Assembly: GCA_037447605.1 (NCBI GenBank)
Contig: CM074808.1
Location: 496,001 to 560,000 of the forward strand
Length of the DNA: 64,000 nt
Origin: Zygnema circumcarinatum SAG 698-1b
Taxonomy: Eukaryota; Plantae; Zygnematophyceae
Reading direction: 5' to 3'
Shown: one piece after another, positions 1 through 64,000 of the stretch
Layout of the letters: each line of letters begins with the position of its first letter
How positions within the stretch are numbered: the first letter of the stretch is position 1
Position numbers and translations under genes: made by a program
The notes under the pieces: model-generated
The model's database searches: none
The model's input: only the letters and a program-made list of their open reading frames with translations
What the model was told of the DNA's origin: nothing

Positions 1-52
1 TCTCCACCCCCTGAATTTCAAAGGATCGTTTATCAGCTCTGTTGCTAGATTC

Positions 53-53
<1 letters not shown>

Positions 54-112
<59 letters not shown>
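54..112. repeat. (GA)n microsatellite
   Basis: Perfect GA dinucleotide run read directly from the sequence. Confidence 0.95.
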
Positions 113-114
<2 letters not shown>

Positions 115-1611
115 CAGCAGTCAGGCAAGTGATGGCAATTTTTTGGCTAAACTCTTGACTAGGTTTTGATTACTACGCAGTCGACTTTTAGTCATGACTA
201 AACTTGGCGAAGAGATCAGAGTCCCACCGATGACTACTAGGTTCCAAAACGTGAAGCCGACCACCTCAAGCTGTTCCCATAAGACTTGGAAGTATGAAAG
301 AAAATTCCGCTCCTGTCCTGTTTCTGCAAAACGACTCGAGTCCCAGGCATGCAACCCTCCCTCTTTGAAGCGATAAAGAGTGGCATTGGCATTTTTCTCA
401 CGATGGCAAGCTAGCTATCACATGTGCATGCGTGGACAAAGGCAACATGTTGGACCACCAATGTGGCAATGTGGGACATGAAATCTACGTCACCAACTTT
501 ACAACAGAGCTGGTGTCTGCCGTACTGCTGAGCTGCCGTACTGGCCCGTGGGACTCTCGGTTTAACGACCAGTTAAACTGTAATGACAAAATGTTACCGT
601 TACTAGAAACAGAACAATACCACTATACATGTGTCCGCAAAATTTCCCTTCAGATTTTTGTTTAAAAACTAATATCATTTTTGTCCGCTAAATTTGAAAG
701 TTGGTGTTGCCACTTGCCAGCCAGGTGCTCCGGTTTTGGCGGAACGCATTTGGCGTTTTGCCGTTGCCTGGTGTACGAATATCACACGTGGCTGTCTGTG
801 ACTGGCTTAATTTTATCTCGAGCGGCGGTGACCTCCAAAGCTTTGACCGGCAAATCCGCCACCGTCGCCGACAAATTGAAAATTATTTTGCCAAGTTTGA
901 GGCACAGCCCGCATAGAAAATATTCAAGAAAACATATTATCCTGCCCAGACACCCGGGCAGGACACAAACTCGATTTCTTCCAGCGATTTCTATCCTGCC
1001 CACCCATACAGGCAGGATACAAACCAGGTTCTCTCCTGCCCGTTCACTCGGGCATCTCACAAACGTCCAACGGTGGCCGTACCATGACCATACCGTCCGA
1101 AAACGCGCCGGCCGTGAGATAGTTTGCCGGCCGGCCGGCGCGCTTTCGAGGGGGCATTGACAATCAGCGAACGCCACGTGCCATTCCTTTCCTTTTGGAG
1201 CCGGCCCAAAGGTTTGACCAAACCGCGGGGGCCGACGCTGTTCTCGGCAGTAAATTGGTTGGGAGAGGCCAATGGGGGCGCGCCACGTCTGCATAATGTA
1301 CACGTGGCCAACCGCCATTAGACGACGCTCGAGTGTAGTTCGCAATGAAGGCCCTCCGCTGCTTCACCGGAGAGGTAGAGAGAGAGAGGGAGGGAGAGGG
1401 GGAGGGAGAGGAAGAGATAGCGACGAAGGGAGGGAGGGAGGGAGGGAGGCAGAGGGAGAGAGGGGCGGACGGAGGGAGGGAGGGAGGGAGAGAGAGAGAG
1501 GAAGAGAGAAGGGAGGAGATTCATATTGGGAGGGGGAGAGAGAGGGAGAGGAGAGGGCATGCGTGCAGAATGGCGTTGTGTGAAGGTGAGAGGGTGAGAG
1601 GAAGGAGCGGG

Positions 1612-3814
1612 ATGAAGGTGAAAACTTGGCTTTTGGGGGTCGTCTCTCTCTTGCTGCTGCAGACTGTGCAGAGTGGTGAGTCTCTCTCTCGTCCACTCTC
1701 TCTGCCTCCCTCCCTCCCTACTTTCTTCCTGCCTCCCTTCCTCCCTCCCATCCCCCTCCCTCCCTCTTTTTTTCCACTTTTCCCTCTCTTTCCCTCTCCC
1801 TCCCCCTTCAACCTAACTCCCTGGAGAGCCTGTTTCAGTGATCCAATTAGACAAAGAAGCGCCTTTTCCTTCTTATTCTTAACTTTGCCGATCCTCTCGC
1901 TCTTACAAAGAAACGCAGACCTTTTGTGAAATCGTAGGAAAAAAAAATATATATACTCAAAAGGCATTCGTGGGACAAAAGGAAAGAAATACAAAAAAAA
2001 AAAAACGACAAGAAGATGATGTGAGGGTCCAGGTTTGAAATATATATTTTTTAAGTTCCAAATATGGCTCTCCCACTTTGTTTCATGCGACCTTCTTCAA
2101 ACCCTCTCTCTCTCTCTCTCTCTCTCTCGCTTTCTCTCTTCGCAGGCGGAGCTCAAACGAATTCGAATTCAAGCAGCGACAACTGCGACCTGTTTCCATC
2201 ACTAAATGACATTTTTTTCTCGGAGGAGTCTTCATGGAGCGCAAATGGGATGGTTGTGGAGACGGTGGAGGGAGGGCGCATCGATTCACTGAGCACTTGG
2301 GAGGACGACTTGCGGCTGCAGGCGCTGCAGAACGGCACTTCTACGCGACGGAGACTTGCATGTAACTTGCGATCCCTTCTCCCTTTCTCTCTCTCCCTCC
2401 CTCTCCCTCTTCCCTCCCTCTCTCTCTCCCTCTCTCCCTCTCCCTCTCTCTTTTCCCTTTCTCTCTCTCTCTCTCTCTCCGCTCTCTCTGTCTCTATTCC
2501 TTTCGTTTACCCTTTGTCGATTCTATCGTCGAGATGCTCAAGCTCGTGTTTGAATCCTTCTGAACCCCCCCCCTCCCCCCCTCCTCTTTTCCTTTTCTAT
2601 TACTTCTTTGGACTTTACAGCATGCAATTATTCCAAAGGCAAGTGGATGCATGACGCCCGGCGGCGGCCGTACACATATGGCTGCCCCTTTATCCGCTCA
2701 GCGTTCAACTGCCGCAGTAACGGCCGCAGAGATACTGAGTATGAGAAGTGGAGTTGGCGGCCGAGCAACTGCAAACAGGAGCGCTTCAATGTGGCGTATT
2801 TTGTGAAGAGAATGCGCGGAAAGGTGAGCTAATAATAATAATAATAAAGGGCACAATTTGGAATCCCTGACAGTTTGTTTTTGGGGTTGGAATGAAAGAT
2901 CAATTGAAGCTCATTCTGTAGTTTAATATAGTAGTTTAAGAACAGTTTTTTGACACAGTTTGCTGTTGGGTCTCTTGCAGTCGATTGCTTTTGTTGGGGA
3001 CTCGTTTGGGCAAAACATCGCCGAAGCTTTGACTTGTGAGATTGCTGCATATGAGAAAGTTCAGTTGCTCTCTGCAACCGTGAGAGGGACGAAGCTTCGG
3101 GGAGTCCAAGTTCCAAAGTATGGCATCAAAATATTTACGATTATGGCCCCCTTCCTCGTCCAATATACCCCCGATGCTGATGTCTTTGCGAAGTTCAAAG
3201 TGAAGCAGAGCACTACCAACAGCTACATCACCTTTCTTGATAAGATGGACCCAAGGTGGAGCGAGGCCTTCAAAGCGATCGATATGACAATTTTTATGTC
3301 TGGGCATTGGTTTCAGCTCGTGCAGGGCACCACAAAAGTTCGGTCGGTCACCACGATTTTGAATAACAAAATTGTGAAGTTATCTGATCAAAGAAGTTAC
3401 AAAGTGGCTCTGGACAACGTTAGAAAGTATGTGCTGTCGACCTCTAAGTACAGAGGGGTCCCCATGTGGCTCACGTACTCTCCCTCCCACTACACAGTGG
3501 GAAAAATCTATGGCTCCTTGGCTGCTTACTGCAACAACAAAGTGCCTTTTTCAAGGTCCCAACAACTCAGATTCTATGACTCCGATTCTTCCCGGCAGTG
3601 GAAAAGTAGGGAGATTCAAGGCCTTGTGGGGACCCGGTTTCGGCTCATAGACATCACTTTCATATCGGGGGGCAGACCGGACGGGCACGTTCAGAGGTAC
3701 TTTGGGGCCAAAAAGAACAGCAAAACCACGTGGGACTGCACGCATTGGTGCCTGCCGGGGGTCCCGGATGTGTGGACGGACGTGCTGCAGCATGTGCTGA
3801 AAACGGAGCTATGA
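1612..3814 (+). CDS. Trichome birefringence-like (TBL/PMR5, PC-esterase) polysaccharide O-acetyltransferase, ~438 aa
   Basis: Exons 1612-1675, 2146-2361, 2621-2823, 2981-3814, all GT-AG with consistent phases. N-terminal signal/anchor MKVKTWLLGVVSLLLLQ; PMR5N-type Cys region (CNYSKGKW...CPFIRSAFNCRSNGRRDTEYEKWSWRPSNC); GDS motif (SIAFVGDS); DxxH motif (DCTHWCLPGVPDVW). Confidence 0.93.
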
Positions 3815-5115
3815 GAGAGAGAGAGAGGGGGAGGGGGAGAAAGGAAGGCATCCATCATGTGGAGGGAGGAGAGGGAGAGAGGGAAAGAAGGAAGGCATCC
3901 ATCATGTGGAGGAGGGAGGAGAGAGAGAGAGGGAAGGAAGGAAGTCATCCATCATGTGGAGGAGGGAGGAGAGAGAGAGAGGGAAGGAAGGAAGTCATCC
4001 ATCATGTGGAGGAGGGAGGAGAGAGAGAGAGGGAAGGAAGGAAGTCATCCATCATGTGGAGGGAGGAGAGAGAGAGAGAGAGGGAAGGAAGGAAGTCATC
4101 CATCATGTGGAGGAGGGAGGAGAGAGAGAGAGCGGGAAGGAAGGAAGGCACCCATCATGTGGAGGAGGGAGGAGAGAGAGAGAGAGGGAAGGAAGGCATC
4201 CGTCACGTGGAGGAGGGAGGAGAGGGAGCGAGGGAAGAAAGGAAGGAAGGCATCCATCATGTGGAGGAGGGAGGAGAGAGAGAGAGAGAGGGAAGAAAGG
4301 AAGGCATCCATCATGTGGAAGATGGAGGAGAGAGAGAGAGAGAGGGAAGAAAGGAAGGCATCCATCATGTGGAGGAGGGAGGAGAGAGAGAGAGAGCGGG
4401 AAGGAAGGAAGGCACCCATCATGTGGAGGAGGGAGGAGAGAGAGAGAGAGGGAAGGAAGGCATCCGTCACGTGGAGGAGGGAGGAGAGGGAGCGAGGGAA
4501 GAAAGGAAGGAAGGCATCCATCATGTGGAGGAGGGAGGAGAGAGAGAGAGAGAGGGAAGAAAGGAAGGCATCCATCATGTGGAAGATGGAGGAGAGAGAG
4601 AGAGAGAGGGAAGAAAGGAAGGCATCCATCATGTGGAGGAGGGAGGAGCGGGAGAGAGAGAGAGCGGGAAGAAAGGAAGGCATCCATCATGTGGAGGAGG
4701 GAGGAGAGCGAGAGAGGGAAGGAAGGAAAGCATCCATCATGTGGAGGAGGGAGGAGAGAGAGAGAGGGAAGGAAGGTAAGCATCCATCTTGTGGAGGAGG
4801 GAGGAGAGTGGGAGAGAGAGGGAAGAAAGGTAGGCATCCATCTTGTGGAGGAGGGAGGAGAGAGCGAGAGAGGGAAAAAAGGAAGGAATCCATCTTGTGG
4901 AGAGAGGAGAGAGAGAGAAAGGGAAGAAAGGAAGGCATCCACCTTGTGGAGGAGGAAGGAGAGAGAGAGAGAGGGAAGGACGGAATGCATCCATCATGTG
5001 GAGGAGGGAGGAAAGAGAGAGAGACAGAGAGAGGGAAGGAAGGCATCCATCATGTGGAGGAGGGAGGAGAGAGAGAGAGAGAGTGGGAAGGAAGGAAGGC
5101 ATCAATCATGCGGGG
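3815..5115 (+). repeat. Compound minisatellite, 25 units of about 50-58 bp (core GCATCCATCATGTGGAGG plus purine spacer)
   Basis: Cores counted from 3849 to 5100. Units 7-11 are repeated as units 12-16 at an exact 264-bp offset. Confidence 0.95.
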
Positions 5116-5984
5116 GAGGAAGGGGTTCAGAAAAAGAGGGGGTTTTTTTTTTTCCTTCTAGGAGTGTGTAAAGTGTGAGTCGGTCGGTGTATTCTATGAG
5201 GGCTTCCATTCTTATGTAACAAAGGTTACGGCTATAGCGAGTGCTCGAGGGGGGTCGATAGGAGGTCTATTCTTTTTCGTAAGCTATCTCGGCTTATATT
5301 CATGTTTCACGTTATTTGGTGCGACCCAATAATGAACAAAAAAGCTCCTTCCTTCGTTACTTCCTTTGTTGGTCCCATCCATAGCGCTGGGCATGTGAGC
5401 TTGTGGGGACATGTTTGGAATTTTCTTTTACTTTATGCCCCAAAAGTTGTTGAACAACATTTTTTGAACCATGGATGTGGAAACCATCCCATCTCAAGAC
5501 CACGAACATCGAACGTGGAGGAGCCCTCTCCCTCTCCCTCTTCCTCTCCCTCTCCCTCCCCTTCTGAATTTCATCGAGAAAGGAAAGAGAGATGGAAGTT
5601 TCCTTTCCATGTCGCAAGGAAGCTGGCGACATGAGCATAATGTGCTTCCAATGTCGTCAACTGATGTCGATGGGGTCGGCACATGCCATGACCACCAGCA
5701 GCAGCTCCATGTGGCTGTTAGACGCGCTCCGTTGTGTAGTCGTTCTATTGGAATGGAAACAGCGCGCATATGCGAAGGTTGGCGAATGGCGAGCCGCCAC
5801 GTGTACTTAATTTTACGTGGCAGCGTCCCATTGGATGGCTGTCCCAGTGGTATAACACCGGTAGAAAAGTACGGGGCTCTCTCTCTCTCTCTCGCGTCTC
5901 TCTCTCTCTCTCTCTCTCACACTCTCTCTCTCTCTCCCTGCCTCCCTCCCTCACATGCGAAGCCGCCTATTCCTTCCTGCCGCC

Positions 5985-8132
5985 ATGGCCCTCCGTCTTT
6001 CCCTCTCCCACCCCTTTTCCCCCTCCCTCTCGGCCTTCTCCCGTAATTTGCCTTACCTCACCGTTATCACCCACCCCCCTCCTCCCACCACTCTCTCCGT
6101 CTCCTTCTCCTCGTCGCCCTCCCTTCCCCTCTCCTCCTTCCTCCCTCTCTCCCTCTCGTCCTTTCCTTCTTGTCTCTCCCACCCTTCTAAAAGTCGCCTT
6201 CTGGCAACCATGGCTGCTCCGGATTCTCTTCGAGAGGAGGAGGGGAGGGAGAAAGAGAAGACCGCGGAGGAGGAGGAGAAGGGGCCGTCATGGCCGGACT
6301 ATCTCTCTCTCTCTGACGCAGAACTGCTGAAGCAGTGCCACGTGGACACCTACCGAGCATCGGGGCCGGGCGGGCAGCACCGGAATAAGACAGACAGCGC
6401 CGTCAGGCTGCGTCACATTCCAACTGGGCTGACGTCACAGGTGGGGCTCCGTTACGACCCTTCAAACCTGTATAGTTTGTGCTCCGCAATAACGCCAATA
6501 ACTCCTCCTCTGGAGGGAGGTTGAAGGAAGTATCGTTTTGATACTTGCAAAATAAAAGGGCTATGCAAAAAGTAGAATGCCAATACACTACCATTATGTC
6601 ATTGAAACCAATGTCATTAAAAAACGCAATAGAAAAACCTTCTTTGTGGTGCGACTTGGCAGTACCTCCGACATTGGACGCCGAACCCGAATCCTAAATC
6701 CTAAAAGTTGCACTTTGCATATCCTATGATCAGACCAACCCATGGGGCTCTGCAGGTCTTCAGCCTTTGAAACTCTATATTCTGCTACCTAGTCCCTTAA
6801 CCCTAAGTCCTCCTAATTGCAACTTCAGAATCCCTGAACCCTAAAGCTGACTGAGAGGCTCCCCCTGTGCGGAGAAGGAGCGACGCGACGCCTCAGTCCT
6901 GTGAGCAGAGGTCGCAGCACACAAACCGCGCCACCGCCACTTTCCGCCTGCGCCAAGTCATCGCTCTCAAAGGTCAGTTACAGGGTATGAAGTTCAAATG
7001 CAAGGGCTGGTAAACTAGTACAAAGGAATTGGGAATTAGGGTTAGGTCCGGAGTCTAGGGTTGGACTGGTAGATACAGAATTTAGAAGTGGGTGTTTGGA
7101 ATTGGGGTTCTGGGAATGAATGGGTTGTTGGGATGTAGAGTTTTGGAGAATCTACAGAGCAGGAGTTGCAAGTTTGTACTTGTTTTCTCCTGTATGAGTT
7201 TGTTTGTTTCAATTCTGAACGTTTGGAAACTTGCCGCAAATTTGTTGCATTCTGAGAGCATTTGTCTCACGTTCCTGTCTCGCCCTCTCTCTCTGTGTCT
7301 TTCTCTCTCTCTCTCCCTCTCTCTCTCCCTCTCTCTTTCTTTTTTCCCCTCTCTTTTCTTGAAAAAGTGCGAAGGCCTGTCCAGTTGGAAAATTTTCAGC
7401 CTTCGCCAACTTTACTTCGAATCCTTCCAAGTAGTGCGCTCGCTAAGCGGCAGGCGGGAAACAAGCAGAGGGTGGGGCCGAACCACGATGATTTCTTTCC
7501 GGTAAGCTCATGTTCTATGTCAAAAATTAAATTATTTCACTCGAAGCAGTTCTATTGTCTCTTTTTTATCATATTCACCCCCTTTCTTTTCAAAAGTATC
7601 TCATCCTCCTATGAGACGCTGCCACTTGGCAGGGCGTGAGTGAGCTTCTGGACGTCATAATGGCGGCAGACGGCTCCGTGTCAGCAGCTGCAGCAGCTTT
7701 GGGGTGGGGCCTACATGGAACTGCCACGTGTCGTGCCCTGATAAGGACATCTGGCCCATGCATTTCGTTAGATTTTTACTGTTCTTTCACTGTGGATGTG
7801 TTTCCTTGTTCAAAATGTTGAACAGCACAGTGGGGAACGCTGTTCTATGCTTGAAATGTGCAGCATCAGTACAGGCGCTCTTTCAAAACTAATCACGTCG
7901 GATAAGACCGTCCTTCAGGAAGTCAATGATTTGAGAGCAGGAAAGGTGGGCCATGAATCCATCCCCAGGAAACGTGGAAACCCTAAACTTTTTGAAAGTG
8001 CGGCACGAAAAGTTAATTGTCATAGTGAATGCTTGACACCCGCATTTTCTCCGCTTAAAAAGTGATTATCAATTACTTGCATTGAAACAAGCTTGGCTCT
8101 TTTCTTGGCAGGGATTGAAGGCATTACGATGA
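5985..8132 (+). CDS. Organellar class I release-factor-domain (RF-1, GGQ) protein / peptidyl-tRNA hydrolase, At1g33330-like
   Basis: Exons 5985-6440, 6897-6972, 7368-7501, 7633-7703, 7864-7945, 8112-8132, GT-AG with consistent phases. Ser/Pro/Leu-rich transit peptide; [26 protein letters not shown]; RSQHTNR; C-terminal [10 protein letters not shown]...GLKALR*. Kozak-like GCCGCCATGG at the start. Confidence 0.9.
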
Positions 8133-8196
8133 AGGATGAAGGATATTGACTTCAAACCCGTGATAAATGCTCCCCTTCCTCACCCTCCCCCCCCCG

Positions 8197-8256
8197 ACCC
8201 TAACCTTAACCATAACCCTAACCCTAACCTGAACCCTAACCCTAACTTTAACCCCT
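8197..8256. repeat. Degenerate telomere-like (CCCTAA)n tract
   Basis: ACCCTAACCTTAACCATAACCCTAACCCTAACCTGAACCCTAACCCTAACTTTAACCCCT, downstream of the RF-1 gene stop. Confidence 0.8.
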
Positions 8257-9140
8257 GTGGGGGTGTTGGATGCGCACTGTACTGATTACAATCAGGTACA
8301 AAAAATGTATAGTTGGAACTGTCTGTGGGATTTAAGTTGAAAGCGTATATGTAAAGCTTTTATTTTGACCAAAGTTATCAACACTAGGTGTGGCCCATCG
8401 TGCTGTTTTGCGAAGAGAAAAATTCCAGATGAAAGAAACTTGCTGGCACTTTCTGCACTGGTTAGGTAACAACAACAAACTCAGGAAGAACTGAAAACTT
8501 AAGAAAAGCAAAAAAAGCAGGAATGAATAAATGTTTGCCGCCTTTTCTGTACCTTAAAGATTTTCGTCTTACAGGGACATAAAGTTTTGCCAACAGGAAA
8601 TGGGATTGGGAGGGCTCTACATCATGGAACTCTGTAGAAAATCCCGGCAAAAACTGGTTCACAATCATATGATCCGTCCCATAGAAAAGCTCCCCCCTTG
8701 CACGTCCTTGCCAGTGCTACATGAACTCCCCCTTTTAAGACAGGTTTACCCTAATCAAGATGATGAGTTCAGTTCCCACTCGACTATGTCCCCTTTCTCT
8801 GCATTTCGTCCTCACGAGGTTCAGGATTGCCAGCACCCACCTCCCTTTGAACATTGGAAGCTTCTCTAGTAGAGGAGGTGAACTATTACACGAGCCATTG
8901 TCTGTGGAGAACGTTGTTGGTGCTTCAGCGATGATCCCAAAAGGTGAACTTGTCGCCGACTTTACAAGGGATGAGCGGAATGGAAAATTTTAAGAAAAAA
9001 AAAAGAAAACTGGAATAGCTTCCATCGCTATCCGGTGCATGCATGCATGCGGCTGCAGCTGCACGGCAGCGAAGGGTGTTCAGAAATAATCATTGAGCCG
9101 TCCTGCAACCGAGGGAAGGCACTGCTCTCACGCTGGTCCA

Positions 9141-9480
9141 AACTCAATGGTTGGCAAGCATTGGCAATGGTTGCCTGGTTCGCGAATCAATGGTTGACAG
9201 CTATTGCCAATGTTGGTTGGGACGCGAATCAATGGTTGGCAGCCATTGGAAATGGTTGGTTGGGACGCGAATCCACGGTTGGCAACCATTGGCAATGGTT
9301 GCCTGGTTCGCGAACAATGGTTAGTAGCCATTGGCAATGGTTGCCTGGTTCGCGAATCAATGGTTGGCAGCCATTGGCAATGGTTGCCTGGTTTGCGAAT
9401 CAATGGTTGGCAGCCATTGGCAATGGTTGGTTGAGACGTAAACCAATGGCTGGCAACTATTGGCAATGGTTGATCCAATG
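9141..9480. repeat. Tandem array of eight ~43-bp units, each with palindrome CAATGGTTG-N-CA(A/G)CCATTG
   Basis: Unit consensus AATCAATGGTTGGCAGCCATTGGCAATGGTTGCCTGGTTCGCG, read directly. Confidence 0.9.
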
Positions 9481-11147
9481 GTTCGACTTGTGACATTGGC
9501 CGCCGCCAACATCATCAACCATGGTCATTGATTCACAGCTACAGTTACAGTGATAAAAAAACACTTTGAGCGTGGCCAACCATTTTTTATGTAACATTTT
9601 CTTGTAACGCAGCCTTTCGAACTGTTCGACATAGAACGCCTGAAGCCGTCCGCCCGCCCTAGCCACCGTATGTCCGTACAGAGACGTGAGGACGCCAGCC
9701 ACGTGTAGCGGCCGCTGCGGCCCCGCGAGCCATCAAACCCGCGCCGGGCGGTCCGCCAATCGCGTGCGAGAGTTTAATGCCACGTGGGCGACCCAGCGCG
9801 CGCCCATTGGCCGAAAGAATTTCATTTGGCTGACGGCGGTCGCCGCCTTTCGACATCATCCGCATGTCGCGACGAGGGAGGGAGCAGGGTCGTCTGACTT
9901 CAGGCGAAAGTGGCACGTGCGAGAGGGGCATCAGACTGGCGGATCCTGCCATGCTGGCAAACGCAGGCCAATCAGCGGGGAGAGCATTGAAGGGAGCGAC
10001 GCCGACATGTTCCCTGCCACATGGGCGAGCGGATGGGCCACGCGGCCAGATTCTGTCCGTATTCCAGAGATTCGGAGAGGATCTTGCCCCGCTGGATACG
10101 ACAGACGGGCTTGAATGAACTCCCGAAAATTCAAGGCGGAGAACCACCTGAGAAGACAACAGAAGAGATCTGAGGTTTTGGCGTTTGTGAGTTGGCAGAT
10201 CCTCCAGGTGTACGAACAAGAACAGCTGGCAGCCATGCCCTGACGCTGGCTGTCGCTTAGAAAGTAAAGGACACGAAACCGACAGTGCCAGCGGACGGGG
10301 ACAATTCCTATTGCAGAAACGACAAATTATGTCAGAGATTGGACGCTTCCGATTGGCCTGTCAGATCTGCCATATGGGTATGTCCAAATCGAATCCTTGA
10401 CCCAGGCTGGATCCCGCGGGTCAACGCTGGTCTATCCAACTTGGATATGAGTGTCAGGAGCTTTCTTGGGGTTTATCCGAGTTTTGATCTGTACCGAAAA
10501 CAGAGAAGGAGCGAAAAGGGCAGAAAAGGGATCCACCCTTTCCGGAGATTTCGTAGGTCAACGGCCACGTGGCAGTCGGAGAGGGAACGCCAGGATTCGC
10601 AGGTTGCTGAGGTGGACGCCGGAAGCGCTTCGGGGCATGTCTGGGCCGAATCGCAGGATCCACCTGGAACGGATTTCAGGAATTTTGAAAGCATAGATCA
10701 GGAGACTTCCAGGGGGGCCCAGCTGGGTGGCCAGGCGTCAGAAATTTCCCGTCCAAGTTCAAGATGCGGCAGTAAATAAAATGGATATGAACATACGACA
10801 AACATTTGGGCGGTTACTTTACGGAAAACAAATGAAGTGATGTACCAAAACAGTAAATACTTTTAAATGTAACCCTGCCAAAAATCGCGAAATTAATGCC
10901 TGTCAGAGTTTTTGGAGCCTTCCGGGCAGGCTGTACTCCCCCAGAAAAATTAAAAAAACCGTAACGGTCACCCTGAAAAGTTTCATCCCCAACCCGAAAC
11001 CAGACAAAAATCCTGCAAAATTCCAAATTGTCCATTTAACCACATCTACCTCCCCCTCTGTCGTTTGCTTCTGTCCCTTCTCCCACCCCCCCCCCTCCCC
11101 CGCCTCCATACAGAACCTGCCGCCCACCCCTCCCCCACCTGATCTCA

Positions 11148-11259
11148 CACGTGCAAACCCAAACCACTCCCCTCCAGCCACGTGCCCCTCCCGTGTCGGT
11201 TCCGCCCCCTCATATCCGTACGTCTCCCCTGTACGGCTTGTCGTACGACCCCACACGTG
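11148..11259. promoter_or_regulatory. Three G-boxes (CACGTG) upstream of the MAPKKK
   Basis: CACGTG at 11148, 11179 and 11254, about 230-340 bp before the ATG at 11492. Function is inferred only. Confidence 0.5.
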
Positions 11260-11491
11260 CCCCGCCAGAGGCGCGCCTTAAGGCCCGCCCGCGGGCCCTC
11301 CAAGGCCGGAGCCGTCGCCGTCCGCCGCCGCCTCCCACGCAGGGGAGCACCCGGCGAGGCAAAGGGAGAGGGAGGGGATATCGGTGCAGGCTTGGGAAGA
11401 AGGGAGAGGGAGGGAGGGAGGGAGAGAGAGAGAGAGGGAGAGAGAGCAGGGGAGAGAGAAGGTGGACCCAGAGTGGAGTTAGTTTGGGGCG

Positions 11492-11815
11492 ATGGAGGGC
11501 AGCTGGATGAAGGGGCGGCTTCTGGGGTCTGGGTCGTACGGGCGCGTGCACATGGCAGTCTGTACGGACACGGCGGAAGTCTTCGCGGTGAAGTCTGCGG
11601 GCGGCGCGGAATGTGACGGGGCGGCGAAGAATGCTGCGGACTTGGGGGCGTTGGAGAACGAGATATCGATTATGGCGGAGCTGGGGCACCCAAAGGTGAG
11701 GGAGAGGGGGGATATGGGCGAGGGTGGGGAGGATTTGAACTAGTTTTTGAAGGTTTATGTCATTGCGGGAGTGGCTGTGGGGGGAAGCTGATGCTGGGGC
11801 AGCGAGTAGGAGGGG

Positions 11816-11888
<73 letters not shown>

Positions 11889-13656
11889 CTCTCTCTAACA
11901 GGTGTCTTTCACATGTGCAGATTGTGCAGTACAAGGGCTGCGAATGGTCGAAAGAAGAGGGCCACTTGGTGCGCCACATGTTGATGGAGTACATGCCAGC
12001 TGGCAGTCTCGCAGACCTCATCAAGGTAAACATCTCTCGCTTTCAAACCACCTCTCTCTCTCTCTCTCCCTTTCCCCCTCTCGCTTCTCTCTCGTCAAAC
12101 CCCTCTCCCTTTTCTTAGCTAACTCCCTCCCTCCCTCCCTCTCTCTCTCTGCAGGAATTGGGCGGTCACCTTGAGGAAACTCTGATCCGAAACTACACAA
12201 AGGACATCCTTGAAGCTCTCTCATACCTTCACAGCCAAAACATCGTCCATGGAGACATCAAAGGTCACAACATCCTTGTTGCAACTTCGGGCGTCAAAAT
12301 CGCTGACTTTGGAACCTCCTTCAAGGCTGGAAACGCTCCGCGAAAGACGAAACATTGTGGAGAATGCGTAAACCCTAAACCCTCGGACGAGCTTCTCTGC
12401 TTCGATGCCCGGCAGCAGGCGAAGTTTAAGTGTGGAGTGAAGGGGACCATTTCTTGGATGAGTCCGGAAGCTGCAAAAGATGAGGTCCCCCAGGGGACCG
12501 CTGGGGACATCTGGTCCCTCGGCTGCACCATGATTGAAATGGCGACTGGGAGGCCTCCTTGGAGCGAAATTCAAGGCGGAGCCTTTGCTGTTCTGTACGC
12601 CATTGGATGCACGGAGAATCTCCCCGAGGTGAGGACCAAAACAGCAATTACTTTGTTTATTTTTCAAGACTAGAACATTAAACAATCTAAACAAAAAACA
12701 CTTTTAAGGATGCATTAAGAGGGGTTGCCAACAGTCTTCTAACAGTCTTCTTTTTTATGTTTTTTTTTTCTTTGCAGCTGCCGGCCGGACTCTCTCCCGC
12801 AGCTCACGACTTTGTCACCAAGTGTCTTCAAAGGGACCCTGAGAAGAGGCCAACAGCCGCGGAGCTGCTTCAGCATCCTTTCATTACCGACTCTCCTTTG
12901 AAAGTGAAGCTCACGATAAATGAGTCTATGGCCAAGAATTCTTCCTCAGATGATAACTCCCCTACCAGCCCCTCCTTCACCCCGAGCTCTCCCTCCATGT
13001 TCGTGCCTCTTCGAAGAGTCCCTTCCGCGGACTCTCCCTCCTCTCCCCTCCCTTTCTGGGCGCCATGGATGACCCCTGAACCCTGCCAAAGGAAAGAGGG
13101 GGGACTTGCAGAAGCTCCGAAACTGCTTAAAAGGTCGAGAATGGAGGCCTTTCCGGAAGCAAGCGTTTCGAGCCTTTGCTTAGATTTCTCGGATTCGGAG
13201 AATGCGCAGGAAAATGAAGTTACTTCTGACAGTCGACGTGCTTCGATGATTGATGCTATCTCAAAGGGGAAGGGGAGCCTTTCTCAGTATCGGTCAATGA
13301 AGAGGTCGGTAGAAGGAGGGAGAGGGGAAGGAGAGGAGGTAGAGCGACGGAGAGAGGGGAAGAGAAACCGGCTGCAGTGGCCTTCTCCTGTGGAGATTCC
13401 GACTCGGTTGAATGCGTGGGACGAGCTTGAATCCATGGCTCCCATTACGCCTGACATGTTCGGATGCCCTCCTTCTCCTTCACCTTCTTCTTCGTCTCCT
13501 CCTTCCGTCAGCCCCAACGGAATAAAGTTCATGGAAAGCAGCAGCTTCAATAGCAGTGAATTGGGGCGGGCGGAAAGCTTTGGAAACTTTGCCGCTGGGC
13601 AGTTTGACTTCTCGGATCTGCGCAGAAAATGGATCGTGGTCCGGTCTCCAAGGTGA
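11492..13656 (+). CDS. MEKK-type MAP kinase kinase kinase (MAPKKK15-21/NPK1-like), ~553 aa
   Basis: Exons 11492-11695, 11921-12025, 12155-12628, 12778-13656, all phase 0. GSGSYG, FAVK, HGDIKGHN, DFG, GTISWMSPE, DIWSLGCT, GRPPW; Ser/Pro-rich tail ending WIVVRSPR. Confidence 0.92.
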
Positions 13657-13774
13657 AAGGCAAAGCAGTTTGAATAAAGAAAGCTTATGCTTTCTAAATG
13701 CTTTCATGAGAAAAAAGGGGAGGGAGAGGGAGAGGGAGAGGGAGAGAGAGAGAGAGGGAGGGGGGGGGGGGGGG

Positions 13775-13784
13775 NNNNNNNNNN
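13775..13784. other. Assembly gap (10 N) inside a GGGAGA/poly-G tract
   Basis: N run. Other gaps: 38446-38455, 54519-54618 (100 N), 58000-58009, 58451-58460. Confidence 1.
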
Positions 13785-16700
13785 CGGGAGGGGGGGGAGA
13801 CATAGGGCTTCTTTAGGTCATATGTCAATAAGGACTTGTTCCAGTCTGGGACAGGCGACAATGCAAGAAGGTACATCATCACACTAGAATAAAAACATTC
13901 CATTTAGGGAATTACGAGCTTTGGGGGGCTTTTGAAAGCTGTAGAGGAAAACTCAGATGCTCTATATCTGGTAGTTCAAAAGAAGAAGCGGCGGCTTCAT
14001 GCGTTGGTCGATGATAAAGGAAGCGACCGATGGCTCTGTGTTTTTGCCTTCTTCTTCTTCTTCTCTCCTCCCTCGCTGAGGAGGAGGAAGAGAGGGAGGA
14101 GGTTCCCTGCAGAGCCCAACGGTCACATGGCAGCGTCCAAGGGACTCAGTCCCTCAATAAAGGGCTGCCCATCGGCAAATGCAGGCAGCGTAGAGGAAGG
14201 GCTGAAGAGCATGTAAAGCGGAGATTGGCTCTGAGCCCCCTCCTCCTCCTCTTGTACTTTCCATCTTGTAATTTTGGAAACTGAAAGTTTTTCTGAATCT
14301 GTGAACTTTTTGGAGCGTAAAACTTCCAGCATGCGTGTGTGTGTGTGTGCTGTATCTTGTGAAATGGTGTGTTAAAGATATCGAAGTAAAGGTAAAGGTT
14401 AAACCAATTGGAGGTCTCCAAGTGGAACGAGAAGCTTACTTGTCAAGTCATAAGCAGACACGTGTACGGGAAGGTGCCCTCCAGGCAGAGCTTCTAGGGA
14501 AACCCATCCTTCTATCCTCCCCGAAACTCTCTGTGTAGTCAACAACAACAACATGGAGGTATCTTCCAATGGCAACTTTGCACACTTGCCGAATTTCATT
14601 GGACGATTTCCATCGACTTGAAGCTCTCAATAGAGAAGGCCCTCTCTCGACGAGAAGCGAATTGACATGGATCACCCGATGGCCATGCATGATGCCGTCG
14701 AAAGGCCAAAATCAATGTCCATACACACATTGGCAACATGAAATCCAAGTTGAACCGGTCAACAAGTGGCCTAGGAAGGACCGGCAAGCTTTGGGCGCAA
14801 CAAAAGAAGGGTTTGGCGACGACGTGCGGTCAAACCGGCTCCACTCGGCGGTTACAGCACTGCGCGCCGCCGCTCTGGCCAATCAGGTACCGTCACGTAG
14901 GACGAACTGATGACATGGCAGACGGGCATTGGTTGGGGCCGCCGACGAGACCCTCAATCGCAACTCAACAGGTGCCGTACGACATAGGCCTTGCAACGGC
15001 TCAACGCAGATTTAGAAATTTCTTAACATAGAAACGACATGGAACCACGGGATCTTGTCGTCAGATATGGGAGCTTCGTGTCCTTTTTTCGTACGGTCTG
15101 CAGACCTGCATCTGCCAAAAAAAAGAACAACTTTCCTTTCTATCCTTTCTATTTTTTTCCCTTTGTCGCCATTGGCTCCACGTATCTCGGAGCCGCCTTT
15201 TCCCATCATAGAACGACCCGATCCATGTCGAATTGCCAAAATATCTTAATTTCTCGCTTTACAGCTACATAGAAACGAGCGTCACGTCACGCTTCCACGT
15301 TCAAAGTGTGCCACGTGGCAGTCGCTTCTCCCGGAAACGGAGGGCTCCCCGCCGTCGGTCAAAGAACGGATCTGCAAAGTGTCGGTGCCCCACAAACCGA
15401 CAAAATCCCCCGCCCAGGCCGTCCTCCCGCCCCGCCGGCCTCCCCCCTCCGACGCGTAGGAGGGCGCCCTCTTGGAAAGCTCTCAGAGGCGGCGGCCATG
15501 GCTGCCAGGGAGGTCTTGGAAGCCGCATAGCGATCAATAGTGAGAGAAAAAAGGTGAAGTGAAGGGAGAATCTTTGTTTATAGCTTCGGTAACGTCAGGT
15601 GGAATGGCGTAGGGTGTGGGAGGAGTGGTGTTTGCAGAGATTTGGAGAGTTTTGTAGAGGTCTCGCAATAGGAATGACGAGGGCAGCGAGAGAGGAGGAG
15701 TATTAGGGTTGTTTAGGCTTCTGGAGAGGCTTCTGGAGTTTCATATTTTGTGATTGGAGACGGTTAAACTGCAGTTCGGATGATGGACAAATGAGGGGAG
15801 TTGGTCGAGAGGAAGATTGCAGGGTTGCAGGTTCCAGCATGGATGTTATGTAGGGAACGATATGTTGATATAAATATATTTCAGATCGCAGGGTATTTCA
15901 CAACCTCTCGTGAAACAATTTGTTCAGGCGTTTGGCGACGGGGCGGTTAGGAAGGAGCTCGGTTGATTCTCTTGGGCAGCGCTCCGCTCGTCTTTTGCTT
16001 TTATCCTCTGGAATGGAATGAATTGGAAACGCGGGCGAGCTTACAGAGTAGAGGACATTAGAGGCAAGAGGCGACGTTTCAAGTGTAAGTGCAACATTTG
16101 GACAAAGTGTGTGATGCCTCGAACATCGTAAGCATGCATACCTTTGAACGGCATTGAAATTCTTGGACCCTTTAGGTTGCCTCAAACGCAAAAAATAATA
16201 CTCAGCCTGGAATGTAGATTGCATTCTCTTCAGCTCCCCACTTGAAGGGAGATATATGAACCTTGTTGGATTGTTTGAACGGCTGCTATTTTTTAAACAA
16301 GTTTCATTTGCTGATTCATATACTGTCTTGACATTCTTCTTACTGGGCTATCTCGCTCGTATCACAAAGAGCGAGGCCAGGTCTTGTGAAATTCACAAGT
16401 GAAGGATAATGAACACCTAATCGAGAGATTCGTTTGCTTTATGTTTGCTGCACTTCATAAACACAAGTATTGATGTTTTTCTGTATGTATCTCGGAAAAT
16501 CATGTCTATATGCTGGTAGTCCTTGCGTTCTCTCCCCACATTTCCTACAACCTGCTCACCGTTGTTTGTCTGGTTTCTCATCAACCACGTTGCCAACTTG
16601 CATTCACCCGCTCAGGTGAACAGTAGCTAATTCATAGCTAATGAAGTCCCTAGGTTGCCATTTACAGAACGACTGAGGCCATTAGGTGACATTCGATTTT

Positions 16701-17064
16701 CCTCCCATAATCTTGACTCTACATTTTTGCAGGCAATCCGTTTTTTTTTTTTGCTGCCATAGGTTTTCCGTTTGTCTACTGGTTCTTCCTTTCCTCAATC
16801 AGTGTGCTATTTCTTGTAGGGGTTAAACTTTCCCTGCTTCCTCTTTCTGTTGGGAGTAGAGACGATACTGGCAATGGTTCTTCATGTCTCCCTTACAGTG
16901 TTTTGCTGCCTGATTCTTTCTTGCTCACTACATAGCAAGGATTTTATAACTTGAGCCGTGGTTCTATGACCACTTTACTTTCTGCTTCACTGTTCTTGAC
17001 TACTGACACTAGATTGGAATATCTGCGCAGGAACTAGCAGTCTAGGAATTCCATTAAGTGTCGA

Positions 17065-19117
17065 ATGTCAGGAATCAAGATAGTGAAGGAGCTGTTGGCG
17101 CAGCAAGAGGGAGTCATGGTTATGGGAGGGAATAAGGTGAAAAAGTGTGTTGGGGGAGGCTGGAGAATGGATGCCATCCAAAGGCCAAACGGTTACTTGG
17201 GCAGCCCCGTCATTGGCGGCGAAGGACCTGGAAAAGCAGAGCTGCTGAGAATAGGAGGAGAACAAGTGAGAGGACAGGCAAAGAAAAATCTTGGTAAAGA
17301 GATCGGCGGAACCCACTCTGTGAGTGCAAAGGCCAGCGATAAAACGTCAGGGAAGGTCGAGGAAGGTGCAAGTCAGGCGCGCAGCAAAAGCAGCGACCCA
17401 CAGGCTTCTGATATTGACGGGGAAGAGGGACAGCCCTCCCTCGCCCACCAAAAGAGAGGCTCAGATACGAAGTTGGAGGAACAAAGAGAGAAAAAAGTTC
17501 GAATAGGGGGCTTGCTAGCAGCGGACGAGGAAAAGGAAGCAGGTTCAAATAGAAAGAATCCGAGTTCTGGTTCAGTAAAGGGTCAGAAAGAAAATGTGGG
17601 TTCAAAGGAGAAAAATGAACGACTTGGGAGGGGGCAACGGAGAGCCCGGGAAGGTGCGGGGCAGAAAGAGGGAGCACTAGCCATGCGGGTGAAAGAAGAA
17701 GGGAGGGAAAGACGAAAAAATGCTCAAAAACGGAGAGCAGAGGAGCAGCATATGTACTGGAGCTGGCCTTCTGCCGGCGCGACAAGAAGTAAGAAGAAGA
17801 AGAAGGGGCAAAGCGGGCTCGTAGCGGAGGAGGAGGACATGAATGGAAATGATGCAGAGAAGGACAAACGGCCAAAAGACAGAGTGGCAGAAAGCCTGAA
17901 AGGTGGGAAGAGGGAAACAGCAAAGCAGGTGGGAGAGGTGGTAGTGGAGAAGAGAGGTGTAACGGAAGGAAATGGGCGTGAAGAGTGTCCACTGAAGGGT
18001 GGGGATTTGGGAACGGATGAAGACTGGAAGCAGGGAGGGGGCGCACCAGCTGTGCTGCCAAAAGGCAGGCGAAAAGAGAACGAGAAGGAGCAGAAGGAAG
18101 CTGTTAGAATCCAAAAGGTGGTGGGTAGACCCTCTTGTAAACGAAGGTAGGTCTGCCAAGCAGACTGTGGCTCCCGCGGTCCTTGTGCTGCAAATCTTGG
18201 TGGTGAAGAAAATGGATGCGATTGAAAATCAGTGAATATTCACATTGTTGTGTGTAGTTCAATGCAGGCGTACGTCGTGCTCAGGCGATTGATTGTTTTC
18301 CCATCTTTTTGCATGTGTTCCTCAGAGCCATAAAGTTGACCCCGCCTGCCCCATCTCTTGTGAACCACGGGCGTGAGAGTCGCCCAAAGAGAGCACCAAA
18401 AAAAGCAGTGGTGCAGCAGGAGAAGGAGCCGCCCCCCAAAAAGCTCTTTTTGCTCGTCCCGTTGTCGAAAGAAGAGATTGACGCAGATTTTTTGGCTATT
18501 TCCGGGCACAGATGCCCATCAAGGAAGAGGAAGCCGCGACTTCCTTCTCAGGTGAGTCTCAAGTGTCAAGATGCGCACTTCTATGCATGCAGGACGCACT
18601 AATTTGGAATAAACCCTGTGAAATGCATTTTTTGGAGTACTCCAAACCGAGGTTTGGACTAATCTGAAGAAGAGGGCAACAAAACAAAGATCACTAAATA
18701 CTTGAGCCGCTTACTGATTTGTGGGGAAAGGGAAAAAGGGTTTATAATTTACGAAAACGGTTGCTGGCCCTCTGTCCCTTTCGCCTGCAGCATAAGATGC
18801 TTAGCGAATTGCAGGATGAAGATTCGTGAGCATTGTTTGAAGTACTACGCGTGTCCATATGTGTTATAAAAGTCATCCGTTTCCTACTCACGGCATGTTT
18901 CATTCGGTTGTAGTGTTGTGAAAAATGGGAAGGCATATCATTACTTCAGAGTTCATAAGCGCTTTCCAAAGGAGATTGTTAGTTGCCTGTTGCGGTTGCC
19001 GTTCCATGTCGGCCGGCGGTAAATGACGGCAGCCAACTATATGGCTGAATTAAGGTGTTGGAAATGCAGGTGTCTGTAGACCGGTTGTTGATAGTCGTCG
19101 AAAAGGGGATGCATTGA
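17065..19117 (+). CDS. DUF1639-domain protein with long charged low-complexity N-terminus
   Basis: Exons 17065-18146, 18326-18551 and probably 19070-19117. LLVPLSKEEIDADFLAISGHRCPSRKRK matches my recollection of plant DUF1639 (LSxEEIxxDFxAMxGxxPxRRPKK). Probable 5' UTR intron from about 15589 to 17030. Last exon less certain. Confidence 0.75.
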
Positions 19118-20371
19118 GAACGATAAAAGGTAACATTGAGTTTGGAGGTGGGAAATGTATGCATCTTGCAGATGGCGTTGGCCCTTGGTACGGCTCTCTC
19201 TCACCCCAACTGGCAGTACTATTAGGGGCCTGCAAGCAAGCTTCTCCAGCGGTTGGAGGTAAGTTCTTTACCTACGTGGCCTTGAACAAATTCTCGTTTG
19301 GAGCACAAGCAAACCCACCAACTGTGAGGAAACAGAAGTTTTTAGGAATCATGCCTGAGCCAGTTAATCTCCTCACTTTAAATCCCTCACGGGGTCTCTA
19401 GTACTCCTATATTGCAGGGCATGCTAACAAACCTTACAGATTAACCTGAGGACTGGCCTCGTCTTTTTAACGCACACATTAGATATCCATGCCCGGCTTT
19501 TGGTTTCGTTTCAGGTTTTGGGTATTCATTCCAGTTCTTGTTGTTTGATGTTTCAATGCGTGATTCCTGACTCGGCCACTCTCTCCTGACTTGCAGTTTT
19601 ACGATGTGTCCACTGCCATACATCCTCTGTGAAGCCAAACAGTAGCTGAGCCAATAGCTGAGCCTTTGAAACCTTTTGAATGGACATGGTACGTCAAAGC
19701 CACATATCTACCAAGTATGGCCAAGCCTGGCCAAGCCAAGCCAAGTAATGACCGTAGCAGAGATGCCTTCCTGCCTCAATTAGACCATAGCAACCGAAAT
19801 TAGGCATAGAATGTTTCGTGTGGCCTTTAATCAAATTTAAGCCACTTATCCAAGACTGGCAACCCGCATTTCCGTACTTTATTCAATATGGAATTTCTTC
19901 GGCAATAAGTTGAACGAGGAGTAACCATGTCGCTCATGTATGGCGTGATCAGCCACGCTGTTGGGATCAATGTTGGCATGCAAGCCACTCAAAATGGACT
20001 TCCATGGTATGCTCGACATCAGAGACCGACACACGCATGCCGATGTGCTTCACATGCGCACGTGCATTGAGCTGGAAGGCGACACATCTCAGAACAAGGC
20101 TCAACAAAATATGAGGGTGATGGAATGTATTCTACCAGATTCATGCTCACAGAGGAGCGTACATATGTAGTGATAAGGCATGCGTCGACGGGCACAGGCT
20201 TTAAAAGGTTTTAAGATTGCAAAGTTCTTAAATTTACAGTTAAAATACCACGACTTAAAAAAATTGCTAACAAGTGACGAACTGCTATCAACTAACATGC
20301 ACATGAAGGATGCTTGGATGTGCCAAAAAACCGCTCACACGCGGTAGCAAGAGTGGGCCCTTCACCGAGAG

Positions 20372-20870
20372 TCAAGTGTAAAGGGAGTCGTCGTCATCTC
20401 CCGTGCCCAGCCGGTGGGCCACTCCTCTGGGCCGCATTCCCAGCCGCATCTCCTTCTCTCGCAGCTCTTTCAGCTTCTTCTTCGACTGTTCCACCTCGTC
20501 AGCAGCCTTCTTAGCGAGCCACTCTTTCTTGCTCCTCTCCACCTCTTCCTGCCTTTTCTTCACCATTGCCTGCCTCCTCTTCTCCAGCTCTGCCTCCCGT
20601 GCCAGGTCTGCATACACACCCAATATGTCCGTTGAAAATAATCTAATGTAATTTATTACTGGGGGTTTGGAATACCTAGGGCAACGGCATCCTGCAAGAG
20701 AGCTCACCTCTTCTCTGAGAGAAAAAAGCTGAAAGCTTTTCCTGCACCCTTGGCTTCAGGTAGGCGTAGGCCAGCGCCCCCAGTAGCAAGAACCAGCCAT
20801 AGCGCTCGAGAGAGGCACGCAGCAGCTCGAGCGCTTTCCAGAACCAGTCAGGCCCCCGGTTGAACTCCAT
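20372..20870 (-). CDS. Small single-pass membrane protein with coiled-coil tail, selenoprotein S (VIMP)-like, 132 aa
   Basis: Exons 20870-20708 and 20607-20372 with a 100-bp GT-AG intron in phase 1. YGWFLLLGALAYAYLKP TM segment, then charged helix LAREAELEKRRQAMVKKRQEE. Family call is by recalled resemblance only. Confidence 0.6.
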
Positions 20871-21229
20871 CAGGGCGTCGCCAATATGCGAGAGTCAGGA
20901 GGGGTAGGTGGGGAACACGTGGCACATGTGGACAGCGCCACGTGTCGCCTGGGACACGGTTCTCCTCACAGCTGGACGTACAAGGGGCGCTTGCCCCCCC
21001 CAGAAGAAGAAGACTTCAGACAGATGCCTCTGAAGCGTAGATTAAGCACTCAATTCAGCCCCAATCAGTCCCTGGCCATACCCTTAGCCTACAGTTAAAA
21101 CGGCTAACCCTAATCGTGGTTCATGCTAACCCTAACCCTAATCCAAATCCCCCTCACCCGGATACCTTACTTTCTTAGAAAAACAAGAAACTCTGTAACT
21201 TGAGCCTAACTCGAGCCTAAACACCACAG

Positions 21230-21800
21230 TTCGGACCAGTGGATCGGCAACCATTGGACAACCATTGGATGGCAATGGTTGGACGTCTACTGGTTGGCAA
21301 CCAGTCGAATGGTTGTTTCGGTCCGCAACCACTGGTTGGCAACCAGTCGAATGGTTATATCCATTAAATCAAATGGTTGGCAACCATTAAATCACTAGTT
21401 GTAGCGAACTGAACGCTACAGCTACCAAAATGCCGTCGGCGTTTCGGAGAAAACTATTACGGTTCGGCCGTACAGAATCTCCGTACAATCGTACGACTCG
21501 GCTGTACGAATCCGTACGCATCTGTACGCATTAGGCTTGTTACACTAGTTGTCAACGGTTGGCAACCCACCAAAAAACACATACGACCCATTTTTGCAAT
21601 TTTTTTTAATTTCAGAAATTCAATGGTTGCCAACCATTGGATCACTGGTTCCGAACCAGTCGAATGGTTGTTTCAGTCCTGCGCCACTGGTTCCAAACCA
21701 GTCGAATGGTTGTTTCGATCCGGCGGCACTGGTTGCCAACCAGTCGAATGGTTGTTTCGGTCCGCAACCACTGGTTGCCAACCAGTCGACTGGTTTGTCT
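21230..21800. repeat. Palindrome arrays (ACTGGTT-N3-AACCAGT and AATGGTTGNCAACCATT, ~42-bp period)
   Basis: Two sub-arrays, 21230-21390 and 21620-21800. Segment 21565-21830 is nearly the reverse complement of 50830-51087 and 57550-57811. Confidence 0.88.
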
Positions 21801-22357
21801 AATGGTCCGATCTGTTTACACTGACCCGGTGGCGCTCTTCCCTTTTCAAACCCTCCCCCTCCCCCTCCGTCATACTCGGTCGCTGCCGTCGACGGACGCT
21901 CCATGTGAGCGTCGCGTGCGACCGTTCAGAATTGAGTGAAACTTTTATTACATAGAGCTTCAGTTTTCTCGCCCGTACTGTACGAAAAACGACACAAGAC
22001 ACTGGTCAGCCTGCGCGCACCTCCTCCTAGGCTATTCCCGCCGGTGATTGGTCGAATGGCGTTGTTGGGCTGTAAGAAGTACATAAAACAGGAGTTTTTA
22101 TCCGATTCGTACCAAATTGAGACACACCAAAACCTGTAAGGCAAAAGATCCGTACGGCAGCCAATACAGTACAGTACAGTACAGTACAGTACCGTACATT
22201 AAGTGACCCGTACAGTTAATAAAGTGGCTTTCTATGTGAAAAAAAAACGAAAAATTGAACGGCGTTCGCTGGCGCCCTTCGGCAGTTAGGGTTTGCGGGC
22301 CGTCCGGAAAGCCGGGGGCCGCCAAGGGAGCTTCTTTTTCGGAGGGAGGGAGCAGCC

Positions 22358-25300
22358 ATGGCGGCCGCCTCTCTCTCTCTCGCCGGCCCCTTGCAGATGC
22401 TGTGGAGCTGCGACAGCTGTGGCGGCCATGGGGGGCGCTCGCCTCCTGCTGGATCCACGAAGGTAAGTCGTTTTTTACTTCTCTCATCTTTTATTCTTCG
22501 CTCGGTTCCTCCGCATGAAAACATGCTCACGTTTTGAGTCCTGCTGAACGGTGAGTTTCTGGAACCGAAAAGTATCTCCAAGCGTGTTTTGATTTTTATC
22601 TTCATTTTTTTTTGGTTATTGTGCATTTTGATTGCTGCATGTTTAACATTGGTTTTTTTTTTCTTTTTTTTCAGCTTGTTCTTGGGAAAAGTCTCTTTTC
22701 CTGCCGCCGTGTTGTAAAGGGAACCTCGAAGCAAGCGCCATGGTTGTACGGAAGGAGCAAGAAAGGAAGCCGTAGCTCCTTCTCCATCACCTGCGCTGCA
22801 GCGACTGGAAGTAAGCCCATTGGAGGAGGGCAGATGCTGGTAAACTTCCGATTGCATGATCAAATCAACACTCATTTAGTAAAACAACAAGTTTTTCTAT
22901 TTAAGCCAACAATATTAAACAGCAGCGAAGTAATGACTCTTCTACCCCATCCTTGGTTCATGAAAGCACGAACTGCTGCAACAGAGGGTCCCAAAACCGG
23001 GAAATTCAAAACGCTTTCAGCACTCACAACATCATTAGACTTTTGCTTATTCGTTGATATTTTGCCGATTGTGCCATTTTTAGGTTTATGTGCCTCCGCA
23101 TCCCTTGGTGAAGCATTGGGTCGCTGTTCTACGAAGTGAGCAGACGCCTGTTCCTACATTTCGTGAGTATAGAATCTGCCCCCTTTTCCTAACAAAAACG
23201 TTATATGACGTCTTGAGCTTAAACCTTGTGACTTCTTTGCCTCCTTCTCTCTCACACGTGCTCTTTCAAACACACCTATCTGTCACAGCTTCATGATTTT
23301 AAGATTTCATGTATGTTAAGTTTTGAAGCATTCGTCCTGCATGCTTACTGTTCAAACTTCTCTTACGATGCTGCCAGGTGCTGCTTTAGCTGAGCTTGGA
23401 AGAATCCTCATATATGAAGCGAGCCGCGACTGGTTGGTGAGTTGCTCTAATCCGGATGTCTTTATATGAAGCATTAGGGTAAGTGGCAGGGTTGGCAGGC
23501 TTCAGAGTAAGGCTAGGATTAGGGTTAAGGTTAAGATAAAGGTTAGGCTTAAGGATAGGGGTATAGGGTACGATAAATGGAAACGTCCTGCAGGATCAGT
23601 TAAATCAATTAAATTTGTAGCTTGGATTAGGGTAAAATGACACAGTATTACGTGGGTTAGTAAGGATTAGGGTTACGGTGAGCGTTAGGGCTAGAGCTAG
23701 GGCTAGCAATAGGGTGTTGATGATCCTTGCTCAATGTTATTTCGTCCCCTGTCAAAGCGTATTGAATCCTAGTTTACCCTATTTTTCTCCTTTCAAACCC
23801 TACTTCACTGTGAGGAGTTGGGTTCTTGCAGCCAACAATCGAAGCGCAAATTCAAACTCCTTGTGGAATGGCTGATGTCGAATTTGTTGACCCAAGGGAG
23901 CCCATTAAGGTATAAGCCTCGGTTTTAGGATTTGTAAGTGGTTCTTTGAACCGTTTTAGGGTTCTTGGGCTAGTTGACGGTTCTTTGGGTCGGCTCCCTG
24001 GCCTGCTTTCAAAATGCTCATTTGTTAAGCCTTGTTGAAGTTCTGTGCGAGCATAGAAATCCTGACGGGATAAAGATAATAGAGATGAATAACTTTGCGA
24101 AAGTGGATCGCATTTATAGATCTTCAGTAGTTTTAAATCCTCAAAACCCTACGACCTGAAACCCCACGAGGTCCTATGCAGGTGGTGCCCATTTTGAGAG
24201 CCGGCCTCGTATTGGTGGAACATGTTCCTGTCGTGCTGCCCTCAATTGAAACTTTTCATCTGGGTCCGTAAGTCAGCGCCTCAATCATGACCCCAATTTT
24301 TTTCCAGGGCAGTTTGCCTTTGGCAGATTTAGAAGTAGGTCCTCACTCTCACTTTCAGCGCTCCCCTCACTCGTCTCCCTCTCTCCCCCTCTCCCCTCTC
24401 CCCCTCTCCCCTCTCCTCTCCCCTCTCCCCTCTCCCCTCTCCCCCTCTCCCCTCTCCCCCTCTCCCCTCTCCCCCTCCCCCTCCCCCCCTCCCCCTCCCC
24501 TCCCCCTCCCCCCTCCCCCTCCCCCCTCCCCTCTCCCCCTCTCCCCTCTCCCCTCCCCCCTCTCCCCTCTCCCCTCTCCCCTCTCCCCTCTCCCCCTCTC
24601 CCCTCTCCCCTCTCCCCCTCTCCCCCCTTCCCCCCCCCTCCCCTCCCCTCCCCACTCCCCCTCCCCTCCTCCCTCCCCCTCCCCCCTCCCCCCCTCCCCC
24701 CCTCCCCCTCCCCTCCCCCTCCCCCCTCCCCCCTCCCCCCTCCCCCCCTCCCCCCCCTCCCCCTCCCCCCTCCCCTCCCCTCCCTCCCCCTCCCCTCCCC
24801 TCCCCTCCCCTCCCCCCTCCCCTCCCCTCCCCCTCCCCCTCCCCCCTCCCCTCCCCCCCACCCCTCCCCCTCCCCTCCCCTCCCCCTCCCCTCCCCTCCT
24901 CCCCCTCCCCCTCACCTCCCCTCCCCCTCCCCCCTCCTCCCCCTCCTCCTCCCCCTCCCCTCCCCTCCCCTCCCCTTACCTCCTGCCTCCCCCTCCCCTC
25001 CCCCTCCTCCCTCCCCTCCTCCTCCCCCTCCCCCCTCCCCCTCCCCCTCCCCCCTCCCCTCCCCTCCCCCCTCCCCCCTCCCCTCCCCTCCCCTCCCCCT
25101 CCCCCTCCCCCTCCCCCCCTTGTCCCCTTCTCCCTCATACACCTGAGAGCGTGTCCGTCCGTTCTCCCTCTCTGGCAGGATACGCACGGGACGAGGAAAC
25201 ACTGCAGCCTTCAATGTACCTTAACAAGTGAGTATGCCTATATCACCACTCATACATCCGTTATTATTTTCATGTGCGCATATATATAATGTAGTGCCCC

Positions 25301-27114
25301 TTTTGTTAAATTTTTGAGCATATTGTTCACCTGCAGCTTTGAAGCCGATACATAATCTGGGTGTTCTTTTCCCTTTGTTTTGGTCCGTCTGGAAAATCTC
25401 GATACGATTTTCTCCTCGTCCCCAGGAATCTATTTTTCCTGCAAACCATTCCTCGTTGGGCAGCTGCAAAGGTTCAATGTTTCATTGCTTTTTGGGACCC
25501 TGCAGGCTGCCCGAAAAATTTCCGCCCGGCGCAAGAGTGCTCATAGCGGACCCTATGCTCGCGACTGGTGCGATGCCTCTCCCATTCATAAACTCACAAT
25601 TTAAAGACACCAAATCCGAAAAGGTCTGAGATTCAAGCAAGAAGGGTAGACAAGAACATGCACCCCCTTTCTCTCTGTCTCTCTCTTTCTCTCTCCCTTT
25701 CTCTCTCTTTTTCTCTCTCTTTCTTTCTCCCTCCCTCCCTCTCTTTCTCTCTCTCTCTCTTCCTCTCTTTTTCTCTCTTTTTCCTTCTCTCTTCCTCTCT
25801 CTTTCTTTCTCTCTCTCTCTTCCTCTCTCTTTCTCTCTCTCGTTCTCTCTCTCTCTCTCTTTCACTCTAATAGAAGTGTTGAAGAGGGAGAGAACAGGCG
25901 GGACAATAGTGGCTGCAATCGAGGAGGTTGTGAGGAGGGGAGCGGATGTGAAGCTCATGCGCGTGGTAGGATTCCAAACCCTATTTTTTTTCGAAACCCC
26001 TGAACCCTAAACCGTGAACCAAATCCGTACACTTTCAACCCTGAACCCTAAACCCTAAACCCGAAAATTTAAATCTTAAATCCTATCTCTAAATCTTGAA
26101 CCCGTTGAAAAGAACCCTAAAAAAAAAACTAATTCCTGAACCCCTTAATGCCCTGAAAGACCCTAAAACTCATAGATCTACCCTAAAAATTTGAAAGCTT
26201 TGTTTTGGGGCCTTCGCAGGTTTCCGCCATTGCAGCTCCGCCTGCTTTGAAGAAGCTCGGAGAGATGTTTCCCGGGTGGGCTTTTGCTGCATTTTTTTTT
26301 TTTTTCAATTTTTGGAATGTAGGGGTGGAGGGTTCAGCGCTTATGTGATTTATTCATCCGTTTCCTTTTCTTGTTGTACTTGTTTATGTATTGATTTTAC
26401 GTCTATTTTTCGGCTATTTCTTTTTGAATTTCGAAGGCGCATGCATTTTCTGAGTGGGTTTTTTCATGTCGTTACTAGGGCAAGTTTTTTATGGAGAGGG
26501 TGAGGAGGTCTAAGAGGGACCGACGAATCATTTTCTTTGAAAGAATTGTGAAATAAACTAAAAAACTGTTAAAATGTTTATACATTCAGTTGTTATTGTA
26601 CCGGTATTCTTAGAAATATGTCTTTTCCTTTTGGCCGAATGTATCTGATGCTGCATGGAGGGGGTGCAGGCTGAAAGTGTATACAGGAATCATCGATGCT
26701 GAGCTTAATGACAAGGGGTGAGTGAGTGCCTGGTTGGAAAAAGGAGGGGGAAGGGGGGAGGAGGGACGGGGCGGGGGCGGGGAGGGGGGAGTGGGAGGGC
26801 GCGGGAGAGGGAGAGAGAGAGCGAGGTCAGGGAGACAGCGGGAGGGAGAGAGCGGGGGGGAGGGGAGGGGGAGAGAGGGAGGGGGAGAGAGGGAGGGAAG
26901 GAGAGGTGGGATAGGAGTAGGAAGGGGAAAGAGTGGGAGGGCGGGGGGGTCTGGGGTTTGGGGGATGGGAGAGGGGGAGAGGGGGAGAGGCTGACTGCAC
27001 TGCATGTGAAGCATGTATTGAGATAAGAAAGGATGTGGGCCATGCCATATTCTCTCCCGCAGATACATCGTACCTGGACTTGGAGACGCCGGCGATCGCA
27101 GCTTCGGAACGTGA
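22358..27114 (+). CDS. UPP: Plastid uracil phosphoribosyltransferase
   Basis: 12 exons: 22358-22462, 22675-22839, 23084-23162, 23378-23436, 23832-23909, 24182-24263, 25179-25227, 25506-25567, 25898-25965, 26220-26275, 26670-26717, 27063-27114; phases consistent. VYVPPHPLVKHW, VPILRAG, DPMLATGGT, YIVPGLGDAGDRSFGT; transit peptide. Confidence 0.95.
24361..25135. repeat. ~775-bp almost pure C/T (CCCCT/CTCCC) tract in UPP intron 6
   Basis: Direct reading; the opposite strand is a continuous series of G3-G6 runs. Confidence 0.95.
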
Positions 27115-28034
27115 GGGAGGTTGGAGATTCTCTACATGAGTTGCAGGTGATTTCGGATTTGTAGGTTTAGACTTCCCTCTCAGTCAGTTCCGGCACCATC
27201 GGCACTCAAGTGAGCTCATTCTGCAGAACTAGATAGCATAGAACCGCATGAAGTTCAGTACAGTCTGCCGTAGTCTCGTCCACTCCTGTCCAATTCCTTC
27301 CGTTTCTTTCCGTTCCGTCCTGTTCTGTTTTGCTCCGTTCGGGATTGTACCGTAAGGTTCAAAGGAGACACTGTTTTGCCTTTCCAGCACCACTCCGTAA
27401 CATGGAGGAGTTTTGAGATTCTCGGGAGGAATTGCACTCTTGTAGGGCTTAGGGTTCAGGGCTTCGCGTTTAGGGTGTATGACTTAGCGCTCAGAGCTTA
27501 GGTTTTGTTGGGTCGTCAGTGGATGTCTACTCGTTGTCAGCCGCAGTCCCTTAGACAAACGTTCCATACGCAGTTATTTTTGTTTTCCTGCTACCCATTG
27601 TTTAAATAAATTTCTTTCGCTTTTGTTTTGGTTGTTATATCATGGCATTGTGTGTCCAGCTGGAGGGCTGTGTGGCAGAGGAGCCGGTTGTGTTTGCACG
27701 AACAAATCCTGGAATTTGCTTGCCTGGAAATAAACTTGGTTTGCAAAGCTGCCAAAAATGTATTTGACCTATTTTTCAACCTCCAAAGAAACTTGACGTG
27801 CTGTCAAGACCAGCAACGCGAAACGAGCATGAAAAGAGAAGAAAAGAGACAGATTTTCAAAAAGCTGCAGGAAACATACAATCATTTTGTTGATGCCAAA
27901 AAAACTGGCGTAAGGCGGTCGAAACAACGTCAACTTGTTTGGACCAACCACTCAGACATCTAAACACAAAATTGCCATTCCCCACTCTCCCTCCCCTCTC
28001 TCTATGTACCCCAAAGCTCCCCTTCCATAGTTCC

Positions 28035-29548
28035 TCAGCCGGTGATCATAGTGCCTCCCCCCTCCCCCGTCAGAATCTCAATGAGAAGCGAATGGGGAGC
28101 TCGCCCGTCAATGATGTGAGTGGCTTTCACTCCCTGAGCGAGAGAGCGGATGCAGCACTCTACCTTGGGGATCATGCCTCCCTTCACAATTCCATCACCG
28201 ATCAGTTTCCGGACTCCTCTGATATCCACCGATTTCACTAAGCTGCAAACAATAAGAGCACACAAAAGGCCCATTTCAGATTAAGTATTTTCGAGTTAAG
28301 AAATAAAGTCGAAGTATTTAAGGGATTTCAAGGCTATAAAGGTCATTTTTTCGCTTCAGAAACGAAGGGAAGTGGGAAAAAAATCATTTTGCAAAAAGGG
28401 GAAAAAATGGGATAAAGGGCAGGCGAGATGCCAAACGAAAAATACCTTCCCCCCCAAAACAAACACTACCAAAAAATTCAGAACACTTAAGCAAAGAAAA
28501 TACCCCACAAATCAACTCCCTCCTCTCCCCCTCCCTTCTCTCTCTCCCTCCCCCCCCTTCCCTCCCCCTGCCCCCCCTCTCTCCCTCCCTCCCCTCCCTT
28601 CCCCCTCCACCATTACCTGTCCTGCACCTTCGGGTCGAGCATCACCCCCGGCACGTCTGTCATGAGAATGAGTTTCTCCGCCCCCAAAGACGCGGCTATC
28701 TCCCCCGCCGCCGTGTCCGCATTAATGTTGTAGGCCTGCCCTCTGTCGTCGGCCGCCACAGAAGCCACCACAGGGATGTGGCCATCCCTAAGGAGGCTCT
28801 GCAGCACCGTAGTATCAATCCTCGCAATGTCTCCCACAAACCCTAAATCTTCTGCAGCAGGTCTCGCAGTAATAAGCTTCCCATCTTTCCCACACATTCC
28901 CACAGCACTTCCTCCGGCTCCGTTGATTAAAGAGACGAGAGATTTATTCACTTTGCCGACGAGAACCATCTCCACGACTTCCATGGTGGGGCCGTCTGTT
29001 ACACGGAGGCCGTTACGGAACTGCGGTTCTATGCCGATTTTGGTGAGCCACGTGTTAATCTCTGGGCCGCCGCCATGGACGAGCACGGGGCGGAGGCCCA
29101 CGCAAGAGAGGAGGACGAGGTCCTTGATCACTCCCTCCTTCAAGGACCCATCTTTCATGGCGGCTCCTCCATATTTCACTACCACAATCTTTCCATGGAA
29201 GCGCTGAATGAAAGGAAGAGCTTCAGAAAGGATGTCGACGCGCTCCTGCGAACTGAAGCGGGGAGCCGCTACGGCTTCCTCCGTCGCAACATTTCTAACA
29301 AGATGAGCAGGGAATTGGGGAGAGCAGCGGGAAATTTTAGCATTTGAAAGCCCTTTCCTGCTGCTGCTGCTGCTGCTGCGCAAGGAGGAGGGGGCTTCGC
29401 CGGTGAGAAATGGAGAAGCTTCCACCCTAACCCTACCCCTAATCCTAACCGCAGCCCTACCTCCGCTTCTTGATGGAGTGCCTCTATCGCCGAAACTGGT
29501 GCTTGCAGCGCCGCACGTGAGAAACTCTCCTCCTGCGACTGCCGCCAT
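28035..29548 (-). CDS. NAGK: Plastid N-acetyl-L-glutamate kinase, 379 aa
   Basis: Exons 29548-28617 and 28242-28035 (phase 2, AG|C). [60 protein letters not shown]; transit peptide starting MAAVAGG. Confidence 0.96.
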
Positions 29549-29649
29549 GGCTGCCCCTCTCAATAAAAGCTCCGAAATTGGCCCAAAAGCTGCGCTGCTG
29601 TGGGAGAGAGCTGCCCCCAAGCTATGGCTGCGGAAAGGGCGGCAGAGGG

Positions 29650-31300
29650 CGCCACGTGGCAGGGAGACGCCTTCGCTCCGCCGGAAGCTGCCATGGCGGG
29701 ATGTCGGCGCCGCCGTCAACAGCCGCCGGCCAAAGATTGCCGGCCGGTGACTAAACTTCTGCCGGCCGGCGAGTATTTGACAGCGATACATGCGCTCTGT
29801 TCAACGAGCATAGAGACGGAATGAGACTTTCTCTATGTTGACCAAGGGGTTAAATGCAACAGGAACTGTAACGGACATGGAGCGACCGTTGAGGAACGCA
29901 ATTAATGAATGCGATGAAGACGACAAAGATCTGATTCGTGAAATCGTACGATGCCGTCATAGTCGTACGATCATTCCGTTGGGATGAAATTTGACGTCAT
30001 TACCATACGGCCCTTTTCTTTACAGTACTGTACCAAGAGGTGATGACGTCATACGCGTACGGTTGCCCAAAAAGAGGAAACGTGCCCCCTCCCGAGCAGA
30101 GGAAAACTGTGATCAGAAAAAATCGGTTTTCCGGAATACCCCATTTGTACCCCAAATATACCCCATTTGCACCCCATTCATTTCCCATTTATACCCTATT
30201 TGCACCCAGTTTATACTCCATTTGCACCCCTTGCTCGAGCCCTCCCCCTCCGTGAGGCCACCACGTAGCCCTTAAACACGTGTGGCGGCGCAAATTCGGC
30301 CACGTAGCGGGCCCTTGGACTGGCGGCCCCGCGTCACGCCGCCACGTGGCACTCGGAGACGGGCGGGCCGAGGCGGAAGTATCTGGAGGGGACGTGGCCA
30401 CGAGGGCGCCATGCTGGCAGGTGCTGCTGGCTCCCATTTCGCCATGTGGCAAGCCGCAATATTTGATTGGCTCGGGGGGCGCCACGTGGCGGTTGGAACC
30501 TTCGGGCGGCGGTGCCGTTCGTCTGGCGCTGGAGGACCCAAATCGAATTTTTTAGAAATTTAAGATTCTGGAAGCTCTGATTTTTTTCAAACAAAATATT
30601 TTGAAGGGATGCGGACGAGGCGCCGCGTGGAGCCCGGAAACGACCGCCCCCGGAAAAGGTACGTTGCTGCCGAACCTGATTTGGAATACCAAACCTGAGG
30701 TTTGGAAACGCTTTTCCAGGCAAGGTGAAGGGAGTTTGTAGGTTCGGAAGAGGCTCGAAAGCTCGTGACCCATCAAGCGCGTGCCCAGCCTGTTTCTGAG
30801 CCTGTTCAGAACCCGCTTTTGAACGTTCCCAGCCTGGACCCCCGCCGTCGGCGGCGACGTTTCCGCATCGGCCAGCCAATCAGCTTGCCTGCTTTCCACG
30901 TCAGCCTTTCGCTTTATCGCCACATGGCCCAATCAGCATCCGCCCTTTCCGCCGGCCTGCACAGCCTACTGTCACGTGGCACCCTTTTCGAACCCGCAGC
31001 CTGACAAACCGCAAGGGCACGCCAAAAAAAAAAAACTCTGCCCGTCCGTACGCAAATTCCAAAAAATCAAACGATCCTGAAATTTCTCGGCGCACTCTCA
31101 AAAACTCAAAATTTCAGTTTTGTGCCACGTGTCATCTCCTTGAGGGCCTATAACCGTTCCAAACCCAATTTGTACCCCAACGTAAGCTTTTCCAATTTTC
31201 CCACAACTGACGTGGCCTCGCCCCCCCCTCCCGGAAAACCCAAAACCGGAAAACCAGAAACTGAAAAACCAAAAACTTGGCCCAACGGCCACGTCGCCAA
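29650..31300. promoter_or_regulatory. Divergent NAGK/lipase intergenic region with a dense ACGT-core (G-box/ABRE-like) cluster
   Basis: About a dozen CACGTG, CACGTA, GACGTG or CACGTC motifs, mostly GCC-flanked. Also a ~22-bp ATACCCCATTTG(C/T)ACCCC tandem at 30135-30230. Confidence 0.45.
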
Positions 31301-31713
31301 CGTACCAGAAAAGCCCTGCCGGCCATTTTCGGGCAGCCCAGAGGGGCCAAAACGTTTCGGGCCTGCCCAGGCTCTGGCTGACAGGGAGGGAGGGGGGGTC
31401 AAGAAAGGAAAGCCTCCAGTCATCTCCTGAGAGAGCTTGGACCGCACGCAGCCATGGCGGCCACCTACTGCGACTGCTGAAAGTGCCCTCGCCCTCGCCC
31501 CTCGCTCCTCTTACAAGCATCCTCCTCCTCGCTCCTTCCGTGCTTTGGCTCCTCTTTCTTGCATATCTCCATCCCTCTCTTCCTTCACTCCCTCCCTTTT
31601 GCGCCCCCTCCTTCCGTCTGCCTTTTCTCCCTCTCCCTCCACCCTCTCCCTCCCTCTCCTTCTCCATCTCCTCTCCCTCTCTCCCTCCCCCTCCCTCCCT
31701 CTCCGGCTCGAAG

Positions 31714-33441
31714 ATGTCCCAGCGCAGCAGCTCCGAGTTCGGGCAGATCATGCGGCGGCGGAGCGTAGAGCTCCGGCACGCCGTGCGGCGGAGCAGCGGC
31801 GAGATCCGGCGCACCCTCCAGCGCCGCGCGAGCTGCGACCTGCGGCGCACCACGTCGGGCAGCCTCGTGGGGCGGGGCCTCAAGCAGCAGATGCTGGACG
31901 CGCTCATTTTTTCGCTCGCAGCCTACGAAACGACGCCGGAGAAAGTGCTCGCCGTGCTCCGATGTCAATACGATCTCCCTGTAGGGATTCTGGACATTTT
32001 TCCGTTAGACGGCGTTTCAGTAGACAGCTCGGGCGCAGGCAACGTGCTGGTGGGGAGGAATTCCGCGCACGGGCATGTGGTGGTGGCGTGCAGAGGGACG
32101 GCGGACTTGGCAGACGTTGTTACGGATTTGAAGTTCATACATAAGAAGGTGCCGTTTGCGGATGGATCAGCGCATTTAGGGTTTGTTCAGAGGGCGGCAA
32201 GCGTGAATATTGAGCCCCTTTTGAAGCTGTTGGAGGGTGGAGAGAAGATAGTTTTCACAGGGCATTCGTTGGGGGGAGCCGTGGCTTCTCTTGTGGCTTT
32301 GAGAGTGATGGAGGAGGCGTCAAGAAATGGATTGTGGTGCCCCCATCAGAGGAGAGTGCAGGTCATCACATTTGGGGCACCCCTATTCGCGAATGCGGGA
32401 CTTGCTGAGATGATCAATACGAAGTACAGAGACATTTTTCATCACATTGTTTCGAAGAATGATTTAGTTCCTAAGATCTTGCCCTTGCTTGCAGCGGGCC
32501 ACCGAATAATAGGGGGAGAGCCCCACCATATGGAGGTGCTGAGAGTGGTGAGGTTGGGGCTGGAGATAGTGGAGGGAGTAACAAAGTGGCCTGTCGCTAC
32601 CTTTGTACGGAACGTGGAGGAGAGAATTCCGGGGCCTATACGTTCCCTAGTATCGATAGCCACACGGTTATTCCTTCCGGGAGAGTCGGAGCATCAGTAT
32701 GCCTTTGCAGGGACGATCGTTATGTTGGATAGAACGGAGCTGGCGGTAGATAAGGCTGTGAGGTTGACAAAGGCAGAGGAACTCAATTTCTGGTGTAGTC
32801 AGTTGGGATTCGGATTAAGGTTCAATTTCGGAGCAGTGGCGGAGCACGGGCTGTCTAATTACTACCAGGCGCTCGCTAAAGGGATGAAATCGCGACTCCT
32901 GGAATATATTGGGGTGGGAAATAATGGGCTGAGTTCTGAGATGGCGGTTGCTGGAGCCACAGCTGTGGGGATGAAGATGGGAGAGGCGGTAGCAAAGGAG
33001 ATGATGGAAGAGAGTGGGTGTGAGCAGAAAGATTGTAAGGTGACTATAAACTGTGATGTGGCAGTCAAAGATCAGACCGTGGTGGTTTCAGCGAATGATC
33101 GGACGCGTAGGACGGGGATGGGGAGAGTGGGAGGGGGAGAGTTTGCGGAAGTGAGTTGTGGTAGAAGTGAAGGGACTAGCAATGCTTTGGAGAGGTCCCG
33201 AGTAGGAAGCAGAGGAGTGATAAGAAACAAGTGTGTGAGGTGTGCGAGGGCTCTGCAAGTGTATGCGACTTGTGAAGTTACATTAGAGAGGGATGGGCAG
33301 CCGATGAAGAAACGAAAATTTAAGTTTGGCTGGTTGATCGGAACTATATCGCGGGTCTCGCGGCATCTGAGATCTCTCGACAAAGTCTGTCTTGTCTTCT
33401 CGGCAATCAGACTTGTCGTTGTCTGCAACCCCTTCTTTTAA
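31714..33441 (+). CDS. Class 3 lipase (alpha/beta hydrolase) with EDS1/PAD4-like lipase motifs, apparently intronless, 575 aa
   Basis: Single ORF from ATG 31714. VVACRGT, HLGF, KIVFTGHSLGGAVA, ITFGAPL, HIVSKNDLVPK and a likely catalytic His in EHGLSNYY. The C-terminal end could be spliced. Confidence 0.85.
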   Translation: MSQRSSSEFGQIMRRRSVELRHAVRRSSGEIRRTLQRRASCDLRRTTSGSLVGRGLKQQMLDALIFSLAAYETTPEKVLAVLRCQYDLPVGILDIFPLDGVSVDSSGAGNVLVGRNSAHGHVVVACRGTADLADVVTDLKFIHKKVPFADGSAHLGFVQRAASVNIEPLLKLLEGGEKIVFTGHSLGGAVASLVALRVMEEASRNGLWCPHQRRVQVITFGAPLFANAGLAEMINTKYRDIFHHIVSKNDLVPKILPLLAAGHRIIGGEPHHMEVLRVVRLGLEIVEGVTKWPVATFVRNVEERIPGPIRSLVSIATRLFLPGESEHQYAFAGTIVMLDRTELAVDKAVRLTKAEELNFWCSQLGFGLRFNFGAVAEHGLSNYYQALAKGMKSRLLEYIGVGNNGLSSEMAVAGATAVGMKMGEAVAKEMMEESGCEQKDCKVTINCDVAVKDQTVVVSANDRTRRTGMGRVGGGEFAEVSCGRSEGTSNALERSRVGSRGVIRNKCVRCARALQVYATCEVTLERDGQPMKKRKFKFGWLIGTISRVSRHLRSLDKVCLVFSAIRLVVVCNPFF

Positions 33442-34949
33442 AATGGGGTGTTGTAGATCTTGGTCACTTACAGGGAAGGGGGGAAGGAGACGGGGAGGAA
33501 ACTTGCAACTATTGCTATGATTGGATTGGTTCGGCATTATCCCGCAGTTTGTGAATAATTAGGGTTAGATTTCAGGCTCATGCCTCTGTCACAGAGTTCT
33601 CCAGCGTGTCTTGAAAGAGAGGAGGGAAGAGGTGAAGTGTGTGAAGGGAGATTAGGGTTTGGAGAGTGGGCAGCGAATGTGAGGGAGGGGCTGGGAGCTC
33701 TCATGGAGAGCTATGTTGAACTGGAGCACTAGTTTTTGCTGCGAGAAGGAAGAATGTCTTGTCCCTTTCTTTTTCTCTTTTTTTTTGTAGGTCATTTAGA
33801 ACAGTTAAGCAATTGGAATTCGTCTCGATAGGCGTCAGTAGCTGACTCGGCAGCACAGCTTTCCGCATGAAGTGTTGTATGGAGCAGCCAATATTTTTGG
33901 ATGGGAGAGGAGAATAATGTACTTGTTGTCAACTCTGTAATGAATACCCCATTTTCCACATGTTGAAGTTCTATCCCTCCAACCCCTACCTCTCCCTACC
34001 TTACCCCTATCCTTACCTGTGTGTATGATTTTCCTATTTGATAACTTCTTTCGGGATCTTTCCTTGTTCTTGTTGTGATAACTTATTCTTTGTATGGGGA
34101 AGGGGAAATCTTGCATGTATCGGTGCTGGTCGGTGTGCATGCATGTCTTCTACAGCCTTAAGAGCCTGCGTGTGCAATAAGACGAGAATTTACGGCACAC
34201 TCTTTTAATTAGTGTTGGAAAGGAAGTGGAACTGGAGAGGGAGAGAGGGAGATAACAGGGCACAGGAGGTAGAGCTGAGGAGAGCAAAAAATGGGAAGAT
34301 GGTGTGCAGGGTGGAGCCGGAAAGTGAAGCGGGAAAGTGAGACGGAAGGGGTAGGGGAGGGAGGGATGGTGAGAGAGGGCCGGGGATGGGAGGAGAGGAG
34401 AGGGGAGAAACTCTGGGGAGAAGGGAAAGATGGGGAGTAGGCGAGAGAGGGAGGAGAGTGACTGGAAGACGTTAAGCAAGCCTTGGTTTTCCGTTAAGGG
34501 AATTTGATAAAGTCTGAGCGAGGTTTTGAGCGCCAACCCCGTCCCACTTTGAATCCTGACGAGACTGAACCCTGACCGGCATGGTTAACCGGACAGATGA
34601 CCAGGCACATTAGAATAGAATATTTACTGCTTTTATCTCTGGGACCCTCGAAACTAATTACAGTTTTGGAGACACAATTATTATTATTTTTTACCTCAGT
34701 TGTCACAACTCTACAGGCTCCTCCCTTCCCCTCCAAGCTCTAATGTCACCTATTCACAAGCCGCTAGCAAAAAAATGACGCCATCTCTTTTGTTGTACAA
34801 AACGCATATGCCGAAGGCAGACTTTAACAAATGGGGGTTCCATGGTTGTGTTCAACTCGTTCTGGTTCCGGTAAACGTAACTATGGACATGGAACCTAGT
34901 CGTCCCCACTCTCATCGCTGAAGTATCCACTTTTCTGTTTTGGACCCTG

Positions 34950-35056
34950 CATCCATCCATCCACCCATCCATCCACCCATCCACTCATCCATCCATCAAG
35001 CATCCATCCATCCACCCATCCATCCATCCATCCACCCATCCATCCATCCATCCATC
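34950..35056. repeat. (ATCC)n/(ACCC) tetranucleotide microsatellite
   Basis: Direct reading. Confidence 0.9.
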
Positions 35057-35285
35057 AAGCATGCATGCATCTATCATGCATGCATTACTTTTCATGTACC
35101 ACTATGCAGGCAAGGCATGTACCATCCAGGGAACGATCCAAACCCTGACCAAAAAGGCCACCTGGATGCTCTCTGAAGTCTAAATTTTCATGCCTCCTCA
35201 ATTGAGACTCATATAATGCATTCAATCGCGGAAGGACAAAAGGACAGTGGACTGATAGTAGGAGGGACAAAAACGAGGACTACAA

Positions 35286-37572
35286 TTAGTCGAAGGATTC
35301 GTCGATATAATGACCAAAATTGACCTTCAATAGGAAGCATGCAAAGGAGAATGCGAACACGGAATAAGCTAAACTGAACATGGAATGTGAATAGATAAAA
35401 CGAGGAGGATCCGGAAATTATCTGACCTTTAAAGACCGCTTTGGCTGAGCATCACTCCTGGAGTTGTTCTCGTGCCCACTTAGAGGCCTGCAAGAGAAGC
35501 AAAAACGTTAAGGTAAAAAGAAAAACGGGGGAGGAAGGGAGGGACCAAAAAACCGGGTAGAGCTATAGCGAGTTGGAGAAGATTTATGTCATTTATAGAA
35601 ATTTTGAGAAAAAACTGTATCTGAAAAAACCCTAACCGAAATTGTCTTTTGAAGCCCTCAAAAACCGCGATTCCGTACCTTGGAGCCACAACAGACGCCC
35701 AGCCATCATCTTCAAACCGCGATGCGTCTTCGTCTTCTTCTTCAACATCACTGCCACATAGAACAGTGTGGTTGCTACTGTGTGAGAGCTTGAGGGAGGG
35801 AGGGGAGAGAGAAGGGGGGAGGAAACCAAGTTCCCTACGACCGTTATAGACCTGGAAAACACTAAGCCATAAAGAAAACCTTTATTGATATCAATAATAG
35901 TAATCATTCATAGTTCATCGCAGAGCCGTTAAGCGGTACAGAGAAGATGAAGAGTGTTCGTACCTCTCTCCCTCTCCCTCTCCTCCTCCTCCCCCTCCTC
36001 CTCCCCCTCCTCCTCCCCCCCCTCTGTATCCACCATGCTCAGGAAACCCATCTTCTTGACCCTTCCGTTTGCGTTTTGAAACTGGCCGTTCCCGAGATCC
36101 CAGCTGCCCCACACATAGAACAGCAAAGTTTAAGCGCCTAATCGAACCGAAACACGTGAAATTCTTTGCAGTTTTTTGTAGAAACCCAGCGATGAGCATC
36201 GACTCCGCTCCGTCTGCCAGAAACTCACCTGATTTTTAGGACATTCATAAGAAAGATGGCCTCCTTCTCCACATTCGTAACATCGAGTCTTGTCCTTATA
36301 CTCCTGCATGACCCACAAACAATTTTTATGGGTACATACGATACTGAAATCCGTCATGTCTTTACCATACTTTCAAAAAATGACAGAAACTCGGCGAAAA
36401 TAACCCAAAAAAGAAAGCATTTTCTATACAGAATATGGGCAAGGAGTCTTCAGCAAGGAAGAGTGACTTGAAAGTATCGTGAAATGAACCCTGAACCCTA
36501 AACCCTAAAATTCAAACATGGAAGGTGATCAGTACTTACTCGTCTCTTTATGAATTCCCGGGCTCTGCCATTGTCGACTGCAATAGAAACACTTAGCGTT
36601 CTCTTGTTGAGAATTTTCCCATTCATTACCTGAACCTGCATTCGGCAGAAACCCATCTAATCGCAAACTTTCACGCACCAAAACCTTTCAAAATCTTCTG
36701 AACCCTTAACATAGATCTAAGTAGAAAATGCCTTCCCTGATCGCGGAAGCGGAGGCGGAGAGAGAATTTCCGTGTGAGAGAGTGAGAGCGGGAGAGGGAG
36801 GAGAGGAGGGCAAGAATACGCCTTAGAAACTAAAAATACAAAACACCAACACACACGTGTCTCCCGAAGGCCTAAAAACCGGAAAAAAATTATTAAACCA
36901 AACAACCCCAGGGACCCCAATCACTCGAATTAACAAAACCCTCATTTTTAGCCCTAATAACCTTCACAATGTTCAGTTCTTTAAAGATACTCATAAATTT
37001 CATAAAATATGCCAAATAATCGTAATCACCCCAATATGCCCAATAACCCTACTTTTAGCCCCAGTGAAATTCCCAATAAAACCAATAATTTCAATAACCC
37101 TAATTCAGCATTACGTGCTCCACCAGCGTACCGCCTTGAGTGCATCTTCTCTCGAAACAAAGAGCACGAATGCCACTCCTTTGCTTTCCCGAGTCGACTT
37201 ATCTTTCACCACAGTCACTCTGTTAACACCCGATATTAACCGAATTAAGTTAAGATAAGATAAGGATAAGTATAAGATAATTTCATAATTCCTCTCCCCC
37301 CCCCTTCTCCTCCTTCGAGCTCTCCCTCCCAAACGAAGGGTCCATAAAGGGAAGTATTGCCAACTTTCATTCCAGTAAAGTAAAAAATTAACCTTATTTT
37401 TGGTCCCCATCCCTCCCTGCACTCACTTGGCCACCTGCCCGCACGTGCTGAAGATGGTGTGCAGGTCGCTGTTGGTCAACGAATAGTCCAAATTGCTGAT
37501 GTAAACCGTTGATTTTGACGGAGCCAAGCCGCCGCTGCCGCCGCCCTTCTTCCCTCCCCCATGGCCCTCCAT
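35286..37572 (-). CDS. ZCRB1: U11/U12 snRNP 31-kDa protein (RRM + CCHC zinc knuckle)
   Basis: Exons 37572-37427, 37219-37132, 36635-36540, 36303-36229, 36103-35964, 35750-35679, 35487-35427 and probably 35324-35286. [75 protein letters not shown]. Last exon uncertain. Confidence 0.9.
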
Positions 37573-37719
37573 GCCATGTCCTCGCAGCAGGCCCTTCCCT
37601 CCCCTTTCAATGGCTCTGAACCCGACAAGTCCGCAAACCCTAAAATTCTAAAGCCCTTCACTGAAGCCATGGATCCGAGCGAAGGGGCAGCGCCCAGGCT
37701 GCAGCGCTGGCAATATCTC

Positions 37720-38445
37720 GATACGATACGACAGCGACACTTTTGCAATACCGATATCGAAGAGAATAACGTACCTTATCATATAGTATCGTATCGCATC
37801 GTTAAATAGCGTATCCAATCGTATCGTACGTTCTCGAAATGACCGTACGACGCTCCGGTTGGCCATACCGTACAGTAGGACCCCATCATATTTTCCACCT
37901 CAACATTTGCGTCACCAATAAATTCGGGAAAATGATGCAGCGGCCCCACTCTTTGGATATCGGCGCCCCCTTTTGGGAAAAAATGTACTTTTTTTTTTGG
38001 CTAATCATCCCCCCCCTTGGATCTTTCGGGAGGAGGATCCGACCGTGCACCGACGTACGGCGCCACGCATCGCGGCGTGGCCCGTGAGATGCGGCGAGCC
38101 TACGGAAACGTTGTCCTCACCTGACCCTTTTGGGTCAGAGGTTGCCACGTGGCAGTCTTCCATTGGACAACCCTGCTGCCGGTCCCCCATGCCGATACAG
38201 TGGACCCCCATAATATTTTCGCCATGGTTTCGGCAAATACTGGGCGAAATATTGTAATTTGCAAGTATAAGGTCCGTGTTACCAATAGGCGAGTAAAGGG
38301 GAAACTTTCATTGAACTCGCGATGGCGAGGCCATCAAATGTACATGGACAAAGGCAAAATGTGGAACCACGAAGGACTGGTCACAAAGGACCGAAACACA
38401 ATAACACGAAACTAGGAGCGGAAAACTACGCCTAGGCACAACAAC
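37720..38445. repeat. GATAC/GTAC-rich dispersed repeat family member (non-coding, TE-like)
   Basis: (GATAC)n/(GTATC)n runs. 37930-38150 is an inverted copy of 40720-41000 (shared GGGGGCGCCGATATCCAAA). Related to 49990-50560 and 56700-57280. Confidence 0.7.
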
Positions 38446-38455
38446 NNNNNNNNNN

Positions 38456-38653
38456 AAGGGCAGCCTAAAACACGAATACCAATTCCATCAGCACAAGTCT
38501 GGATACCACAAGGGAGCGAAAGGGTAGAAGGGATACCAACTGGAGACCAAGCAAAACACTTCGACAAATTTACCGTCAAACGCATAGCGGCCAATCGAGT
38601 AGTAAAATCAGTAAACGCGGCAACGACCTGGTCAGCAGGGCCAATGATGTGAG
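38456..38653 (-). mobile_element. Non-LTR retrotransposon (CRE/RLE-like) reverse transcriptase fragment
   Basis: HIIGPADQVVAAFTDFTTRLAAMRLTVNLSKCFAWSP...GIRVLGCP. The preceding VDDT(H) lies at 40296-40282, on the other side of an LTR insertion. Confidence 0.65.
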
Positions 38654-40281
38654 TGTTGGTGTGAGGGGGCAGAAGGAGAGACCTAGTGGAAGGATAAAAC
38701 AAGCTTGAGTGAAACTCCAAAACCTCTTCCACTTCTACTTAGTCCACATACCGCTTCCGCCACGATATGCCTTCTCTTCCTCCCCTCACCAGGTGCGCAC
38801 AGCGGAAAACAAAACGCGCCACCTACAAGAACACTTCTTCATCTTCTCCATGGTCTCGGCTCCTCAACTCCACGCTCCTCCAATGGTCTCCACGTGTGAT
38901 GCGACACACCGCCCATACAATGTTCGCCTCCACCCATTCATCACTCCAATCCAACACAAGGACTCACATGTGACAAATGACACAAGTATAAGGAGAAAGC
39001 CCTCGGCCCTAAAACTCCTTAACATTCATAAGTGTAATACAAGCTCTCTTAGGAAATCTACATATAACCTTATGCCCGATTCTCCTCCTCTCATGAGCAC
39101 TACCCTATCCTCTGATAGGCAGCTTACACCCCGACTGCAGTAGCTAAGCACTATATGCTTGCTTGAACTTCTCCTCTACCTCAACACGAGAGGGACACAT
39201 CTCTAACTCTTTCACTAGAGTTAACCATGATGAGAGACATTCTTTCGACCCTACGCGGCCGGACTCCTCAAGGCCTCTCCGCCTTTTCTAACCTACTCTT
39301 CCCTGCTGCAGAAAGGTTAGGCAGCATAACGTTCAGTGAGTATGGCGGAGTAAGTAGGAAGCCAAGCTTGCTCCCTCATATACCATGGCGGCCTTTGTCA
39401 CGTAGCGCCGTCATGTCCACGGCCACCCATACAGCGCCTTGCAAGGGCCTATCGTCTCAATCGTGCTCCGTAGGATCCTCATGGCTCACCGCGGATCAGC
39501 TCCTACGTCCCGTCGGGATCCAACTCCAGCCTCATCTACGTCCTGGAAGTCCCTGCTGCACCGTCACGATCTGACTCCTCACTAACTCAGCTGCATGTAG
39601 GACCCCAGCCAAGCCTATGGTAAGCCACCGACCCACAGGCCTTGGCCCTTACCGAGTCCTGACCGTGGCCTTCAAATTAGCCAGCGTCCTCCACATGAAG
39701 ACAACTGGCACGATGCAGCACCTCCTCCTCTGATTCAGCACATTACCCGACATTCTGGCCTTGGCGCCTTGTCACTTCAGATCTGCCGCGTCGGCGCCCG
39801 TCACCCGACTCCGCGCTGTGCCTCAGCACCGACCATAATACTGACTACCTCCAAAGTACATACCTAATTATGAGTCATGTCAGCTTGGAAGTGCGTGGCG
39901 ATCTGCACTCTGGCCAGCGACCAATCATGTAAACGAGTCGCGAGATCCGCCTTTCACGCCAAAGACCTCGGCGTCGAGCATTTTCGGCGTGCGTCCGTGC
40001 GATGCGGCGGCGCCGTCCATTACAGTCGCTCCAAATCAATTAATGCGCATCCAGCGCACCCCCTTTGGTACGGTCTAAGCCTAAGCCGTAAATCTACGAC
40101 CCTAGACCTTCCCTAGACCTGCCGTACATTGCCCTAGCAATTCGGGCATCCCCCATGTTTGGTCCTACACCAAACATGACCATTCATGCATGATATTGTC
40201 CCTACATCAACACATGATCTCCTGGACAACATCCATGCTAGGAACTAAGTACCAACACCTTGATGTACCTATACATCAACG
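38654..40281 (-). mobile_element. LTR-type insertion (copia-family LTR) with 5-bp TSD
   Basis: Minus-strand ends (C)GTTGA...CCAACA; GTGAG at 38649-38653 and 40282-40286. Internal segments resemble the copia LTR at 60313-61276 (AAGGAGTTTTAG..GCTTTCTC; GGCCGTG..ACAAAG..CCATGG). Confidence 0.65.
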
Positions 40282-40319
40282 GTGAGTATCGTCGACCACC
40301 CGATGGAAAAAAGGCAGCC

Positions 40320-41281
40320 TAAGCGGTATTATGTTAGAGTTCGTATACGTTACGTGCGTATCGTATGGTATTGTATGCGTACCGTGAGGATTTGATCTGC
40401 TTGACTCCTAAGGCGCCCGTCTCGTATACCGTGCGACAAATTTTTATTAGTACTTGCGTCTGGCGTAAAAGCGTGACCCATGTTTGAAATCCGTTTAGAT
40501 TAACGGATTTTGTATTGGAGAATAGGTCGAGGTTAGGTTAACACCCTAATACGTTAACATTGAGTTCTGGGTACAAAAAGTGGTTTAAATAAAATGGAGA
40601 ATTTCTTGAGGGGCCGCACTGTACAAAGGTGGAAAATATTATGGGGGTCAATATGCGGCATGGGAGGGCCGACGCTTGAGGCGTCAATGGCGGAACTGCA
40701 CCCGCGTGGCAACCTCGACCCAAAGCAGATCAGGTGAGGACAACTTTTCTACCGTAGGCTCGCGCCCGCATCGAGAACCCGCGCGCCCGGCGTGTGTGCG
40801 GCGCAAATACTTGTCGGTCACCATGATGTCCGGGGATCCTGCTCTTGTAGCGGCGCGGAGATCCGATTGTCTACCACAAAAGATCTCTCACTCGAAAGAT
40901 CAAGGGGGTGATTAGCCAAAAAAAAAAAGTACATTTTTTCCCAAAAGGGGGCGCCGATATCCAAAAAGTGGGGCCGCTGTATCATTTTCCAAAATTCGCA
41001 CCAATTTTGCCGAAACCACTTTTTTGTACGGTAACTTCGTGTTAGCGTACAATTGGTACAATTCGTACAATTCGTACTAATCTGACTAGCCGTACTAGCT
41101 GTACTAGCCGTCACGGGCTTACGCAAAACTCACCTATTCTCCCCTCTCGTGCCGCCGTCAGAGGCGCTCGCTCTTCTCCCCTTCTTCTTGGCTTCGATAC
41201 GATACGATATGGTACGAAACTCCCCGATATGGTACTATCCGTACTAGCCGTACAAGCTGTAGTACAGTGGGGGGTCCTCGT
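40320..41281. repeat. GATAC/GTAC-rich repeat family member (host of gypsy insertion)
   Basis: 41000-41250 is homologous to 49800-50000 and 56510-56720; carries an inverted copy of 37930-38150. Confidence 0.7.
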
Positions 41282-44200
41282 TGTAGCGTAACGGAGCTGC
41301 GTTCGACGGATTTGCGTCAGTTCAATTGTACTTGACGTATGCCTCTTCCGTGTCACGGATCAACGGAATCCAGGAGCTGCCAACGGAGATTGAGAGAAGG
41401 CGGCGCCATGCGTTGGCGGCCCGCGAGAACGACACACCATCCAGCAAAGGCGCACTCGCGAGAACACCGCCTGAGGCCGCCGGGAGGTATCGATAGATTG
41501 ACCTATCCGAAGGCTCCGCGTGGTCGGTCAAAGCCTACCGATTGGGCGGTTGGCCAATTAGAGGCATCGCTGCTAAGACTCAAGATCTATTGTCAGTGTT
41601 AAGTAGATGGGATGTCAGTGATGCTTCTTTGTCTTTTAGTGCTGGGCTTAGTATTTGTATTTGCTGTGTGGTTTGTTGTCTTGTTCTTCTTTCTTCTTTT
41701 CCTTCCTCTTGATTCTGACCTTGAGATGCTAGAAGTAAGAGAGAGAGAGAGAGAGAGAGAGAGTTCCATGCCATAGATAGAGAGCGAGAGAGAGAGAGAA
41801 AGAGTCTTCTTCATTAGCATTTTAGACGTCCCGATACATTGATTAGACAAAGATTTGGTGAAGACAATTTCATTGTAATGACATTCCCCAACCAACATTT
41901 GGGAGTGAGATTTCAAATACCACCTTTATCTAAGTTGTGTCTACATTTTTCCCTCGCGTCACTATGCCAAGCCCCTATCTTGCTCTGTCCTGCCTTGCAG
42001 GACTCTCAATGACCCCTGATCACTAGAAGCCTAGCGAAGAGACTAGCCGAGGAGATGACAGGGGAGGAGGGTCCCCAAGGAAGGGCTCTTTGCGCATCAA
42101 GTCCGGCCGCCGGTGGGAGCGTCTTGAGAATCCCCGTCTTCATTTGCGCGTACACTCACAGATCCCGGATCCTGGCTCTATGCTGCAGGCAGACCCACAG
42201 CACCACCCCAACCCTACGTCAGTTTCAGCACGGACACGCGAGTGGCCGTACAGCACCTGCAGCTAGCTCAGCAGTCTTTGTTTAACCCCACTTATCTTGG
42301 TATCAGAGCTGAAGGTTTTGCAGATCCACGTACCTCGATACGTGAGGCTGCCGATCCTGTGACCCGTGTCACAGCCGCCATGGATGAAGAGCTGCAGCAA
42401 GAGGGACAAGCAGATCTTCATGAGTATTCAGAGGAAGACTTGGCACCTCAAGAAGAAGAAGAACAGGCGATCGGAAATCCAAGGACGGATTCAGACTCAG
42501 AGGAAGAAGCAGTCAGAGAGAGACTGAAGATGGGCATCACCGAAGAGAACCCTTATCCCAGTCTGGCTTACCTTGAGCAGATCGAGTCGATTGAAGAGCT
42601 GCAGCGACTCCATCTAGGCAGTGATGGCCATAAACTTCGCTGGCAATATGCACGCCGGATGATCAAGCTTGCGGCTGCCGGTCTTATCCACGGCCTTGCG
42701 TGCGTGAAGAGAGAGTGCCGTTGAACCTGAGGTCCCCGCAGCATTACGAGAGCCGAACCGGGATCTCGATCCGGATAACTACTTGCACCGGGGTCCCTTG
42801 AAACGCGCCTTTGCGACACTTGCTGATCTTTCTGACGAAGCGAGGAATCATCGAGAAGACACCCTCCTCCGGCTTTCCGCGACTTACCCATCCAGAGCGG
42901 CCCGAGGCGAAGCGGCCAGGGGGCAAGAGGCGGGACGATCGCATGGACCCTCGGCTTTGAACCAACACAGAAGAAACACACGAGTGGATCACGAGTTCCC
43001 GACAAGATGGAAGAGATGATGACAAAAGCTGATAGCCTTGATTCCACGAAAAGAGAGTGAGGTGAGGATACCGCGGGCATCATCACTAGAGGCTTCACGG
43101 CAGGAAATCTGAAGAGTCTTGGTTGAGACACCTTGAGGAGAAGCGTATAGCGAACTGAAGGAGACGATGGATCAGCTTGCCCTTAGGCGGAAGGCGAGAG
43201 CGATCAAGCCCCGGAAAACTGTCGAAAGCAGCACCAGCGGATGTAAAGTCGCCACCACGACAAGGAACACATTCAAGCAAGCTTTTCGAGACAGCGTTGG
43301 ATTTGAATCCGATCGCATGCTAGACGACTTATTTCGCTGAATACTACGATGATGGCGGTTGTTTGAATTCGCTGAGCGCGCTTTGTGCGCATAGCAAATC
43401 TGATCGAACTTGCACGACTTTAAGTGCTCAGTGGTTCCGCCAAGGCCATCGTGAGATCTCCACACGGATGCGTGGTGAGACAACCCGCAGCCGGATGCCG
43501 GGCATTGTTAGGCTGTGAGCGAGGTCGGAAGGATCCCGAGAGAGAGGCAACCGACATGTCTGACCACATTACATGAGCAGCTACGAGGATCCGCGACAAG
43601 ATGCGGCTCTACCAGCGGTTCACGAAGACCACGAGAATCAGCGGTTATTCCACAGAATCCCTACGCTACATCTACTCGGAACAAGCCTTCCTTCTCCGGC
43701 GTCACTGCTCAGGACGTCCGGGCAGCCCCTATGGTGCAGCCTCTGGCTATAGCCAGCGCGACCAAGCCCCTTCCCCTTTCCCCGTACCCTCATGATCCGG
43801 CGCATCCCATTGAGCCAGCGGTGAATCCTCACATACCAGATGTTTCTCGTCCAGGATATCGGGCTCCTTATTCCGATCGCACACCCGAAGAGAGAGAAGC
43901 TGCCAGGGCCGATCTGCGCCGTCGGATGACAGAGGCAGGGGTTCCGGAGGGCGTATGTCTTGCCTGCGGCCTGAATCATAATCCGCGGCTGCGTTGCGGA
44001 CCATGGACCTGCACCTTCTGCCAGATCACGGGACATGATGCCGTGTGTGCATCGCGAGGAACTCTCAGTGAGAAGGCGAGAAGGGGAAAGAAGCTGGTGA
44101 AGGAGCTCACTGCGAGATCACCTTCATGGATATGCTCATTTTGCTCCCACACCGCAGAGCTCCGGCTCCTTTAGCAGCCTCCAACTCCTTCACCCGCTTA

Positions 44201-47200
44201 CACCATCCTGCAACGACCACCTATCCATCTGCACCCCATGGACTCCCCCTCCCTGTCAAACGTATTGGGTCTTTGAGCCGATCTTGCTGCGATCCGCCGC
44301 GCGAGGTTGCCGCGGCATTTCCAGCGGCAGCAATAGATCCCCATCGCCGAAGGATGCTCCAGCGGATGTGCAGGGTACAAGCTGCCGCCAGCGAGCTCAC
44401 TGTCGACCGAAGCGTCTCCATTCTCATCCCCACGGTATACGCGAAATGTCAACGGCGCGGTTCACCAGACGCGGCTCCTTGCGTCGCCACCCATCGAAGA
44501 GCGGTCATCCCTCCCTCCACAGGTCATCGCCAGGATCCACTGCGAGGAGAGGTGAAGATCACCGATGAAAGAGGAAGCAAACTGGCGAAGCGCGGCGAAG
44601 CGGCAACGCGGCGACGAAGATACGCGTCAATCCGCCATCTCGGAAGGCTCGTTTCTACCCCAAGCAGCCCGGCGTCGACACCCAAAATGACGGCTATCAC
44701 GATTGAGCATGGTTTATCCAACTCATGGGGAGACAAGGCTAAGATTGGCGTTACCTTGTCTGATTGATGCGGCTTGTACTGAGAGTCTTTGCCGTAGTGG
44801 TTGAAGAAAAGGCCCAGCCCGGCGGTCACGAGAGCCTGCGGCCTCCACAGTTCTGTATCTCCTCAGGGCGTCCCCTCGCGTATCCACCACATGGCTACGG
44901 CGTCTCCGCCGGACCCAGTCCGCTCCCCTCGCCATCCTCCTCGCCAGATTCAGATCCTCCCTCTCATCCCAACGCCCAACGTGCGGATCATCGTCAATGT
45001 ATGGCTCAACGGTCATCCCAGCAAAGCCATGATCGACACGGGGGCTATGCGCACAGTTCTGTCCAAGCCTGTGATGAAGGCGGCAGGGGTTAAGTTGGAC
45101 AAGACACTTGAGCCCATCCCCCGATATGTGGGAGTTGAAGGGAGCTTACATGAAGGATTGGGCAGCGCCCAAGTGGTCATCAGTCTTGGCGAGATGGGAG
45201 CCCGCGGTGAATCACCCGGTCATCGGCCCGTGAACCGCCTATTATCTGTTGGGCTCGAATTGGCTCACATCAGCGATGGGAGCACAAATAGAGCTTTACT
45301 CATGTAGTACCTTGCTCTGTGGCCCGGGGCCAATTTGCTCCTTATCATCCTGAGTCCCATGCCACCTCCGCGCCTTCCCCGAAGCGCCACGCCCGGCCTT
45401 GGTCTCCTGCAGTCACCATGTACCATTGATTGGCAGCCCCCATTCTTCTTATGGATCGGCGATTACGATCTCGCGATGTGAGACTCCCATACTGCTCCTG
45501 AGTCGGCTCTCGAAGTGCGCCCGGCGGAAGAAGCTATTCTTGCATGGGTGATACGCGACTTTTCCCCATGAGACCACGCCAGGTGATGAGTGGTTGGAAA
45601 TAGAGGCGATCGATTAAGACTCTTGATCCTCTGAACCCGTCAGCATTCTCCCGGCTTCAGCAAGTCTTTGCGCGAAATCACTAGTTTTAGCGCGGCGATT
45701 ATTTCGGCGTCAGCAGACTCGCGATTGAGCACCACATCGATGCGGGGGATGCACTCCGGTGATGACCTGGCTCACTAAAGCACTTTCAGCGCGGCTGATG
45801 TCGAGCAGCAGTTGGCGAGCGTGGGCTGCGGGATTGATGGAACACCGGAGAAGGGCCGTGGGCGGCCAGCGGATTCACGCTAACCGGATAAGCGTATTTC
45901 CGACAGTAGGGAATTTCTGAAAAGCTGAATGCAACCAGCGGTGGGGTCCTACACATTACCCAGGATGTGGACCTGATTCTCCACGGCGTCCACGATGACC
46001 GGTGGTTCTCGGCCCATGACATGCGAAATCGCCACAGCGAGATCCCCTACTTGGCCGGTGATATTTGCAAAAGCCGGGGCTTACATACAGCAGCGCTTTG
46101 TCGCGATGGGCGATTAGCCATTGAGCTCCAGAATTCCGTCCGGACTGCGGCGCACGGCCAACTGGTGTTCGGCCCGCAATGGGTGCGCCTGCTTGAGCCT
46201 TCGTGGATGATGCCGATCCACGGCAAATTTGGTCCTCAGCGCAACACATTGACCAAGTCCACAAGCTGGTACGTGATCTTGGCGTCACGAAGATTGCACC
46301 GAGAGAAGTGCAAATGGGGCGCGAGGAGATGTTCATCTCGAAGACTTACTTTCAGCGTCAAATGGCACGAAACCATCAACTTCGATAAGATTAGGCGATT
46401 GCCACCTCTGCCGATTCAGGTTTCCTATTTCATTTCGAGTCTTCTTTGGGGCTCACCTCGATACATCGCCGGTTAAATGAGGCGCCTTTATCGCGCGTCC
46501 CTACGTGCGCGGGAAGCACGGAGTCCAGCATCACGAATGGAGCGGCGAGGATTTAGCCTTCGCTCCCGAGTGCCCTCGCCGGGAGCTCCTTGCCTGCATC
46601 GATTGACCCCCGCGCTTCCGCCCGGCTATTGGCCAGAAGCAGGTCGGGCGGGGCTTTAGGCGTGTGACCAAGCATTCTCCGGATAGAACACCGATTGATT
46701 TTGCAAAGCGATGCGATTTGGCTTAGAGACAGTATAGCCCTGCGAGGGGAGAGGCGCGGCTATCCTCCCAGGCACTCGAAGTTCAAAGCTCTTCACGGCT
46801 GCAGCCCGTTATCATCAGGATACGACCACATGCCCCTCACTTGGCTGCACATCATGGCTACCCTACGACCTAAGTTTGCACGATGGGTGATGAAGTTGGA
46901 GGAGTATAATGTGCTTAAGGTCACCCACCGTCCGTGGCAATCCGCGGCAATCGCGGCGGCCTCGGTCATGATCCTTGACTCCCCTCCTCACACATCGCGA
47001 TCCGGCCCGTTCCACGAGCCGTCCACCACCCGCCCCTCGCGGAACCACGAGCATCTTCCGGTAGAGATTTTATTGCCGCTCAAGCACATGATGTCTATTG
47101 GCGGATGGGCTGACCGATATTCGACCACCGCCACCACCCTCCATCGTTGAGTACGACTTCACCACGGCCACACACCCCATCGCGGATCGGTGGGAAATCC

Positions 47201-49786
47201 TCATGGATGGCGATGGCGGCGGCTCCTTACTTCCTCCCCATTTCTGGCGCTGATAGCGTCCATTCGGAGCTCACTCCCATACGCGCTCGTTGCCGAGCCC
47301 GCTACCTTTGCCCCCCTTTGTCACGGATAAGAGGCATTTTACTCCTTGTCGGAACTTCTCTCGCGATGATGGCGGACGGTCTCTGCATTTCGCCAAGGCC
47401 TTCCCGTCCCATTCCCTAACGAGCGTCTGGAAATCCTGGACGTCGCCCACGATGCCCAACCTGCAGGCTTCCACCTCGGACAGAAGAAGATGGTGGCTCA
47501 GTTGCAGGAGCGCTACTATTGGCCCGGCCTCCATGGCGCGGTGAGCCGCTACATTGAAACCTGCACCCGCTGCCAACGCGGCAAGCGCTCTGCTCCCCCC
47601 AACCGCCAACCCCTCGAGATGGGTGAGATCCCAATACGCGGCGTCGCCGAAGACTGGAACATCGACACCTTTTCTATCCCCGGCTGGCACCTCGCTACGA
47701 CCGGGTCCCTGGCCCAGTGAGCGAGATCGCCCAGAATGAGTAGAGTTGCTTCTGAGAATCTAAGCATTAGTCCACTCTGCCCGCCTCACGGCGGCCATCA
47801 TTCACGCCCACTCTCTCCACTACTCACATCCCTCTAATGATGGCACGAATACAAAGGGGCCTTTGCCAGTATCACGGGACTTCATCATCCACCGCACCTC
47901 TAGCCCACTACTCCCCTGGCGAGAATGGGCTTTACTTGAGCAATCACCATTAGGGCGGTCAAGGATCGTGCGTCCGTATTTCTTGTGGGCCCCAGGCCGA
48001 GGCCCGGCGCGAAGGTCATCCTCCACGGTCTTCGCATTATAACGCCTCAGATCCACTCCTCCGGGCTTCTCTCCTGAGCTCCTACATGGCGTAAGCCCGC
48101 ATTCCCGCCGACTCCTCTCTGCTGAGCCTCTTACGATGGCCTCCCGGATCGGAGTCGACCAGCTTCCGACTCTGGCCTGGAAACCCCAAACCCCTGGGCC
48201 TGGCCTCCCACCACCTCGAGCGGCGCCTGACGACAACTCACCGGCAGGAGGTTAAGCCTTGTACTCTCCAGCCAATCGAGGTAGCGCCACATCGGCTCAT
48301 TTGGCTCAAGAATCCTTGAGCCGACTCATGGGCTTTTCGTGGTTGGGCCCCTTCATTTAATGTCGATAGTGAATCCCGGAGTTAGGCCATCATTGAGCTC
48401 GACTCTGAGTAAGGCACGCGTGGCGTTCACACTAGATCGACATTAGATGCCGCCCGCGTCGGCAGTTCCTCGCGATGGCCCAGGCGTTCTTGGAAACAAT
48501 AGCGGTCTCCTCATACCCCTACTGCCATAGCGACTCCTCATTGGTCCATTTAATTCGCCACTTTTGCGGCTTACGCCCAGCATTGCGCCATCGCTTTCGA
48601 TTCAATTTGTCTTACTCCCTCCTCCACCTCCGATCCCGCCGATACTCCCCATTTCCGAATGTACGCGGAAGCTTCTCCCGGTGGCCAGGCTTCGCCTCGT
48701 AGCGGCCGTCAACGTCATCATGGTCCCCTCCCGCCGCTGTCTCTTCTTCCTTGCTTGCTTGGCCACATTGCACTTATTTTCCCGGCATGTGCTACGGATG
48801 TAGCGTAGCGGGCTAATTAAGCCGGATTTCGCGTCCAGTTCAGTAGCCGCAGCGTATACTCTTGAGTATCCTGCGGATCGGAATCGGGGGCGCCAGCGGA
48901 GGTGAGAAAGCGGCGCCATGCGTTAGCGGCCGGAACGACACACCATCAGCCGAGCGCACTCCAGGAACACGCGGACATGCGATTATCATTCGTTGACCTA
49001 TCAAAGAAGGCTCCGTAATGGGTGAGCCTCTCGGTAGGCGGTTGGCCAATTAGAAACATCCTTCTTGGAACTCAAGATCTATTGTAGGTGTTAAGTAGAT
49101 GGGATGTCATTGATGCTTCTTTGTCTTTTTAGTCTTTGAAGCTTAGTATTTGTATTTCTTTGTGTGGTTTGTTGTCTTGTTCTTCTTTCTTCTTTTTCCT
49201 TCTCTTGATTCACGACAACAGTGCTAAGTAAGAGAGAGAGAGAGAGAGTTCCATGCCATAGATAGAAGGCGAGAGAGAGAGAGAAGAGTCTTCTTCTGGC
49301 GATAGCATTTAGGCGTCCCATTATTGACCCGATTAGACAAAGATTTCGGTGAGAAGACAATTTCATTATAATGACATTCCCCAGCCAACATTTGGTAGGT
49401 GATTTCTAAAAATACCACCTTTATCTAAGTTGTCACCAACCCTCTGGCTGTCACACTATGCAGCCCACTATCTTGCTCTATCACGCCTTGCATTGCTCTC
49501 ATTGACCAATGATCACTAGAAGCCTAGCTAAGAGACTAGTAGGAGAGGACGGGGAGGAGATCCCCAAGGAAGGGCTGCTGGCATCAAGTCCGGCCCGTTG
49601 GGAGCGTCTTGAGAATCTCGTCTTCGGCTGGCGGCGTACCTCGAATCCAGGATCAAGCTGCATCTTTAGCGAGGCGGACCACAGCACCACCCCAACCCTA
49701 AGTCGGTTTCATACGGACCGCAGTGGCAAATACGGCCTACGGCCTTTCGGCCCGATCTTTGTTTAACCCACTTATCTTGTGCTACA
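41282..49786 (+). mobile_element. Full-length but frameshifted Ty3/gypsy LTR retrotransposon (element a), ~8.5 kb
   Basis: 5' LTR 41282-42297 (TGTAGCG...), PBS 42298-42309, gag with CTFCQITGHDAVC knuckle (~44000), protease IDTGA (~45030), RT (~45800-46400), RNase H (~46700-46950), integrase HHCC/core (~47400-48150), 3' LTR 48799-49786 (...GCTACA). Order PR-RT-RH-INT; no chromodomain seen. A possible TCGT TSD (41278-41281) appears only at the duplicate 3' end (56473-56476). Confidence 0.9.
42298..42309 (+). other. Primer-binding site for initiator tRNA-Met
   Basis: TGGTATCAGAGC, the canonical plant tRNA-iMet PBS. Confidence 0.92.
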
Positions 49787-51087
49787 TAAAGTATTTACCA
49801 CCTAAGGAGTCGTCCTCAATATTTTAATTTCTGAAACCACCTTTGCATGCGGTAACACATTGTTGGCGATACTTATTTATCTTGTTAAATGCTTGGCCAG
49901 GTACTAAGCCCGTCTTTATCATCTTGGCAGATTCTGGGGTTCACATAAAACTCACCCTATCTCCTTTCGTGCGGTAAGAAGCTGCGTCTTCTCCCCTTCT
50001 TCTTGGCCCCACGTCACGATCACGATGCGAAAGCGGTCGGTGCGATATTTTGCGATACTAGGCGATACGATCTGGCCAGATGGCATTGTCGATACTTGGC
50101 CGTGCGAGCTGAAGACGAACAGCAATGGCTTCGATGCATCGCGTGGCGATATGGCGGAAATGCGATCACGATATTAGCGAACTGATGCGATCGCGGTGCA
50201 ATATCATGCGGTACGCTACGATGCGGTCCAACATGAACTCTAACATAATACCACACGTCGATTCGTAACACGAACCTTATATATGCAAAATTAATATTTA
50301 CCTCATATTGGCTTTGGAACGGGGTGGAAAAATATGAGGGCCTCTTTAGCAAGATTCTGGCGCTCAATTTAAACGACGATGCGATCGCGGTACGATATAC
50401 CAGAGAAAACGATGCGATACGCTGCGTGCGGACATGCATGAACTCCTAACATAATTCGCTCGCTTTATTGGTAACGGACCTTATATTTGCCAAAAACAAT
50501 ATTTTCGCCCGATTTTTGCCAAATGTAGGTGGAAAATATGATGGGGTCCTACTGTACCATGCGCGGGACCGGAAAAACCCGAATTGCTGTTGGATTCGGT
50601 AACTTCTGGCCGTCGATTGAGAAATCTTCGCCGTCCGATGCGTTGAAGGTAGCCGTTGCGAACTGGAGGGCCGTTGGATGCGTTGGCTATGGACCGTAAT
50701 TGCCGTTGGATACGAGAGGGAAAGGAACGGTAAAAGCGAGAGCGGAAGCTACGGAAGACCGTTGGATTGAGAGGAACGCGTGAGATGCGATTGACCGTTG
50801 GATTCTGAGGCACGTTGATCGTTGGGTGAAATTGTTGCACAGATCGGACCATTAGACAAACTAGTCGACTAGTTGGCAACCAGTGGTTGCGGACCGAAAC
50901 AACCATTCGACTGGTTGCCAACCAGTGCCGCCGGATCGAAACAACCATTCGACTGGTTTGGAACCAGTGGCGCAGGACTGAAACAACCATTCGACTGGTT
51001 CGGAACAAGTGATCCAATGGTTGGCAACCATTGAATTTCTGAAATGATGCCTTTTTGCAAAAATGGGTCGTATGTGTTTTGACGGGT
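49787..51087. repeat. GATAC-rich repeat plus palindrome array between two tail-to-tail gypsy elements
   Basis: Near-identical copy at 56473-57811; array 50870-51050 homologous to 21620-21800. Confidence 0.8.
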
Positions 51088-52095
51088 TGTAGCGCACAAG
51101 ATAAGTGGGGTTGAGAAGGCTGCTGAGCTAGTTCTGCAGTCTTTGTCTGACCACCGGCGTCCGAATCTTTGGCTGGCGATGGGGTTGGGGTGGTCTTTGT
51201 GGGTGCTGCGACATAGAGCCAAGATCCGGGGATTGAGGAGGGAATGCGGCCTTGGCGAGGCGTAGGGATTACGAGCGTTCCCCACCGGCTGGACCCGATG
51301 CGCCAAGAGCCCTTCCTTGGGGACTCTCCTCCCCGTCTCTCCTGGCTAGTCTCTTAGCTAGGCTTCTAGTGATCATTGTTGGTCATTGAGGAGGAATGCG
51401 AGGCGAGGATAAGAGCAAGATAGGAGCTGGGCATAGTGACAGCAGCAGGAAAACAGGACAAAACTTAGATAAATGTGGTATTTTGGAAACACACCCCAGC
51501 CAGCGGTTCGCTGGGGAATGTCATTACAATGAAATTGTCTTCCCACTGAAATCTTTGTCTAACTGGGCTGAATGGGGCGTCTAAATCTTTATCAGCAAAG
51601 AAGACTCTTTCTCTCTCTCTCTCTCTATCTATGGCATGGAACTCTCTCTCTCTCTCTCTCTTACTTAGCATGCATTCTTTGTAACTCAAGAGGAAGAAGA
51701 GAAGAAGAAGAACAAGACAACAAACCACGACAAATACAAATACTAAGCCCGGCACTAAAAGACAAACAAGCATCGCGACATCCCATCTACTTAGCTGTGA
51801 CAATAGATCTTGGAGTCTTAAGCGGTGGCCAGTCTGATTGGCCAACTGCTTAGCGAGAGCTTTGTTGACTCGTGGGGCAGCGGATAGGTCAGCGAATGGC
51901 TTGTCGGCGGCATCTTGGCGCTTCGAGTCGCCTTCTGGCTGGATGGTGTGTGCCGTTCCGTGGGCATAGCGCTGGCGCGCCTCTTAATCTCGTTGGCGGC
52001 TCACGGATTCGGTGATGAAGTGACCTTTGAAGAGGCATATGTCAGAAGTACAATTGGTATGGCTGAATCCGTCGAGAGCGCCAGCTCCGTTATTA

Positions 52096-52817
52096 TGGCA
52101 CGACTGAAACCGCCTCTTCAGCACAGATCACACACACACCGACACTTTCGAGTTGTTGAGAGAGAGCAAGAGAGAGCTTGAGTGGCAGCCGGCGAAGTGC
52201 AACCGGAATGCCCGATGCGTTGGTTGGGTGACGTGATTACGCTACTAAGCTTCCCCGTCGAACCTCTACCAGCATGGAGGATTAGGCGAACGTCAATAAG
52301 CGGACGCCCGCGTGTTCCTCGACTTCCGAATGGAGTGGTGGCCTAACGTCACAGTGCTACCGCCCGCGTGCGGCGCGCCCGCAACCTTGGCAGCGCCGCC
52401 CATCTCTGTCCGGTGCAATTAGTCTCACCTTGTAGCCTTGAGTCCAGCTATCGTATCCCGGCCTGCTTAATTACTTGGGTGTGTCGCGGGCGAAGCGGAA
52501 AAGAGAATCAAAGAGGATCGGGCGGGGCCGATATCCATCGCGAGACGGATTGGTCCGTGAATGCCGTTAGTCCGTGATCCTCCTCTACGCTGAGAGGAGG
52601 GGACCTTGGCCGGTGACGTGGGGCCCATAGAGATTATGTGGCAGCCCCACGGGTGAACCAGTTCTTACGGTTCGAACCTAGGACCTCCGTCGTCCTATAG
52701 GGTATCGATGCCCTACTTAGTTAAGTCTTGCATTGAATGGAAACATAAAACTTACGCCCGAACTCTAAGTAACGCCCTTCCCCTTGGGGTGGCTGTAGCG
52801 TTTACTTCTGATTCACA
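52096..52817 (-). mobile_element. ~720-bp insertion (possible solo LTR, TG...CA) into the left end of the element b LTR
   Basis: Sequence absent from the other LTR copies; minus-strand ends TGTGAA...GCCA. The TSD is not clean. Confidence 0.3.
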
Positions 52818-53315
52818 CGCTATCTGTAGCACATGCCGGGGGGGGGGAACAAGCGCACGCCCCTGCGGGCGCAAGGAAGAAGAGACAAAGGGCAGGGGAG
52901 GAGCCAAGGATGACGTGGACGGGAGGCGAGTCGGTGGCCGTGTGGAGAAGCTTCCTCGTACATTCGGCAAGGGGGGGTATCGGCAGGACCGGAGGGGGAG
53001 AAGGGAGGAAGACAAATTCGGAAATCGAAAGATACGGCCACGGCCGAGCGCAATATTGTAGCGGCAAAAGTGGCGGGAATTAGAAATGGACCAATGAGGT
53101 CGGCATGGCGGGGGCGTGCGAGACATGGCTGTCGATTACCTGCTTTAGCTTCAGCCATCAGCGGGGAGGAACGGTGGCGATAAGCGGCCGCGAATGTCGA
53201 TCGATTGTGAGCGCCCGGCGGGCGTTCCCGCAAATTAGAGCCTCGAAATGATGGCCCAACCGGGATCTCCGGCGGACCCGGCCACAAATGAAGGGGCCCA
53301 ACCCGCGGAAGCGCG

Positions 53316-54251
53316 TTAGTGGGTTTGGCCGAGATTCACGAGCCAAATGAGCTGGCGTGGCGTGACCTGATTGGGCGGGAGAGCAGCGCGTCGGCGCCTC
53401 CCAAAGTCGGTGAGTTGTCGCCTGTGCGCGCGGTCGAGGTGGTGGGAGGCCATGGAATCTAGGGTTCGGAAGCGGAGGGCCAGGAGCTGAAGCTGGGCGA
53501 TCCGATCCGGGGGAGGCGCGTCATCGTGGAAGAGGGGCTCAGCAGAGAGGAGGTCAAGGGGAATGCGGGGCTTACGGCCATAGAGGAGCTCGTAGGGAGA
53601 GAAGCCAGTGGAGGAGTGAACGGAGGTGTTGTACGTGAAGACCAGGGAGGGGATGACCTCGCGCCAGTCCGCCTCCAGCTCCGCGCAGCCGCGGACGCAC
53701 GCATCCTTGACCGTCTGAATGGTACGTTCTGCAAGCCCATTCTGCCAGGGGGAGTAGGGGCTAGAGGTGCGGTGGATGATGCGGAAAACCTGCATTAGCT
53801 TGGCAAAGGCCCCCTTGTATTCGGTGCCATTGTCAGAGTGGACAGAGTAGGGGAGAGAGTGGCGGTGAATGATGGCCGTCAGGAGGCGGGCAGAGTGGAC
53901 GGAATGCTTAGATTCTGTAGCGTGAACCTCTACCCACTTGGTGTATCTGTCCACGGCTAGGAAGACCCGAATGTAGCCAGAGGGGGTGCCGAGCTGGGGG
54001 ATAGAAAAGGTGTGGATGTTCCAGTCTTCAGCGACGCCGCGTATTGGGATCTCACCCATCTCGAGGGGTTGGCGGTCGGGGGGAGCAGAGCGCTTGCCGC
54101 GTTGGCAGCGGGTGCAGGTTTCAATGTAGCGGCTCACCGCGCCATGGAGGCCGGGCCAATAGTAGCGCTCCTGCAACAGGGCCACCATCTTCTTCTGTCC
54201 GAGGTGGAAGCCTGCAGGTTGGGAATCGTGGGCGACGTCGAGAATTTCCAT
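53316..54251 (-). CDS. Gypsy integrase (HHCC + DDE); GPF motif in shifted frame downstream
   Basis: AHDS..GFHLG..RYYWPG..CTRCQRGK, AVDRYTKW, VHSDNGTEY, WQNGLAERT, YNTSVHSSTGFSPYELLYGR. Confidence 0.9.
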   Translation of the reverse strand: MEILDVAHDSQPAGFHLGQKKMVALLQERYYWPGLHGAVSRYIETCTRCQRGKRSAPPDRQPLEMGEIPIRGVAEDWNIHTFSIPQLGTPSGYIRVFLAVDRYTKWVEVHATESKHSVHSARLLTAIIHRHSLPYSVHSDNGTEYKGAFAKLMQVFRIIHRTSSPYSPWQNGLAERTIQTVKDACVRGCAELEADWREVIPSLVFTYNTSVHSSTGFSPYELLYGRKPRIPLDLLSAEPLFHDDAPPPDRIAQLQLLALRFRTLDSMASHHLDRAHRRQLTDFGRRRRAALPPNQVTPRQLIWLVNLGQTH

Positions 54252-54618
54252 ACGCTCGTTAGGGAATGGAACAGGAAGGCCGGAGGGGAGGTAAAGAATC
54301 TGTCCGTCATCATCGGCAGAGGATTACGGCGGCGGGCGGCCAGAGCCCTCGATTGTCGTGATAAAGGGGGTAGCGATGGTCATGGCGTGGCCTTGAAGGG
54401 AGAGTGAATGGACATCATTGGCGGGAAATGGGGAGGAAGTAAGGGCGTCGCCATCGTCATCATGAGGAGTTCCACCGGATCCGCATGGGGGGGTGGCGTG
54501 GGTGAAGTCGGGGTCCTCNNNNNNNNNNNNNNNNNNNNNNNNNNNNNNNNNNNNNNNNNNNNNNNNNNNNNNNNNNNNNNNNNNNNNNNNNNNNNNNNNN
54601 NNNNNNNNNNNNNNNNNN

Positions 54619-56472
54619 TACGAGCTCCTCTATGGCCGTGAAGCCCCGTGATTCCTCAATTCCCCGGCTGAGCCCCTCTTTCTACGACATGACGCCAGCT
54701 TCTCCTCCCCCGGATCGGGGTCGACCAGCTTCCCGCCCTCGCCCTCCGCCTAAACAACCCTAGATTCCATGGCCTCCCACCACTGGAACGAAGCGCATTT
54801 AATTTACAACTCACCACTTTGGGAGGCGCCGACGCTGCCGCCTCCCGCCTAATCGTAAATAGCCATTATCAGCCTCATTTGGCTCAAGAATCTCGCCAAA
54901 CCCACTCAACGGCTTTTCCCGTGCGGGTCGGGGCCCCTTCATTTGTGTCGTCCGGCCGGAGATCCTGCAGTTAGCCATCATTTCGAGGCTCCCGACTCTG
55001 GGCGGCACGCCCGCGCCGGGCGTTCACACTCAGATTCCACATCTGCGCCGCCACGCCGGGCTGTTCCTCCCCCCGATGAGCCAGAAGCGTGTTTATACCG
55101 ACAGTCACGGCCTCCCTCGTGACCCTCTCGCCATGATCTAATTCTCATTGGTCCATTTCTAATTCCCCGCCACTTTTTTGCCGCCAGCTTCATTACATTG
55201 TTCACGGCCAACCTCATTTCGAATTTGCGTCTTACTCCCTCCACCTCCTGGACATCCCGCTACCGATACTCCCCATTTCCTAATGTACGTTTAAGCTTCC
55301 TGCACGGCCGCCGATCTCGGGGCTCTCAAGGCCCCCTCTCGGCTCCACGCCATCATGGTCCCTCCCTCGCCTTGTCTTTTCTCTTTTCCTGGCGCCTCGC
55401 TAGGGCGCGCGCTTTGTTTTCTCGCATGCGCTAAGGTATGAAGAAAGTAACGGGAGCTGCGTTTCACGGATTTAAGGCCGGGCTCAATTGTACTTCGACG
55501 TGTGATGCCTCTTCCGTGTCACGGATCAACTAATCCGTGAGCCGCCAATCCGAGATCGGGAGAGAAGGCGGCACATGCGCTATGCCCACCAACAAAGACA
55601 CCATCCAAAGAAGGCGCACTCGAACACCGAGGCCGCCGACATCATTCGCTGACTCATCCTCAAGGCTCCATCGAATGGGCCGTGCCTCAAAGTGGGCAGT
55701 TACAATTAGAGACCGCCAACGCTGGCGACTCAAGATCTATTGTCGCTGCTAAGTAGACGTGATGTCGCGATGTCTTTGTCTTTTAGTGCTAGGCTTAGTA
55801 TTTGTATTTTGCTGTGTGGTTTGTTGTCTTGTTCTTCTTCTTCTTTTCCTTCCTCGCCATAAAAGAATGATGCTAAGTAAGAGAGAGAGAGAGAGAGAGA
55901 GTTCCATGCCACAGATGTGAGAGAGCCGCAGAGAGAGAGAAAGAGCGCCTTCTACGATAGCATTTAGACGGCCCCATTCAGCCCAGCTAGACAAAGATTT
56001 CAGTGAGAAGACAATTTCATTATAATGAGGCCCCCAGCCAACCGCCGCTGGGGTGAGTTTCCAAAATACCACCTTATCTAAGCTAAAAGTCCCCAAGCCG
56101 TCATCACCAAACAAGCCCCTATCTTTATGCTCTCCCCTTATCCTGCCTTGTATTGCTCTCTCACGACCAAATGACCACCAGTGTAAGCCTAGCTAAGACT
56201 AGCCGAGGAGAGTGACAGGGAGGAGGGTCCCTAAGGAAGGGCTCTTACATCAAGTCCAGCCAGCCGGTAACGCCTTCGCATCCCTACGCCTTCGGGTCAA
56301 GGCTGCACTCAATCCTCTCGGATCTCTGCTCTATGTCACAGTGCAGACCCACGAACATTCACCCCAACCCTATCGGGCCGGGCCAAAGACGGACACGCTT
56401 AGAGGGCTTGATAAAGACCTGCAGCCAGCTGCCCGCTAGGGGCCTGTTTAACCCCACTTATCTGCGGTTACA
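54619..56472 (+). mobile_element. Duplicate of the 3' end of element a (integrase tail, 3' UTR, LTR ~55445-56472)
   Basis: Collinear with 48075-49786 and followed by the same flank. Confidence 0.8.
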
Positions 56473-57811
56473 TCGTGATGGCACACCCTAAGGGAAGTGC
56501 TGCCCCTCAATATTTTCGGGCCCGATTTGCCGAAATCATCTGTGACGGTGAATTTGTGTTAGCCGTAACATTTGTACTGTTCGTACCGACCGCATTCAGC
56601 CGTATTCATTCGCATTTGAAGCCGCTACGGGTTTACGAAAATCCTCACTCTAATTCGCCAAAAGCCGCCGTAGAAGAGGCTTTTCTCGCCGCTTTTCTCC
56701 CTTCTTCTTCTTGCTTCGATAATGCATACGATAAATAAACGACGGGTAATGATATTTTACGATACTAGTAATACGATAATGCAAACTCGATATGGCATTG
56801 TCCGACGAGCCGCATTTTAGCTGAGACGGTAATAAATGTGAAAAGCGTAAAACTACGTCTATGCGTGACGATATGGCACGATACGATACGATATTAAACG
56901 AGACAGTACGATACGGTACAATATCGTACGGTACGCTACGTACGGTCCAACATGAACTCTAACATAATACCACACGTCAATTCGTAACACGAACCTTATA
57001 TATGCAAAATTAATATTTTCGCCTCATATTGGCCGGAACCAGGGTGGAAAATATGAGGACGCCCTACTGTAGCCGTTACGCGCTCGAATTTAAACGACAC
57101 GGTACGATGCGGTACGATATGCCAGAAAACGATACGATACGCTACGTACGGACATACATGAACTCTAACATAATTCCGCTCGCCTATTGGTAACACGGAC
57201 CTTATATTTGCCAAAAACAATATTTTCGCCCGATTTTTGCCAAATGTAGGTGGAAAATATGATGGGGTCCTACTGTACCATGCGCGGGACCGGAAAAACC
57301 CGAATTGCTGTTGGATTCGGTAACTTCTGGCCGTCGATTGAGAAATCTTCGCCGTCCGATGCGTTGAAGGTAGCCGTTGCGAACTGGAGGGCCGTTGGAT
57401 GCGTTTGGCTATGGACCGTAATTGCCGTTGGATACGAGAGGGAAAGGAACGGTAAAAGCGAGAGCGGAAGCTACGGAAGACCGTTGGATTGAGAGGAACG
57501 CGTGAGATGCGATTGACCGTTGGATTCTGAGGCACGTTGATCGTTGGGTGAAATTGTTGCACAGATCGGACCATTAGACAAACTAGTCGACTAGTTGGCA
57601 ACCAGTGGTTGCGGACCGAAACAACCATTCGACTGGTTGCCAACCAGTGCCGCCGGATCGAAACAACCATTCGACTGGTTTGGAACCAGTGGCGCAGGAC
57701 TGAAACAACCATTCGACTGGTTCGGAACAAGTGATCCAATGGTTGGCAACCATTGAATTTCTGAAATGATGCCTTTTTGCAAAAATGGGTCGTATGTGTT
57801 TTTTGGTGGGT

Positions 57812-57999
57812 TGTAGCACAAGATAAGTGGGGTTGAGAGAAGACTGCTGAGCTAGTTGCAGGTGCTGTACGGCCACCCGAGCGTCCGTGCTGAAACTGAC
57901 GTAGGGTTGGGGTGGTGCTGTGGGTCTGCCTGCAGCATAGAGCCAAGATCCGGGGGATTCAGAGGTACGCGCAGCGGAAGACGTAGGGATTCTGAAGAC
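57812..57999 (-). mobile_element. Right end of gypsy LTR (duplicate of 51088-51275), truncated by a gap
   Basis: TGTAGCACAAGATAAGTGGGG at 57812; same flank as 51088. Confidence 0.85.
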
Positions 58000-58009
58000 N
58001 NNNNNNNNN

Positions 58010-58450
58010 AGCGGTGAACTCGTGTCGAATCCCGAGTGACTTGAGGTGAGCAGAGAATTTGAGGGACCTGTATTCACCTCCATTGTCCGTTCGGATCCTC
58101 TGCACCTTCTCTCCGGTCTGCCTTTCTACCTCTAACTGCCAGGTCCGAAAGGTCTCAAACGCCTCACTTTTAAACTTCAGCAGTACTACCCATATCTTCC
58201 TGGAATAATCATCAGGAAGGTGATGAAATACCTTGAACCGCCCTTTGACTCGGGAGTGATCGGTCCGCATAGATCGCTGTGGACCAACTCCAGCAGCTTG
58301 GACGCGCGATGCTTCTCCGCTCCAAAGCTCTTGAAAGGGTGCCGGTGTATCTTGCCCGCCGCGCAGTCGGGGCAGACAGCTTCTGGTGTCGAGATCTTCG
58401 TCGAGGGGAGTCCCCGGACCAGGCTCTGTGTCGCGAGGGCCTCCAGGCCA
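58010..58450 (-). mobile_element. Ty1/copia GAG-pre-integrase/integrase fragment between N gaps
   Basis: CPDCAAGKIHRHPF, VHSDLCGPI, DDYSRKIWV, RIRTDNGGEY (frameshifted). Confidence 0.88.
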
Positions 58451-58639
58451 NNNNNNNNNNGCGCTCCTTAGTCGCGTCGCGCTCCGCCGTCGTCCGTACG
58501 CCCGAACATTTCGTTTCGGTTCGTCACGTCACGGTACCATGATTTAACCTCAGACTTTTCGCGTCAGCGCCCGCGCGACCATCCTTGTCGCTTGGCGTCC
58601 GCGCCTAAGTCCCAAGTCCTTCATGTCCTAGAGAGTCTA

Positions 58640-60305
58640 TGTCCCAAACAGTTGTACGGCCTCTAGCGCTGTACAACAAAACAAGACGGCACCTAAGGCA
58701 AATCCCGAAGCATCACAAACCACTTCATAAGGTTTGGACGGGTCCGCTAACCGGAGAGTGGGTGCGGTAACCAGGGCATGGCGTACACCCTCGAACGCGT
58801 CCTGGCATTCAGGGGTCCATGTGAAGGGGACACCGGAACGTGTCAAATTAGTCAAGGGAGTAACCAACGTACTAAACCCTTAGATGAACTTACGAAAATA
58901 ATTCGCAAATCCCAAGAAAGACCTCAACTGATGCAAGTCAGTCGGTGGTGCCCAAGTTTCTACCGCTGAAACTTTGGCAGGATCAGGCCGAAGACCCTGA
59001 TCGTTGAGGATATGCCCAAGGTAAAGCAACTCGCGTTGCATGAAGTGACACTTCTTCCTCTTGGCATAAAATTGGTGTTTCCTCAGGGTCTCAAACACTT
59101 TCCGAACGTGTTCAAGATGTTCCTCCTCTGTCTTACTGAAGACAAGGATATCATCGAGGTAAACCAAAACAAACTCGTCCATGCCGATGAACATTTCGTT
59201 CATGACAGCCTGGAAAGTCGCCGGAGCATTAGTCAATCCAAAGGGCAACACCTTGTATTGGAAATGACCAATACAGTAGAACTATGATTTTTGGTACATA
59301 AACTTAAAGTGGCAACACGGATCTGATATTTTACGAGCAAGATCGGTGAAGTAAACACTTTGGCCGTGAAGGCGATCCAGCAGATCATCAATGCGTGGTA
59401 AAAGCAAAACGGTTCTTTACGGTGATCTTGTTGAGTGCGCGATAATCAATGCACATCCTCAACGAGCCATCTTTCTTCCCAACAAACAAGATGGGCGCCC
59501 CAAAGGGGCTCTGACTGGGTTCTATCCAGCCCTTTTCACGTAAAGTTGCCAACTGCTTTCGCATCTCTTCGGTTTCTTTCGGACTTAACCGATAGATCGG
59601 CCGCCAAGGCGGCTTTTGCTCAGGTTCAAGAGGGATTGTATGCCCCCCTCCTCGGGAGGGTGGCAACCCTCTTGGAAGGTCATCAGGGAAGACATCCCTG
59701 AACTCGTCCAACAGAGGTTGGATTTGGGATGGAACAGCCGAGAGCACATCTGTAGGTGTGATCTGCCATTCTTGATCTTCGTCATGCACATCCTCAGTGG
59801 CTGCCATGACATGCACCATAAACAAGGTGCAACCCTCCTTTACGGCTTTGGCCAATTGCATGGCCGAGCAGAGATAAGGAGTAACATCCTGCGTGGTAGC
59901 AGTGGTGGGTGGTTTACCGGGGTGCAGTGTGATGCGCCGATCACCACTGCGAAGAATGCAGTGTGGGATGGAAAAGTCCAATTGGGCGTTGACCATGGTT
60001 AACCAAGCACTCCCTAAAATAACATCTGTACCAGAGGCCAGTTGTGTCAGAAGACACTTCACTGCCCCGGAGTAGGATTGGAGCTTGATCTTGAGTGTGA
60101 CGATGCCAGAGATCTGGCCCTTGCGTCCATCCCCGAAAGTAACACTTTCTGAATGGGGATCTGTGGTCAATTGAAATCTCTGGGTGAATGCAGAGCTAAC
60201 AAAGTTAGCATCTGCCCCAGTATCTAGCAGTATAACTGCTGGGTGGCCATTGGCTGAACCGATGAAGGTCATGGCACGATGGGCAAGGTGGAACATAGAT
60301 CGCAC
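58640..60305 (-). mobile_element. Different Ty3/gypsy family (chromovirus-like pol) fragment: protease, RT, start of RNase H
   Basis: [71 protein letters not shown]; frameshifted. Confidence 0.9.
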
Positions 60306-60312
60306 TATATGC

Positions 60313-63300
60313 TGTTAGTGTTAGTGTGCTATAGTTAGACATTGTACGGGTTCACACTAACATTGTTGTGGTCCTCAGTTGGGAAACATGAGATCTGCTA
60401 GTAGTGTTCCCTGGAAATGCAATTAGGGCCAAATATGGTGTAGCCCGTGCGGCTTTTGAGCGGAGGATATTCGGTGATGTCGGTGAACAGCGTCGGACCC
60501 TTAGTGCGGTCCGACGACCCCGAATCAACTCTGGAGGGAAGCTGAGTCGGCAGCCTGTGGACAAGTGTGAGCGGCGCGGTAAATCACGGCAACGGAGATT
60601 ACGTGTCCTTGAACTGGCCCATGAATAATGTATGCAGTGCCTTGTAACAGGCCTATCTTGTAGCCTTGTGAAGCTGGCGGGCAGCGTCTGGGGCGAAGTA
60701 GCGAGAGATTCTAACGCCTTCGAGAGCAGACGGCAAGATTGAGATAAGCGGAGCTATGCGAACGGCTGATGCGTCGTCTTGCGTAGGTTGCGAAACCGCA
60801 AAGCTAGATGTTGAAGCTTAGCGTACCACAACTGCTTGAAGCATAGGCGGCCGTGACGTGACATCGGTAACAAAGTATCACATGCTTCAACCATGGCGGT
60901 ATATAGAGTTTAACTTTGTTATGAAGATAACCACATTAGACCTCTGTTAGTCAGTGACTTGTGCATTGCACTTTCGTGTTCTGGGGCATACAGCGTGTGC
61001 AGGTGGTAGTAAGGGGAGAGTAGCTAGTGAGGGGAGAACTTCATGTGGGTGACATTCTTATTATAAAGGAGTTTTAGAGCCGTGAGCTTTCTCATACTCT
61101 AGAGTGTGTGATTTCATTTGTGCTTTCGTCTCGTTCATTACGTGAGTTATGGGCTATGAGTGAAGTGAGATAGAGTGAGAGAGAGTGAAGATGTCTTCAT
61201 GGGGTGGGAACGGGAGTTCAATGGGCTGACCATAGCGGTGTACTTAGGAAGCGGCGAGCAGATCCGGACTCCAACAAGTGGTATCGAGAGCCAATGGTGG
61301 CGGCGAGGACCCGCGTGAAGTTCGGTATTCAGCGTGGCGGTCCAGACCTACAAAAGAGTGGAATGGCGGCTGAACCGGCACTTTCGTGGGCAAAAGGGGC
61401 GTTGGGAATGCGTCAGCGGCACCATCAAGGCACGGTGCTTTCTGGGAGAACCTGGCTGAGGCAGCAGTCGGAACCGCGAAGTGGCTCGCCCGAGATGGGT
61501 GCCAAGGACAACAAAGCGCTCACTCAGATCGTCATGAGTGTGAGGGGAAGTCCTTCGTCCATGCTGTATGATCTCAAGACCTCACATGCTATGTGGAGGT
61601 GCTTAGAAAGAAGATGTATGATGTGGGGATAATAGCGTCCGCGATAGTGAGTGCTTTACCTTGACTTGGGAAGATAAAGATGACTTGAGGATGGCGAGTG
61701 AATATATAGTCCAGGTTTGATACCTTGATGGAGAGGTTCATAGCTCTACAGAAACCGTTAGAGAGTGACCATAAGATCAGCCAGTTCTTAGGGGGACTGA
61801 CATCCAGATTTGATATAGCAGTCGCAGCGCTTAGGACTGTCGTAACGAACTCGAAAATGACCATTGAGCAAGTGAAGGCGGAGGATCAAGGGAGGAGGAC
61901 ACCGTCCAGACAGGAACACCCAGGAGAAGGTCTTGTAGCTGCACTCCGCATTAAGACCGAAGGGAGGTGCCGAGGTAGGACCCGAGGAGCGCCTAGCGGG
62001 GCGTCTTTACGTGTGGCAAGGCAGCCACTACTAGAGGCCCCAACTGCAACAAGAGTCCCCAAGGCCGGGGAGGAGGCGGCGCCCGGCATTACCGGCAGAA
62101 GAAGGCTTCAAGGGGATACGCTTCAAGTGCAAGAAGCGGAGTCTGAAGCACCCGGGTGAGAGGGTGAAGATGAGACCAATCTGATGATGGGCGAAGGCGA
62201 AGGTTCGACTTTGTTGGGAAGATCGAGTTCGAGGATCTGAAGCGGCCACAGTTGTCGACTCGGCTTCCACACATGTGGCGACAAGCGGAATGTTCTCCCG
62301 CGTTGGACCATTTGGAAGACTACGTCTGTTCACTTTCGGCTGACGGAGAGGGTAGCGGATCCGCGAGATTAGGTAGTTAGATGATTCTCGGAGAGCGGCT
62401 CTGTCATCTGAAGAGGAGAGAAGGCGTTTGTGTATACGGTGATGTACTCCACACCCCGGCGCTGAGAACTTCATGTCTGATTGCTTGAGTGTGTAAGAGT
62501 GCGAGATCGCGTTCAAAAGGAGAGATCTTAGCGTAGCTACTCGCCCATTGGCGGGGAAGCGGTACATTTGAGGGGTATGAAGGGAGGCACGTATTATCTT
62601 CATTATAGAAAGGGCCGAGGAGGATGAAGATGTGATGGGCGTGGCTGAAAGCGCCATAAATCTGGCATGGTAGACTTGGACATCTTAACCATGGGGGTTG
62701 CAACAACACTGGCACGCTAAGGGGCTGGTCCGTGGGTTAGGCGTAGATGTAGGTGGAAGAACCGGCTTTTCTTGAGGTGTGTAGGGGAAGGCGCATCGAA
62801 ACCATTAGCGAGGCGGAGGCGTACCGTCGCAGCGAGGGAAAGCTGAGTTGGTTTCACACCCGACCTTTGTGGCCCATTGACACGACAGCAGTGGAGGAGC
62901 TTCGATTGCTTCATCACTTTTCTCGATGATTTTTCGAGGAAGGGTAGGTGAAAATTCAAGAACAAGTAGAGGCTTCGGGCCTTGAGATTGGCAGAACTTC
63001 GAGATGGAGGCGAGAAGGCGAACTGGCCCGAAGACTTCTGCTTTCGGACAGCGGAGGGAGTTCAAGTCGAAGGAGGTTCGGCAGTACCTCAAGACTCGTG
63101 GAATTGAAGCATGAACTATACACTCTACTCCCCTCAAAAGTAATGGAGCTCTTCCGAAGAGATGCAAATAGGGCGTTGGGGACATGGCGGACCATGCTCA
63201 TAGATTCCCCCTTCCCGGCTTCTTTCTGGGGAGAGGCGGTGATGACCGCAGCTTACCTTAGGAATAGATGCCCATCTTCTGTGCTCAAGGACCAGGTTCC

Positions 63301-63343
63301 TGAGGAGGTGTGGAGTGGGAGAAAGCCCGCGGTTTCCCACTGA
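60313..63343 (+). mobile_element. Degenerate Ty1/copia element: LTR, PBS, gag, integrase
   Basis: LTR ~60313-61276 (TGTTAG...CCAACA), PBS TGGTATCGAGAGCC at 61279, UBN2-type gag (DNKALTQIV...KTSHAMW), WHGRLGHLN (~62665), FWGEAVMTAAYLRNRCPS...PEEVWSGRKP. Confidence 0.85.
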
Positions 63344-64000
63344 AGAGGAGAGAGAGGCTTTGGGCCTTGGCTGGCGGTCGGCGATCTTGAGGCGGAGCGA
63401 GAAGAAGGAAGTTTGACCCATGACCCGTTGAGATATGTTCTCCGGCTACAACATGAACCGCAGTGGCACCCTCTGAGGATTTGGAACATGTGGCGAAGGA
63501 AGTCGCGAGCTTCGAGGGACATCGCGGTGTGGGCGAGAAAAGGCGGTAACTGCGGCTAGGTGAGACCCGGCCCAGGCGAGAGATTGGAGATTGTGTATGA
63601 GGGCGTGGAACCCGGCGGAGAAGGCGTTGAAGCCTCTGGGACCGGCTTTGGAGGAGGTCGGCATCAGGGCCCGAAGGCGACTTCGGGAGGCGTCTTGCGG
63701 CGATAAAGGCGGTCCCGAACCGAGAAGTGCATAAGCGAAGAGCAGGAGAAATGAAGCGGAGAGCGGCCCACTACACACTCACTGTCGGATGAGGAAGACT
63801 ACGGTCAGCCTTACCTTTACGCGGGCGAAGTGAGGACTTAGATATGGCCAGAAGAGCAGCGATGAGGCGAGGATGCCTCGAGTTTGTTCCGAATTTTCTT
63901 CAACTTCGAGGAAGTGGGGAGAACGCAAGGGCCGTGAGGAGGAGCACCCGTGTGGTGAGGAGCCACGAGCGATACGGGCGTCCATGAACTAACGATGCGG

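What the first reader, a model, noticed from the sequence alone, without database searches (positions are those of the whole stretch)
41282..57827. Gypsy family with split termini: A-PBS-gag/pol-B-GA-A-B, with no polypurine tract
Seen: the 5' LTR ends ...CCCCACTTATCT (42297) and runs straight into the tRNA-Met PBS with no terminal CA. The 3' LTRs end ...CACTTATCT plus a further segment B = TGTGCTACA: exact at 49778-49786 and on the minus strand at 57812-57820, an 11-nt variant at 51088, a noisy variant at 56464-56472. B supplies the GCTACA that is the inverted repeat of the left end TGTAGC. The same B recurs immediately upstream of the 3' LTR, followed by a 2-nt GA spacer: CCCGGCA-TGTGCTACG-GA-TGTAGCG at 48781-48805, and exact TGTGCTACA-GA on the minus strand at 52833-52823. 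The sequence there is pyrimidine-rich, not a PPT. Knowledge: standard Ty3/gypsy elements have identical LTRs and a PPT next to U3. The A1-ORFs-B1-A2-B2 layout is the split-direct-repeat design of tyrosine-recombinase elements (Ngaro/PAT/TOC1), which are thought to use circular intermediates, but this element has a DDE integrase. Inference: the cDNA repeat may really be B-GA-A. End-joining to a circle and integrase cutting at the B|GA|A junction would give exactly this arrangement; a template switch adding B to the minus-strand start is an alternative. I do not know of a description of this. Caveats: only one 5' LTR is in view, the sequence is noisy, and the internal B of element a ends in G rather than A.
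Basis: partly seen in the sequence, partly recalled or inferred. Interest (0 to 1): 0.85.

Follow-up and report, generated by a model that had tools for sequence, protein, structure and literature searches.

The report
Gypsy retrotransposon with split integrase ends
Old copies of a gypsy-type jumping gene in a freshwater green alga keep the 9-letter right-hand cutting site of their integrase just upstream of the second long repeat, where a polypurine tract should be, instead of after the first repeat. Ordinary reverse transcription cannot rebuild that layout, but this window holds only one decayed left end to show it.

Summary
The anatomy is at the stated coordinates. The only 5' LTR in the window (41282-42297) runs straight into a perfect tRNA-Met PBS. 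Four other LTR ends carry an extra 9 nt (B, TGTGCTACA or variants). The same B plus a 2-nt spacer lies directly upstream of all three visible 3' LTR starts, and none has a polypurine tract.

New here:
- A paralogous empty site shows that terminal B is element DNA, not target.
- The B-spacer-LTR junction persists in three copies whose LTRs are only about 65-72% alike.
- The assembly gap separates two copies in opposite orientation.

Cautions:
- The 5' LTR and the "3' LTR" of "element a" are not a matched pair: about 69% alike, no target duplication, mosaic identity.
- The copies are old, with broken frames.
- Only one 5' junction exists, and sequencing reads could not be consulted.

The scan has already noted this layout at eight or more other places in this genome, and three follow-ups reached the same reading. 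That is why I favour (about 0.5) a family-wide design in which the right end is rebuilt each cycle from the internal B through a joined-ends intermediate cut by integrase. A private 9-bp deletion in a canonical element is the main rival. It is a new variant of a known kind.

The parts
41282..42297 (+). 5' LTR (A) of copy a. It starts TGTAGCG and ends ...AACCCCACTTATCT, without the 9-nt B.
42298..42309 (+). PBS, a 12/12 match to the complement of the 3' end of plant initiator tRNA-Met (assignment from knowledge). It abuts the LTR directly.
42310..48787 (+). Degenerate gag-pol of copy a, with many frame breaks. Aspartic protease lies near 44990-45110, a weak RNase H match near 46820-46910, and the integrase H2C2 finger at 47418-47590. 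RT is not detectable.
48788..48798 (+). Internal B (TGTGCTACG) plus the GA spacer, directly upstream of LTR b. Together with the LTR start it forms the palindrome GCTAC(G/A)-GA-TGTAGC.
48799..49777 (+). It is only about 69% like the 5' LTR.
49778..49786 (+). Terminal B of LTR b, exact TGTGCTACA. It supplies the terminal CA and the inverted repeat of the left end.
51088..52091 (-). LTR c with its terminal B as an 11-nt variant (51088-51098). This is the 3' LTR of a minus-strand copy.
52092..52816 (-). Unclassified insertion of about 725 bp that splits LTR c after its first few bases.
52817..52833 (-). On the minus strand: exact B (52833-52825), GA (52824-52823) and the LTR start TAGCGT (52822-52817).
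52834..54518 (-). Internal 3' part of copy c, with an intact 311-aa integrase ORF (53316-54251: H2C2 finger plus rve core). It is cut off by the assembly gap.
54619..55426 (+). Internal 3' part of a different, plus-strand copy (d), starting at the gap.
55427..55438 (+). Degraded internal B (TGCGCTAAG) plus spacer (GTA) of copy d.
55439..56472 (+). LTR d, including its degraded terminal B (GCGGTTACA, 56464-56472).
57812..57999 (-). LTR e, the last 188 nt only, cut by the gap at 58000. It has an exact terminal B at 57812-57820. Its flank is paralogous to that of c.
21535..21630 (-). Paralogous empty target site. It is identical to the flank of e up to GGTGGGTTG, then continues as satellite-like repeat instead of B plus LTR.

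Best explanation
These are old copies of a Ty3/gypsy-type LTR retrotransposon lineage of a zygnematophyte alga. Its right-hand integrase end (B, the last 9 nt, ending in CA) is not encoded between U5 and the PBS.

The element keeps one heritable copy of B, followed by a 2-nt spacer, directly upstream of U3, where a polypurine tract normally sits. There B and the LTR start form the palindrome that an LTR-LTR junction would have.

Inferred mechanism:
1. Plus-strand DNA starts at the upstream edge of B, so the cDNA repeat is B-GA-A.
2. The two cDNA ends become joined, either by end-joining into a two-LTR circle or by an end-to-end template jump of RT. This creates the junction U5|B-GA-U3.
3. Integrase cuts that palindrome on both strands after each CA. 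This gives a linear DNA with TG...CA ends that integrates as A-PBS-...-B-GA-A-B.

Shown here: the layout, the absence of a PPT, that terminal B belongs to the element, and a DDE integrase. Inferred: the start point of the plus strand, the joined intermediate, and cleavage by integrase.
For: - Exact B sits at two LTR ends and 2 nt upstream of one LTR start, far above chance. Variants sit at the homologous places in the other copies.
- B-spacer-A is kept in three copies whose LTRs are only 65-72% alike.
- No PPT lies within 300 nt upstream of the LTR in any of the three. The nearest sense-strand purine tracts are more than 4 kb upstream or inside the LTR.
- The single 5' junction is clean. The 14 nt of U5 are identical to c, d and e, the PBS is 12/12, and only B is missing.
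- An empty-site paralogue shows that terminal B is not target DNA.
- Logic: in ordinary reverse transcription both U5 ends descend from the 5' LTR, so a 5' LTR without B cannot give progeny with B at the 3' end.
- Precedent: foamy-virus and HIV-1 integrases cut the palindromic 2-LTR junction (PMC1180852, PMC1905944).
- Leads, not checked by me: the scan's notes report the same layout at eight or more other places in this genome, including young high-copy elements.
Against: - Only one 5' LTR/PBS junction is in the window, and it belongs to a decayed copy with many indels and broken frames.
- That 5' LTR and LTR b are not a matched pair, and there is no target-site duplication.
- Identity between copies is mosaic: 98% next to about 50%. 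Long-range linkage in this assembly may therefore be unreliable.
- No joined form (a full U5 followed by B-GA-U3) and no predicted by-product (A-B-GA-A-PBS...B) is in the window.
- The model moves the plus-strand start only 11 nt upstream and still does not say what defines the primer.
- The short hairpin is not better than shuffles.
- Terminal and internal B do not visibly co-vary in b, c and d.
Confidence: 0.5

Rival explanations
1. This is a canonical element. The true LTR is A plus B (TG...CA), both LTRs originally ended in B, and the only 5' LTR in view lost exactly 9 bp (TG-to-TG microhomology) during long decay. The internal B-GA is merely the unusual sequence that serves as plus-strand primer.
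For: - Copy a is old. It has about 100-140 gap columns per kb against its relatives and broken frames.
- B and the PBS both begin with TG, so a slipped deletion is easy.
- All four other LTR ends have a normal TG...CA design.
Against: - It needs a deletion of exactly these 9 nt while the 26 nt around it stay perfect.
- It leaves unexplained why an exact copy of the U5 terminus sits where the PPT should be in three diverged copies.
- The scan's notes report the same asymmetry in other copies, which independent deletions could not give (unchecked).
Confidence: 0.2
2. The right end is canonical and the left end is trimmed. Plus-strand synthesis starts somewhere upstream of B. Integrase uses the built-in pseudo-junction B-GA-A only to cut off the over-long left end. 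No joining of ends is needed, and the 5' LTR of intact copies carries B before the PBS.
For: - There is no PPT next to U3.
- The palindrome mimics the site that retroviral integrases cut internally (PMC1905944).
- It explains why internal B is conserved.
Against: - It still requires the 5' junction seen here to be a private deletion.
- No upstream PPT lies within 4 kb.
- The other scan notes speak against B at 5' LTRs (unchecked).
Confidence: 0.15
3. This is an assembly artefact. The region is a patchwork of contigs and collapsed repeat copies, and the 5' junction, or the pairing of the parts, is a product of mis-assembly.
For: - There are five N gaps in the window.
- A 1.1-kb block is repeated at 91% overall, with about 500 nt at 100%.
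- LTR e is c-like in its last 45 nt or so and a-like further in.
- Identity between a and c jumps from 98% to about 50%.
Against: - Host genes in the same window have long intact frames, so base quality is good.
- Mis-joining changes linkage over kilobases, not a 21-nt junction.
- B-GA-A is seen three times independently.
Confidence: 0.1

Closest known systems
Ty3/gypsy (Metaviridae) LTR retrotransposons of plants and algae
   Same: - About 1-kb LTRs with a TGTAGC...GCTACA inverted repeat.
- A PBS for initiator tRNA-Met.
- Protease, then RNase H, then an H2C2 finger plus DDE (rve) integrase, in that order.
   Different: - There is no polypurine tract.
- The 5' LTR seen here lacks the terminal 9 nt with the CA.
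- A copy of that terminus plus 2 nt precedes the 3' LTR.
- The integrase has no relative above 39% identity among 1.84 billion representatives.
Cleavage of the palindromic 2-LTR circle junction by retroviral integrase (prototype foamy virus, HIV-1; PMC1180852, PMC1905944)
   Same: A palindrome made of the U5 end, a few nucleotides and the U3 start is cut by integrase after each CA. This gives processed linear ends. It is the step the model needs.
   Different: In retroviruses the junction exists only in the circle, and both proviral LTRs are identical. Here the junction sequence is built into the element upstream of U3, and the integrated LTRs differ. No cleavage has been shown for this element.
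Split-direct-repeat retrotransposons with tyrosine recombinase (Ngaro, PAT-like, TOC1 of the DIRS order)
   Same: The A1-ORFs-B1-A2-B2 order of terminal repeats. An internal B1-A2 junction mirrors the junction of the joined ends.
   Different: Those elements encode a tyrosine recombinase and have no DDE integrase, no tRNA PBS next to A1 and no TG...CA ends. Here B is only 9 nt, and the enzyme is a DDE integrase.
HIV-1 3'-PPT mutants selected by integrase inhibitors (PMC11680205; seen only as title and abstract)
   Same: An altered PPT goes with circular viral DNA forms being used.
   Different: Those are drug-selected laboratory or clinical variants, not a natural design. I did not read the details.

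Membership tests
Ty3/gypsy LTR retrotransposon | Two LTRs in direct orientation with TG...CA termini and short inverted repeats | tested here: inconclusive
   LTR ends b, c, d and e have TG...CA with TGTAGC/GCTACA. The only 5' LTR ends in ...TATCT without CA. LTRs a and b are only about 69% alike.
Ty3/gypsy LTR retrotransposon | tRNA primer binding site next to the 5' LTR | tested here: met
   TGGTATCAGAGC at 42298-42309, directly after the LTR. The tRNA assignment is from knowledge.
Ty3/gypsy LTR retrotransposon | Polypurine tract directly upstream of the 3' LTR | tested here: not met
   There is no 12-nt window with 9 or more purines in the 300 nt upstream of LTRs b, c or d. The sense strand there is pyrimidine-rich.
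Ty3/gypsy LTR retrotransposon | pol order PR-RT-RNase H-IN with a DDE integrase | tested here: inconclusive
   PR (44801-45307), weak RNase H (46668-47147), H2C2 finger (47370-47717) and rve core (copy c, 53316-54251) lie in that order. RT gave no Pfam hit in the broken frames.
Ty3/gypsy LTR retrotransposon | Target-site duplication of 4-6 bp | tested here: inconclusive
   The flanks of a and b do not match. For c and e only one end is in view, and the other side of the empty site is not in the window.
DIRS order (Ngaro/PAT/TOC1) split-direct-repeat elements | Tyrosine recombinase instead of a DDE integrase | tested here: not met
   The Pfam scans of the element's ORFs gave rve and Integrase_H2C2 and no recombinase. 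Not every small frame was scanned.
DIRS order (Ngaro/PAT/TOC1) split-direct-repeat elements | A1-ORFs-B1-A2-B2 arrangement of repeats | tested here: met
   The layout is A-PBS-pol-B-GA-A-B on copy a/b. The B-spacer-A-B part is also seen on c and d.
Elements that integrate from a joined-ends (2-LTR junction) intermediate | A molecule with a full U5 joined to B-GA-U3, and cleavage of it by the element's integrase | not testable with these tools
   No such junction is in the window. The metagenome scans were blank or at chance level.

The most novel reading that the evidence does not exclude
A natural lineage of DDE-integrase LTR retrotransposons has given up the polypurine tract and the U5-borne att site. 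It must pass through a joined-ends (2-LTR-circle-like) intermediate, and its integrase cuts a built-in palindromic junction. This would be a convergent, integrase-based counterpart of the split-repeat design of tyrosine-recombinase retroelements.
Probability: 0.4. Interest if true: 0.85.

Novelty: new variant of a known kind. Interest (0 to 1): 0.62.

Why it matters
Whether two-LTR circles can be productive intermediates has been argued for retroviruses for decades, and they are usually called dead ends. An element whose integrated structure can only be rebuilt through joined ends would be a natural system in which that route is obligatory.

It would also show that a retroelement can prime its plus strand without a polypurine tract. 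In practice, LTR finders that demand identical LTR ends and a PPT would mis-delimit or miss what the scan's other notes describe as a very abundant family in this alga's genome.

Tried and rejected
- A second 5' junction in the window. There is no other PBS, and tblastx found no other family copy outside 41-58 kb.
- Public relatives. The integrase ORF finds nothing above 30% identity in the word-indexed search or above 39% in the exhaustive search. A metagenome scan with the protein was blank. A DNA pattern for U5 end, 0-14 nt, then PBS gave two matches at chance level. One (L001) is a canonical ...ATAACA-G-PBS element from another organism.
- Two distant relatives were fetched (L003, L004). 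I did not analyse them because they are too remote to bear on this family.
- B as target sequence: rejected by the empty-site paralogue.
- B as a copy of the tRNA primer: rejected, because B does not resemble the PBS. That it is absent from the initiator tRNA is from memory only.
- The PPT-like GA tracts and GGGGAGGAGGG inside the LTR as the plus-strand start: rejected, because they would give a truncated 5' LTR, and the one seen is full length.
- One-LTR circles or concatemers cut at the palindrome: rejected, because they never contain a U5|B junction.
- An RNA hairpin at B-GA-A is present in b and c, but it is no better than shuffles.
- Literature. I found no description of a PPT-less gypsy element with split termini.
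Full report
**What is there**

The stretch holds pieces of at least four copies of one Ty3/gypsy-type family, not one tidy element. They are:
- a: 5' LTR 41282-42297, PBS 42298-42309, and a degenerate gag-pol running to 48787.
- b: LTR 48799-49786.
- c: a minus-strand copy with LTR 52091-51088 and internal part 52834-54518.
- d: a plus-strand copy with internal part 54619-55426 and LTR 55439-56472.
- e: the last 188 nt of a minus-strand LTR, 57999-57812, cut by a gap.

The assembly gap at 54519-54618 separates copy c (minus strand) from copy d (plus strand). The DNA to its right is the inverted homologue of 53066-53594. The two sides are therefore neither continuous nor in frame.

Pfam finds an aspartic protease, a weak RNase H and the H2C2 finger in copy a. 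Copy c has an intact 311-aa ORF with the H2C2 finger plus rve core. No recombinase was found.

Neighbouring host genes have long intact frames: acetylglutamate kinase, a class 3 lipase and a PC-esterase. The kinase is closest to Closterium, Mesotaenium and Spirogloea. The genome is therefore that of a zygnematophyte alga, and base quality in unique DNA is good.

- The 5' LTR ends ...AACCCCACTTATCT and is followed at once by TGGTATCAGAGC.
- LTR ends b and e add exact TGTGCTACA. End c adds an 11-nt variant and end d a degraded one.
- The exact 9-mer occurs three times in 64 kb against 0.24 expected, each time at a predicted place.
- Upstream of each visible 3' LTR start lie the same 9-mer or a variant, a 2-nt (in d, 3-nt) spacer, and then the LTR start.
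- In c the LTR is split after its first bases by an unclassified insertion of about 725 bp.
- No purine-rich window lies in the 300 nt upstream of any of the three LTR starts, and the sense strand there is pyrimidine-rich.
- The nearest sense-strand purine tracts are more than 4 kb upstream or inside the LTR.

- The flank of c and e belongs to a satellite-like repeat. An uninterrupted paralogue of it lies at 21535-21630. It matches the flank of e base for base up to GGTGGGTTG and then continues as repeat, where e has the reverse complement of B and the LTR. So at least 7 of the 9 nt of terminal B arrived with the element and are not target sequence.
- The LTRs of a, b, c and d are only 65-72% alike. 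Conserved blocks alternate with diverged ones, and transitions about equal transversions. The U5 end, B and the B-spacer-A junction are nevertheless retained. An exact copy of the U5 terminus at the PPT position cannot be chance.
- The 26 nt around the 5' junction are unblemished: 14 nt of U5 identical to c, d and e, and the PBS at 12/12. B alone is missing.

**Cautions**

- The 5' LTR of a is closest to e (88%). It is no closer to b than to c or d.
- The 5 nt flanking a and b do not match.
- The frames of a are broken throughout.
- Identity between a and c jumps from about 98% (47397-47650) to about 50% next door.
- LTR e is c-like in its last 45 nt or so and a-like further in.
- The block LTR(+), 1.3-kb spacer, LTR(-) occurs twice (48799-52092 and 55447-57999), with identity from below 70% to 100%.
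- The copies are therefore old and mosaic, by recombination or by assembly, and "element a" is probably not a single insertion.
- The claim that 5' LTRs lack B rests here on one junction. A 9-bp TG-to-TG deletion in such a copy cannot be excluded from this window alone.

**Mechanism**

In ordinary reverse transcription both U5 ends descend from the U5 next to the PBS. A 5' LTR without B therefore cannot yield progeny with B at the 3' end. I tried the following alternatives:
- tRNA remnants at the right end;
- read-through transcripts;
- priming at the purine tracts inside the LTR;
- one-LTR circles;
- concatemers.

None of them creates a U5|B junction or a full-length 5' LTR.

The layout follows if three things happen. 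The plus strand starts at the upstream edge of B, so the cDNA repeat is B-GA-A. The ends become joined, by ligation or by an end-to-end template jump. Integrase then cuts the resulting palindrome after both CAs.

Integrase cutting such a junction has precedent in foamy virus and HIV-1 (PMC1180852, PMC1905944). The weak points are that nothing explains what defines the plus-strand primer, and that no joined form or predicted by-product is in view.

**Other notes of the scan**

The scan has already reported this layout on other DNA of the same genome, in eight or more first-reader notes. Three follow-ups (s1-332345, s1-321681, s1-332347) reached the same reading on other copies, some described as young and abundant. 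None saw a joined form.

I could not inspect those copies. They are leads, but independent identical deletions are not credible. They move my odds for a family-wide design from about 0.4 to about 0.5.

**Comparison and verdict**

The element works like a gypsy element in its proteins and PBS. It fails the PPT criterion, and its 5' LTR fails the CA-end criterion. It shares the A1...B1-A2-B2 order with Ngaro, PAT and TOC1 but has a DDE integrase, so it is not one of them. I found no description of such an element.

It is a new variant of a known kind. This window is a weak specimen of an interesting family, and its main contributions are the empty-site evidence and the conservation across diverged copies.

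Noticed in passing
window 48799-52092 and 55447-57999: The arrangement LTR(+), about 1.3 kb of spacer, LTR(-) occurs twice. Within it, 50474-50982 equals 57195-57704 at 100%, while neighbouring parts are 83% or below 70% alike. It could be a segmental duplication with conversion, or redundant assembly of one locus.
   Followed up: partly
window 52092-52816: An unclassified insertion of about 725 bp splits LTR c a few bases after its start. No tRNA, terminal repeats or ORF family were found. It contains a GGTTCGAACC motif reminiscent of a tRNA B box.
   Followed up: partly
window 50859-51011, 57581-57733, 21289-21815: A satellite-like repeat of about 42 bp (units such as AACCATTCGACTGGTTGCCAACCAGTG). 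It is the insertion target of copies c and e.
   Followed up: partly
window 58010-60305 (minus strand): Just beyond the 10-N gap lies a different retroelement. It has an rve integrase core (58010-58450) downstream of an aspartic protease (59388-60305) on the minus strand. That is a copia-like order, unrelated to LTR e beside it.
   Followed up: partly
window 41000-41281, 49787-50140, 56473-56900: The DNA upstream of the 5' LTR of a and downstream of LTRs b and d shares a repeated sequence with motifs such as GAAACCAC...GGTAAC and CTTCTCCCCTTCTTCTTGG, followed by CGATACGATA clusters. The family may prefer this repeat as a target, or b and d may be old duplicates.
   Followed up: partly
window 41731-41804 and homologous places in LTRs b, c, d: Two (GA)n-rich tracts, and further on GGGGAGGAGGG, are conserved in all LTR copies. 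They look like PPTs but lie inside U3. Their role is unknown.
   Followed up: partly
window 2960-3814, 28613-29791, 31483-33441: Intact host genes in long single frames: PC-esterase (+ strand), acetylglutamate kinase (minus strand) and class 3 lipase (+ strand). The kinase is 92% identical to a Logan-assembled protein and about 84% to Closterium proteins.
   Followed up: partly
L001 2980-3008: A metagenome contig carries CCACTTATCT-ATAACA-G-TGGTATCAGAGC, a canonical U5...CA plus PBS junction with the same 10-nt U5 motif. The match is at chance level, and the contig ends before any coding sequence.
   Followed up: no
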